DNA from: Phyllobates terribilis
Taxonomy: Eukaryota
Direction: 5' to 3'
Length of the DNA stretch: 64,000 nt
Assembly: GCF_046119375.1 (NCBI RefSeq)
Contig: NW_027362762.1
Span: forward strand, 865,024,001-865,088,000
Shown: in pieces, positions 1 to 64,000 of the stretch
Layout: each line of letters opens with the position of its first letter
How positions within the stretch are numbered: the first letter of the stretch is position 1
Made by a program: the position numbers and the translations under genes
Notes under the pieces: model-generated
The model's database searches: none
Seen by the model: the letters and a program-made list of their open reading frames with translations, nothing else
What the model was told of the DNA's origin: nothing

Positions 1-177
1 ATAGGGGGGGGTCACACAGGAGCGCGTTATATATAGGGGGGGGTCACACAGGAGCGCGTTATATATAGGGGGAGGGTCACACAGGAGCGCGTTATATATA
101 GGGGGGGTCACACAGGAGCGCGTTATATATAGGGGGGGTCACAGGAGCGCGTTACATATAGGGGGGGGGTCACACAG
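1..177 (-). repeat. ~30-32 bp minisatellite, reverse complement of the 3768-5260 array; truncated by the window start
   Basis: Repeats of ATAGGGGGGGTCACACAGGAGCGCGTTATAT, the reverse complement of GTGACCCCCCTATATATAACGCGCTCCTGT. Confidence 0.95.
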
Positions 178-292
178 GAATGTTTTATCCCTTTTATTCT
201 CATGAACATGGATTAAGATGTGGTGTGAATCTGACCTTGGAAAAATAGTTGCTCTTTCCCAAAAAGAGCCCCACACAGATTTAACAGTGATA

Positions 293-1137
293 GGCTGTGT
301 GCCCACGATGTGTTTTTCAAGCGTTTATGCTGCGGAATTTCCGCAGCGTAAACGCTTCAAAAACGCATAGTAATCCGCCCCCCCATGGTCCCCAATGACA
401 AGCCGCACTGTCAATGCCCATGCTGCGGATTTACCGCAGCGTTTATGCTGCGCTCAAAAATCCGCAGCAGGTCCATTAATTTTGCGGAAGAGCAGCGTAA
501 TCGCCGCCATTGACTTGCATTGAGACGCACATAATCCGTGTCAGTACATTTGTACTCACGGATTATATGCGTTGCAAAGTGCGGATGGTACCCAAGTCTG
601 GAGGAGAAGAGACTCTCATCCAGACCTGGGTACCAAAGAACATGTAAAAAAAAATGAATAAAATTTAAAAATAAAGATTATATTCACCTTCCGACGGCCC
701 CCGGTCTCCTTCCCTGTGCTTGCGGGCAGGACTGAAGGACCTCCGGTGACGTCACAGTCATGTGACCACAGGCCCTTCAGTGCAGTGTCCCGCGATCAGC
801 TGGCAGCCAGGAACGAGCGCAGCAACACACGCCGGGCCATCGGAAGGTAAGTATAGGTTTATTTTTTTATTTTTAAACATTCTTTTACGGTCACACTATA
901 TAAATCCATGCCGGTTGCATGGATTTATATAGTGTGACCTAGTTGTCAAGCACTTTCCAAGTGATGCTAGAATCGCCTGGAAAGCGCTTGTCAATCCGCA
1001 TGAGGAAAAGCATGGAAATAACGCTTCAAATCCGCATGTATTTGGCAGGAAAAACACATGCACAATCTGCATGCGTTTTTTCTGCCAGGGAGATGCAGAA
1101 ATGCTGCAGAAATTTTCTGCATCGTGGGCACATAGCC
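293..1137. mobile_element. Non-autonomous PIF/Harbinger-like MITE
   Basis: TIRs GGCTGTGTGCCCACGATG / CATCGTGGGCACATAGCC followed by TTA; internal palindromes; related copy at 34371-34985. Confidence 0.7.
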
Positions 1138-1147
1138 TTAAACTAGA

Positions 1148-2015
1148 TGTGACATGCAGAAGTTGTGCTTCAGAAGCATTCAGCAACTAGAGGGGTTAAC
1201 ACAGTCACAGGAGACAGGGAGTGTTTTAGCAGAGCCCCAGGGGGATTGTGGGGAACTTGTCATTGTAGTCTGGCTGAAGCTGAAGAGAAAGGTGGTGTGT
1301 TATCTGGTTCTGACAGAAGGCAACTCAACAGGATTCAGATCAGGAGTGAAACTAAACACAGGTCAGATACTCTGCACTGTTAGTTCAGGGAGTTTATTAT
1401 CCAGGAAGATAAGGACTGGAAGGAATTGTGTCACAGGGATTATCTCCCTCCTCAAACCCTCACCCCTCCATCTCCATGCAGGATAAGGAATGCTGTGTAT
1501 TATTGTGTCCTTGTGAAGAAAAAGCCTGTGGTTGTGTATGCATAGAAGTGTGCTGCTAAGAGATCTATCTAATCTATGCTGAATTATGCTACTGAAGAGA
1601 CTAATACTGTGCTTTGTGAAAAAACTACTGTATTGTTACTGGAGCCAGTTGCTCAAAAAACTCAGACTGTACTGTAATGAAGATTGTTGCTGTAATATCC
1701 CTGAATTGCACTGGCCGTGCTTCAGATTAAATTCCACTGTAAAACTGTTGAAAAAGACTCTTGTCAGATGTGTCTGGTCAGCAATTGAATCTATCGTGTG
1801 CCTGAGAGAAGAAGCAGCCTATGGTCGCCCCGAGTAACAGTTCCCCCAAGATTCCAAAGAATTCATGAAACCAGTCTCGCCCCTATCTGAGCCTAGCGGT
1901 GTGTGTGTAACATACACTTTAGGGGGCCTGACGGTTCGGTGACTCTGCAAAACCATTGTTGGCGATGGTCAGAACTGTAGAGGATTGTAAAACAGAACAG
2001 TCACCAGATGTCACA
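1148..2015. mobile_element. Probable solo LTR
   Basis: TG...CA ends with a perfect 8-bp terminal inverted repeat TGTGACAT/ATGTCACA; no ORF; no TSD recognised. Confidence 0.4.
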
Positions 2016-2123
2016 AAATAAACTGGGTGCATTAAAGGGACCCTGTCAGATTTAAACTTCCCATGTTAGGAGACCAACTGGACTCAAAACGCTCAGCCTA
2101 TTATTGGACAACAAAAAATGTAA

Positions 2124-2434
2124 AGGTTTTGTCAGGTCCAAAACGATAAATCTGCAGTCACTCTGTGTGACTGCAGATTTATGAATCATCCCAGCGCAGG
2201 CACTGTGGGCATTTGCCAGTTTCTGACCCGGGACCAGAGGGTATGTATGAGTTATACATACACTACACTTGTATGGAGCGAGGCCAGGAGTATGTATAAC
2301 TCATACATACCCTCCGGTCCCAGGTCAGAAACTGGCGAATCCCCGCAGTGCACAGTGTGTGCTCTGGGGGGATTCATAAGTCTGCAGTCACACAGAGTGC
2401 CGGCAGACTAATCGATTTGGACCGGACAACCCCT
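2124..2434. mobile_element. T2/Kolobok-type palindromic MITE
   Basis: AGG...CCCCT|TTAA termini; internal inverted CTGCAGTCAC(A/T)C(A/T)G(A/T)GTG arms; related right half ending near 14445. Confidence 0.65.
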
Positions 2435-2979
2435 TTAAGAAATGATTATGCAGCCATTCCAAGTTGGATTTTCAGAGTAGAGTAATTACACCGGCCTTAT
2501 TGGGTCTAGGAGACATTCAGTAGTGTATCCAGTTTGCCTTGTTGTAGTGCTGTGGAAGCAGCTCCGATGGTGACGAGCCCCCTGCTCTCTGCAGTGACAG
2601 CACCAGCATCTAAGCAGGAGCCCACTACAGCCGCCATCATGCCCACGGTACATGCCTGTCCGGTGGGGGAGGACACCTGGCTGTGACCACTTATAAGACC
2701 CCTGCTATCCTCCCTTTACCCCACACACAGCGCCACTCTTGCCCATAGGCCGGTTCCGATATTACACCGCAGTTTACGTGCAGGCAGAACTTGGTCAGTA
2801 AGACCACATACAACCCATGGTCGGGAGGGGGGGGGCCGCTGCTTCGTACATGTGATTCTCAGTCTTGATCGCTGCCTACCCCTTTCATTACCACCCTCCC
2901 GGGGCCTTGTCCCACGAACCATCCCCGCCGGTGACACAGGGGACTAATGTGTGCAGGATAACGTGCGCCCTCTGTCGTG

Positions 2980-3540
2980 CACGCAGAAAATGACATGTGT
3001 CACCCGCCCAGTATACAGCACCTCTGCGGAGGATGCCACACCGTCTGCCGAGCCAACAGCCTCCTGGTACCGACCACTCTGGAGCACAAGCCAAACACTA
3101 CAACGCGATCTCCGCCATCTTCAGAAGTAACCGGAAATGACCTTTTACCCAGGAAGCTCTTCTACACATGACTATGAAGTATTTACTGGCGGCCATATTT
3201 GTTGATGGCACGTCAAATGCATGTAATAATATCCGGGCCGTGTATAATGAGGACCCTCCTAGCTTATAATCACATTATAGCGGGGTGTGATGCAGAAGTA
3301 GAGCTGGCGCGAAACTGCTGATGGGCGTGGTTTTCAAGTTAATACACAATTCGGGAGAACACGTGACTTTAGCAGAGGGGCGGGGATGAGAGATAAGGGA
3401 GTGCCGGCTCATTAATATTCATGAGCTGGGCGTGTGTGAGGCCCGGGCCGCTTTGTCCAGTTGCGGGTGGTGGCGACGAGTTGTGGAGCAGCCGCCAGGA
3501 TGTCGTTCATCCCCGGACAGCCGGTCACTGCCGTTGTGGT
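2980..3540. promoter_or_regulatory. CpG-rich promoter and 5' region of TAX1BP3, likely bidirectional
   Basis: YY1-like CCGCCATCTT at 3112-3121 (AAGATGGCGG on minus), ETS-like CCGGAAAT 3131-3138, E-box CACGTGAC 3360-3367, GC box GGGGCGGGG 3377-3385, directly upstream of the ATG at 3500. Confidence 0.7.
3500..3538 (+). CDS. TAX1BP3: TAX1BP3 (TIP-1, PDZ protein) coding exon 1: MSFIPGQPVTAVV
   Basis: Matches vertebrate TAX1BP3 N-terminus MSYIPGQPVTAVV; Kozak-like CAGGATGT; donor GTGAGT at 3539. Confidence 0.97.
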
Positions 3541-3767
3541 GAGTTGCATTTTCCTGCCCGGTGCAGTTTAGTTCTTACATGGAGCAGCAGTGTCCGGTAA
3601 CAAGTTCTTGGGTGACTTTTACTGGGTTGTTTTGAAAACTTTTTGCGACTTTTTTTTCTTTTTGCACCATGTATTGCGCAGTCAGAGGTCACGTGACTGA
3701 CTCTGTTTCCTCATTCTGATACTTTGTTTTTTGCAACAAAGTAACAAGGAAAAAATATATACAGTTT

Positions 3768-5260
3768 CTGTGTGACCCCCCTATATATAACTCGCTCCCG
3801 TGTGACACCCCCATATATATATAATGTGCTCCTGTGACCCCCCATATATATAACGTGCTCCTGTGTGACCCCCTATATATAACGTGCTTGTGTGTAACCC
3901 CCCTCCTATATATAACGCGCTCCTGTGTGATCCCCCTATATATAACGCGCTCCTGTGTAACCCCCCTATATATAACGCGCTCCTGTGTGACCCCCCCCTA
4001 TATATAACTGTTCCTGTGTGATCCTCCTATATATAACGCGCTTGTGTGTAACCCCCCTCCTATATATATAACGCGCTTGTGTGTGACACCCCCTATATAT
4101 AACGCGCTCCTGTGTAACCCCCCTCCTATATATATATATAACGTGCTCCTGTGTAACCCCCCTATATATAACGCGCTCCTGTGTGACCCCCCCTATATAT
4201 AACGCGCTCCTGTGTGACCCCCCCTATATATAACGCGCTCCTGTGTGACCCCCTATATATATATATCGCGCTCCTGTGTAACCCCCCTCCTATATATATA
4301 TATATATATAACGCGCTCCTGTGTGATCCCCCTATATATAACGCGCTCCTGTGTGATCCCCCTATATATAACTGTTCCTGTGTGATCCTCCTATATATAA
4401 CGTGCTCCTGTGTGACCCCCTATATATAACGCGCTTGTGTGTAACCCCCCTCCTATATATATAACGCGCTTGTGTGTGACACCCCCTATATATAACGCGC
4501 TCCTGTGTGACCCCCTATATATAACGCGCTTGTGTGTAACCCCCCTCCTATATATATAACGCGCTTGTGTGTGACCCCCCCTATATATAACGCGCTCCTG
4601 TGTGACCCCCTATATATAACGCGCTCCTGTGTGACCCCCTATATATAACGCGCTCCTGTGTGACCCCCTATATATAACGCGCTTGTGTGTAACCCCCCTC
4701 CTATATATATAACGCGCTTGTGTGTGACACCCCCTATATATAACGCGCTCCTGTGTAACCCCCCTCCTATATATATAACGTGCTCCTGTGTAACCCCCCT
4801 ATATATAACGTGCTCCTGTGTGACCCCCCTATATATAACACGCTCCTGTGTGACCCCCTATATATATATATATCGCGCTCCTGTGTAACCCCCCTCCTAT
4901 ATATATAACGTGCTCCTGTGTAACCCCCCTATATATAACGCGCTCCTGTGTGACCCCCTATATATAACGCGCTCCTGTGTGACCCCCTATATATAACGCG
5001 CTCCTGTGTGACCCCCTATATATAACGCGCTCCTTGTGACCCCCTATATATAACGCGCTCCTGTGTGACCCCCCTATATATATAACGCGCTCCTGTGTGA
5101 CCCCCCGTCCTATATATATATAACGCGCTCCTGTGTGACCCCCTATATATAACGGCTCCTGTGTGACCCCCTATATATAACGGCTCCTGTGTGACCCCCC
5201 TATATATAACACACTCCTATGTGACCCCTCTATATATAACGCGCTCCTGTGTGACCCCCT
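3768..5260 (+). repeat. ~30-32 bp minisatellite (about 45-50 copies) in TAX1BP3 intron 1
   Basis: Tandem GTGACCCCCCTATATATAACGCGCTCCTGT with variable C and TA run lengths. Confidence 0.97.
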
Positions 5261-5296
5261 CATGCATAAAGATGTTCTGCGCAGTGGGCGTATGGA

Positions 5297-6290
5297 TTAA
5301 CCCTTTCCCATAGCGAGCAATGTCTGTTTTCGTGCTTTAGATTTTTCCTCCCCTTTTTCCAAGAGCCACATTTGTTTCTCCCTCAGCATAGCCGTGTAAG
5401 ATATCATTTTGAATCACCGGATTCATTCCATCATATAACGTACTAAAAACTGGCGGGGGGGGCGGGATCCAAATAATGTGAAATGGTTTAAAAAAAATCC
5501 TCTCAATGCCACCATTGTTTTCTAGGTTTTGGTATGATGGCATTTATTGTAAAAAATGACCTTGCGATACGATTCTTCTGCTAAGTACAGTTACGGTGAC
5601 ACCAGACTTGTAGGTTTTTTGTTTTTTTTTCATTTTAGTGGCTTAAAAGGAACCTGTTACCTTGGAAGATGCTGCCGATATAGGGTTAATCTGCAGGTAA
5701 ATCGTGTTTAAAATGCTGCATGGCCGCCTTACTGAAAGTGTGACTACTGGGAGAAAATGAAAATATTTCCTCCCGGGAGCCGACTGCTTTCAGTCGCGGG
5801 AGCGTGCACAGGCCGCCTACAGTCAATATACTGTGAGCGGCCGCTGTAAACACGCCCAGGGCCTTTGATTGACAGCTCGTGGTGCAATGCATCTGTCCAG
5901 AGCGAGTGTCAATCAAAGTGCATGGGCGTGTTTACAGCAGCCGCGCACAGTACAGTGACTGTAGCCGCCCCGTGCACGCTCCCGTGACCAAAAGCCGACG
6001 GCTCATGGGGGAGAGAAGTTAATTTTCTTCTAGTGCGGCCGGGCAGCATTGGCACACTATTTATCTTTACACTGATCCTCTAGCTGCAGGTAAATAGCAC
6101 TTTCTTAGGTGAGAGGTTCCCTTAAAAAAAATCTCAACTTTGCAAATAAAAAAAAAAAGAAAATTTGTTTTTTGTCTCCATTTTTTTGAGAGGAATAACT
6201 ATTTTTTATTTTTCCATTGATGATGTTTTGATCCCCCTTTTTTTTTTTTCCATTTATCAATTTTTTTTGGTGTAGGGACAAAAATGGCAG
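5297..6290. mobile_element. piggyBac-like non-autonomous fragment, interrupted by a T2 MITE
   Basis: Starts TTAACCCTTT; shares TTCCAAGAGCCA and downstream AT-rich blocks with the copy at 39414-40235. Confidence 0.4.
5647..6122. mobile_element. T2/Kolobok-type palindromic MITE
   Basis: TTAA|AAGGAACCTG ... AGGTTCCCT termini; same family as 53095-53561. Confidence 0.7.
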
Positions 6291-6367
6291 CCTGGGTTGG
6301 AGAGATATCTGGCCTGATTTTATTCATGAGGGTGCCCACACAACATAATGTGCAGAGGTGCTACAGT

Positions 6368-9300
6368 TAGTGTTGAGCGATACCTTCCGATATCAGGAAA
6401 TATCGTATCGGATTGGATCGGGCCGATACCCAAAAAGTATCGGATATCCCCGATTCCGATACCGGAAACCAATGCAAGTCAATGGGACACAAATATCGGA
6501 ATGAAAATAAGCCCTTTCTTTCCTTGTAGGTTAATTCTACATGAAGTAAAACAACTAAGAATAATGTAGAATGACATGAAAAGCCGGCAATTCATCAGCG
6601 GCATACACCGGTACCCGACAATTTACAACAGAAAGAATAGAGCTTCACACATAGATTAGATAGATAGAAACATGTCAGTCACATATATAAGAAGTACAGT
6701 GACAGTGTTGCTTACAGAACTTGTCATTTAGTGTAAAGGATTTATTAAAAAAAATATTAGTGTTTTCGTGCACCGTCTCTTTAAAAAAGCCGGCCGGCAA
6801 TTCAGCATCTGTACCCGACAGTTTATAACAGACAGAATAGAGCTTCACACATAGATTAGATAGATAGAAACATGTCAGTCACATATATATGAAGTACAGT
6901 GACAGTGTTGCTTACTGTACTTGTCATTTAGTGTAAAGGATTTATTTAAAAAAATAATAGTGTTTTCGTGCACCGTCTCTTTAAAAAAGCCGGCCGGCAA
7001 TTCAGCAGCGGTACCCGACAATTTAGAATAGAAAGAATAGAGAATCACACATAGATTAGATAGATAGAAACATGTCAGTCACATATATATGAAGTACAGT
7101 GACAGTGTTGTTTACTGTACTTGTCATTTAGTGTTAAAATAAAGGATTTATTTAAAAAAAAATTGGCGTGGGGTTCCCCTTTATTTTTCGGCTCTAGCGG
7201 AGGTTAAGCAGGCAGCTGGGGCAAATGTTTGAAGCCTGGGAAGGGGGTAATACCCACGGAGCTTCCCAGGCTACTAATATCAGCCCCCAGCTGAATACAT
7301 AGCCTTTACTAGCTATTAAAATGAGGGAACCCCCCCAAAAAAATAACGTGGGGTCCCCCCTAATTTAATAGCTAGCACAGGCTAGGCAGACAGCTGGGGG
7401 CTGATATTAATAGCCCAGGAAGGGTGCCATGAATATTGGCCCCCTCCCAGGCTAGAAACACCAGCCGTCAGCCGCCCCAGAAATGGCGCATCCATAGGAT
7501 GCGCCAATTCTGGCACTTAGCCTCGCTCTTCCACGCTGCCCTGGTGCGGTGGCAGGGGGTAATAGGGTTGAGGTTGATGTCAGCTTATAATGCCAGCTGA
7601 CATCAAGCCCAGGTTAGTAATGGAGAGGTGTCTATAAGACACCCCCATTACTAACCCCATAGTCAAAGTTAAAAGAAAACACCAACACCCAGAGTAAAGT
7701 CCTTTAATTGAAATAAAGACACAATTCTTTATTGTTCTAAATTAAACCATACTTACCATCACGCCCATTCCAGCTGAAGCCAACGATCTCCTGCAATAAA
7801 AGAAAAATAATAAAGCAACCTCATCCTTACCTTTCCATGGTTCCCAGGACAGCTCCAGCTCTGCTACATCGAGATGACAGGCTGGACCGCAGCAGAACGC
7901 TGCCATCCAGCCTGTCATCCCGCAGACACTGAGAAGCGCAGGCATGCTTGCGCTCCTCAGTGTCTCTCTGTGACGTCATCCAGATGAGCCGAGTTCATGT
8001 CCAATGAACTCAGCTCACCTCATGCACGTCACTGACAGCGTGGGAAAATTCTCACGCTGAAGTGCTGAGTGCAGGAGAATTTTCCCACGCTGTCAGTGAC
8101 GTACATGAGGTGAGCTGAGTTCATTGGACATGACCTCGGCTCATCTGGATGCCGTCACAGCCAGACACTGAGGAGTGGAAGTATGCCTGCGCTTCTCAGT
8201 GTCTGCGGGATGACAGGATGGATGGCAGCGTTCTGCTGCAGTCCAGCCTGTCATCTCGATGTAGCAGAGCTGATGTGTCGTGGGAGCCATGGAAAGGTAA
8301 GGATGAGGTTGCTTTATTATTTTACTTTTATTGCAGGAGATCGTTGGCTTCAGCTGGAATGGGCGTGGTGGTAAGTATGGTTTAATTTAGAACAATAAAG
8401 AATTGTGTGTTTATTTCAATTAAAGGACTTTTTTCTGGGTGTTGTGTTTTTTTAAATACTTTACTAGAAATTCATGGTGGTCATGTCTAATATTGGCGTG
8501 ACCCCATGAATTTTGGGCTTAGGGCCAGCTGATAATGCCAAGCTGGCCTTAACCCCTTTATTACCCAGTGAGCCACCGCACCAGGGCCCTGGATGAGTTG
8601 GGTACAGCGCCAGAAGATGGCGCTTCTATGAACGCGCCATTTTCCGGGGCGGCTGCGGACTGCAATTTGCAGCGGGTGGGGCCCAGAAAGCTTGGGCCTC
8701 CCTGCGCTGCGGATTCCAGCCCCCAGCTGCCTTGTTGTACCTGGCTGGACACAAAAATAGGGCGAAGCCCCACGTTTTTTTTTTTTTAATTATTTCATGA
8801 AATTCATGGAATAATTAAGAAAAAAAGGGCTTCCCTATATTGTTGTGTCCGGCTAGGTACAAATAGGCAGCTGGTGGTTGGGGGCAGCCCGTTCCTGCCT
8901 GCTGTACCTGACTGGACACAAATATAGGGCGAAGCCCCACATAATTTTTTTTTTAATTATTTCATGAATTTCCTGAAATAATTAAAAAAAAAATTATTTC
9001 ATGAATTTCCTGAAATAATTAAAAAAAAAATTGACGTGGGGCTTTGCACTATATTTGGGTCCAGCCAGGTACAGCAGGCAGGAACGGGCTGCCCCCAACC
9101 ACCAGCTGCCTATTTGTACCTGGTTGGACACAACAATATAGGGAAGCCCTTTTTTTCTTAATTATTCCATGAATTTCATGAAATAATTAAAAAAAAAAAA
9201 AACGTGGAGCTTCTCCCTATTTTTGTGTCCAGCCAGGTACAACTAGGCAGCTGGGAGATGGAATCTGCAGCGCAGGGAGGCCCAAGCTTTCTGCCCCCCC

Positions 9301-11547
9301 CCCCCCCCCCCCTGCTGAAAATTGCAGTCCGCAGCCACCCCGGAAAATGGCGCGTTCATAGAAGCTGGATGCTGTACCTGGCTGGCATACAAAAATATGG
9401 CGAAGCCCACGTCAAAAGTTTTGGGAAAAATTAATTAAAAAATAAATAATAATTTAGGGACTGCATCTTTATTAACTCCTCAAATGTCATTTAGTGTTAA
9501 AATAAAGGATTTATTTTAAAAAAAAATGGCGTGGGATCCCCCATAATTTTAGTCTCTAGCGGAGGTTAAGCAGACGGCTGGGGCAGATGTTTGAAGTCTG
9601 GGAAGGGGGTAAAACCCACGGAGCTTCCCAGGCTACTAATATCAGCCCCCAGCTGAATACCTAGCCTTTACTAGCTATTAAAATGGGGGACCCCCCCAAA
9701 AAAAATGACGTGGGGTCCCTCCTATTTTAATAGCTAGCAAAGGCTAGGCAGACAGCTGGGGGCTGATATTAATAGCCCAGGAAGGGTGCCATGAATATTG
9801 GCCCCCTCCCAGGCTAGAAACACCAGTCGTCAGCCGCCCCAGAAATGGCGCATCCATAGGATGCGCCAACTCTGGCACTTAGCCTCGCTCTTCCACGCTG
9901 CCCTGGTGCGGTGGCAGGGGGTAATAGTGGTGGGGTTCATGTCAGCGCCAGCTGCCATGAAGCCCAGGTTAGTAATGATGGGCGTCTATAAGACACCCCC
10001 ATTACTAACCTACAAAGTGTTAAAAAGAAAAAACACACTACACCCAGAAAAAAATAATTTATTTGAAATAAAACACACAATTTTATTTAATTCTTAGTTT
10101 ACTAAAAATAATAGTTACCTGTCCACGTTCCTGCGCTGATCTCCCATGCACAGCTGTCACATCTGGAGATGGTGACAGCTGTGCATGGCTGCTGTAAGCT
10201 CACGCTGCCGGGAACACGTCCGCTCCCGGCAGCGGGAGCCACTGACTGAGGTCACCGGAGTGCATTCAGGCAGCGCAGCTCCGGAGACCTCCTTTACGGC
10301 ACTGCTGTACCGTGGGAATTTCTCACGATACAGCAGGGCCGTAAAGGAGCTAACCGGAGCAGCGCTGCCTGAACTCCGGTGAACCCTTACGGCCCCGTCA
10401 TTCTAGCGGCGGCAGCGGTTCAGAGCGGTCACATTCTATGTGGCTGCTCTGAACTGGAGATCTTCGTGGGACACTCGTGGACTGCTACGGAGGGGTAAGG
10501 ATAAGGTTGTGGTTTATTATTTTATATTTTATTACAGGAGATCGATGGCTTCGGGGAATTAGGTGTCTAGGTGAGTATAGGTGTAGTTTTTTATTTTTTA
10601 CTTTATTTTAGGTGGCGATCGGCGGGGACAGGTAATGTATGAACTAATTTATTGTAGGTAACCACTGGCCACCAATGACATGTATTTAACATTTATTGGG
10701 GACACAGTAGGGCAATTTAAATAGCAGGATCAGGCTGATGGGAACTACTGCTCCCATCGAGCTGATCCTGCTGGCAGGAGTGGACGGGGGACAGACATAG
10801 GCCGATGGGAGTAGTAGTGTCACATCGGCCTATGTCTGCCTGCACGCACACACCCGCACACATCGCACAGACACCGCGCACACCCGCACACACACCCCGC
10901 ACACACACTAATCATGACGGGTCTGGGAGGTGAGGCTGACCTGTGCGGCCGTGGGAAAGTTCATGTGAGTTCATGCAGTCAAGCATGAACTCACATGAAC
11001 CCTCTGAGGGCACCGCGGCGACTTCAAATGAACAGCTGATCGGCATCACCTGATACCTCAGCTGTTCATTTGAAATAACCGGCGGGAAAGCGCAGCACAG
11101 AACGGGAAAGCCGGCGGTGAAGTCTTTTCACTGCCGGCTTCCCCGCCCGGGTCCTTCACTCCCCGCTCCTTGGTGCTGCGCTCCCCGCCCGGTCATAACT
11201 TACGATCGGGATGGGAGGTGGCGAGGGGAGCGGAGGATCGGGGTGGGAGGCTGCGGGGAAGCAGTATGGGGCTGTGTGATTGTTTAAAAGCCGGCGGCTT
11301 TTTACCGCGCGCCGGCTTTTAAACAATCAGGAGAATTCTCCCCCGCTGGGATGGCATTCTGATGACAGGCTGGATCGCGCTGCCATCCAACTTGTCATCC
11401 TTCACAGACACTGCAGAGCGCAGGCATTATGGGAACTTCCGATTCCGGTATCCGATATTGTAAAAGTATCGGAATTAAGTATCGGAATTCCGATACCGCG
11501 AATATCGGCCGATACCCGATATTACAGTATCGGAATGCTCAACACTA
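6368..11547. mobile_element. 5.2-kb non-autonomous hAT element built of nested palindromes and duplications
   Basis: TIR TAGTGTTGAGC / GCTCAACACTA; exact 8-bp TSD GCTACAGT (6360-6367, 11548-11555); subterminal CCGAT/ATCGG arrays; no transposase ORF. Confidence 0.9.
6580..7150 (+). repeat. ~200-bp tandem repeat (about 2.8 copies) inside the hAT element
   Basis: AAAGCCGGC...GTACCCGACA...TAGATAGATAGAAACATGTCAGTC units starting near 6583, 6789 and 6989. Confidence 0.85.
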
Positions 11548-13752
11548 GCTACAGTGATTTCCATAGCAGATGTCATTGCAAAGAAGCTGCAGTTTAGGCG
11601 AGGGTGAAATTTCCACTGAGAATAAATTGTGCAAAACTCTGTGGATCTCCATCTCGCCACTTTTATCAATGTACACTGTGGATATTTTTTTCAGCATGTG
11701 CCCAAGTTTTTTTTTTTTTTTTTTAGGTTACTTTAATTTTGTGTTTTTTCACCCATTCGTTGGGGCTTATGTCCGGACCCCCCCACATAACAGGATTCGG
11801 GGCGTATGCACCGACGGGGCCATAGACTGTAATGATGTCAACAGAGTGAACGCGCGCTCTGACGTGCATCGTTTTCGGATGGACACCCAGACTGTACCTA
11901 GACTGTATTGTTGGCCTCTTTTTTAGTTTTACTTTTTCAGATGTTATGTAAAAGAGATAAAAAGAAGTATAAGCCAAGGTGAATTGCTACATAACATTAG
12001 GTTGCACTTTTTTTTTTTTACTGCAAATCCACATAGAAAAATGCTTCAAATATTCCTTGAATAAGCCTCCTACTAGTTTTAATGCAGTTTTAATGCATAG
12101 AAATTCATACTATCAAGCCGCCGGCCAGTCCGGGCATGCGATGCGATCGTCGTCCGTGTTATTCAGCCGTCTGATTGCACCCTTATACTGAATCTTTTCT
12201 GACAAAACTACATATCAGTCTACTCAGCTCCCTGCTCTATAACCTGGCGCCTGCAGATTGGACTGCATTCTCATGCTTACAGGTTCCCTTTAACCCCAGT
12301 GGCCTTATTCCAAATGGCGATCGGGAATAAGGTCCCACAGCATCAGAAAACCTCCAAGGTTCCCGCTACCGGAGGTAGCTGAGACCCTGGAGAACACTAT
12401 CAGGGCGGGTTTTTCCGGTCCCCGATCACGTGATCACCGTATCTTGTAAAAAAAAGAAAAAGTGAGATCCAGTGTAAAAATAATTTCTCTCTCCTCTGAC
12501 ATGATATAACATGTCAGAGGAGAGAGAAATGGTCTCCCCAACCTACCCCCCCCCCACAGTACTTCTCCTGAAGCAAAATGACCAAGACAGTTTCACAATC
12601 CTGCTGTACCTGCTTAGCTTCACAAAAAACGTAGCAAAAACAGATGGAGATGTTTTTGCTGCTATTTTGCACTTACTCGTCGCTTTCTGTGGGTGAAAAA
12701 TGCTGCAAAAACACTGAAAGAAGTGACAGGCTGCAGATTTTAAAAAAAGCAGCAGTTTTCCAATTCAGTCAGGAAAGTAAAAAAAGCAATTGTGTCCATG
12801 AGATTTTTGAAATCTCATAGCTTTTGCTGGTACTGTAAAACGCAGCTTCAAATGCAGCAAAAATGCAACTTGTGAACATAATATAATTGTGATGGTCAGA
12901 ATTATATATTTTTCTTGTGTGCATGGCTTCACAGCGCTGTGGGATATGTTGCTGCTACATATAGGAAACATTAATGTATCCTATTGATAGTTGCACACGC
13001 TGCATTGGAGTAAGGTTCTGTTCACATTTGTGTCCCAGGCCTCCATGTGGTGGGAGGTATAGATCTGCAGAGCTTTTCCACCTAGTAAAGGAATAGACAT
13101 CCTGACCCAGTCCAGGTAGACACTATTGTAAGTCATTGGCGTCTGCAGGGTGCATGCTTTGCAACCTTTTCATAAAAAATCCGGAAGGGGACCCTCTGCA
13201 GATTAGACCTCTTTAGCGTGTATGCCTTTTAAAGTTTCTTCTACAAAACTGCGACATTGGAAATGATTGCAAACTGAGCAATAATTTCCAATGCAGCAAA
13301 GTGTTAAATGGTTCCTAAGATATCGTGGAAAATGGAGATAGCCGAGGTGTGTTGGACGTTCCTATCACGGCTGCATTCCTGAGAGTCCCCGTCAGTTCCT
13401 GCCTGAGTCATCCAGACTTTGACAGCAGCAGTTATATAGCGCCTGACATGTTAGAACACTGTACAGTATGGCTTCTTGTAAATCTAGTCAGCGGCAAGGC
13501 TGATTCATCCTGTAAGATAAAGGGAAGGGCTGTCAGCTGCCAGATCTGCTCAGAAAACTGTGCTCCTCCAGAGACATGTGCACAGCACAGCAACTCTGAG
13601 ATAAAGGGTCTGCCTCCATCAGCTTCATGTGCCCCAACACGACAAATGCAAAATGGCTGTCCAAGGCATGAAGCCGCACAATGCCTGATGACTGTGCAGT
13701 TGTAAAGGTGTTACAGACACAATGCATGGAACAGCTGGGTAGAAGTGCTGAA

Positions 13753-14099
13753 AGGGGTTGTCCAGGTGTGGGATGAAACTCTAAAATCACCTTATCCAGA
13801 CTTGTGACTTCTCACAGTGCACACTGTCAGGATTCTCCGCTTCGAGGAGCAGGTCACGTGACTATTTGCATACTTCTGGCCACATTCCGTCTAGATATGC
13901 TCGGCATCGCTCAGTTCAAGTGAATTGCGTGAGGCTACACTCGTCTAGTCAGTACGTGACTGCATGTATACAAATCACATACTTGCGGTCACATCCGCTC
14001 TTGGGGAATCCTGACAGTGTGAGGTGTGCACGCTGTGAGGATTCAGAAATCTGCAGTCACATACTGCAGACTTTTTCATCCCATACCTGGACAACCCCT
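13753..14099. mobile_element. T2/Kolobok-type palindromic MITE; a second MITE starts after the shared TTAA at 14100-14103
   Basis: AGGGGTTGTCCAGGTGTGGGATG / CATCCCATACCTGGACAACCCCT|TTAA; contains GTCACGTGAC at 13853-13862. Confidence 0.75.
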
Positions 14100-14585
14100 T
14101 TAAAGAGGACCTGTCACCAGATTTTGGTCTTATTTCATTCCTGCTGTTCTATTTTATTTTTTTTTTAATCTGCCATATGGTTGTAGAGACATGGTCCTTT
14201 TTCTTTAGTGCTAATTTTCATGGTCTTTACTAAGTGGGTGTTGCTCCATACACTTGTATTAAGTGAGGCTGCACCCAGTGGACAGGCTCTGGCCGGGGTA
14301 TGCATAATACATACGTACCCGCCGATCCCGGCTCGGATACGTGTGAATCCTCGTAGTGTATAGTGCGCGTGCTGGGGGGATTCATAGGTCTGCAGTCACA
14401 CAGAGTGACTGCAGACTTATCAATTTAGCCCGGACAACCACTTAAGCATATTAGAAAGCGCGCTCGCTCCTCTGAATACATTTGACTGACTTGGGACTGC
14501 TGGTGTAAGAGCGTGACGTCTGTGCCTGTCATGGTGTGAGGAGAAGATGTCACCCAAAACCTTCCCATAGCCTTTACTATCAAGA

Positions 14586-14837
14586 CAGCGCCGTGGAGTC
14601 GGTATAAAATGGACTGACTCCAACTCCTAAAATATATAATAAATTGGGTAGAGTAGTTCAATGCAGTTTGAGGGGAATATTTTTTTATAAGAATTTGGGA
14701 GTTATGAAATGTCCTATTCCTGATCTAAGGGTCTAGACTTTTACCTGAGATGAATCTGTGCTGCAGTAAATTTATCACTTAAACATGAGCCATGTGTGAG
14801 GGAGTCGGAGGTTTGGCTTACCAACTCCACAGCCCTG
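14586..14837 (-). mobile_element. Short hAT-type MITE; single-unit relative of the 18593-20595 element
   Basis: Ends CAGCGCCGTGGAGTCGG / CTCCACAGCCCTG; contains one GAGATGAATCTGTGCTGCA unit; reverse-complement homology to the flanks of the 41-bp array. Confidence 0.75.
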
Positions 14838-15384
14838 TGATGATGCGTTAACTGATTGCCATGTAAAAAAGCGAAATTTTGGCCCATTTTGTTTAGAAAC
14901 TGACACAGATCTGTTGATAGATGTGGGCCACGGCTTATCGTATTTCTCAGGACCTTCCCAGCAGTGAAGCATTACCTGATCTCGGCAGTGTTTGTCTGGG
15001 TGGATTTGTTTATTCTCATCCCCGTGGTTACCTTTACATAGGTCTGAGCTTATCTGTGGTGTCCAAGGGCAGGGCCCCCCGACAGGTGACAGCTGTACCT
15101 TCACTCACTGCTCTAAGGTGGAGCTGTTGAATTACCCGCCCCCCCCCCCCATATATCATTATAATAAATGATTCATTTGGGAATTTGTGTGGGTTTTTTT
15201 TGTTTTCCATCTTTTAACACAAGGTTTTAGTATCTGTATTTTAGATGGCATATATATTGTCTATTGTAATTAACACTAATTGTCCTTGCAGTCTATGCAG
15301 CCAATTTTACTTGTACATTAGTTAATAATATTATCTACACTTTATGCTTCCAGAATGTTTTGCACGTCTTCATTTTGTGTAAAC

Positions 15385-15735
15385 CCAAGATAAAAACATA
15401 AGCAAAATCTCTGCAGTAAATAAATAATTAGCAATAGTGCATGAAAATAATATAGGGTGCTTAGTTAACATAATTTGGATGAAAAAAAAATGTAATAAGT
15501 CACCACATCACGGTGACCCTATTTGGGACAGTCCTAACCTCTAGTATTGAAACGTACGTCACTTGACAAATAGTAAGGTTTTAATACTAGAGTTTAGGAC
15601 CGTCCCGAATAAGGTCACTGTGACGTGGTGGGATTTTATTTTAATCAAAATTATGTTAACTAAGCACCCTATATTATTTTCATGCACTATTGCTATTTAT
15701 TTATTGCAGGAGTTTTGCTTATTATGTTTTTTAAC
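15385..15735. repeat. Long imperfect palindrome (MITE-like)
   Basis: Arms such as GCAATAGTGCATGAAAATAATATAGGGTGCTTAGTTAACATAATTT and its reverse complement, centred near 15560. Confidence 0.8.
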
Positions 15736-15920
15736 TTCTAAAAAATGCAAGAGCGCAATAGGGTCTTATCCAAGTTTAACAAATTTTATGCAAAATAAGT
15801 AGAACCGCTGACCTTGTAGGGTTGTGTGAGACACGACACCTAAAAAGCCTAGAGTCCAGATGCAGCTTCCATAAAACAGCCTTGCATAAAGAAGTTTATG
15901 GCCAAGATCTTTATGTATGG

Positions 15921-15964
15921 TTGTCCTGAAGAAAGAGTCAGTGGACTCTGAAACGCATTGACAA
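15921..15964 (+). ncRNA. Minimal type-I hammerhead ribozyme motif (Penelope-like), probably degenerate
   Basis: TTGTC-CTGAAGA-A-AGAGTC(AGTG)GACTCT-GAAAC-GC-ATT^GACAA-TAAA: perfect 5-bp stem I, 6-bp stem II; C-A mismatch in stem III. Confidence 0.7.
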
Positions 15965-16263
15965 TAAACCTACATTTTACCTTACTACTGGATTGTCGGA
16001 ACTCCAAAGAGCGCAGAATTACTTACATCCCCCAATAATTTTTTTTTATCTTGATTTTGTTTGTTTAGTAGCCAATGTGAACATGTGCCTACATCCTGCA
16101 TGCACACCATCTTGTATTCCAGTCCATCTCTTTGGGTTTTTATTTTTTCATTTTGATAAGTACATAATGTCTTAATAAGCCAAGAACACATACTGCATGT
16201 TGTAGGAGCTCAACCATGTACCCCTCCACCTCCTCCTCTTCACTGTCCCATGTCTGGCTGTAA

Positions 16264-16467
16264 GGCCACGGCCCCACTATCGGTATTCGGTCAGTATTTT
16301 TTCTCAGGAGTGGGAGTCAAAACCAGGAGTGGGTGATAAATGTAGAATTGGTGACTTGTTTCTATTATACCTTTTCTGTGATTGTTCCTCACCTGGTTTT
16401 GGCTCCCACTCCTGAGGAAAAAATACTGACCGAATACTGACCAAATACTGATAGTGGGGCCGTGGCC
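16264..16467. mobile_element. PIF/Harbinger-like palindromic MITE
   Basis: TIR GGCCACGGCCCCACTATC; TAA on both sides; second copy at 51207-51408. Confidence 0.85.
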
Positions 16468-18592
16468 TAAGAAAAGTGTCTGCTGCACAAGCCTTTACCT
16501 TCTGCTGTGTATAAGGAGAAGGCTTCTGTCATTCACCAGCAACAGATTAAACTGATCAGCAGGAGATTGAACAATCCGGATCATGCAGAAAATGCTGCAG
16601 TCTAACAAACAGGGAGGGGAACTATATTGTGTATTTTAAACACCCATTTTTAGGTTTGGTGTTTTGTTTTTTTTTAAGGATTTTCTGGAAAAAAAAAAGT
16701 CACGGTGGCCAATTCTTAAGAAATGTGTGCACAGTAGAGTCCAACACATTGGACAAGTTCTTATCAGCAGAATGAATGGGCAGCGGCTGCTTTACTGCTT
16801 TTTCAGGCACATCTCTACACACCACTGCAGATCAGATTTAGGTTATTGGTGCAAAATACTGATTTTTAAAGTAAGCCAACCTTTAGTTGGTGTAGGTAAG
16901 TGTCTTGAGTCTTGCAATATGCACCAAAATGTATCACATGGCATATGCCTCTCCCTTGTCTGAAATTGGCCATATATATTGGATAGCTGTCATTCAGCTG
17001 CCAGCTATGTCCTCCATACACAGGCCGGGAGTCTCTAGATTCACCTAGTGAATCGCTGTCTGATTCAACAGGCGGTGGTTTATCTTCTCACCAAACAAAT
17101 TATTAAATTCCAACTGTGTTATACTTAGGTTCCCAATTGTAACTTGTCTAGAGGATTTTACCTAATGTGTACTGGGGGCCTTAAATTTAGGGAATTAGTA
17201 AATCTCTATCATGGTGTCATATTGTGGTTTGGGGAAAAAAGACCTTATAAACTGATTGCTGTGGGAATCATTTTTATACACAATTTGTTTAGCGTAACAG
17301 TCATCTTAAGATATATATTACATTTTCATGTACACTGATTTATGACATAAAAATTATCAAAGAAATCTGCTTTTTTTTTTCTCCTGGATTGATCTTCCAC
17401 TTTCAATTCACAGGTAAAACCCGTATGCACTAAACACAGATTTTACCATTACTGAGATAGATGACAGTTGGTGCTTTTAGAATTCAATGGGGAGGGGAGG
17501 AGCTAGAGGCCGACAGACGTTCTGTTGCAAGCTCTCCCGAAATGAAGCTACAGTTTTCCATAGAATGTTATGAGCACCAACTGTCATCTCCTAGCTCCGT
17601 AATGGGAAAAGTCTGTACTCACTGAAGACGGATTTTACCCCTGAATTAAGAATCAAATGAGAATGAAATAAAGGATCAATCCAGGCGGAAAAAGCGGATT
17701 TCTATAATCAGATATAGTACAAAGTTTATTATTTTCACGTGTATTATTTTATTTATGAAAAAAGAAATTAATACTACAATAGACTCTTTCAATTTAAAAC
17801 CTACGTGAATGTGATTAGCAGTTTGTGATTGAGGCCTGATTTGGAGGGTTCATCTAATCTTGCAGACACTCTCCCTTCTCTATAGACTTAGGCTATGTTC
17901 ACACTTTACTTTTTTTGGATTTTTTTTTTACTGAATTGGAAAACTGCAGCGTTTTTTATATCTGCAGCAAGTCTGTTCGTTCAGCGTTTTATCCACCCGT
18001 AGAAAGCAATGAGGGTGCAAAAAACGCAAACATGTAGTGTTTGTGTGAATAAATCTATGGTAACTTTATTAACCATGTACTGTAAACAAGTGACACATAT
18101 AATCTCCAGCAAAGCCTACTTTTTCTAAGCAGTTTCTTTACTGCCAAGAGAGCAGGTTTTGCCTGCAGAAAAAAAACGCAACGTGTGAACATAACCTAAG
18201 GGTCCGTTTACACGGACTGACCGTCGGCACAACATGATCGGCGGTGGTTTGCTAGCCCATTTACACAGGCAGACTGCCGTAAACGATGCACACTGAGCTA
18301 TATGTAATAGATTGTGCAGTGCCCATAGGCTGCCATATTTCTCGGCAGCGCGAGTCCTATTTACGAAGGAAAATGCTCCACCAAGAACAATATTTTTTTT
18401 GCTCAGCACAAAAGATCATTGCACCCGATTTGAAGGAGCGTTTTGCTTGTTCATCGGGTGATTCACAGCCTGTTAACACTAAGGCTATGATCCCACGATG
18501 AGCTTTAGGTGAGTTTTTAATGTTGCAGATTTTCTGCACCCATTAATAAAATAGGTTACTTGCATTTTTTCGAAAATACTCAGCGTAAAAAA

Positions 18593-20595
18593 CAGGGCTG
18601 CGGAGTCTGCAAGTCATACCTCCAACTTCTCAATTTTCCGGACTCCCAACTCTGACTCCCCAACTGACTCCTCACTACTGAGCGTGTACATAAAGTGCAG
18701 CACAGATTCATCTCACTACTGAGCGTGTACATAAAGTGCAGCACAGATTCATCTCACTACTGAGCGTGTACATAAAGTGCAGCACAGATTCATCTCACGG
18801 CCTCACTACTGAGCGTGTACATAAAGTGCAGCACAGATTCATCTCACTACTGAGCGTGTACATAAAGTGCAGCACAGATTCATCTCACTGCCTCACTACT
18901 GAGCGTGTACATAAAGTGCAGCACAGATTCATCTCACTACTGAGCGTGTACATAAAGTGCAGCACAGATTCATCTCACTACTGAGCGTGTACATAAAGTG
19001 CAGCACAGATTCATCTCACTACTGAGCATGTACATAAAGTGCAGCACAGATTCATCTCACTACTGAGCGTGTACATAAAGTGCAGCACAGATTCATCGCA
19101 CTACTGAGCGTGTACATAAAGTGCAGCACAGATTCATCGCACTACTGAGCGTGTACATAAAGTGCAGCACAGATTCATCTCACTACAGAGCGTGTACATA
19201 AAGGGCAGCACAGATTCATCTCACTACTGAGCGTGTACATAAAGTGCAGCACAGATTCATCTCACTGCCTCACTACTGAGCGTGTACATAAAGTGCAGCA
19301 CAGATTCATCTCACTGCCTCACTACTGAGCATGTACATAAAGTGCAGCACAGATTCATCTCACTACTGAGCGTGTACATAAAGTGCAGCACAGATTCATC
19401 TCACTACTGAGCATGTACATAAAGTGCAGCACAGATTCATCTCACTACTGAGCGTGTACATAAAGTGCAGCACAGATTCATCGCACTACTGAGCGTGTAC
19501 ATAAAGTGCAGCACAGATTCATCTCACTACTGAGCGTGTACATAAAGTGCAGCACAGATTCATCTCACTACAGAGCGTGTACATAAAGGGCAGCACAGAT
19601 TCATCTCACTACTGAGCGTGTACATAAAGTGCAGCACAGATTCATCTCACTGCCTCACTACTGAGCGTGTACATAAAGTGCAGCACAGATTCATCTCACT
19701 GCCTCACTACTGAGCGTGTACATAAAGTGCAGCACAGATTCATCTCACTACTGAGCGTGTACATAAAGTGCAGCACAGATTCATCTCACTACTGAGCGTG
19801 TACATAAAGTGCAGCACAGATTCATCTCACTACTGAGCGTGTACATAAAGGGCAGCACAGATTCATCTCACTACAGAGCGTGTACATAAAGGGCAGCACA
19901 GATTCATCTCACTACTGAGCGTGTACATAAAGTGCAGCACAGATTCATCTCACTGCCTCACTACTGAGCGTGTACATAAAGTGCAGCACAGATTCATCTC
20001 ACTGCCTCACTACTGAGCATGTACATAAAGTGCAGCACAGATTCATCTCACTACTGAGCGTGTACATAAAGTGCAGGACAGATTCATCTCACTACTGAGC
20101 GTGTACATAAAGTGCAGCACAGATTCATCTCACTGCCTCACTACTGAGCGTGTACATAAAGTGCAGCACAGATTCATCTCACTACTGAGCGTGTACATAA
20201 AGTGCAGCACAGATTCATCTCACTACTGAGCATGTACATAAAGTGCAGCACAGATTCATCTCACTGCCTCACTACTGAGCATGTACATAAAGTGCAGCAC
20301 AGATTCATCTCACGGCCTCACTACTGAGCATGTACATAAAGTGCAGCACAGATTCATCTCACTGCCTCACTACTGAGCGTGTACATAAAGTGCAGCACAG
20401 ATTCATCTCAACTAAAAGTCGAGATCCTTAGATCAGGAACAGAACAGACATTTATAGGACATTTCATAACTTTCCCAAATACTTATGAAAACATTTACAG
20501 TACATCCTGCATTGAGCTACTGTACCCAATTATTATATATTTTAGGAGACGGTCCATTTTATACCGACTCCACCAAAATGGACACCACAGCCCCG
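18593..20595. mobile_element. hAT-type MITE carrying an expanded minisatellite
   Basis: Ends CAGGGCTGCGGAGTC / GACACCACAGCCCCG; 8-bp TSD GTAAAAAA (18585-18592, 20596-20603). Confidence 0.8.
18670..20410 (+). repeat. 41-bp minisatellite (about 40 copies; some 49-bp variants)
   Basis: ACTACTGAGCGTGTACATAAAGTGCAGCACAGATTCATCTC with occasional AC(T/G)GCCTC insertion. Confidence 0.97.
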
Positions 20596-20946
20596 GTAAA
20601 AAAAAAAACTCGCCAAAAGCTTATCATGGGAACATAGCATAAAATATTCTCGTTCACAATAATCTTGCAGTGAATTTATAATAATTTTTCTGCCTTGCAC
20701 TCGTCACCAGGATCCCTCTGTCATTCCTCTCCTCCATATGAGATCATCCTTCTCACAATGCACAATACAGTCATTTAGCCAAAAGGCTTGGCCAGGTCCC
20801 GGTGTCCTGAGAACAGAACGGTACCAGCGCAGAGGTGCCAACACAGCAGTCTGCGCCATCCAGCTGTTTAATATATGCCGTATCCTGTACTCAGAGATGC
20901 TATCTACACTACTGAGCGCTGATTTTATTTTTCTCTTCTATTAAAG

Positions 20947-21066
20947 CAAAGAGTTGAAATCCACAAGCTGCGTCAGGGGGACAACCTGATCCTGGGGTTC
21001 AGTATCGGAGGAGGTATAGATCAAGACCCTAACCAGAACCCCTTTTCGGAGGACAAGACAGATAAG
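20947..21066 (+). CDS. TAX1BP3: TAX1BP3 coding exon 2: QRVEIHKLRQGDNLILGFSIGGGIDQDPNQNPFSEDKTDK
   Basis: AG/GT boundaries, 120 nt, phase 0; PDZ ILGF loop. Confidence 0.98.
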
Positions 21067-21295
21067 GTGAAGATCTGGTACCGATACCATGGCTGTTTAT
21101 TGTGTTTTAGTTGGTTGATTATTAAATTAATTAGCCCCTTTTTGAACATACCCGGGCCTGTTCTAAAGCCTTTCTCTTCATCGGTATGCCTCCATTTATT
21201 CACTGCCTGTAATTCACCACACATTGTACACAGATTATGTTTTGCATATCCATAAGTGTTTTACACAGCATAGGGGTGCTGCATGACACTAACAG

Positions 21296-21520
21296 TGGGG
21301 CCGACTGTTGCGCACGGAGGACTATGTGGGGCCGACTGTTGCGCACGGAGGGCTATGTGGGGCCGACTGTTGCGCACGGAGGGCTATGTGGGGCCGACTG
21401 TTGCGCACGGAGGGCTATGTGGGGCCCACTGTTGCGCACGGAGGGCTATGTGGGGCCCACTGTTGCGCACGGAGGGCTATGTGGGGCCCACTGTTGCGCA
21501 CGGAGGGCTATGTGGGGCCC
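21296..21520 (+). repeat. 31-bp minisatellite (about 7 copies) in TAX1BP3 intron 2
   Basis: GGGGCC(G/C)ACTGTTGCGCACGGAGGGCTATGT. Confidence 0.95.
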
Positions 21521-22287
21521 ATTATTCTGTATACTGGTTGACCCGTGACTTCTTCCAAGTTTTTCATTTTGGCCCTCTGTGTTTGTGTTTGACATCACTG
21601 GTCTAGAGTGACATCATCACCTGACAGCTTCCAGCCCCCTCTCTGCACAGCCCACCTGCCTTAGTATGTCCCCCAGTCAGTTGACGATATCTTTGCTGTC
21701 TTATATTTGAGAGCAGTGATATAGAAGATGTTCCTCTGACACAAACTGATTTTCTACAATTTAGAGTGTCCAGAATCATCAGCAAATTCCTTTAAGGGCT
21801 CATACAGGTGACCATACAACTCGGACAATTGCTATTCATCATTTTGACGCATAGCACTAGTGTCCATGTTATTCTATAAGGCTGTGCACATGTCCGATTT
21901 CCCCCATCCCCTTCAGACCGAATTGCAGTATGCACAATTTGCCGCCGAGCATCAGATGGCAGTCGCCCATTTAATTCCATGGGGAAAAATCAGATTGCAC
22001 AGACTGACATTATAGAGAAAGTGGAGAAACTTTTTTTTTTTTTTTTTTCCCCTCTCCACCTCCGGACCTATTTTATCGGATGTGGACAAAACTGTCATCT
22101 GCACATGCCCTAAAGAGGCAGATTAAGTAACAGAGAAACCTATCACAAGCAGGAGACAGATGAAGCTGCATCACATAGGATACACCAATGCTCTGCAGAG
22201 AGTTGCTACATTGCTGTAATGTTCCGCAGCTCTGAATTAAGAATTCAACATATAATAATCCTATTGGTTTCTTGCTTTGAATCATAG

Positions 22288-22365
22288 GGCATCTATGTGA
22301 CACGAGTGACTGAAGGAGGACCTGCAGAGGTGGCTGGACTTCAAATGGGAGACAAAATCATGCAG
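22288..22365 (+). CDS. TAX1BP3: TAX1BP3 coding exon 3: GIYVTRVTEGGPAEVAGLQMGDKIMQ
   Basis: TAG|GGC ... CAG|GTAAAT, 78 nt. Confidence 0.98.
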
Positions 22366-22512
22366 GTAAATACATCATTATACTGCTTCACTGAATTCTG
22401 CTGCATCTGCAATAAAGTGGTTTTCTAGTGAGGTTACAATCTCCGCTTCTCTCTGGACGGACAGCCAAGTAGCTTGGTACTGCAATAATCGGCACGTCCC
22501 TTTCTTTTGTAG

Positions 22513-22650
22513 GTGAATGGATGGGACATGACTATGGTGACACATGATCAGGCCCGAAAACGTCTCACTAAGAAGAATGAGGAGGTTGTCCGTCTTCTAG
22601 TGACCAGGAAATCCCTGCAGGAGGCCGTGCGGCAGTCTATGAGGCCATGA
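22513..22650 (+). CDS. TAX1BP3: TAX1BP3 coding exon 4 to stop: VNGWDMTMVTHDQARKRLTKKNEEVVRLLVTRKSLQEAVRQSMRP*
   Basis: TAG|GTG acceptor; TGA at 22648-22650; total 124 aa. Confidence 0.98.
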   Translation: MNGWDMTMVTHDQARKRLTKKNEEVVRLLVTRKSLQEAVRQSMRP

Positions 22651-23631
22651 AGACTGCGCTGCTACATGGATCTCTTCGTCCTCTAGTACACAGGTTCCAC
22701 TAAAGAACAAGTGATGGGCAATCTTGTATGTATGAGTCGTTGCCGGTCTGCAGATCCCTAAGAACACGCTGGGACAGATCCAGCCCCAAGCACATGTTAG
22801 TTTGCCTCTTGCCAAGTGATATGTTCCTTAGTGGCCGCAGCAGCAGTACATCCAATATACATGCTTTACAGGCCGGGTACCGCTCAATGCCATGGGCACT
22901 CCTAGGTTTCTATAACTCCATTCCTTTCAGTGGACAGTGACCGGGCATTGTACCTCTCCAGTGAGAAGGGGGGAACTAGAGCCCCTCTTTCTCAGCTAGA
23001 CCTTAGTTGCTGGTCCACCATTGGCATCACTTTTTATGATGTCTGACATAAATATTGTTGGTTATAGACAAGAAGGATGTGGTATATATAGCCATTTAAT
23101 AGCATTTACCATCAATCTTGTCTACATGGTTAAAATGCTTCCCCTTTTGTCATATATTTTTTAGAGAGGACCTGTCAGCTTTTCTGACATACCTCTTGTA
23201 GTAAATACCAAAATTCTGGAGCACCTTTTCTCAGAACTCTAAGTTGTGCTGTTCCCCTGTTATGTATGAATAAAATGGCAAACGGGTGTCACCATTCTCT
23301 TTGTCTATTCAGTGATGTAAGTGTCAGCCCTGTTGACAAGCAGAATGGTAACAAGCAGTTGTCTATCTGACTTTGTATTTCCAAGAGGAATAACAGAGGA
23401 ATGGAGCGACACCGAGCTCTCGGAAAGGTTGCCCCACTATTGGCACTTCATGGGTTATGCAAGTATTTACTAAAACAGAGCTGGCAGGTCCTGTTAAAGC
23501 TTTTCTTGTACTAATCCTGGTACTACAAAGATGTGTTTTTATTAAATCCTGTACTAGAGAGCGCTGCTGCTACACACAAAGGTCTAGAAACAAATGAAAT
23601 AGCAGTAAATTCACACCTGGTATTACGCTAC

Positions 23632-23637
23632 AATAAA
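23632..23637 (+). terminator. Candidate proximal polyadenylation signal of TAX1BP3
   Basis: AATAAA followed by T-rich sequence. Confidence 0.4.
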
Positions 23638-23693
23638 ATTATACATTTTTATTTGCCAGTTTTTCATAGTGGAACCTTCATTTCCAATTTTAA

Positions 23694-23956
23694 ACGGAGT
23701 CTGTCAGCACAGAATGACTGTTCAAACCAAGCTCTCATGGCATGGCCAAACGTTTAAGTGCACCTTCCCACTTGTTTTCTCTCCATCTCCACCCTTCTCC
23801 GGCTCTATAACGCCAGAGCTGTCAATCAAAGAAGAGGTAGTGGGGTGGAGATTGAGGGAAAAGAAGTAGGTGGGAAGGTGTACTGTAAATGTGTGGCCAC
23901 TCCATGGTGCACTGAGAGCTTGGTTTGAACAGTCATTCTGTGCTGACAAAGTCCCT
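23694..23956. mobile_element. T2-type palindromic MITE downstream of the TAX1BP3 stop
   Basis: TTAA on both sides; arms TGTCAGCACAGAATGACTGTTCAAACCAAGCTCTC and its reverse complement. Confidence 0.8.
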
Positions 23957-24613
23957 TTAATATTAATTCCATGTTACCACCATAGGCCTATTTTATATGA
24001 ATGTAAACTCTTAGCTTTACCATGAGGACCAATTATTATCTTGTACCTAGCCGGCACTGGTCGTGATGCTAAATGTTAACCCCTCTGCACAGCTGGTGTC
24101 ACAAGGCACCGTCTATAACCACTGTATATGTATACCAAAGACTAACAAATCTACTAATTGTAGTTTATCATTCTGCCATTAATAAGTAGATTTTGATCAC
24201 TAGTTTTGCATAATTTCAGGAATTGATCAGGGCATATAAATATACTAGGACTGTTCTATTATTGTATTCCTGTTGCCACATTTCTCTGTTTGATTTGTAT
24301 ATTTCTTGCCAAAAGAAGCGGATTTAATCAGAAAGGTGAACATTCCTGTGAAAGCTTTTCTGTGTTGTTTTTCTGATCTGTAAATTTAACCCCTGAGCTA
24401 AAAATGTGAATGTACCCTAAAGCTATGTGTGACTATGCCTTTTAATAACCATGGTCTATTACAGTTATGGTAGAGGTTTCTGTGGTGGGGTTCACACATG
24501 ATTATTACACCATCAGTGTGGCAATGTGCCTAAATCCCCAAAGCTAATCCACCCTTTTTTCATGCCAGCGTTGTTGATTTTGGTGCTTGGATGTCACTAT
24601 TTTACATTGCATG

Positions 24614-24619
24614 AATAAA
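24614..24619 (+). terminator. Candidate distal polyadenylation signal of TAX1BP3
   Basis: AATAAA at the end of an AT-rich, repeat-poor UTR-like stretch. Confidence 0.45.
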
Positions 24620-27066
24620 ATCCTCTGTAAACTTACACAGCAGATGGGGAAGCACAGGTAAATTCCTCTTCAGGGATCGGTTTAACAAATCAAGCTCCGA
24701 AAGGTATCCCCCCCCCCCACCCCACGTATCAGAAAATTTCTGCAGCACATCTGAGCAAGTATATCTTCACACAGTGCTTTTTTTTTTTTTTTTATTTGCA
24801 GGAAAAATCGCTGCAAACAGTGTTGCCAGAAAAACTCAGCATATATTACATGTTGGTTGGTGCAGGTTTTTTTTATGCATTCATTTGAATGGGTAAAAAA
24901 AAAACCCTGAAGAATTGACAGTGCGGTTTAATGTACACCAGTTCCATACGCAAGCCTTGTCCAGAAATTGACATACCGCTGACTTTAATCTGCAGCTCAA
25001 GGCCGTATCAGCTGCGGATTTTACATGCACAAATGCATATGAAAAAGCTGCAGCATTCCTGTCCTTTGGGATCACACACTTAGGGCTAATGTATACACCA
25101 TCATCCTCAATCTGAAATGCAGCATCCATAGGGATCTACTGTATTTCCAATTTATTTCCCCACAGGGACTCTGTATATAGCCACATTAACTCCACGTATA
25201 TGGCCGGTTTATGACGTAAAGGTTGCACTCACACTAATGTAACCTTACACTCCACTGTATGGCAACTGTACATAATGTGCCAAAAGCAGAAAAACACAGG
25301 AAAAAGTTTTGTTTTTTACTTTTTATGGCAGGAAATATTCCGTATTCAACCCACAATGTTGATAAGAAAGTATGAGTGCTAGCATGCATTCAGATGGTCA
25401 CATTATGGCTCCATACAGAAGCGGTAAACTTTCCTAAATGGGTTTTCAATGCGTTCTTGAAATGCCATGATGAGATCTGCTCACATACTTGCCTGACACA
25501 AATCATACCTGGGATACATGGAGTTTTTTTTTATTTTAAATATTGACAGCTGCAGTTTGATATTGAATAAAACTGGGGGTTTTGACTGTAACAATGGTGC
25601 TCCAAAGTCTGTGTGTAGCCCAGGACTAAGCCCTCACTATAAGAAACTTCTAATACAAGAAGTGGGTGCTCTAATGGCCCTTAGCTGTTCAAGAGGACAT
25701 GAGCTTTCATCTCTGGCAGTCTCATTACAAACAATTCTAGTAGCTCGCCTCTCACAGTGCCAATCATAAGAGACATCCACGTACAAGGGGAAAAGAACAC
25801 CCCTCCCCACCATAGCTTAGGACAGGCTACTCCTCTGTGAGACATAACCAGTCTGCTCTCCTCACTGTAGAGTGATGACCTGTGCTGGAGCACAGCAGAC
25901 GTGAGTGTGATTAACGTAACAGCTTTTTTTTTCCTCCAGCAGTCAGTGTGGGGTAGGAGCAATATAGCAGATTTGGCAGCATTACACTTGCTTTGATAAT
26001 GCTAATGTGTATTTGGCTTTGCCAGTAAAGCTCATTTGAATTTGTAGGAAAGAGCTGCTTGACCTGTCTATAATGAGAATCCACTTCTGCAGTATTGAAA
26101 AGCTGTCAGTTAATCACACTCAGGTCTGCTATGCTCCAGCACAAGTCCTCACTGCAGTGAGAAGAACAGACTGTCAGTGCTAATGTGGGGGGGGGCATGT
26201 TCTTCTTTCCCCAGTGGGTTGTTGCCTGCTTATGATTGGTCAGTCAGAAATATGCAGTACACTCCCCTAGTGAAATCTCTCTGGTAATGTCCACTTGGAT
26301 GTGGAAAAAAATAACTCTTTAGGTGCCAAATACACTAGTATCTCCACAACAGAGGCAAACTAAAAACAAAATTATTGTGCTCCTTAGTGCCTATTACATC
26401 ATCTGTCTTGTTCACCATGAAAAGGTCTCTAAATGAATTTTTGCTTTTACATTCCAAGACCCTTTAATAGTCACTGCTTTGAGGAGCAGTTTCCTTCGCA
26501 ATTTGCCTAATTTCATGCAATGTGAAATTATTTTTGTATGTTTGCATATATCTTTGTGACTATCTCAAAGTGCCTTCAAGTCTTGCTTAAAGGACCTTAT
26601 CCACAAAATACCTAATGAATGAAAACTTTCTCAGACCAAAAAATAGCCACGTTAGCCTTAGCACTTATTACTGGTTCATAGACTATGAACTCCAAAGGAG
26701 AGAGCAGATCAAAGGGAACTTCCAGTGACGTCCATGTCTCAAGACTAAAGTTTAACGCTTGGTTTCCGGTTCTGTGGTTTTATGTGCATAAAGTGTAGTG
26801 GAAAGCACATTTTGAAAATCAAGTGTTTCTTACCTCAAATCAGCGCCACTTTCCAAATTTTGTTAAGTAAAGATAGATCCACCGTGTGCTTTTTGTGCAG
26901 ATATGGTTGCAGACTTTAAAATTCTGCGGATTTGCTGCAGCTTTTATTACTTGCATTGCATATTCTGCAGCAGAGAATTCCCTGCATTCGTTCGGTGAGA
27001 ACATACCCCAATGGGTTGGTTCATATTGGGTTTTTAAATGCGGGCCCTGCAGCAGATTTTGCTTAA

Positions 27067-27466
27067 AGGGAATGTCAGCAGGTTTTTGCTATGAAATCTG
27101 AAGACAGCAGGAGATGGATGCTAAAACATAGAATTCAGGGATGTGTCACTTGTGAAAGTGCATACTGTTGTTTATTTACTGTGAAGGATTTATTGCTAAG
27201 AAATTAACATTGCCGGACTAGTCTGACAACTAAGCACCTCACTGTCTATGGACTTTGTACATGGAGAGGCTGGTGTGGGTTGGGATAGCTGTGGTGTGGG
27301 CAGGGTTAGCTTTCTCAGCTCTGCTCTATTCTAAATGTAAAAGCTCTGATTGTGTGAGAACGGCAGCACCCAGTAAACTAAGTGATACATCGTTGGATTC
27401 AGCTTCTCTTTGCCTACATCAGGCAGCTCTCAGATGAAGTAACAAACACCTGCTGACAGATTCCCT
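27067..27466. mobile_element. T2/Kolobok-type MITE
   Basis: TTAA|AGGGAATGTCAGCAGG ... CCTGCTGACAGATTCCCT|TTAA; related copy at 59450-59869. Confidence 0.75.
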
Positions 27467-30400
27467 TTAAAGACAACCTGTAATCTTGTAAAAGTTTGCC
27501 AGCTTTTAAGCTTATTGTATTCCTGCTGCACCCTGAGTGTTTATAATATGCACATAATTTATTACATATATGGGCCTTTTTTGTGCTAATTGTTATGGTC
27601 TTTACCAAGGGTGTGATGCACATAAGGCAATAATATAATACACCCTCTTGTAAAGAATTAACCCTCAATAAAATTCTCAATATATCTGGAACCGCATGGC
27701 AGGTTTATTGAACAGGGAGGGGGAGAGAGGGAATACTCTGGCAAGCAGCGGGAATAAAACTTAGTGCAAAAACTGGCCACATTAATATACTCTTGACTTC
27801 TTTTTATTGATTATTTTTTATGGGGAAAATTCTGCTATTGATCAGTGTTTTTATTTTACTTTTTTCCCTTCAGCATGTTAATTTTTGAAGTCTTTCTGCC
27901 TCAAATTTGGCCACTAAATCAATCGGAGGAGAAAAAGATGACCCTTACCCGCCCAAAAATTTCAGGTTTCAGCTGCATTTTTTTTTTTTTTTTCTGCCAG
28001 AAAAATCCTTGTGAAAAAAACTGTGGATCTACTATAGAGGTGACCACAAGAGAGATAATTTGATTGGCTAAGCCAGGGCTTCTCAAACCTTTTCTACTGG
28101 GGACTTCCCAGACTGTCCAATTACATGACTGGTTCTATCCATAGGGCAGATCATTAATATGAGATTGGTGGTCTGGCACCCCCACTAATATCTGCTTCCG
28201 CAGCGGTAGAACACAGCAGGCCCCCAATCATTCTCCACTGTCGAAGCAGATAACAGCTGATCGGTGGGATGCTGGGTGTCAGGTCAATATGAGGTCGCTA
28301 TGGGCCAATCAGTCTTGGACCACCTGTTTAAACTAGAGACCACTTCCGCTGCCTCGGCTCAACCACTAGGGGGCACCTCACAGTCTGAGAAGCGCTGATG
28401 TATATGACTCCCGACAAGATGCTTCCGGGGGTATATACAGTTGAGTAGCTGAATAGCTTATCCTCTCCTGCTTTCATCTTTGGCAGGATTGTCACTGAAT
28501 TATGGAAGCCTAGCTTATGTATTGCCTTTTGATCTCCTTTTAGATGTTGGTGTACAACGTGGGTATACTTATTTCCTAATACCGTTCATTTAGGATTCTG
28601 GTATATGCATACAGCCAGGAATATGCTGCATGCTTCTATTGTACATTTGTGGCCTTAGATACTGTGCTGATATGTATGCCATGATATATACAGTATAGTG
28701 ATCAGGTTATGGGGGTAATAAAGCTATAATGTGTAATTCCCAGCCCCGCACTGTGTGACTGCACAATGGCTCCTTCCTACAATAAGTCCGGTTTCGTTCA
28801 GCTGATACAGTGACTTTTTCGCTTGTTGATGGGTTCTCCGTGTTGTGTTATATTTGTATAGTGTACAGATGAAACCACTTGTTCGTGAAGGGACACTGTA
28901 AATGATGAAACTTTTGAAATGCACTAATTTTGCACTCCTCATGGCTGACCAAACATGTGCCGGGCTCACAATGTCTTAGGCATAAATTAGTAGCTTTTAT
29001 ACTGTTTGTACACAATCGTCAAATAAAATAAAAACTGGATTTGATGTGTATTTGTTCTTTTTTCTAATGTTGGATTTTCTTTAAAACTAGCCTATGTGCA
29101 AAAAAAACTATAAAAAGCATAGTCTTATCACCCTCATAAATCAGTTTTTATTGTACGTACCAGCCTAATATATCCATGAATTGTCCTGATTATCATTTTC
29201 TGTAACTTAACATCCACTCTTTTTGATTGTTTCTAATTATCAGCAGTCTGCCAGCACTGTACGTGCTGGAACTTTCCTTCCCACCATGCATTGATTTGGC
29301 TATTGTCCAGTTCCTTGCTTAATCCGAACTTAAATGGGCTGATTCATAAAAGCTTTTGAGCCAGAAAACTGAATTAAAAACATTGAAAACATGCAACATT
29401 TTTGTTCAAGTAGGAGTTGTGCAAAAATTTAGCGATTTTAGCCAATTTTTTGCCAGTTGGGGGTGCAGTCACACCTGCCTGTCAAATTCATCCCTGACTA
29501 GAATAGCATTTCTGGCACAGCGCATGAAGGCGCACACCAGTTAATGAATTTGGTGCCATTTTAGCAATACTGGCGTAGCGTGATTGTGCACACCAGTCGT
29601 GATGAGGCTGGCACCATAGTGTTATTCAACGCAAGTGACTTTTTAGCTTTCACTGGTAGGTTACCAGCCACCTCTGCAGTCTGTCAGCAATGGCTGGCTC
29701 CTAAGGAGGTTCGTACTGGCACCGACTTCTTGTGTAAGTCCATTTTATGATAGAGATTGATTCCAGCTACAAAGTTCAGGTCCTGATTGATTTCTATGGG
29801 ATTCTGGTACCCCAACTAAAGTTTGAGGTTCGTACTGGGTCTTCCACGGGTCCTCTCATCCCTACTTACAGGCTTTTTACTACAAAGCTAGCTGCATAGC
29901 GAGCTCCTATGCAAAACGTCCTCTGCTTGCAATTTGAGAGAAGGGCACAGTTCAGATTCGTGCTGGAAACCTGAAACTGGTCTGAACTGAATCATCAGGA
30001 GCACAATGCTCCCCCAGCACGCAGGAAGTTGGGAGTCAGGGGAACAGTGCGCTCCTGAAGATATATGTTGAAAACAACCCTTTTTTAAGTCTGATTTTTT
30101 GCTAGGCAGTTTCACAGACTAGAGAGGAGGCTTCATATGGCGTGACACCGATTAAGAACTTCTACTTAGTATAGAACTGCTTGTAGACGTCTCGGTCCTC
30201 TGCAACAATTTGCAGTTCTAAAGAAGAATTGGAGGCAGAGCTCAACGGCTGCATGTAAGGCTAAAATCCCTCCTGACTTCACTCTAGGGCATGTAAAATA
30301 AAAATGCAGAATAGTCCAGCTTTAATGCGCCAAAACAGAGAAATACGATTTATATAACCAAATAAAGTTGACCACCAGGCACATATATGAATGTTAGAAT

Positions 30401-31874
30401 TTAAGAAATAGAACAGTAAACAGTTTTCAATGGTTTGGAAAGCAAAACTTTGGTTGTATCAGGTCTACAAAGAGATTTGGCAAAATTCATTTGCAATCTG
30501 GAACTGGAGGTATTTGATTTTACAAAAGCATTCTTGTAGTAAAATAGCATTCCCCCCTTCTGAAAAGTGCAGGTTTCCATTCTAGTAACAGTCATCTACT
30601 CCAGCAAGGTTAAAAAAATTATATAACCTATAAAATTGCATTGTCCAGGTATCTTAACCCCTATATAATGTGATATAATACAAGTTATACTGAAACTTTT
30701 ATTTTTTTTTTTATTTATTTCTCCACTCCTTCTATGTTTTGGACTCCAGGAGGATGGTCTTAATTATTGATTGGCAGTTTTCTAGCTGCAGTTATACAGA
30801 CTGTCAATCACTAGTAGGACCGCTCACTGGACTCCACCAAATATATTGATCTGCTCAGCTTCTCCTGCTCTATACACATGCTGCCTGCAGATAAGACACC
30901 TTCTTCAATGTGACAGATTGAATTTTAAGGATTTTTTGAGGGGAGGAAAAGTAGCTGATTTTGAATGCCTCAAAAAAAATTCCAGCGGCATAGCATTAGG
31001 CTGCATTTACACTGGCAGATTAGCAGGCAGGATGGTTCCTCGTTCCTGAGAAGGGACGGGCCCAAGGCAGCGTTCACACACCAGTCATGCAGCAGCTCTG
31101 TGCCTTTGTGGATTTTTTTTTTTATGGTTTCCTTGCACAGTTATGGAAACAGCTGCAGGATTAAGTGATTGTGCAGGAAAACCATATAAAGACCTCAGCG
31201 GCACAGGGTTGCTGCGTATATAAAAAAAAAAACACAACTTGTGTGTAAGTGTAGCCCAACAAGCTAGGAAAATGCTCATTTGTAGCGTGAAATGATTTTT
31301 AAGCTTGCTTAATAATAATAATCACTCTCGACAGCACTTCAGCCTGTGCACACAGAACATGTGCTACCGAGAGCAATAACAGTCTAGATAGGCAGACCTT
31401 GTCTATGCGCATCAACAGGCTCGGAAATGACTGCTGAGCGGATCCGATGTAGCCGATCAGTGGCTAGTATGAATCCATGGGCTGGGTACGCACTTTTTGC
31501 GTTGCAAGCAATGTGATGGTAAGTGTCACACCAAACAAAGCTGAGATCGAAGTATCTAAAAGGTTCAAGTCCAAGTTTGGCTAAGTAGAATCATTCCATC
31601 TTGGGGAAGGTCCACACGCCCGGATTGTCTCACCCATATTATGGCAAGAATTCGCGTCTTGTTACCTGAACAGCGGCATATCTTCCCTGGTGGACTAGTG
31701 AACCTGCCCTTATTCTTCAATCACTTAAGATTTGTTATACAAGTTACTGGATATAGAGGCTGGTGTGGAATTCAAGTTTCTTCCAAGTCTTCTATAAGTT
31801 AAGGCACAACAGGCAAGAATCAAAAAAAAAAAATAAATCCCTTATAGGAATGGAAAGAGCGACTTCTCCTCTCT

Positions 31875-32008
31875 TCATTGAAGATTTTGATATCCGTGCG
31901 GTTTTCTATACAAGCAGTAGTGCTGAGTTATAAATACAATGTCAAAAATAATAGAGAACAGGCCCAAACCAAACTTTGTGGGGTCACCAAATATTAATTT
32001 CCATTCAT
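31875..32008 (-). CDS. CTNS: CTNS last coding exon: (D)[43 protein letters not shown]
   Basis: Matches cystinosin TM7 and C-terminal GYxxL motif; acceptor CAG; 134 nt. Confidence 0.97.
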
Positions 32009-32513
32009 CTGTTGAAAGAAAAGAGGAAAGAATTTTATTGTGATGCCATAGTGTGCTCATATATAAAGCGCTGTTCACATCCACGTCACAGGCTCCATCA
32101 CGTGACAGATATTGCAGAGCGTCGTACATTCGTGTATAAAGAGAAGTCACATTGGGGGTTAAATGGAGCCTATGCAACCATGCGCAGAGAGAGAAGAGAC
32201 AAATCCTTATATTATGTCGCATTGGTCAGCGGTAATGTGGGCTCTGTATTATTGCAGCTGTAATCAGAATGGAGCAAACGTTAGGGCCCCATACACATTA
32301 GAGAATATGCCGATAGTCTAATGTGTAGGGGAGGCCTCCAGACAACTGATTTAGAAGAGATACGGATCTGGCGTGTCCAATTTCGGACTGTCTCCTTTTG
32401 TTATCAGTAAGATAAGCCGCTAGGAGAATAGTTTGGCAAAAAGCACGAACGGTTCTGTATATGGGGGACTGAGGAGAACCATTGTTTGGCCGTCCGCTAT
32501 CTATTGTGTATGG

Positions 32514-32699
32514 CAGGGTTCCCCAACTCCAGTCCTCAAGGCCCACCAACAGGTCATGTTTTCAGGATTTCCTTAGTATTACACAGGTGATAATTGCATC
32601 ACCTGCACAGGCAATAATTCCATCACCTGTGCAATACTAAGGAAATCCTGAAAACATGACCTGTTGGTGGGCCTTGAGGACTGGAGTTGGGGAACCCTG
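32514..32699. mobile_element. Young, near-perfect palindromic hAT MITE nested in the right TIR of a Harbinger-like MITE (~32283-32715)
   Basis: CAGGGTTCCCCAAC / GTTGGGGAACCCTG; 8-bp TSD GTGTATGG (32506-32513, 32700-32707). Confidence 0.92.
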
Positions 32700-33404
32700 G
32701 TGTATGGGGTCCCTTAGATCATAATGTTATAAGGTGATCTCAATGCAATTCTGTAGGACTGCGACAGGTACAGGTAACGCAGGAGGAACACAAAGTATCT
32801 TGCAGGCACCATGTCTGGATCCTGGCACTTAATATTGATCATCTGATTGCACAATAAACTTCAGGTGATGGCTGAAGCTCTGACCTAATGCCCAAGTACG
32901 TAACTGATAATGGGGGCAAAAAAAATCTACTGCATATAGTTTCACTGGAATGTAAGATGGCCGTAGTATCAGCAGACCGTCACAGATAACCCTGTCCTTT
33001 GAAGGGCACCGCTCCCTACACCTCTTATCTGAGGCAGTACTGTACACCTCTCACTACATTTTTGAGGATCTGAAGCTGTCAAAACTCCTGCCCCCACCGC
33101 TGTTAGGGCTCGTTCACATGACTATACATTGGATGAGTGCAACCCAATAAAAAAAAGGGATCGTGCTCAGACCAATGTTATTCAATGAAGCAGTGTAGAT
33201 TTGCATGTTTTTTTCGGAGTCATTTTCGGCGTTAGTAAAAAAAATTACAGCACGCCACGATTTTACCCCGAAATCGGATGGATTCTAGAAAAAAAAAAAT
33301 GGAAGCCATACAGACCATCAGTATGGCGTGTGATTTTTACATATATATTGCAGCTCTGTAAGATGGGAAACTAAATGGTCCTGTAAGATTAATAGCTGCT
33401 GAGT

Positions 33405-33643
33405 AAAAAATAAATGTTTTTATTTATATAGCGCCAACATATTCTGCAGCGCTTTACAATTCAGACAATATCATCACTGTCCCATTGGGGCTCAGAATCT
33501 ACATTCCCAATCATTATGTCTTTGGAGTATGAGCGGAACCTGGAGAAAACCCACACGCACACGGGGAGAACATACAAACTCCTTGCAGATGTTGTCCAGG
33601 ACCCCAGCGCTGCCGTGCTAACCACTGAGCCACTGTGCTGCCC
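33405..33643 (-). mobile_element. tRNA-derived SINE with LINE-like tail
   Basis: Minus strand GGGCAGCACAGTGGCTCAGTGGTTAGCAC (A-box TGGCTCAGTGG); 3' tail AAAGCGCTGCAGAATATGTTGGCGCTATATAAATAAA. Confidence 0.75.
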
Positions 33644-33862
33644 GTAAAAAATGGATTGTATACGGATGACCAGTGAGAAAAAAGGTGTCCAGTGCCCCTG
33701 GTTGAGAATGGGACTGATATTTGTATACACTCGTGTGACCCCCGGCCTTAAAGTTGTTTTTCTTTTCAGCATTCTGCAGGTCTGTGTTAGAGACAGCCGG
33801 TATTCACCCTCCCCGTATCCAGTGATACGTTCTGCTGGCTGCAGCAGTGATGTCACGTCTAG

Positions 33863-34135
33863 CTATATACAGCACGAGCCCCCACACAGCCCCCTATATA
33901 CAGCACGAGCCCCCCACCCAGCCTCCTATATACAGCACGAGCCCCCCACCCAGCCTCCTATATACAGCACGAGCCCCCCACCCAGCCTCCTATATACAGC
34001 ACGAGCCCCCCACCCAGCTCCCTCTATACAGCACGAGCCCCCACCCAGCTCCCTCTATACAGCACGAGCCCCCACACATGCCCCTATATACAGCATGAGC
34101 CCCCACACATGCCCCTATATACAGCATGAGCCCAG
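33863..34135 (+). repeat. 31-32 bp minisatellite (about 8 copies) in CTNS last intron
   Basis: CTATATACAGCACGAGCCCCCCACCCAGCCTC. Confidence 0.93.
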
Positions 34136-34370
34136 GCAGTGGAGCATGTGGTTGGAGAGAAAATACGCTATGCATTGTAGAATATGTAGTTCTAGAAAAT
34201 AAGGTGACCGGCAGCGGCGCACATGGTGGTGGTCACCCGAAGAGTGACAAGAATCCGTGAAGCAATGGGGAAAGCTAAAAAAGATACCGATGAGAGCACA
34301 TTGGGGTGCGTTCTGCCTAATGATAGTATGATTTCTGAAAGACGCCATTTGGCATCGGACATCTCCTTAA

Positions 34371-34985
34371 GGCTGTGTGCCCACGATGCGTTTTTTAAGC
34401 GTTTCCGCAGCGGCAATTCCGCTGCAGAAACGCTTAAAAAACGCTTGGTAGAAGGCCTGCCATGTTCCCCAATGATAATCCGCATGTGCTTTGCACATGC
34501 TGCGGAAATTTCCACTGCGGATTATTATTGCAGAAAAATCTGCAGCACTACCAATTATTTTGCGGAAGTGCTGTGTTTTCGCCGCCATTGACTTGCATTG
34601 GAACGCATGGATTACGCATCACTGCATCTGCACATGCGGTTCAATGTGCGGATGGTACCCGGGTTTGGAGAAGAGGAGAATGTCCTCCGGACCCGGGTAC
34701 CATAGTATCTGTAAAAAAAAGAATAAAATAAAAAAATATACATTATACTTACCTTCTGATGGCCCCCGGTGTCCTTATCCAATCCGTCCTGGCTTGCCAG
34801 CAGCTCGCGGTGGACGGACACCGGGGGCCATCAGAAGGTAAGTATAATATTTATTTTTTACCATTCTTTTACGGTCACACTATATAAATCCATGTCGGTT
34901 GCACGGATTTATATAGTGTGACCAAGTTGTCAAGCACTTTCCAAGTGATGCTAAAATCGCTTGGAAAGCGCTTGATAACCCGCAC
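34371..34985. mobile_element. Harbinger-like MITE of the 293-1137 family, right end truncated
   Basis: TAA|GGCTGTGTGCCCACGATG start; colinear with 293-990; ends about 25 nt from a CTNS donor. Confidence 0.75.
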
Positions 34986-35010
34986 GCACAATGATATTCT
35001 TCGTATTTAC

Positions 35011-35128
35011 CGTTATTATAGGATTGTAGAAACATCTGGATGATACTGAAGCTGCCGCCTGTAAAATCCAGCAGCACGTTTCCAATGCTCCATCCCTCTG
35101 TGCTTTTCCGGCGGAAATTCATGTAAGC
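35011..35128 (-). CDS. CTNS: CTNS coding exon 9 of 10: [39 protein letters not shown]
   Basis: CAG|GCT ... G|GTAAAT; 118 nt; second PQ-loop region. Confidence 0.97.
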
Positions 35129-35626
35129 CTGAGGAATAAAACATAAGGATTGGGTACTTAAATCAACATGCCCGATCCTTCTCTCCCGACAAGATCTGCC
35201 AGAGTCAGCTTCTCTAGGAGACCCATGACCATTAGATGATCAACCGGCTCCACCAAAATCAATGGGTTTAATCAACTTTAACCCAATGTTTTATGGTGGC
35301 CTTTTGACTGCTACTATCTCCAGAGATCCCTGGATTTCTGAATGTAAAATTTGCATTATAGTTCTTACAAAAAGATGGATGTAATTTTGAAATCACATCT
35401 TACCACTGATATATTTCCATAGTACATACTCAAATAAAAGTTTTAAGAACTTGACATTGTGGACAACGCCCGGCTATTTTGTGTTACTTGACATGAAATT
35501 CCCATCCCTTTGGGTAACCTCTCTCTATCTCTCCATATACCTTATTACTGGACTAGACCATTTGATCGGTAGTGAAGAAAGGAGGATATAATACGGTACA
35601 ACCATCCAGGTTGATCAGTAGGTTAC

Positions 35627-35797
35627 CTGTGGAAAGTATTTAATCAGTGTAATCGCCAGCTTTATATAGGAGAAGCAGAATAAGAACTGGAGCCAGCTCA
35701 CTTTTCCAGCCACGGCCACAAACAGCATGGAAAAGGCAAACAGCCAGGCAACGATCAAGAAGACAACCGCCACTTTAGAGACCTTCTGGGCGCCTCG
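35627..35797 (-). CDS. CTNS: CTNS coding exon 8 of 10: [57 protein letters not shown]
   Basis: 171 nt; YFPQ motif; AG/GT boundaries. Confidence 0.97.
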
Positions 35798-37485
35798 CTG
35801 CAAAGATCACAGAAGGCTGGAATAAGGACAACAGTTGTGCAGTACAATTTATTACATACGGGAAGGAGGATTATGCTTAGGAGCCATGGTTTAGTAGATA
35901 GAGCCTTCCTATACACTTGGGTGGTGTCTTGTACAGACCTTCTACAATGTAAGTCTATGGAGCATCAGAAGTAAGCTCCATAGACGCACATTGCAAAAGC
36001 GACCTCCGGTCCAGACAAAAACCCCTGTGTGATCTGACAAGTCCGAATTGCAGTCACACGAGTGGGAAGAGGATTGACGCATCGCTTGAAACCAGGGAAC
36101 ATGGCAATCGGTAAGTATTTAATTGCATTTACATTACATTGCATATACATTAAGACAAGTTTAGAGAAGATTATATTTCTTGTGAGTGCTTCTTTAATAA
36201 AAAAAATGAATGTATAAAAAAATAATTTCAGTCAACTACATTGCACCAAGCCGGATCTCCAGTTATTGTGGTGGTCTCACTGGGTCTTCTCCTATACAGC
36301 ACGGCTGATGGGATGCACTAAGTTGCCCACTAGCAATTCTTCCCCCACAATCCTTAGAAATTTATTTCATAGGAAATTAGAGTTGCATTTTGATAGAGGC
36401 ATAGACTAGAAGCTTACAAGTATTACAACCTGACATGGGCATTTATCAGGCAAATGTATGGACACTATAGGTGACGCAAGTATTTTTAGATTTATGGTAG
36501 AAATCTGGGAAAAAACACTTAAGGGGATTTTCTCTTTCAACAAACTGGACCCCAAATCCTTGCAGACATGTAAAATAGCAAAGCCAGATCGTACGTACCC
36601 TCCCCCGGTCCAGTCCTGCCACTGCTCCAGTCTCAGTGTTTTGGCAGCAACTAAGATATCACGTCAACACTGCAGCCAATCACTGAACTCAGCGGCTCTG
36701 CCAATGTAGATGGCACAGGCCGCTGAGCTCAGTGATTAGTTGCAGTAGTCACGGACAGCAGTCCTAATGGCACTGCTGCACCAATGTGAACAAAATCGCT
36801 GGTGGAGAGGCAATACCGGACTGGCAGGGAGGGAGTAATGCTGATTTTCTTTTTTTTTTTTTTTTTTACACACAGGATGCCTATACCATAAAAATGTAAA
36901 CCTGGACAACTCCTTTAAAAAGGAGCGTCACCTCTCCTGGCTGGTCTATCTGGAAAATACTTGCATTCGCCATGGAATAACAATTCTGGAGTATCGGTTC
37001 TTAGACTCCGCATTGTGCCATACCGCCTGCAAATGTATGAATAAATTAATGACAGGTACCAACCTCCCTGTCAATAGAGCATGTCTGCCAATGTCAGCGC
37101 TGACTCGGGGTGTAGGGACATGCTATCCTGGTGAACTGTATATTCGTTACACTTTTAGCTTGGCTGACGACTCTCCCCACCTGCTTTCCCTTGACTGGTG
37201 GTCTGAACATTGGAGCTGGAGCACGTTCTATTCCCATATAGTCATGCATGAAACATTTTTTTTCCTAATCCCAGTTACTCTCTAATCCCTTCGTTTGGTT
37301 ATATACTGTCATAATTAACCCATGTTAACTTATTTGCTTTTAGATAGAGTTAGGCTTTATATAAACACATATTTACGATGGTCAAGTGTCTCAGTAACAT
37401 TTACCTGGACACCTGAAGATCGGTAATAACCAGCTGACAAAGGAATTTCAAGGACGTCAGCTAAAAATAATCTCCTCCTACTTAC

Positions 37486-37605
37486 GTCATAAATACAGCA
37501 CTGAATGATTGTAACCAGTGTTAGGAGCACGGCGTGCAAGCTAAAAAATACGTCATTGGCATCCACCGGAATGACACCGTTGGGGTAGATCTGAAGAAAC
37601 TGCTC
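37486..37605 (-). CDS. CTNS: CTNS coding exon 7 of 10: [40 protein letters not shown]
   Basis: 120 nt; CAG|GAG ... GAC|GTAAGT. Confidence 0.97.
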
Positions 37606-37677
37606 CTGTAACAAATAATTGCACATCTAGTATTGTGGATGTACAGAAGCAATGAATGAACAGCACAGAACACGTAC

Positions 37678-37777
37678 CCTGACAAACGGGATCCAGAAGA
37701 GGCCGACGTTGAAGACACTATATGCAATAAAGCCGGTCAGATTTAACACCAAGAAGTCAAAGCTCAGGCCCACGACA
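37678..37777 (-). CDS. CTNS: CTNS coding exon 6 of 10: (S)[33 protein letters not shown]
   Basis: 100 nt; followed by a 72-nt intron. Confidence 0.96.
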
Positions 37778-37826
37778 CTGAAATAAGCAGAAAGACACAA
37801 AAAAGTATATTATACATACATACACA

Positions 37827-39343
37827 CAGTGTGAGAGACAGTATCTTTAAAAAAATAAATAAATAAATAAATCAAGAAAATCACATTGTATGATTTGTAC
37901 ATAATTAATTAGCATTTTATTGCATGAAATAAGTATTTTGATACAATGGTAATAGATAAACAGAACTTAATATTTGGTACAGAAACCTTTGTTTGCAATT
38001 ACGGCGGTCAGACATTTCCTGTAGTTCTTGACCAAGTTTGCACACGCTGCAGCAGGGATTTTGGCCGCCTCCTCCATACAGATCTTCTCCAGATCTTTCA
38101 GGTTTCGGGGCTGTCGCTGTCCAACATTGAGCTTCAGCTCCCTCCAAAGATTTTCTATAGGGTTCAGGTCTGGAGACTGGCTCAGCCACTCCAGGACCTT
38201 GAAATGCTTCTTACGGAGCCACTCCTTAGGTGTCCTGGCTGTGTGTTTCGAGTCATTTTCATGCTGGAAGACCCAGCCACCACCCATCTTCAATGCCCTT
38301 ACTGAGGGAAGGAGGCTGTTTGCCAAAATCACGTGATACATGATCCCATCCATCCTCCCTTCAATATGGTGGAGTCGTCCTGTCCCCTTTTCAGATAAGC
38401 ACGCCCAAAATATGATGTTTCCCCCAGCATGCTTCACGGTTGGGACGGTGTTCTTGGGGTTGTACTCATCCTTCTTCCTCCAAACACGGCGAGTGGAGTT
38501 GATACCAAAACATTGTATTTTGGTCTCATCTGACCACATGACCTTCTCCCATGCTTCCTCTGGATCATCCAGATGGTCATTGGCAAACTTCAAACAGGCC
38601 TGGAAATGTGCTTGCATGAGCAGGGGGACCTTGCGTGCCCTGCAGGATTTTAATCCATGCCAGCGTAGCGTGTTTCTAATGGTAATGTCTGAGACACTGG
38701 GCCCAGCTCTCGGTAGGTCATTGACCAGGTCCTCCCATGTAGTTCTGGGCTGATTCATGACCTTTCTCAGAGTCATTCTTACCCCACGAGAGGAGATCTT
38801 GCCTGGAACCCCAGACCGAGGAAGATTGACAGTCATCTTGTGTTTCTTCCATTTTCTAATAATTGTGCCAACAGCTGTTGCCTTCTCACCAAGCCGCATG
38901 CCTAGTGTCCTGTAGCCTATCCCAGCCTTGTGCAGGTCTAGAATTTTGTCCCTGGTGTCCTTAGACAGCTCTTTGGTCTTGGCCACGGTGGAGAGGTTGG
39001 AGTGATTGATTTTGCACACAGGTGTCTTTTATACATATATTGAGTTCAAACAGGTGCAATTAATAAAGGTAATGAGTAGGAGGGCTTCTTAAAGAAAAAC
39101 TAACAGGTCTGTGAGAGACAGAATTCTTGCTGGTTGGTAGGTGACCAAATGCATTTTATTGCATGAAATAAGTAATTTAATTATTTTATTTGAATATCAT
39201 ACAATGTGATTTTCTGGTTGTTATTTTTAGATTATGTCTCTCACAGGTGAAGTGTACCTACAATAAACATTACAGACCTCCATTTTTGTAGGTGGGAAAA
39301 CTTGCAAAATTGGCAGTGTATCAAATACTTATTTTCCTCACTG
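37827..39343 (-). mobile_element. Tc1-family (DD34E, IR/DR-type) transposon, defective
   Basis: Stop-free transposase frame 37967-39019 but no ATG at the start (GTG); second catalytic D replaced by E (FQHENDSKH); right end ...CCTCACTG|TA; left TIR lacks its outer ~100 bp. Confidence 0.9.
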
Positions 39344-39413
39344 TATGTATTTAAACTGATCAGAGCCAAAGTATCACAGCGCTCATCTCTGTTTCGATAC
39401 GACAATCACACTT

Positions 39414-40235
39414 TAACCTCTTCTCGACATGGCCAATTTCCGTTTTTTTTTTTTCCTCCCCGTCTTCCAAGAGCCATAACTTTTTTATTTTTCTGTCCAC
39501 AGAGATATGGGGCTTATTTTTTGGGCGACGAGTTGTACTTTTGAATGACCGCATTCATTTTACCACACAGTATACTGGAAAACGGGTGCGATAAAATTGT
39601 TTTTTGGGAATTGTTTTTATGGTGTACACTGCGTGGCAAACATGACCTCGCAAATAGGATTCTGCTCATCAGTACAATTACAGCAATACCAAACTAGTCC
39701 AGTTTTTTTTTTATTATTATTTTAGTGGTGAAAAAATTTTTTTATTAATTGTGTCCCATTTTCCGAGTCCGTAACGTCTTCATTTTTCAGTCGATGATGC
39801 TATGTGACGGCTTTTTTTTGCAGGGCGAGACATCAATTTTATTGATACCATTTTGGGATAGATATGAAATTTTGATCTCTTGTTACAGCGGCAACCCCCC
39901 CCCCCCCCCCCCAAAAAAAGCGTAATTTTTTGGCATTTTTGAATTTATTATTTTTTTTTGTTACGGTGTTTACGAAATCGGGTTATTTTTAGGTCTTGAT
40001 AGATTGGGCTTTTCTGAACGTGGAGATACCATATGTGTATTTTTTAGTTTTTTCAATTATCTTTATTCTTTATTTTTAAAAGGGGGAAAAGGGAGAGGAT
40101 TTGGACTTTTAGGTTTTTTTTAAATACAGTGAAAAGTTTAAAAAAAAAAAAGGTATTTATTAGTCCCCTTAAGGGACCTGACTTGTCAGTACAGGAATAA
40201 GCAACAAGAAAATGTGAAAAAACCCTTGCACGTGG
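39414..40235. mobile_element. piggyBac-like non-autonomous fragment
   Basis: Starts TTAACCTCTTCTCGAC; homologous to the 5297-6290 fragment. Confidence 0.4.
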
Positions 40236-40294
40236 CACAGAGACATGTTTCTGGGGGTACGAGAGAGGTAGATATATTTTAAATAGATCATCAC

Positions 40295-40426
40295 CTTTTC
40301 CTTCTAAAGTTTGTAATAACTTGAGGGTAGAAAGACACAGACCAGGCCAGGAAATATATCCAGCCAATAATCTGCTCTATGACTTCCACTGCCAGGCTGT
40401 GGATCACCAGGAACCGGATCCTTGGT
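40295..40426 (-). CDS. CTNS: CTNS coding exon 5 of 10: (R)[43 protein letters not shown]
   Basis: 132 nt; first PQ loop SFYPQ; CAG|A ... AG|GTGATG. Confidence 0.96.
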
Positions 40427-42120
40427 CTGGAAACAAGAAGGAGTTAAGAGGTTAAATTGTTATTGATATACAGGGAGAAAACTGCGGCATCCACATTTGG
40501 GGATCACATGTGACCTGATAGTGAAAGCTAAGCTGTTGGGCGGCTCAGGGCAAGGATATTCCTCAGTCCGGCAAAGACGTCAATTGTGGCCAAGAAGAGG
40601 ACAGCCGAGGATCTCCGGCACAGAGCTCCACAAATCTGGACTTTCGATGTACCATAAATTGGATCTGTCACCAAATTTCACATTACAAACGGCATACATC
40701 AATCTTAGACCTGATAAGGCTGTTGTCTTTACTTTGAACATCAATGCCACCATGGCTTTATAATACTTTTTGAATGTTTTCCTACCGTATATATGAATGA
40801 GTTCGAGCTGAACTCATAAAATGCTCATCTTAATATCAGGATTATCATAGTGTTATTCTGACAATAACTACACCAGCCACATCAGGTCTAAGCGATCTAT
40901 TTAATAATAATGTATGCTGCTTGTAATGTGAAATCTGGTGACCGATTTGTTATGGAAAACATTCACTTTGGGAATGTAGAAATACCTTTAGGACTATAAT
41001 GTTATTATAGGGGATGTCTTATAATTGTTCTTCAGGAGCACACTACTCCTTTGCCTCCTGTTTTTCTGCTTGTGGGGGGTGGTGCACTAATGAAGGCTGG
41101 CAGCATGGTTGCACAGCAGCCCGATCGGTGCCCTCTTCAGTGCCGACAGCTTTGCCTCTGCAGCATTAGTGGATCGCAACGATCCGATACAGCCAACTTC
41201 AGAGCAGCGCTTACAAGCATTAAAACAATGAGCTTGCAAGTGCTGCACTCTTTGCCTAGGAAGTCGACCACCTCTAATAGACTGGAGAGGTGGCCAGTAA
41301 CCCAGCCAATGAGCAGTATGCTATAGAATTAAAAGCTGCTCGTTTTTACAAGGAGTTTGCAATTTTACCCTATTAACAAGATGACAATAGCCCTTTAATA
41401 TGGTGTGTGCCACTATTTTTCTGAAAGTAATTCTTATTTAGTATCAGCTAATTAATTTACAGTCCAGATTTCCAAGTGTCAGCTTAGCTTTACCCCCTGC
41501 AGGCAGTTCAGTACCCTAGGTACCAGTTCCAGGTATGGATGTCATCTGTTCGGAGATCCGAACTTATAGATTAGTATCTTATAGTATTTACACAAAAAAA
41601 TATCTAATAAGTGTGTACTTTGACGAGCCAATGGGCGACGTCAAATGACTGCCCATCGGCTAGATGTAAGCATATAGGCGCTTGTTTAATGGTGTCTTTA
41701 AACAGGCCGGCCTCGCTTCTATGCCCACAGAGTGATCATTAGCACAATCATTCTGATCGCATAGAATATCATTGTCCTCGGCAGCACATGTCCTGTTTAC
41801 ACTGGGCGATGTGCTGCCGAGAATGAAGATTTTTAAACAAGCTTAAAAATTATTATGTCACCCGATGAACAAGTGTTTTGCTGCCTGTTTACACTGGCCG
41901 ATAATTGGTAAAAGATCGTTCTTAGGAACAGTCAGTGTAAATGCACGCTTAGGTATTTAACGGCAGAACACCAATACTAGTGTTACTGTTCACACAGCTC
42001 TAAAAATATTTCTTCCTGTGTGCAGTCCTAGTAAACAGTGCATCCAATATGAAAACAAAAAAGGAACAATAATATATATATTTTTTGCACACTTACCCAT
42101 TTATTAGTAGGTGCACTCAC

Positions 42121-42224
42121 CTATTCGTGTGGGAATTATTGCTGTGCAGATAAGCGGTGACCTGCCCCACATCTTCTGCCATCACACCGAAAACAGAATG
42201 AGACGAATTTGCTAACAAGATAAT
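42121..42224 (-). CDS. CTNS: CTNS coding exon 4 of 10: IILLANSSHSVFGVMAEDVGQVTAYLHSNNSHTN
   Basis: 104 nt; VGQ.T.YLH motif; donor GTGAGT. Confidence 0.93.
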
Positions 42225-42324
42225 CTGAAGGAAAAGAGAAACGGAGAAAATGTAGACAAGATTTACACAGCAGCACAAAGTCCTTACATGGAAGTTTGGG
42301 ATGGATACACTATAGGAGCATATA

Positions 42325-43920
<1,596 letters not shown>

Positions 43921-44490
43921 TACGTGACCGGATATTACGTAGGAGCACATGTATAAGCAGATACACTATAGGATTATAGTCCTGCTCATAGTTACTGGCA
44001 CCCACGAAGTTTAAGTACATAATGTGGAATATCTCCGGAAAAAAATGAATCAAGTGAAGCAGTTTTTTTGTATAGAGCACTCGTGTTAAATATAAAAGAG
44101 CAAATGGCAAACAATAATAACAGAGTTCATTATAACGAGGTACATCAGATGTCCGTCATGATGCCCATTGTCTTATGGGACAAGATAGAGCGGCGTGCAG
44201 TGATATAGTATATACAGGAGGCCCATCAGAGCCCGAGAATTACCCCAACAGCACCAAATACAGTTCCCAGTATTGGCCGGTGCGCACTAAATGTCGCTGT
44301 TTAGAGGAAGTACAGTAATGGTCGGACGACACAGATTACAAGTGGTAAAGAAACAGAACAAAGATAAAATGTTGCTCTCTTTCCTTCCTGTTGCAGACTG
44401 ATATCCTGCTATGCTTAGCAAATAACCAACATATATTAATTGAGTCAGCTGAATATGCTGCCCTATATAACACACACACATATATATATG

Positions 44491-45624
44491 CAGGTGCATC
44501 TCACTCAATTAGAATATCATCAAAAAGTTAATTTATTTCAATTCTTCAATACAAAAAGTGAAACTCATATATTATATAGAATCATTACAAACAGAATGAT
44601 CTATTTCAAGGGTTTATTTCTGTTAATGTTGACGATTATGGCTTACAGCCAATTAAAACACAAAAGTCATTATCTCAGTAAATTAGAATACTTTATAACA
44701 ACAGCTTGAAAAATGTTTTTAAAATCCGAAATGTTGGCCTACTGAAATGTATGTTCAGTAAATGCACTCAATACTTGGTCAGGGCTCCTTTTGCATCAAT
44801 TACTGCATCAATGCGGCGTGGCATGGAGGCGATCAGCCTGTGGCACTGCTGAGGTGTTATGGAAGCCCAGGTGGCTTTGATAGCAGCCTTCAGCTCGTCT
44901 GCATTGTTGGGTCTGGTGTCTCTCATCTTCCTCTTGACAATACCCCATAGATTCTCTATAATAGATTCTCTATGGGGTTAAGGTCAGGCGAGTTTGCTGC
45001 CAATCAAGCACAGTGATACTGTTGTATATAAACCAGGTATTGCTACTTTTGGCAGTGTGGACAGGCGCCAAGTCCTGCTGGAGAATGAAATTTCCATCTC
45101 CAAAAAGCTTGTCGGCAGAGGGAAGCATGAAGTGCTCTAAAATTTCCTGGTAGACGGCTGCGCTGACTTTGGTCTTGATAAAACACAGTGGGAACCTACA
45201 CCAGCAGATGACATGGCCCCCCAAACCATCACTGATTGTGGCCTCTCCACTCTTCCTCCAGACTCTGGGATCTTTATTTCCAAATGAAATGCAAAATTTA
45301 CTTAGTGTGTCAGTGACTACCTTCTGGACATCTGTCAAGTCAGCAGTCTTCCCACTGATTGTGGAGCCTACTGAAAAGAGACTAAGAGACCTTTTTAAAC
45401 GCTTACGAAGCCTTTGCAGGTGTTTTTTGTTAATTATTCTAATTTACTGAGATAATTACTTTTGTGTTTTCATTGGCTGTAAGCCATAATCATCAATATT
45501 AACAGAAATAAAAACTTGACATAGATCACTCTGTAATGACTCTTTATAATATATGTGTTTCACTTTTTGTATTGAAGAACAGAAATAAATTAACTTTTTG
45601 ATGATATTCTATGAGATGCACCTG
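44491..45624 (-). mobile_element. Internally deleted, degenerate Tc1-like element
   Basis: TIRs CAGGTGCATCTCA...TAGAATATCATCAAAAAGTTAATTTATT at both ends; minus-strand remnant FILQQDLAPVHTAKS with frameshifts. Confidence 0.85.
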
Positions 45625-46229
45625 TATATGTTAACAGCTATAAATGTTAATAACTATAATGTGATTAGGTGATAAATGTTGCTTAGGAGATAACCCTATA
45701 AAACATTATGTATAACCCTTGCACAGGATAGATAATAAATGTATGATCACTGCTGATCCCCCAACAGATTAAAGAAGTCCCCTATGTGAATGTAGCAGTA
45801 GTGAGCATGTGCGACCATCGTGCCTATAGCCAGCACATGAAGCAGTGGTCGCACATGCTCACTGCTGCTCCTTCATATGGGGGCCCTCATGATCAGTGGG
45901 GGGGGGCCAGAGTATTTATTACCCCTCCTGTGCAAAGGTGATAATTGTTGCTTATGGGACAACCCATTAAAGTAGACAGGTGCACCCAGATATATGGGAG
46001 TCACGCCAAATTTTTTAGTTTTTAAAATTTTGAGAGCATCTGTAAATTCATTCACATTAGTGAATATTTATCAAAACTACTGTTTGCCAAATGCGGAGTA
46101 TGTATCCTGTGAATAATGAGAGCTGGAGTCTGCCTGGTTCCTGTAGGATACAATTCTCTCAATGTGTTTAAACCCCACAACGCTGGCACTTCACCCGGCG
46201 GTGCCAGACGTACGCTGCACATTACTTAC

Positions 46230-46314
46230 TTCTGCTGGAAGACGAACAATTGTGCTGTTCTTTGAAGAATACGTAACGTTGAAAGTAAAAAGAACGGTTT
46301 CATTCAATGGAGCA
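46230..46314 (-). CDS. CTNS: CTNS coding exon 3 of 10: (D)APLNETVLFTFNVTYSSKNSTIVRLPAE
   Basis: 85 nt; N-glycosylation sequons; donor GTAAGT. Confidence 0.92.
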
Positions 46315-46579
46315 CTGCAAAAACAAAAAACATTCACATAAAATATCACTGCGGGAAAAGTTTATGAGCAAAAATATTCAGGTCATCAATATAGGCTTTC
46401 TAATAACCCATTTGTTCAAGCAGTGGACAATACCCAGCGCACCAGTGAGTTCTCCAAGACCCTAAATGGGACAACACATCGGTCTCCTCCAATTAAAAAA
46501 AATTACTCAAAGGGGTATTCCCATCTCCAACATGTAGTCGGTGTAATAATAATAATAATAGCATTTCCAGAACACTTAC

Positions 46580-46691
46580 TCTACAGTAAGGCTTAGGTTT
46601 TTCATGCTTCCATTTTCTATGGTCACAACGTCTGGGATAGAAATCATGTTCTCAGCATGAAGCCCGGCCGATGATGGGGGGCCGTCAGCAC
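46580..46691 (-). CDS. CTNS: CTNS coding exon 2 of 10: (G)ADGPPSSAGLHAENMISIPDVVTIENGSMKNLSLTV
   Basis: Donor GA|GTAAGT at 46580 is clear; nearest in-phase acceptor is TTGCAG|GT at 46692; 112 nt; .P.VV..ENGS..N.SLT matches cystinosin. Confidence 0.75.
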
Positions 46692-46777
46692 CTGCAACTC
46701 AACAACATGTTCTCAGTGCCAACGTCCAGCAATGAAACAGTCTGCAGCTATCGACGGGTTAATTCAGGACCACTCAC

Positions 46778-46847
46778 CACAAAATACTAATAACCTGAGT
46801 AAGAAGAGGGCGAGTATTGTAGACTTTGGATTTAGGGTCACCTCCAT
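46778..46847 (-). CDS. CTNS: CTNS first coding exon (signal-peptide-like): MEVTLNPKSTILALFLLRLLVFC
   Basis: ATG in GCCATGG context; acceptor CCACAG at 46869; donor G|GTGAGT; exon sizes sum to a 381-aa frame. Confidence 0.8.
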
Positions 46848-48169
46848 GGCTGTACGGCTCGGTCTGAGCTGTGGAGAAGAAATTACCATTGCACGTTATT
46901 AGAAGTAGACCCCCGACACCCAACCTAATCTAGAAGTACCCGATGCTTCTAATAGACGCTTACATTACATCGATTCCTACTGTACTTAAAGGGGCTGTCC
47001 ATTATTGATAACACTGTACCAATGGGCTAGGGGGGTGGGAAAAAAAAAGAAGCTACGGATCTTCCAGACCAGCGCCACCACTGGAATCAACATCCGGACC
47101 GGTGCTGCAGCATCCAGCGAAGGCATCACATGAGCGTTGCAGCCAATCAGTCGCCGTTGATCACCTGCAGTGTTCACATTTCGTCCCTACCAGGACCCGG
47201 TGTCAGCACCCGGCATACCCAGGCAAGTGCTGAGGCCGCTGCACTTGAGGGGTCCACTTGATACAGATTCCCATTGGCATTATTCAACGTATATCCACCA
47301 TCATCCATGCACGCTACATGTATGGAGTGGGTTCAGGAGCTGAGCCTGCTCCATACAGCACGGCTGTGTTATACAGCCAGCATCAGTAGTAGCTAGCTTT
47401 GACCACAATGCGATTGTACTTTGCCAATGGCATTTTCATGGCATCGAGGAGCGGTAACGCCCAGTTGTCCATACGTTTCTAGGAGGAATAACAGAGGAAC
47501 AGCACCGAGTTATAAGAAAAGATGGAGTTTGCCTTTAAATACATGTGATTACCACGTGAGTCTGATAGACTGGATGGCATTATTGCATACATGATTAGCC
47601 TGCAGCCAGTCACACAGCCGCGTCCAGACCGCTGCGACCTGTCGCGCATTTGCGATCGCATAAAAAATATACAAAATCCAACATTACATTTTTGGAGGCT
47701 ATTGCAAAACGTCAACTATGGGTGTCCCTCGAGTGCTGGACACCAGGGTGACGTACTCACAGCCGTCATCTGAGGGGTCCAGGTCCTAATAAAGGGGTTT
47801 TCTGCTCCCTGCACTATAGTATATTTAAATAAAGCAAACTCAGCCTTACTCACCCTCCCCAGGTCCAGTGCTCAGTCTCCCCTGCTGCTCCTGGTGTCTA
47901 TTATTGCCTGCAGCACTGGTGTCACATCAACAGCCAATCAGTGAGCTCAACGTGGCTTGTGCTGTCTACTCAGAGTTCAATGATTGGCTGCAGCGCTGTT
48001 TTTAAAAAAAAAAAAAAAACACCTGTGGACAGGAATTTACAAAAGTGGAAAACCTCTTTAGGACCTGTAAATATCTAGTTATGCCACTGGGTGAGGGGCA
48101 GGGATGAGAGCTCAGTACTGCCCCCTCACACTACCAGGTCAGTAGGGCACAAGCAACTGCAGAAAAAAG

Positions 48170-48540
48170 TCCCAATACCATGACGTCACGTGCCCAGCCC
48201 CTCAGCCTATAGACTGTGCACTGTCACTATGGCGGACACTGACCTGTGCGCCCTCCTCGTCTATCAGCAGACCGGCCACTCCGTGCACCTCACTAAGTCC
48301 TCAATTGTCAATGTAGTCAGCAAGCCCCGCCTTCTTCCTTGTTTACCTCGTGACACGGCGGCAGAGGAGAAGCCTGGCTCAGGTCTGTCCTTCAGGCGCC
48401 ATTTTTATGAAGTCAATTTTTGTATGCAATTGAATGGCTGAGTTTCAGGAAAATGGCGCCTGTACTGGGGACATTAAAGTTAGCGACGTCTCACTTGTGG
48501 TAACAGTGGGCAGAGCCGCTGTCAGTGACTCTGTCTTATG
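48170..48540. promoter_or_regulatory. Bidirectional CTNS/SHPK promoter region
   Basis: CpG-rich; TGACGTCACGTG (CRE plus E-box/CLEAR-like) 48181-48192; inverted YY1-like AAAATGGCGCCTG at 48393-48405 (-) and 48450-48462 (+); candidate CTNS non-coding exon donor GAG|GTAAAC at 48347 (-). Confidence 0.7.
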
Positions 48541-48702
48541 CTAATACTACAGATGGATCTCGGAAAGGACTGCTTGGTTCTGGGCATTGATGTGGGCACC
48601 AGTTCTGTGAAGGCCGTGTTAGTGGAGCCCGCATCCCGGGAGGTGCTGCATAGCCAGAGCCGGGACACAAGAGCCGGGCTGCAGAGCGAGTGTGGAGCCC
48701 AG
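48538..48702 (+). CDS. SHPK: SHPK coding exon 1 (start at ATG 48538 or 48553)
   Basis: LGIDVGTSSVKA FGGY-kinase phosphate motif; CAG|GTGAGG donor, phase 0. Confidence 0.92.
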
Positions 48703-49281
48703 GTGAGGCTGGAGGCTCCATGGCTTGCTGGGAATTGTAGTCCTTCAGATGCAGGAGAGTGACAGGTCTATGCAAACCTATATCAGGACATTGCTCCCTC
48801 TGTGACTTGTCCTTCATAGATACCCACCTTTTTTGCTCAGTGACATGGACATCAAACAATTGATATTTTTTATATATATATTTTATCTAAATTCATGTAT
48901 TTTGGGCTAAAGAACAGTTTTACAATTAGGATCGTTAAAAGTTTTGCACCATTTTGCCTTTACAAATTCTTTTTTTTCCAGCGCATTCAACTTTGATGTG
49001 GTCTGTGGTCATAAATCAGCTGAGAGGAGCGCAGAAAAAGAGGACACAAGAGTTACAGTCTCTCCTGTCAGAATGAGCTCACTGATGGATTTTCAGTTAA
49101 CTCATTCTGCAGCCTGCAATAGACAGCAGCTATAGAAGGCACATGGTGCAACATTTTTAATGAAACCCAAATACAAACATGAATTTTATCCAAGAATACC
49201 TACATTTAAAGTGTGACCGCTGTTTTAATTTTTGTTTCATAAATCAATAGTACACATGAAAATAAACAACTTTGTCATATA

Positions 49282-50908
49282 CAGCACAGACCAAAAGTTT
49301 GGACACACCTCATTTAAAGATTTTTCTGTATTTTCATGACTTTGAAAATTGTACATTCACACTGAAGGCATCAAAACTATGAATTAACACATGTGGAATT
49401 ATATACTTAACAAAAAAGTGTGAAACAACTGAAAATATGTCTTATATTCTAGGTTCTTCAAAGTAGCCACCTTTTGCTTTGATGACTGCTTTGCACACTC
49501 TTGGCATTCTCTTGATGAGCTTCAAGAGCTAGTCACCGGAAATGGTTTTCACTTCACAAGTGTGCCCTGTCAGGTTTAATAAGTGGGATTTCTTGCCTTA
49601 TAAATGGGGTTGGGACCATCAGTTGTGTTGTGCAGATGTCAGGTGGATACAATGCTGATAGTCCTACTGAATAGACTGTTAGAATTTGTATTATGGCAAG
49701 AAAAAAGCAGCTAAGTAAAGAAAAACGAGTGGCCATCATTACTTTAAGAAATGAAGGTCAGTCAGTTCGAAAAATTGGGAAAACTTTGAAAGTCTCCCCA
49801 AGTGCAGTTGCAAAAACCATCAAGTGCTACAAAGAAACTGGCTAACATGAGGACCGCCCCAGGAAAGGAAGACCAAGAGTCACCTCTGCTTCTGAGGATA
49901 AGTTTATCCGAGTCACCAGCCTCAGAAACCGCAGGTTAACAGCAGCTCAGATTAGAGACCAGGTCAATGCCACACAGAGTTCTAGCAGCAGACACATCTC
50001 TACAACAACAGTTAAGAGGAGACTTTGTGCAGCAGGCCTCCATGGTAAAATAGCAGCTAGGAAACCACTGCTAAGGACAGGCAACAAGCAGAAGAGACTT
50101 GTTTGGGCTAAAGAACACAAGGAATGGACATTAGACCAGTGGAAATCTGTGCTTTGGTGTCATGAGTCCAAATTTGAGATCTTTGGTTCCAACCACCGTG
50201 TCTTTTTGCGACGCAGAAAAGGTGAACGGATGGACTCTTCATGCCTGGTTCCCACCGTGAAGCATGGAGGAGGAGGTGTGATGGTGTGGGGGTGCTTTGC
50301 TGGTGACACTGTTGGGGATTTATTCAAAATTGAAGGCATACTGAACCAGCATGGCTACCACAGCATCTTGCAGCGGCATGCTATTCCATCCGGTTTGCGT
50401 TTAGTTGGACCATCATTTATTTTTCAACAGGACAATGACCCCAAACTCACCTCCAGGCTGTGTAAGGGCTATTTGACCAAGAGGGGGAGTGATGGGGTGC
50501 TACTCCAAATGACCTGGCCTCCACAGTTACCAGACCTGAACCCATTCGAGATGGTTTGGGGTGAGCTGGACCGCAGAGTGAAGGCAAAAGGGCCAACAAG
50601 TGCTAAGCATCTCTGGGAACTCCTTCAAGATTGTTGGAAGACCATTTCCGGTGACTACCTCTTGAAGCTCATCAAGAGAATGCCAAGAGTGTGCAAAGCA
50701 GTCATCAAAGCAAAAGGTGGCTACTTTGAAGAACCTAGAATATAAGACATATTTTTGGTTGTTTCACACTTTTTTGTTAAGTATATAATTCCACATGTGT
50801 TAATTCATAGTTTTGATGCCTTCAGTGTGAATGTACAATTTTCATAGTCATGAAAATACAGAAAAGTCTTTAAATGAGAAGGTGTGTCCAAACCTTTGGT
50901 CTGTACTG
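49282..50908 (+). mobile_element. Full-length but inactivated Tc1-like DD38E (Intruder-type) transposon
   Basis: TA TSDs; ~200-bp TIRs; frame 49693-50745 with a premature TAA at 49843; first D lost (WCHESK); 38 residues between QQD and E. Confidence 0.92.
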
Positions 50909-51206
50909 TATCTTATCAGAGAAATCTGCTTCTTTCTCCTCCTGGACTGATCATTTACTCTCTATTCATGGGTAATATCTGAATTCAACGAAGACAGAGT
51001 TTCCCATTACTGAGATAGAAGATGGCAGTTGGTGCTTTTGAAATTTTATGGAGAAGGAAGGAGTTGGAGGCAAACACAGACATTTTACTGCAAGCTGTCC
51101 TGAAGCTACAGTTACAGTTCTCCATAGAAGTTCATGAGCATCAACTGCCATATTTTATGTCAGTAATGGGAAAGTCTGTACTTGCTGAACACAGATTTTA
51201 CTCTTA

Positions 51207-51408
51207 GGCCTGGCCCCACTATCAGTATTTGGTCAGTATTCAGTCAGTATTTTTTCTCAGGAGTGGGAGCCAAAACCAGGTGAGGAACAATTTGAGAAAA
51301 GGTATAATAGAAACAAGTCACCAATTCTGCATTTATCACCCACTCTGGGTTTTATCTACCACTCCTGAGAAAAAATACTGACCAAATACTGATAGTGGGG
51401 CCGTGGCC
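51207..51408. mobile_element. Harbinger-like MITE (same family as 16264-16467)
   Basis: TTA on both sides; TIR GGCC(T/AC)GGCCCCACTATCAGTATT. Confidence 0.85.
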
Positions 51409-51427
51409 TTAAATTGAGAATTAAGGG

Positions 51428-51930
51428 TAAAAGCCAAACCAGAATCTCAGTTTGCAGACACAGTATTTTGGGGTATTGTCCTTGATCTGCAAATTATGAT
51501 TCTGGTTTGGCTTTTATCCTAAGTCATGTGATAAGGCTCGTTAATGTGCCAATATTGACTTTTAGGATTGCTACTACCAATAGGTGGCACTGGAGTTCTA
51601 GTTCTCTTCCTCTCTGAAGAGACAATTTACATATTTAATTTCCCAAAGCAGCATGCATGGCATATGAGTCTCCTCACATTGACATGCCAAGCTTGTCACT
51701 CTCCACAAGCAGAAAACTTTACCCCTTAGATGCCAGTCTTAAGTCTGTCATACAGCCAAATCAGATCTCATGATTTGCACTGATGAGGTACTACACCCCG
51801 AAACACCGTGTCTGCAAGTTAAGAGTCATATTGAAAGGCTCATTAAAGGGTCGATAATGACTTTTAGTATTGCTTCTTCCAATAGGTGGCACTAGAGTTC
51901 TAGTCCTCTTCCTCTCTGAAGAGGTGATTT
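51428..51930 (+). mobile_element. Non-coding retrozyme-like element: inverted 5' fragment, 325-nt monomer, partial direct repeat
   Basis: TC^TGCAA at 51487 and 51812; repeat of GACTTTTAG..TTGCT.CT.CCAATAGGTGGCACT.GAGTTCTAG.CTCTTCCTCTCTGAAGAG; 51428-51482 is the reverse complement of the ribozyme 3' region. Confidence 0.75.
51775..51817 (+). ncRNA. Minimal type-I hammerhead ribozyme
   Basis: TTGCA-CTGATGA-GG(TACTACACC)CC-GAAA-CA(CCG)TG-TC^TGCAA: intact core, GUC site, perfect stems I and III; stem II weakened. Confidence 0.85.
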
Positions 51931-53094
51931 GTATCCTTCAGCCACGGCCCCACTATCAGTATTCGGTCAGTATTTTTTCAGTTAGTGCTGGCGCCGTCCA
52001 TGATATTTGAATACTGCTCCCGACAAGCGCTAGGTTTGAGGGGCGCTGATAAGATATATTACAAAGTTTTTTTATTTTCACATCTATTAATGATTTACAA
52101 AAGTAAATTTAAAATGACTGATACTCTTTGGGAGCTTTTTTTTTTTAATTCCTTAAAGTTGGACAACCTCTTTAACATAAGTTGTGTGCGACTATAATTT
52201 GCTCGTGATACGTCTGCAGCTTGGTTTTGTTTTTTTACAGTAAAGTATCCTGTTTGTAATAGTCGCGGACAGCAGGCTGCAGAGTAATCGCACCCCTTTT
52301 TTGGTGATGTGATTTGTATGAGACGTAGAAGATAGAACACGGACACACATGGGGTTATTCCGTTTTCTTTTGCGGATCAGCAAAAAAATAAATGGAGACC
52401 CTTTTTTGATACTATTTACAGATCAAACTCACCCATTTAAATCAGTTAAAAAAGACTGGAAGGCACATGAAGCTGTTGAGTTCAGGTCAGAAGACCCAAG
52501 AACGATCTGATCATCGCAGTTTGTATTAGAACCGTGAATGTCGGCTGTGTGAAACCTGACTACGCGTCCATTCACACTACTGTAATCGCCCACCCTTGGC
52601 CGCAGGTCTCCGGTCCGGAACTAACAGCCTTGTATCTGCCTCTGAGAATGATACTTCAGGCTAGAAGACCCATAATGGGGCCAGGCATTGAAGCCCAAAA
52701 CACGGACGGTAAAATAGGGCACCCTTAGTGGCGGCTTCCAATGTCATCATGTAAACTAACTTCATCAGCATCTAGGATTCAATCTCAGAATTGTCTGCAG
52801 CAAATCATTCGTGTGAGAACATGTCCCTAGCAATGACCCGCAGCTCTCATTATATTATGGTACACCTCATCAGTATGCTAAAAACGGAAACAGTGGGATA
52901 ATGGCTTTAATTTTAATCAACGGTAGATACCTTGTCATTTGATTTGGGACTGCATACACATGACAAAGATGTTCTGCAGGAGCTGTGCTATGTGGCCTGA
53001 CCTTAGTCAAAAGCAAAATGATCATTAACAATACTTTATCTATGTGGAGCTGAGATCAGACCAACGTTACCTTTGTCCAGGATTAAATAATTAA

Positions 53095-53561
53095 AAGGAA
53101 CCTGTCACCTCCACAAACACAGATACCAAGGTAATCTGTAGGTAAATAGTGTTTAATCCTGTGTAGCCAGGTACTGGAGCAGGGCCTGCAGGGAGAAAAT
53201 GAACTTATATCCTCTCTGCAGCCGCTCATTGAAGCGGTGCAGGGAGCGGATACAACCACCGCTCACTATACAGTAATCACTTCCCCAGTGCTCTGAGTGA
53301 CAGCCAGCTCTGCACTCACACTCTGCGTATACACACGCCACAGAACTGACTGTCAATCAATGTACCGGGGAGTTATTACAGCCGCACTCACTGTGTAGTG
53401 ATCGATGACAGTTCAACGCCCCGATGACTGAAAGCAAGCGGCTGCAGGGAAGATATAAGTTCACTTTCTCCCTGTAGCCGCTGCTCCAGTGTACGGCTAA
53501 ACATGATTTAAATGCTATTTATCTGTTGCTAAATATCATTTCTGGAGGTGACAGGTTCCCT
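53095..53561. mobile_element. T2/Kolobok-type palindromic MITE
   Basis: TTAA|AAGGAACCTGTCACCTCCA ... TGGAGGTGACAGGTTCCCT|TTAA. Confidence 0.8.
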
Positions 53562-54223
53562 TTAAAAATGATAATGATTAGTTGATCTGTCCTAAATTGG
53601 AAAGTTTTAGGGTTCCTTGCCAGCATAAAACATAACCTTAAGGATATGTGCACACGGGGAAAAATGGCATAATCTGCAGTGACAAAACCTACTGCATACT
53701 TCATTGAAAAATGCTGCCGTTTTAACCCTTTGCATTTTTTAAAAGGGAGAGAATTCCTGGGGAAATCTGCAGCACATATCGGCATGCTACAGATGTCAAA
53801 TTCACAGCGCCGCTCATTTTATACTGCAGATTTTCTCCTTTTTGTGTGATGGAGATTTCATAAAATGTGCTGTAAAATGTAGGAGATTTCAGTTTCACCC
53901 CCGTCTGTGTACACCCGAAGCATGTGAATGACTGATCATTAAAAAGTATTAAAATATAGGTAAGTATTATAGGTATAGTAAGAGTTAATAAGATACAAAA
54001 AAAATCAGTACTCATCTGTGCATATCCCTACCGTGATGGCGTGCTGTACACACGTTACCGCTGCAGCTAATCTCTAGGAATAGTGTTCATGTGCCATACA
54101 TGCTAGCTAAGCAGAGTGACTGGCTGCAGTGGTTACATGTAGACGGGTACTGAACCATTTTTTTTAGATTCTGCACAACCCCTCATAAATTGAGATCTCA
54201 CTGTTGTACATTGTTGTCTTCAG

Positions 54224-54365
54224 GGAAAAGAACAAGATGTCTGTCGGATAATCCAGGCTCTAAATGATTGCTTGACGGCTGTACCCAGAGAAAGGCTTCG
54301 TAAAGTCTCACGAATCGGGGTGTCTGGACAAATGCACGGAGTCTTATTTTGGAGAAGCGGCCAAG
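54224..54365 (+). CDS. SHPK: SHPK coding exon 2: GKEQDVCRIIQALNDCLTAVPRERLRKVSRIGVSGQMHGVLFWRSGQ
   Basis: CAG|GGA; IGVSGQMHG FGGY motif; 142 nt; donor G|GTGTAA. Confidence 0.96.
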
Positions 54366-54709
54366 GTGTAATATCTGGGTGATATTGATATGTATTTTCC
54401 CTTTTTTTCCGCTTTTATCATAATGAAGTTGATTGGAAAAAGGCTTTCCGGCATGTAAAACCCATTTTCTAATATCCTATAAGGTAATTCCGGAAGATAA
54501 AGGGGTTTCCCACTGCGGTACAACTTATTAATGAGCCCAGGGATGTGAAAAAGAAATATTTTTTAGCCTTTTTTGTGCTTTTAGATCCTAGTAAGGGTAA
54601 GTGCTCACAACTTATTTTTCGGGCAGGTCCACTCCAAAACCAACCAGAAAAGGCACCCAGAAAATGCTGAAAGGAATTAACATGTGATTGTCTATGTAAA
54701 ATCACTTAA

Positions 54710-55111
54710 AGAGGTTGTCCACTACTTTTTCACTGATGACCCATCCTTAGGATAGTTCATCAATGTCTGATCGGTCGGGACCCAACACCCAGCGTCCCCG
54801 CTGATCAGCTGTTATAGTTTACGGCCGCCGGCCTGAAATGCTCAATTGTGGAGCTGCTCCATCTTCTGATATTTTCCGAGGCGGGGAACTACACATCATC
54901 CTCCCCATATGGATTTGAATAGGAGGCGGATGTGCAGTACCCAGTCACGGCCACTATCAGAAGACGGAGCAGCTCCACAATTGAGCATTTGTGGCCACCT
55001 CCGTGAACAGCTGATCGGCGGGGGGGTGCCAGGTATCAGACCCTGACCAATCCGACATTGATCACCTATCCCAAGGATAGGTCATCAATGAAAAAGTAGT
55101 GGACAACCTCT
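54710..55111. mobile_element. T2/Kolobok-type palindromic MITE
   Basis: TTAA on both sides; long TIR AGAGGTTGTCCACTACTTTTTCA(C/T)TGATGACC. Confidence 0.88.
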
Positions 55112-55906
55112 TTAAGTAAAAAAGATGTTGGAAAAAAGCTAAAAAAAAAAAAAAAATACTCAACGCTCATAGCATCGAAAAAGTGCTCAGAAAATGACCC
55201 AAAACCACTAAAAAAGAAATTTCAGCAAAAAAAAACAAAAACCTAGGCGTTTCCTGAAATACAGTACATTTCTTTTTTCTTTTTCAAATGAATGTTTTAT
55301 TGGTTTTACAATAGAAAATATACAACAGTAAACAAATAAGGAAAATGGAAGAAAGTCGTGTGCAAGTTTCTCAACATTTGTATTGATTAAACATATAAGT
55401 TTGTATAGAAACTTGACAATGGTGTGTACTTTTGTCTTATAAGAAAATACTCATGTATGAGGATCAATAGAGAAAAGAGAATAAAGGAAAAAGAAGGAAG
55501 GTTTAGTGGTTGACCATGGAAATCAAACACATCGTGGGAAAACAATTGGTGCTCATGAGGTTTATGATGTCAACGGATACAAATGTCTCAAAATAATCCT
55601 CTATGACAGGGAAGATAAAAAGGTTTCCCAGTGAAACCATTACCATTCATGGCTATCTCTTCTTGAGTTTAAGCTATTAACATTTCCATAAGTTGGATCA
55701 TCGCAACTTCAGCAAACCATTCCTCTAATGATGGAAAGTCTGCTGACCTCCAGTGACCGGGAGTTACTGTCTTTGCAGCTTGGTGGAGATGTCACAACAA
55801 TGATTTTTTTATCGCCATATCTGAAAAATGGAAACATGTATATAAAAATACCACTTCTGGCTTCTTGGGGATTCCCACCCCAGTTTCCTTCAGAATAACC
55901 TTTAAA

Positions 55907-57213
55907 AGGGGTGGTCCGGCACCTAAAATGTATTTTCTAATATCTATCCTTACACCCTAACCACTTTTGTAACTTGCTTTATTACACAATACCCTACACT
56001 TCTCCCCGTCTCAAACAGGACGTCACAGGAAGCTGGGGCTGCTCTCACTTCACAAAGCATCCATCGCCCCTCCTGGGACAGGACATCAAAGGGGGCAGTG
56101 CTGCAGTTATTCACTAGTTTCTTATATCGCTGCCCTCTCTGAAGACATTATTGATCCTGGGTGATGGATGCTGTGGGAGATGTGAGTGCAGCGCCGGCTC
56201 TCTGCTCCTATCTCCACCATAGCTTCCATGAAAGAAGATGTCGTCGGGGCAGAGATAGGAGTGTGTGACACCAACACCGCCCCGCAGCTTCTAGCACCGC
56301 CCTCAAACAAATTGTCAGCAGGGGGCGGCACTGGTGTCACTCACTTCTATATCCGCCCCCTGACTGTTATGATCTGCTACAAGCACTAAGGAAAGACAGG
56401 AGATCTGTCCCTACAATAGAACTACGCTAGATCCCTACAATGTAACGGGGAACCTGATCCTGCGATCAGACCCGCTAAAGTCCTCTGCTAGTCTGAACGA
56501 AGACCTATAGATGTGAGGGAGGGATCCCTACAAGAACTAGGGACTGGGAGAAAGATTGACACCTCCTAGCAGAAATTGTAGCAGTAAAAAGACAAACAAA
56601 CAACATAGAACATAGAGGTCCAAAGAATTAGCTAAACTGACTGAGAAAGGTAACAAAGCACCTGGCTAGCTTAAGAGTAGAAATTACAATGAAATCCAGC
56701 ATGGCCAGAAGCGCGGAGCTGGATTAAATAGGCAAAAAGGTCATGTGACCAGCAAAATAGAAAAAACCTAACAGGAGAGTTCTAACACTGACAATGTCTT
56801 CTTTCTGTTAGAAGCTATGGTGGCAGCGGAGATAGAAGCACAGAGCCGGTGCTTTACTCACATCTGCCACAGCGTCATCACCCAGGATCCAGGACTTATT
56901 TAGAGAGGACGGCGATGTAAAAAAACTAGTGAGTAGCTGCATCTCTAACCCCTGATGACGTCCTATTCCAGGAGGGGCGAGTGGACTCTGTGGGGAGTGA
57001 GTGCAGCCCCAGCCTCCTGTAACATCACATTTGAGACTCCTCTCAAACGAAACATCACATTAAGTGAAAGTGAAGTAAATAAAAACACTTATAAGGATTA
57101 GCTACATAGGGAGAAGTGTAGGGTACTGTGTAATAAAGAAAATTTAAAAAGTGGTTACGGTGTAAGGATAGATAGATAGATAGACAATACATTTTAGGTG
57201 CAGGACCACCCCT
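55907..57213. mobile_element. T2-type palindromic MITE containing a solo LTR
   Basis: AGGGGTGGTCC.GCACCTAAAATGTATT / AATACATTTTAGGTGCAGGACCACCCCT|TTAA. Confidence 0.8.
56365..56787. mobile_element. Solo LTR (423 bp)
   Basis: TGTTA...TAACA ends; 5-bp TSD CTGAC (56360-56364, 56788-56792). Confidence 0.8.
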
Positions 57214-58358
57214 TTAATGAATCCCTCCCAGAAAGTTCCCAAGACTGGGCATGACCATCAAATATGTGTCTTTGTCCCCTTATTCCCCCCCCCCATTTAT
57301 GTAAGACAGTGGGAACTCAATACTACATTGAAAACATTTTAGAACTTGTTTCTTGTGCTTTAGTTGCGATTATAGATTCATGGGATAGGTGACAACATCT
57401 AGCCCACTGCCCCTCTGTAAGTTTTTGTTGTAATTCGGTCTCCCAAGCCTTACAATAGGGAGGGAAATATTCTAAGCCTGGAGATGGCGTGCGAGGGGCC
57501 AGTGGGGTCAACACACAGCCTTTCAAAAGGGGACAAAATGTCTTCTTTTTGAAAAACTGTGCAATCATCCCTGCCTGAAAAAGCCGTCATGTGCACATAA
57601 CTTTTTTATAGCTTTGGCTAACAAATACATTGAAGGGGTTGTCCATGACTTAAAGGGTTATTTTACAGGTTTAAAGATAAATTTACTGAGCTGAGTAGCT
57701 GGACCACCAATGATCCCGAGAACAGGGCTCTGGAACCCAGGAATTAGGCTCTGCAGACCCCCATCTCGAGTGAAAAGAAGGTGCTTATTCTCCAGCTTCG
57801 CTCCATTCACTATCATTGGGGCTGGTGGATAAACCCGAGTACGACGCTTCAGCCGTCCCATAGACAATGAATGAAGAGGAGGTCGAACTTGTGCTCCTCC
57901 ATTCTCAATGGGGCTCTGGTTTCTCGGTTATACGGGATTGCTTGAGCTGTTTTATTGGGGATTATTTCTGATTTTGGGAGTAATCCTCTAAAAGGAACCT
58001 GTTAGGCAATTCATGCTACCCAAACCGCAGGCAGCATGAATCTCTACTGATAGTTCAAGTCTGCAAGGAAAAAATAAGCAGCATGTGCATGAGATATTTT
58101 GCTGGTGCTGTAAAACTCTGGGTTTTCTTACCCTTGAATCTTGCTGGTACTTTAATATGCAGAACTTTTTACCCTTTAAAAAAAAAGAAAAAAAGCTCGT
58201 CAGGCAAACACGTTTTTTTTTTTTTAACCCTTGAAAAACACACGGTAAAAAACGCAACATATAAACAAGCCCCCAATGTTAGTGGATGTGTTAATTTGTG
58301 AAGCTCTGGCGCTCCTCTGCAATCAGGACGGGATCTATATATCTTTCTATTTTGTTAG

Positions 58359-58542
58359 GATGTCATTGGATTAATAGCGAAAATCTCAGGGTCTTTGAGC
58401 CAAACGAAGTCAGCCGACTAGTGACCTGGGAAGATGGACGATGCACTACAGATTTCTTATCCTCCTTACCGCAGCCGCAGTCCCATCTGAACGTGGCATC
58501 AGGGTTCGGCTGCACTACTATATTCTGGTATTTAAAGAACAG
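58359..58542 (+). CDS. SHPK: SHPK coding exon 3: (G)CHWINSENLRVFEPNEVSRLVTWEDGRCTTDFLSSLPQPQSHLNVASGFGCTTIFWYLKN(R)
   Basis: TAG|GA ... AG|GTAAAA; 184 nt. Confidence 0.97.
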
Positions 58543-59449
58543 GTAAAATATACAGTTATAGCAGAAAAGATGCTAAATTGAAAAATGTGTCAAAAAGCAA
58601 AAATTCTAAGAATGTGAATTGGTACCATAGTTGTTGCAGCTGGCAAATGTTTGACTATAGGGATATAAAGATGTTTTTCGAGTGCAGTAAAGTAACCTTT
58701 TTTCTGGATTACTGGTGACTGGTTATAGTTAAATCCTACCTGCCCTTACAGAAAACCTGTAGAAAAGCTTGGTCCTGCTGACCTCATCGTTTTCATCCAG
58801 TTAAAACTGCTTTTTTAAAAATCGAATTCTCATACACTATAATTCGCCGTCCACTCGTTTTGAAATGCTGTTCCTTCTAATCAGCATGCTGCCAGCACTC
58901 TAGGTTTAGGAACTTCCTTTCCCACCACTTGCAAGTATGAATTCCTCCTGCTGGACATAATAGCAGAAGCAGAGAGATAAAGACCAGCCTACGTCCTTTA
59001 ATCAGTCTCTGTCTCTGCTGCTAGGGACTGATTACACCTGACAACAGGCAGGGGAAAGCGCCTTAGACAGAAGGGAGACACCTAGTGGTCAGTACTTTTG
59101 GATTGATTTTTTTTTTTAGCGGTAAGACAACATAACTTGTAAGTAAAGTGATTTGCAGACTGTCTACTTATAACATCATATGAGATTAAGTTGTCTGAAT
59201 GTGCAGAGACGATTTAAGGTTTTAGCTAATAGTGTTCCTTCCAATATTTCCAAGTCTTAGGACTCTCATTGAAGATGATTTAGGCCCTGTTTACATTACG
59301 TTTCTAGCCTATATTGGAGGTATATGTCAGGAGGGTGTCCACTGATAGACTGTCATTTTAAAAATGCCGTATCGTGCTTTTGTATGCTTTCTAGTCCTAG
59401 GGATACATTTGGCATTTATGTTGAGCACTTGATGTGAAGAGGGCCTTAA

Positions 59450-59869
59450 AGGGAGTCTGTCACTGGGTTTTTGCCTCTTAATCTGAGAGCAGTTTGATGT
59501 AATGGCTGAGACCCTGAATCCAGCGATGTCTCACTTACTGGGCTGCTTGCTGTAGTTTTGATAAATTCACTTTTATGAGCAAGAGGCTAGTAAACCTGCT
59601 GCCATGTAATCCTCTCCATATTCATCAGCACTGTATAACCCCGACCCCACCACTGATTGGCTGCTTTCTCTGCACATAGTCAGAAAGCTGCCAATCAGTG
59701 GTGGCGGTGGGGTTATACAGAGCTCTGCATTCAGCAACCTGGTAGATCTGCAGCAGAGAAAACTTTTTATCAAAACTGCAGCAAGCAGCCCAGTAAGTGA
59801 CACATCGCTGAAATCAGGGTCTTTGTCCCTACATCATACTGGTAGCAAAGACCTGATGGCAGATTTCTT
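59450..59869. mobile_element. T2/Kolobok-type MITE (27067-27466 family)
   Basis: TTAA|AGGGAGTCTGTCA start; palindromic arms TCTCACTTACTGGGCTGCTTGCTG / CAGCAAGCAGCCCAGTAAGTGACA. Confidence 0.7.
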
Positions 59870-61265
59870 TTAAAGGAAAACACCATTTTTGAACAATGTA
59901 CAAAACTGCATTGTACATAAAATGCTGGTTTATTTTCCTTATGGAAGTAATATGATTTTATTACTGTATCTGTTGTAGGAAGATGTATAAACAGTAGAAA
60001 GACTATCATGGGGGGGGGCATCAGTGTAATGGCCATAACAGTGTGATCTCACCACGATATAAGACGGCCGGGTCACATGAAACTCCCTTTGTGTCCTAAA
60101 GGCAAATGCCAGGAATCCGCAGGACTGCGGCTGTGTCACATGCTTTTTACAGTCCGGGATTTATACCGTTCCTGGGATATCAGATTATCAAAATCTTCAA
60201 ACAAAAAATCTGAAATTATTTGTGAGAGTCCTTTTTATTGTCTTAAAGGGTTTTTTTGGGAATACATTTTTCTTTATCCTCATCGGTTTACACTAGGTTA
60301 TCATAAACTCAGGTATTACGCACGCCCTGCTGGTCCAACGCTGCCTCTCTGCTGCTGCTCCGGACATGGTGAATCAGTATCTAATGCCTTCCTGGAACTT
60401 GTTGTACTTGTAAGTTATGAGTATGCCCCAAATATCTTGACTTGCACATGTTACAATAAAGACAAGTTGTAACGTGCAGAATTTGGATCTGGTCCCTTGG
60501 AATCCTTTTGGGAACCTGCTTTTCTGCTGCAGTCAATCACTGGGCTCAGCAGCTCGTGCTGTCTACATCTGAGTCACATATGAGCTCAGTGATTGGCTGC
60601 AGCGTTCATATTCACTGTCACAGCTGCAGCCTGTCTACAAAGAAAGGAGCTGCAGCAGAGAGGCAGCACTGGACCTGGAGGAATGAATAACATCTGCGTT
60701 TATTATTTTAGGATGGGAATGTAATATTTATTACCGAAAAAAACACTTTTAAGATTTTCTTATGCATTAGATTATTGTAATCCGAACCCGAAAATTGACT
60801 AATGTGTATGGGAGTCTCCTGACTCTCAGGTGACCGGTAATGTCCGGGGAGGTGAAGCATGTTGGATAACTCCCAGTACTTTTCTTCCTACAGGAGATGA
60901 TGGGCCTCATTGTCTTGTTGCTTATTGCTCTACTTTTGCCATTGACAGCACATGCACGCTCGTCCAGATATGAGAGTGCAGGTGTATGGAGGTCAGGAGA
61001 CATAGCTTCCAGCCCAGCAAAACTTTAGGTTTATGGGAACCTTTCCTGGAAGTTATTCCTTGGTCAATAGAATATATTATAAAATGGCGATTGATGCTAT
61101 TTGGCTACCGGGATCCTCACCAATCCCAAGAACATATGTTTGGTCACTCTCCGGACACTGCGAACAGAGAACCTGCTCTCCCCTGGAAATCGACGGCAAA
61201 GCCGTGGATTGCTGTTGTCCTAAGGTTGGTTCATATCCTAACCGGTCCCTTTATGTATTGTACAG

Positions 61266-61418
61266 GCCTGACTTCCTTCAGCAATATGACTCTGCTGGTA
61301 CAATCCAGGACTACGTTGTCTCCATGCTGTGCGGCCTCCAGAAACCAGTGATGTCTGTGCAGAATGCTGCTAGCTGGGGCTATTTTAATACCAGGACCAA
61401 AACCTGGAACACAGATAT
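61266..61418 (+). CDS. SHPK: SHPK coding exon 4: PDFLQQYDSAGTIQDYVVSMLCGLQKPVMSVQNAASWGYFNTRTKTWNTD(I)
   Basis: CAG|G ... AT|GTAAGT; 153 nt; QNAASWGYF motif. Confidence 0.97.
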
Positions 61419-61499
61419 GTAAGTACAGTAGTGTCTCTTATCTCGTAAGCTTTCATCTGATCGGTTCCTTGGTTTGTAGACTTCCACTTTCAACACAGC

Positions 61500-61860
61500 A
61501 AAGTATATAGAGTTTCAAACTGACCACTTTCTTCCATGGTACAAAAAGAAGAACCGTGGCATCCATAGCAAAATCATCTTCATGCTGACAAGGCAGCATA
61601 TCATGCTACAAAGAATACCTCAGAGTCATTGGCTGCTATGGGCATAAAAGGAGAGAAACTAATGGGGTGGCCACCATTCTCCCTGACCTCAACCCTAATG
61701 AGAACCTTTTGAATATCCTCAAATAAAAGGTCTATGATTGCAGGTGGCAGCTCACATAAGAACAGCAGCTCTGGAGACTATTCTGACATCCTGCAAAGAA
61801 ACTCAAGCAGAAACTATCCAAAAACTCCGAAGTTCAATGGATGCAGACTGATGTTTATGG
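61500..61860 (+). mobile_element. Degenerate Tc1-like transposase remnant, DD37E (TRT)-like spacing
   Basis: FLPWYKKKNR...DKAAYHATKNTSESLAAMGIKGEKLMGWPP..PDLNP.ENL with frameshifts. Confidence 0.6.
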
Positions 61861-61900
61861 CTGACCAATACAGCTTTTACAAGGCTATCACTCAGTTCTC

Positions 61901-62223
61901 AATATGCAAATTGTCTCTTCAGAGAGGAAGAGGACTGGATCTCTATCGCCTCCTATTGGAAGTAGCAATCCTAAAAGTCTATATCTACCCTTTAATGAGC
62001 CTTCCCAAATGACTTAGGATAAAAGCAAAATGTTTCGGGGTGTTCCCTCTCGCCAGAGGAGCACTGTGTAGCTTATAAGCCTCCTTACACTGGCATGCCA
62101 GTGTAAAAGCCAAACCAGAATCTCAATTTGCTGACGTGTTTCAGGGTGTTGCCCCTCCTCAGTGCTAAGCATGAGATCAGATTTGGCTGCATGAGAGGCC
62201 TCTGACTGGGGCTTAAGGGGTAA
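61901..62223 (-). mobile_element. Rearranged second copy of the retrozyme-like element, with a degenerate hammerhead at 62127-62168 (-)
   Basis: Minus strand TTAGCA-CTGAGGA-GGGG(CAACA)CCCT-GAAAC-AC-GTC^AGCAAA; minus pieces 61901-62051 and 62104-62223 flank a plus piece 62053-62102, all homologous to the 51488-51812 monomer. Confidence 0.75.
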
Positions 62224-62569
62224 GAACCCCTTGGTAAAGACCATAAAATGATCATTAAATAAAAAGGCTCATATCTCTGGAACAGTATGGCGGATTTAAA
62301 AAAAACTTAGTAATCAGCAGAGCAGTAGGAATAAAATAACAAAAACAGGTCATTTTTGACCCGGTGACGAGTCTTCTTTAAAGTTAAAGTTTGCTACACC
62401 TGTAAGTCTAGATAAACTTGAGGCATCTTTCTAGAAGTAATAATGGCATCCATGTTTGTTTTTTTCTGCCACTTCCAGAGGCTTCTTGCAATGTATTGTG
62501 GTGTTTTATTTGTTAGTGTTTTTTTATGATTATTTTTTTTCTGATGTCATCACTGTTTTTCTTTATTAG

Positions 62570-62745
62570 ATTGGAAGCGTACGGTTTTCCTTTATGTCTC
62601 CTCCCGACTGTGGTGGATGCGGGGTGTATGGCAGGGAAGACCTCCTATGAATGGTGCGGGATCCCTCAGGGGACAGAAGTTGGCATCGCTTTGGGAGATT
62701 TTCAGTGTTCAGTTTATAGTTCTCTAAACGAAAGCACGGATGCAG
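62570..62745 (+). CDS. SHPK: SHPK coding exon 5: LEAYGFPLCLLPTVVDAGCMAGKTSYEWCGIPQGTEVGIALGDFQCSVYSSLNESTDA; later exons lie beyond the window
   Basis: TAG|A ... G|GTACGG; 176 nt; ALGDFQCS FGGY motif. Confidence 0.96.
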
Positions 62746-62809
62746 GTACGGGTATACAGCAATCCACCTACTCCACCGGCATAAATCTGCATTTATGCAC
62801 CATATATGA

Positions 62810-62970
62810 TAATAATAATCATTTTTATTTTTATATTTCCAACATATTCCGCAGCACTTTACAATTTTTTTGGGGGGGAGGGCTTGAACAGACAAAAAGA
62901 CATTACAAAATAAGCATAATTCAGATATTAAAGGGAGTGAGGGCCCTGCTCGCAAGCTTACAGTCTATAT
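62810..62970 (-). mobile_element. L2/CR1-type LINE 3' end fragment
   Basis: Minus strand TAGACTGTAAGCTTGCGAGCAGGGCCCTC ... AAAGTGCTGCGGAATATGTTGG...(ATT)n tail; tail shared with the SINE at 33405-33643. Confidence 0.6.
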
Positions 62971-64000
62971 GATGTACGGTAGCTTGTACCTGATAAAAAT
63001 ATTGTGAACAAAAAATGTAAAAAGGTTCTGGCTCTCGGAATATGACAAGCTGCACGCCAGAAAATACAAAAGACAATGCTAGAATTGCTATTCTATTTTT
63101 GTTCATCCCTCCTGCAAATAAATGGAATAAAAAGCTGTATACAACCGAAAATGGGAGCAGTGGAAACTACTGCTTCTTGCACAAAAAATAAGCCTTTATA
63201 AAGCTCAGTTGATGGGAAAGTGATTGATCCTTGCTTCTCGGAGTATGGCCACACAAAGACAAATGATTTTTATCAAACAGAATTATTGTACACAATTAAT
63301 ATGACATAATATTTGGTATCGCCACAATCGTGCTGCTCCACAGAATAAAGTGAACACTGCAGCGAATGAAAATATAAAATGGCACAAATCAACAAAAACA
63401 CATCCCGGAAAAAAGAAAATGATGGCTCCTGTAATGCAATGATTAAAAACGTGTGGCGATTAAGGCGAATTTAGGCTTTGTCCGGTAAAATCAAGTTATC
63501 ACCTATCCATAGGATAAGTGGATTGGTGATAAGTTACTGATCGTTGGGTGTCCAAATGTTGGTGCCAATCGGCAGAATGAGGAACTTTTATTCCAGTTAC
63601 AATGAAGTGGCAGATTGGACGCCCGACCAAGGCTCCTTTCGTTCTCTATGGCAACGTCAGAAATATCTGAGCACTGCCCCATAGGGAACGAATGAAGTGG
63701 CGGTCAAGCATGTGCACTACCTCTCCACTCTAATAGGGATAAAAGTGCCTGTTTCTGACAATGGGTGCAGGTCCGAGCAGTTGGACTTCCATTGATTACT
63801 GAGTTATCACCTATCTTGTGGCTAGGTGATATCTTTTTTTCATTGGAGAATACCTTTCATGAGTTAATGGATTTGGTGCATTTTTCAACTGCTGTGCAAC
63901 ATTGCAAGAAATGTACTCCAGTCAATGACTGGAGTACATTTCTGTCCTAATTGTATAACACTTTTTTAGTATCGGTTGCATTCGGCCTCGCCCCTCAGAC

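Follow-up and report, generated by a model that had tools for sequence, protein, structure and literature searches.

A probable non-LTR retrozyme copy with a type I hammerhead in an intron of the frog Phyllobates terribilis

The DNA analysed here (hereafter the window) is a stretch of 64,000 nucleotides from Phyllobates terribilis (contig NW_027362762.1, positions 865,024,001 to 865,088,000 of the forward strand), and all positions are counted from its first letter. The window carries a sedoheptulokinase gene (SHPK). A 59-codon exon (58364-58540) matched 36 proteins among 42 candidates, the named full-length ones being frog sedoheptulokinases, with identities of 95% to Ranitomeya imitator (the top match), 90-93% to other hyloids, and 78-80% to Xenopus. 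A tblastn search of the window with the R. imitator SHPK protein placed five exons (252/289 identical residues; Table 1). A preliminary description had put a hammerhead-bearing element on the sense strand of SHPK intron 1, and the first two exons in Table 1, which flank the element, bear this out. A second copy of the repeat lies antisense in SHPK intron 4, about 10 kb from the first (the 51k copy) and in the opposite orientation, so that the retrozyme-like repeat occupies two dispersed loci within the 64-kb window. Neighbouring genes at 20923-21070 and 31878-37626 include a PQ-loop (cystinosin-like) gene on the minus strand, and one exon among these neighbours, without a Pfam match, resembles TAX1BP3.

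Several other repeats surround the two copies. The 51k copy is bordered on both sides by a MITE of about 205 nt, which we take to be T2/Kolobok-like and whose two full copies are 93% alike. Directly upstream of this MITE lies a palindromic interspersed repeat (50913-51201) with 84-nt arms that are 81% complementary, itself 76% identical to a copy at 17354-17721. Three Tc1/mariner transposase frames were also found (37970-39028, 42651-43712, and 49675-50742), two of them open for 353-354 codons, and the third (49675-50742) has a pair of inverted terminal repeats (49279-49487 and 50700-50911) that are 96% alike. TRF detected minisatellites at 18671-20410, 3768-5260, 21295-21519, 33863-34133, and 6609-7134, with periods of 41, 29, 31, 32, and 200 nt, respectively, and our type I hammerhead descriptor had no match in any of these five arrays. 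The 62k copy adjoins a different interspersed repeat (62214-62360, also at 14116-14250 and 27568-27611), which begins after TTAA at about 14100 and whose right half was not found beyond the insertion.

Table 1. Positions of the features discussed in the text (numbers with a plus sign count from the first nucleotide after the cut)
Feature	Position	Strand	Remarks
SHPK exons	48553-48702, 54212-54367, 58358-58543, 61252-61419, 62571-62777		placed by tblastn
MITE, about 205 nt	51206-51410 and 16261-16472; fragment 51941-51982		long imperfect terminal inverted repeats, TTA(A) flanks
Inverted fragment	51424..51487	-	ribozyme core without the first CU, GAAA mutated, through to about +33
Putative monomer (unit 1)	51488..51812	+	+1 to +325; non-coding, 41.5% GC, rod-like fold
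3' arm of stem I, start of unit 1	51488..51512	+	positions 13-25 identical to two other 3'-arm copies
5' arm of long stem I	51754..51779	+	pairs 12+12 bp with 51488-51512, mean pair probability 0.97-0.99
Type I hammerhead core	51780..51812	+	CUGAUGA, stem II, GAAA, stem III, GUC; cut after 51812
Partial second unit (unit 2)	51813..51934	+	+1 to about +146/+151; 23-nt deletion in 3' arm; end abuts MITE fragment
Hairpin at +116-135	51603-51622, 51905-51923, 61914-61933		nearly invariant in three copies
Octamer-like motif at +138	51625..51632 (+), 51927-51934, 61911-61904		7/8, 7/8, and exact, respectively ATTTGCAT
Second locus, piece A	62100..62223	-	5'-truncated, whole hammerhead, long stem I, to about +33; 84/106 identity to 51719-51827
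Second locus, inverted body piece	62053..62100	+	matches 51643-51689, 36/47 identity, nhmmer E 0.021
Second locus, palindrome	62085-62106		22 bp, at the inverted-piece junction
Second locus, piece B	61901..62056	-	degenerate core, 22-nt deletion over cut site, body to +148; 110/130 identity to 51506-51635

The ribozyme core of the 51k copy lies where it had been placed, with CUGAUGA at 51780-51786, GAAA at 51800-51803, and GUC at 51810-51812, in agreement with the general form CUGANGA/GAAA/NUH, and it is framed by three helices of which helix I is open (9 pairs in stem I, 2 in stem II, and 2 in stem III). The bare core pattern was not significantly enriched in the window (7 matches versus 4.87 expected), and its two best matches both fall inside the same repeat. 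When the stems were included, the type I descriptor matched only at 51780 on both strands of the 64 kb, and just one of 300 dinucleotide-shuffled windows gave any match with a stem I of at least 5 bp (loosening this to at least 2 bp let 9% of the shuffles match). With the stems required, this frequency indicates a hammerhead beyond chance. A MITE or palindrome-derived repeat carrying a chance look-alike, as the MITEs on the flanks and a 97-nt hairpin with TIR-like ends at the left border might suggest, is for this reason highly improbable, all the more because the two best core matches share one repeat. Rfam returned no match at the gathering threshold anywhere in the window; its best hammerhead match, RAGATH-1 at the 51k copy, was sub-threshold (19.1 bits versus 56.3, E 0.31), and the E-value scan gave no hammerhead match for the 62k copy and otherwise only hairpin and miRNA look-alikes.

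The stems were partly other than first described. Stem I had been given as a perfect 5-bp helix (TTGCA/TGCAA), which proved too short: it has 9 pairs in place, two of them G.U, and 12+12 bp once the monomer's own 5' end pairs with 51754-51779, while the downstream 3' arm in unit 2 has lost 23 nt. Stem III is short, as had been noted, with 2 pairs and a 3-nt loop, and its near-palindromic sequence can self-dimerise (8/9 pairs, -7.4 kcal/mol). For stem II, the two clean pairs of the 51k copy stood, but the other copy reads GGGG/CCCT rather than the reported GGGG/CCCC; since piece A of the 62k copy combines this stem II with an A.A mismatch at the base of stem I, it also fails the type I descriptor. 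Four ribozyme remnants are present in the window (51780 on the plus strand, the inverted piece, and two at 62k), and stem II, which has a 5-nt loop, is broken at different pairs in each of them, with G-C as the commonest standard pair at all four positions (3/4, 3/4, 3/4, and 2/4, counting G.U). The majority of the four gives an inner stem I of 6 bp, a stem II of 4 bp, and a stem III of 2 bp, that is, a canonical layout, and these comparisons of decayed copies point to a canonical hammerhead with a 4-bp stem II as their common ancestor. Two-sided changes were seen at 0 of 30 pairs, a count made on four decayed rows of which one is non-homologous outside the core and one has a 5' arm that is not independent.

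Folding the 51k copy as a hammerhead costs 8.4 kcal/mol, compared with 2.7-4.0 kcal/mol when the majority stem II is substituted (in a calculation without tertiary contacts), and when no constraint is set the ribozyme core is trapped in the fold. The three body copies of the repeat differ at 17-20 of 111 sites (15-18%). These figures bear on whether the ribozyme has been retained to cut SHPK pre-mRNA in cis, a role that its sense orientation in intron 1, its intact core nucleotides, and its nine-pair stem I might suggest. We consider this very unlikely, given that half of stem II is broken, that an arm of the long stem I has been deleted, that the core is trapped in the preferred fold, and that the repeat arms diverge at neutral-looking levels.

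The partial direct repeat downstream of the ribozyme was recovered as 107 ungapped nt at 83% identity, or as 51488-51628 against 51813-51930 with 100 of 120 positions identical and one 23-nt gap. The missing 23 nt are present both in the inverted piece and at 62k; the gap is therefore a deletion in unit 2, and the period (302-nt offset plus 23-nt gap) is 325 nt, as had been proposed. The unit is non-coding, in line with the earlier statement that it holds no ORF (the longest stop-free frame has 56 codons), and in length and GC content it falls within the limits given for non-LTR retrozymes, 150-450 bp and below 50%. Its MFE is -94.9 kcal/mol (z -4.81), with none of 100 shuffles as good, and the interior without the terminal stem still gave z -2.6 (2 of 150 shuffles as good). 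The monomer is thus predicted to be stably self-paired, with 59% of its bases paired, which is below the 70% quoted for retrozymes. Because its first 25 nt form 12+12 bp with 51754-51779, a circle would rebuild the long stem I. We infer that 325 nt is a natural unit and not the product of two joined ends of a Penelope-like element (PLE). Within the unit, a hairpin (+116-122 with +129-135, pair probability 0.97) sits just upstream of the octamer-like motif and of the shared 3' end, and is a candidate RT-binding or initiation signal.

The 51k locus itself shows no tandem array by TRF. It comprises 1.4 units with one sense-strand ribozyme, compared with the at least two complete ribozymes of an active element, and is thus unable to release a 325-nt monomer or circle by double cleavage. 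Neither locus showed a TSD of more than 6 nt in its flanks, which are disturbed by MITEs, and an exact 22-nt conserved word had no match in GTDB genomes, as expected. The suspicion that this copy is a weakened relic agrees with the 15-18% divergence among copies, the two-pair stem II, and the single sense ribozyme, and judged from its sequence the 51k copy is most likely inert.

At its 5' end, the 51k copy carries the inverted fragment that had been noticed (Table 1), which on the minus strand runs from the core GA to about +33. Together with 51488-51520 it forms a near-perfect 97-nt hairpin (51424-51520, -54.1 kcal/mol, z -11). We rejected this hairpin as a MITE, since its right arm continues into the body at the second locus and is thus not a terminal repeat. 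Rfam scores the hairpin as miRNA-like, though far under its thresholds, and in SHPK pre-mRNA it might serve as a dsRNA substrate. The TC^TGCAA at 51487 had been taken as an equivalent cleavage junction, a view we abandon: no plus-strand ribozyme lies upstream, and the site is an inversion junction where TC is ambiguous, being equally the complement of GA in the inverted core. The first 12 nt of unit 1 (51488-51499, +1 to +12) differ at 1 of 12 positions from the reverse-complemented 5' arm and at 2-3 of 12 from the copies of the 3' arm; from +13 to +25, by contrast, the sequence is identical to the 3' arm. The inverted piece and unit 1 are therefore joined at the cut position, within -2 to +12 of it; a join at +1 needs no extra indel and one at +12 a 2-nt loss. 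This pattern suggests a ribozyme-cut 5' end at the join. The same junction argues against a 325-nt circular RNA coming from the 51k locus itself. Although joined ends would rebuild a full ribozyme, there is one sense ribozyme, and the upstream border is the inversion junction, whose hairpin (-54 kcal/mol) sequesters +1 to +33, so that we regard this source of circles as extremely unlikely.

The two inversion junctions share a geometry. For either join position at 51k, stem I places +1 opposite +292. At 62k, the complement of +202 follows directly on the end of piece A at +29 to +33, with a 22-bp palindrome at the join, and as the predicted fold pairs +36-39 with +193-196, these junction positions also face each other. 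Both of the two junctions thus connect positions opposed across predicted RNA helices, a regularity noticed post hoc and in two cases. PLE insertions are stated to carry inverted 5' pieces (PMC8557442), and the Penelope-type reading of the inversion given earlier fits our results. On the predicted fold, the inversions may have arisen by fold-back priming or template switching across the helices of the RNA itself.

The body copies also contain promoter-like motifs. Mismatches in the octamer-like motif differ between copies, so that the majority of the three copies is exact; exact octamers are not enriched in the window (4 versus 5.4 expected). What we take to be a PSE-like motif, scored against a 15-position consensus (11/15 strictly, 12/15 with a relaxation made after seeing the sequence), lies at 51700..51718 (+), 113 nt before the cut and 75 nt from the octamer, and occurs in the 51k copy only. 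An octamer of at least 7/8 combined with a PSE appeared in 1.7% (strict) or 0.6% (relaxed) of 4000 random 325-nt stretches, a weak result, and the combination occurs 12 (strict) or 3 (relaxed) times in the window, the 51k one included. Transcripts of newt satellite 2 in the ovary start 46-47 nt before the cut. PSEs sit at -67 to -46 (PMC2235858), which predicts a transcription start about 46-49 nt before the cut in the 51k copy; the octamer-to-PSE gap of 75 nt compares with about 155 nt in 7SK (PMC2235858). Given a PSE in a single copy and this short gap, the promoter stays a lead. An SPH-like motif after the octamer (13/18, background 4.4e-3 per position) was rejected as not significant, and another PSE candidate, at 51719, was set aside since it did not rank with the top scores. 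In addition, what is presumably a CTCF-like motif is found in all three body copies, at 51577..51590 (+) with 13/14, 51879-51892 with 13/14, and 61959-61946 with 11/14. It lies inside their best-conserved block (background 3.9e-5 per position at 13), and if it is real, the family would spread CTCF sites.

A search for RT and GIY-YIG domains found none in 102 stop-free frames (18 + 84), mostly from the neighbourhoods of both loci, the matches in these frames being Tc1 transposases, SHPK, the PQ-loop protein, and three weak sub-cutoff domains, and a motif scan of the whole window found no clustered PLE words. Nothing in these frames corresponds to the RT plus GIY-YIG ORF between pLTRs of an autonomous PLE. 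The repeat does combine a partial tandem, an inverted 5' piece, and a fixed 3' end, as PLEs do: the end is at +148 in piece B (62k) and between +146 and +151 in unit 2 (51k), the latter confounded because the MITE fragment starts where unit 1 has a matching TTAA. For an anole PLE, RT is reported to start internally, 111-118 nt into the ORF with the cut site at 26 (PMC11167929), that is, by subtraction about 85-92 nt past the cut; that study found that insertion did not need cleavage, and that none of the reads ended at the cut site. The pLTRs of EN+ PLEs (Poseidon/Neptune; anole PAc) have a type I hammerhead, partial tandems, an inverted piece at the 5' end, and a 3' end at a fixed point downstream of the cut. 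Unlike them, the 51k element has no RT-EN ORF, a canonical rather than a minimal hammerhead, and only 177 nt from +148 to the next cut.

Since the copies at both loci end near +148, two truncated pieces could have been brought together by a jump at the +148/+149 joint. There would then be no 325-nt unit at all, but a partial tandem of two 5'-truncated pLTR ends of a long coding PLE plus an inverted piece, with the spacing set by the truncation point of the second piece. PLE insertions are indeed 5'-truncated partial tandems with an inverted 5' copy (PMC8557442), the shared end near +148 is accounted for, the stretch 51690-51714 (most of the PSE-like motif) is present in one copy only, and 24 of 57 Xenopus retrozyme families match Repbase elements, nearly all of them PLE termini (bioRxiv 10.64898/2026.07.22.740005). 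However, metazoan PLEs are reported to carry minimal hammerheads without helix III while retrozymes carry canonical ones (PMC4209133, PMC7761336), and the hammerhead here is canonical. The 325-nt spacing also lies within the amphibian retrozyme range, no ORF start is conserved in +1 to +148, where the longest frame with an ATG has 41 codons, and the octamer and PSE-like module spans the joint, as rarely expected by chance, though this is weak, as stated above. A cross-joint duplex test gave one significant pairing of six, that of 62k left and 62k middle (z -3.5), with z +1.1 for unit 1 against itself, and is unable to separate this account from a retrozyme. Taken together, we find joined PLE ends unlikely, though less so than any of the alternatives above.

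Non-LTR retrozymes have been found in all seven amphibians sampled, with 57 families in Xenopus, a REP4 dimer that cleaves, and an amphibian mean of 316 bp (bioRxiv 10.64898/2026.07.22.740005). The preliminary description could not tell whether such a family had been described before; novelty is not supported, since this preprint already describes anuran retrozymes. The Xenopus families, REP4_XT included, resemble the present repeat in their anuran host, similar size, common dispersed intronic monomers (44% intronic), and relation to PLEs; by contrast, our host is a hyloid, and the preprint's main text has neither inversions nor promoters, a comparison made by description. Stem III in X. tropicalis (PMC3088659 Fig. 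S8) is apparently of a 1-bp type versus 2 bp in the 51k copy, and short words of the 51k ribozyme had no match in the supplement text of PMC3088659. Retrozymes of the axolotl, Rtz_331 and Rtz_353 (330 and 350 nt), form circles and cleave better as dimers (PMC7229834). By description, they share with our repeat a canonical type I hammerhead, a weak helix III, a non-coding unit (325 versus 330/350 nt), GC below 50%, and self-pairing, and the 2-bp stem III of the 51k copy resembles HHR_Amex2; they differ in that loop 3 has 4 nt (3 nt in the 51k copy), and the 51k copy has no tandem array or TSD and carries an inverted piece. Newt satellite 2, with a 330-bp unit, strand-specific monomer and multimer transcripts, and an snRNA-type Pol II promoter (cited in PMC2220036), is similar in unit size and in the internally looped extension of helix I, and its promoter is resembled by our octamer and PSE-like motifs. 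It differs in a helix III of 1 bp (PMC7229834) and in its abundant arrays, and the only sign of a promoter in the 51k copy is a match to motifs. According to a 2020 review (PMC7761336), promoters seem to be missing from metazoan retrozymes, and the evidence on the retrozyme life cycle is described as limited (bioRxiv 10.64898/2026.07.22.740005). Searches of a largely open-access literature showed nothing on a hyloid family, inverted retrozyme insertions, or a frog retrozyme promoter, though the supplements of the preprint and of PMC7229834 may contain the family.

Overall, the 51k element is probably an old copy of a frog non-LTR retrozyme, namely a non-coding, non-autonomous Penelope-type retroelement with a unit of about 325 nt and one canonical type I hammerhead per unit. 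The canonical layout, the dispersed loci, a unit near the amphibian mean and the 330-350 bp of axolotl and newt, and the lack of RT and endonuclease argue for a retrozyme, and the inverted 5' piece, the two ends near +146 to +151, and the internal RT start of the anole PLE argue that it was moved by PLEs. The retrozyme assignment first proposed also agrees with published non-LTR retrozymes in helix sizes, size of the non-coding unit, 41.5% GC, and self-paired fold. Points against it are the absence of an array, of compensatory changes, of a TSD longer than 6 nt, and of an Rfam match at threshold. In addition, of nine Xenopus retrozyme dimers predicted to be active, eight failed to cleave in vitro (bioRxiv 10.64898/2026.07.22.740005), and insertion of the anole PLE does not require cleavage. 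Such elements are already known as a class, and the 51k copy is probably dead.

By analogy with published retrozymes, intact tandem copies of the family would be transcribed, their hammerheads would cleave, probably after dimerising by way of the self-complementary stem III, and the monomers would be ligated into circles in which the long stem I is rebuilt. A PLE RT/GIY-YIG protein would then copy the RNA into new sites, from about 150 nt past the cut and over more than one unit. The 51k copy may have come from a cDNA that began at about +148 and extended backwards across an uncut ribozyme and a whole unit, and whose 3' end may have folded onto the other stem I arm and recopied the core, leaving the inverted piece.

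We also entertain, as a doubtful but possible extension, that the family is a hyloid satellite-2-like retrozyme with its own Pol II snRNA-type promoter, starting about 46-49 nt before the cut, whose copies record PLE-type mobilisation through internal RT initiation near +148 and fold-back inversions. If true, self-promoting ribozyme retroelements would span salamanders and frogs, and conservation of the octamer and the PSE among frogs would demonstrate self-driven transcription outside salamanders. The mobilisation of retrozymes by PLEs has so far rested on co-occurrence and pLTR similarity, and the inversion points and 3' ends of this family bear directly on the mechanism; if the extended reading is true, they would provide insertion-level evidence that PLE machinery moves retrozymes.
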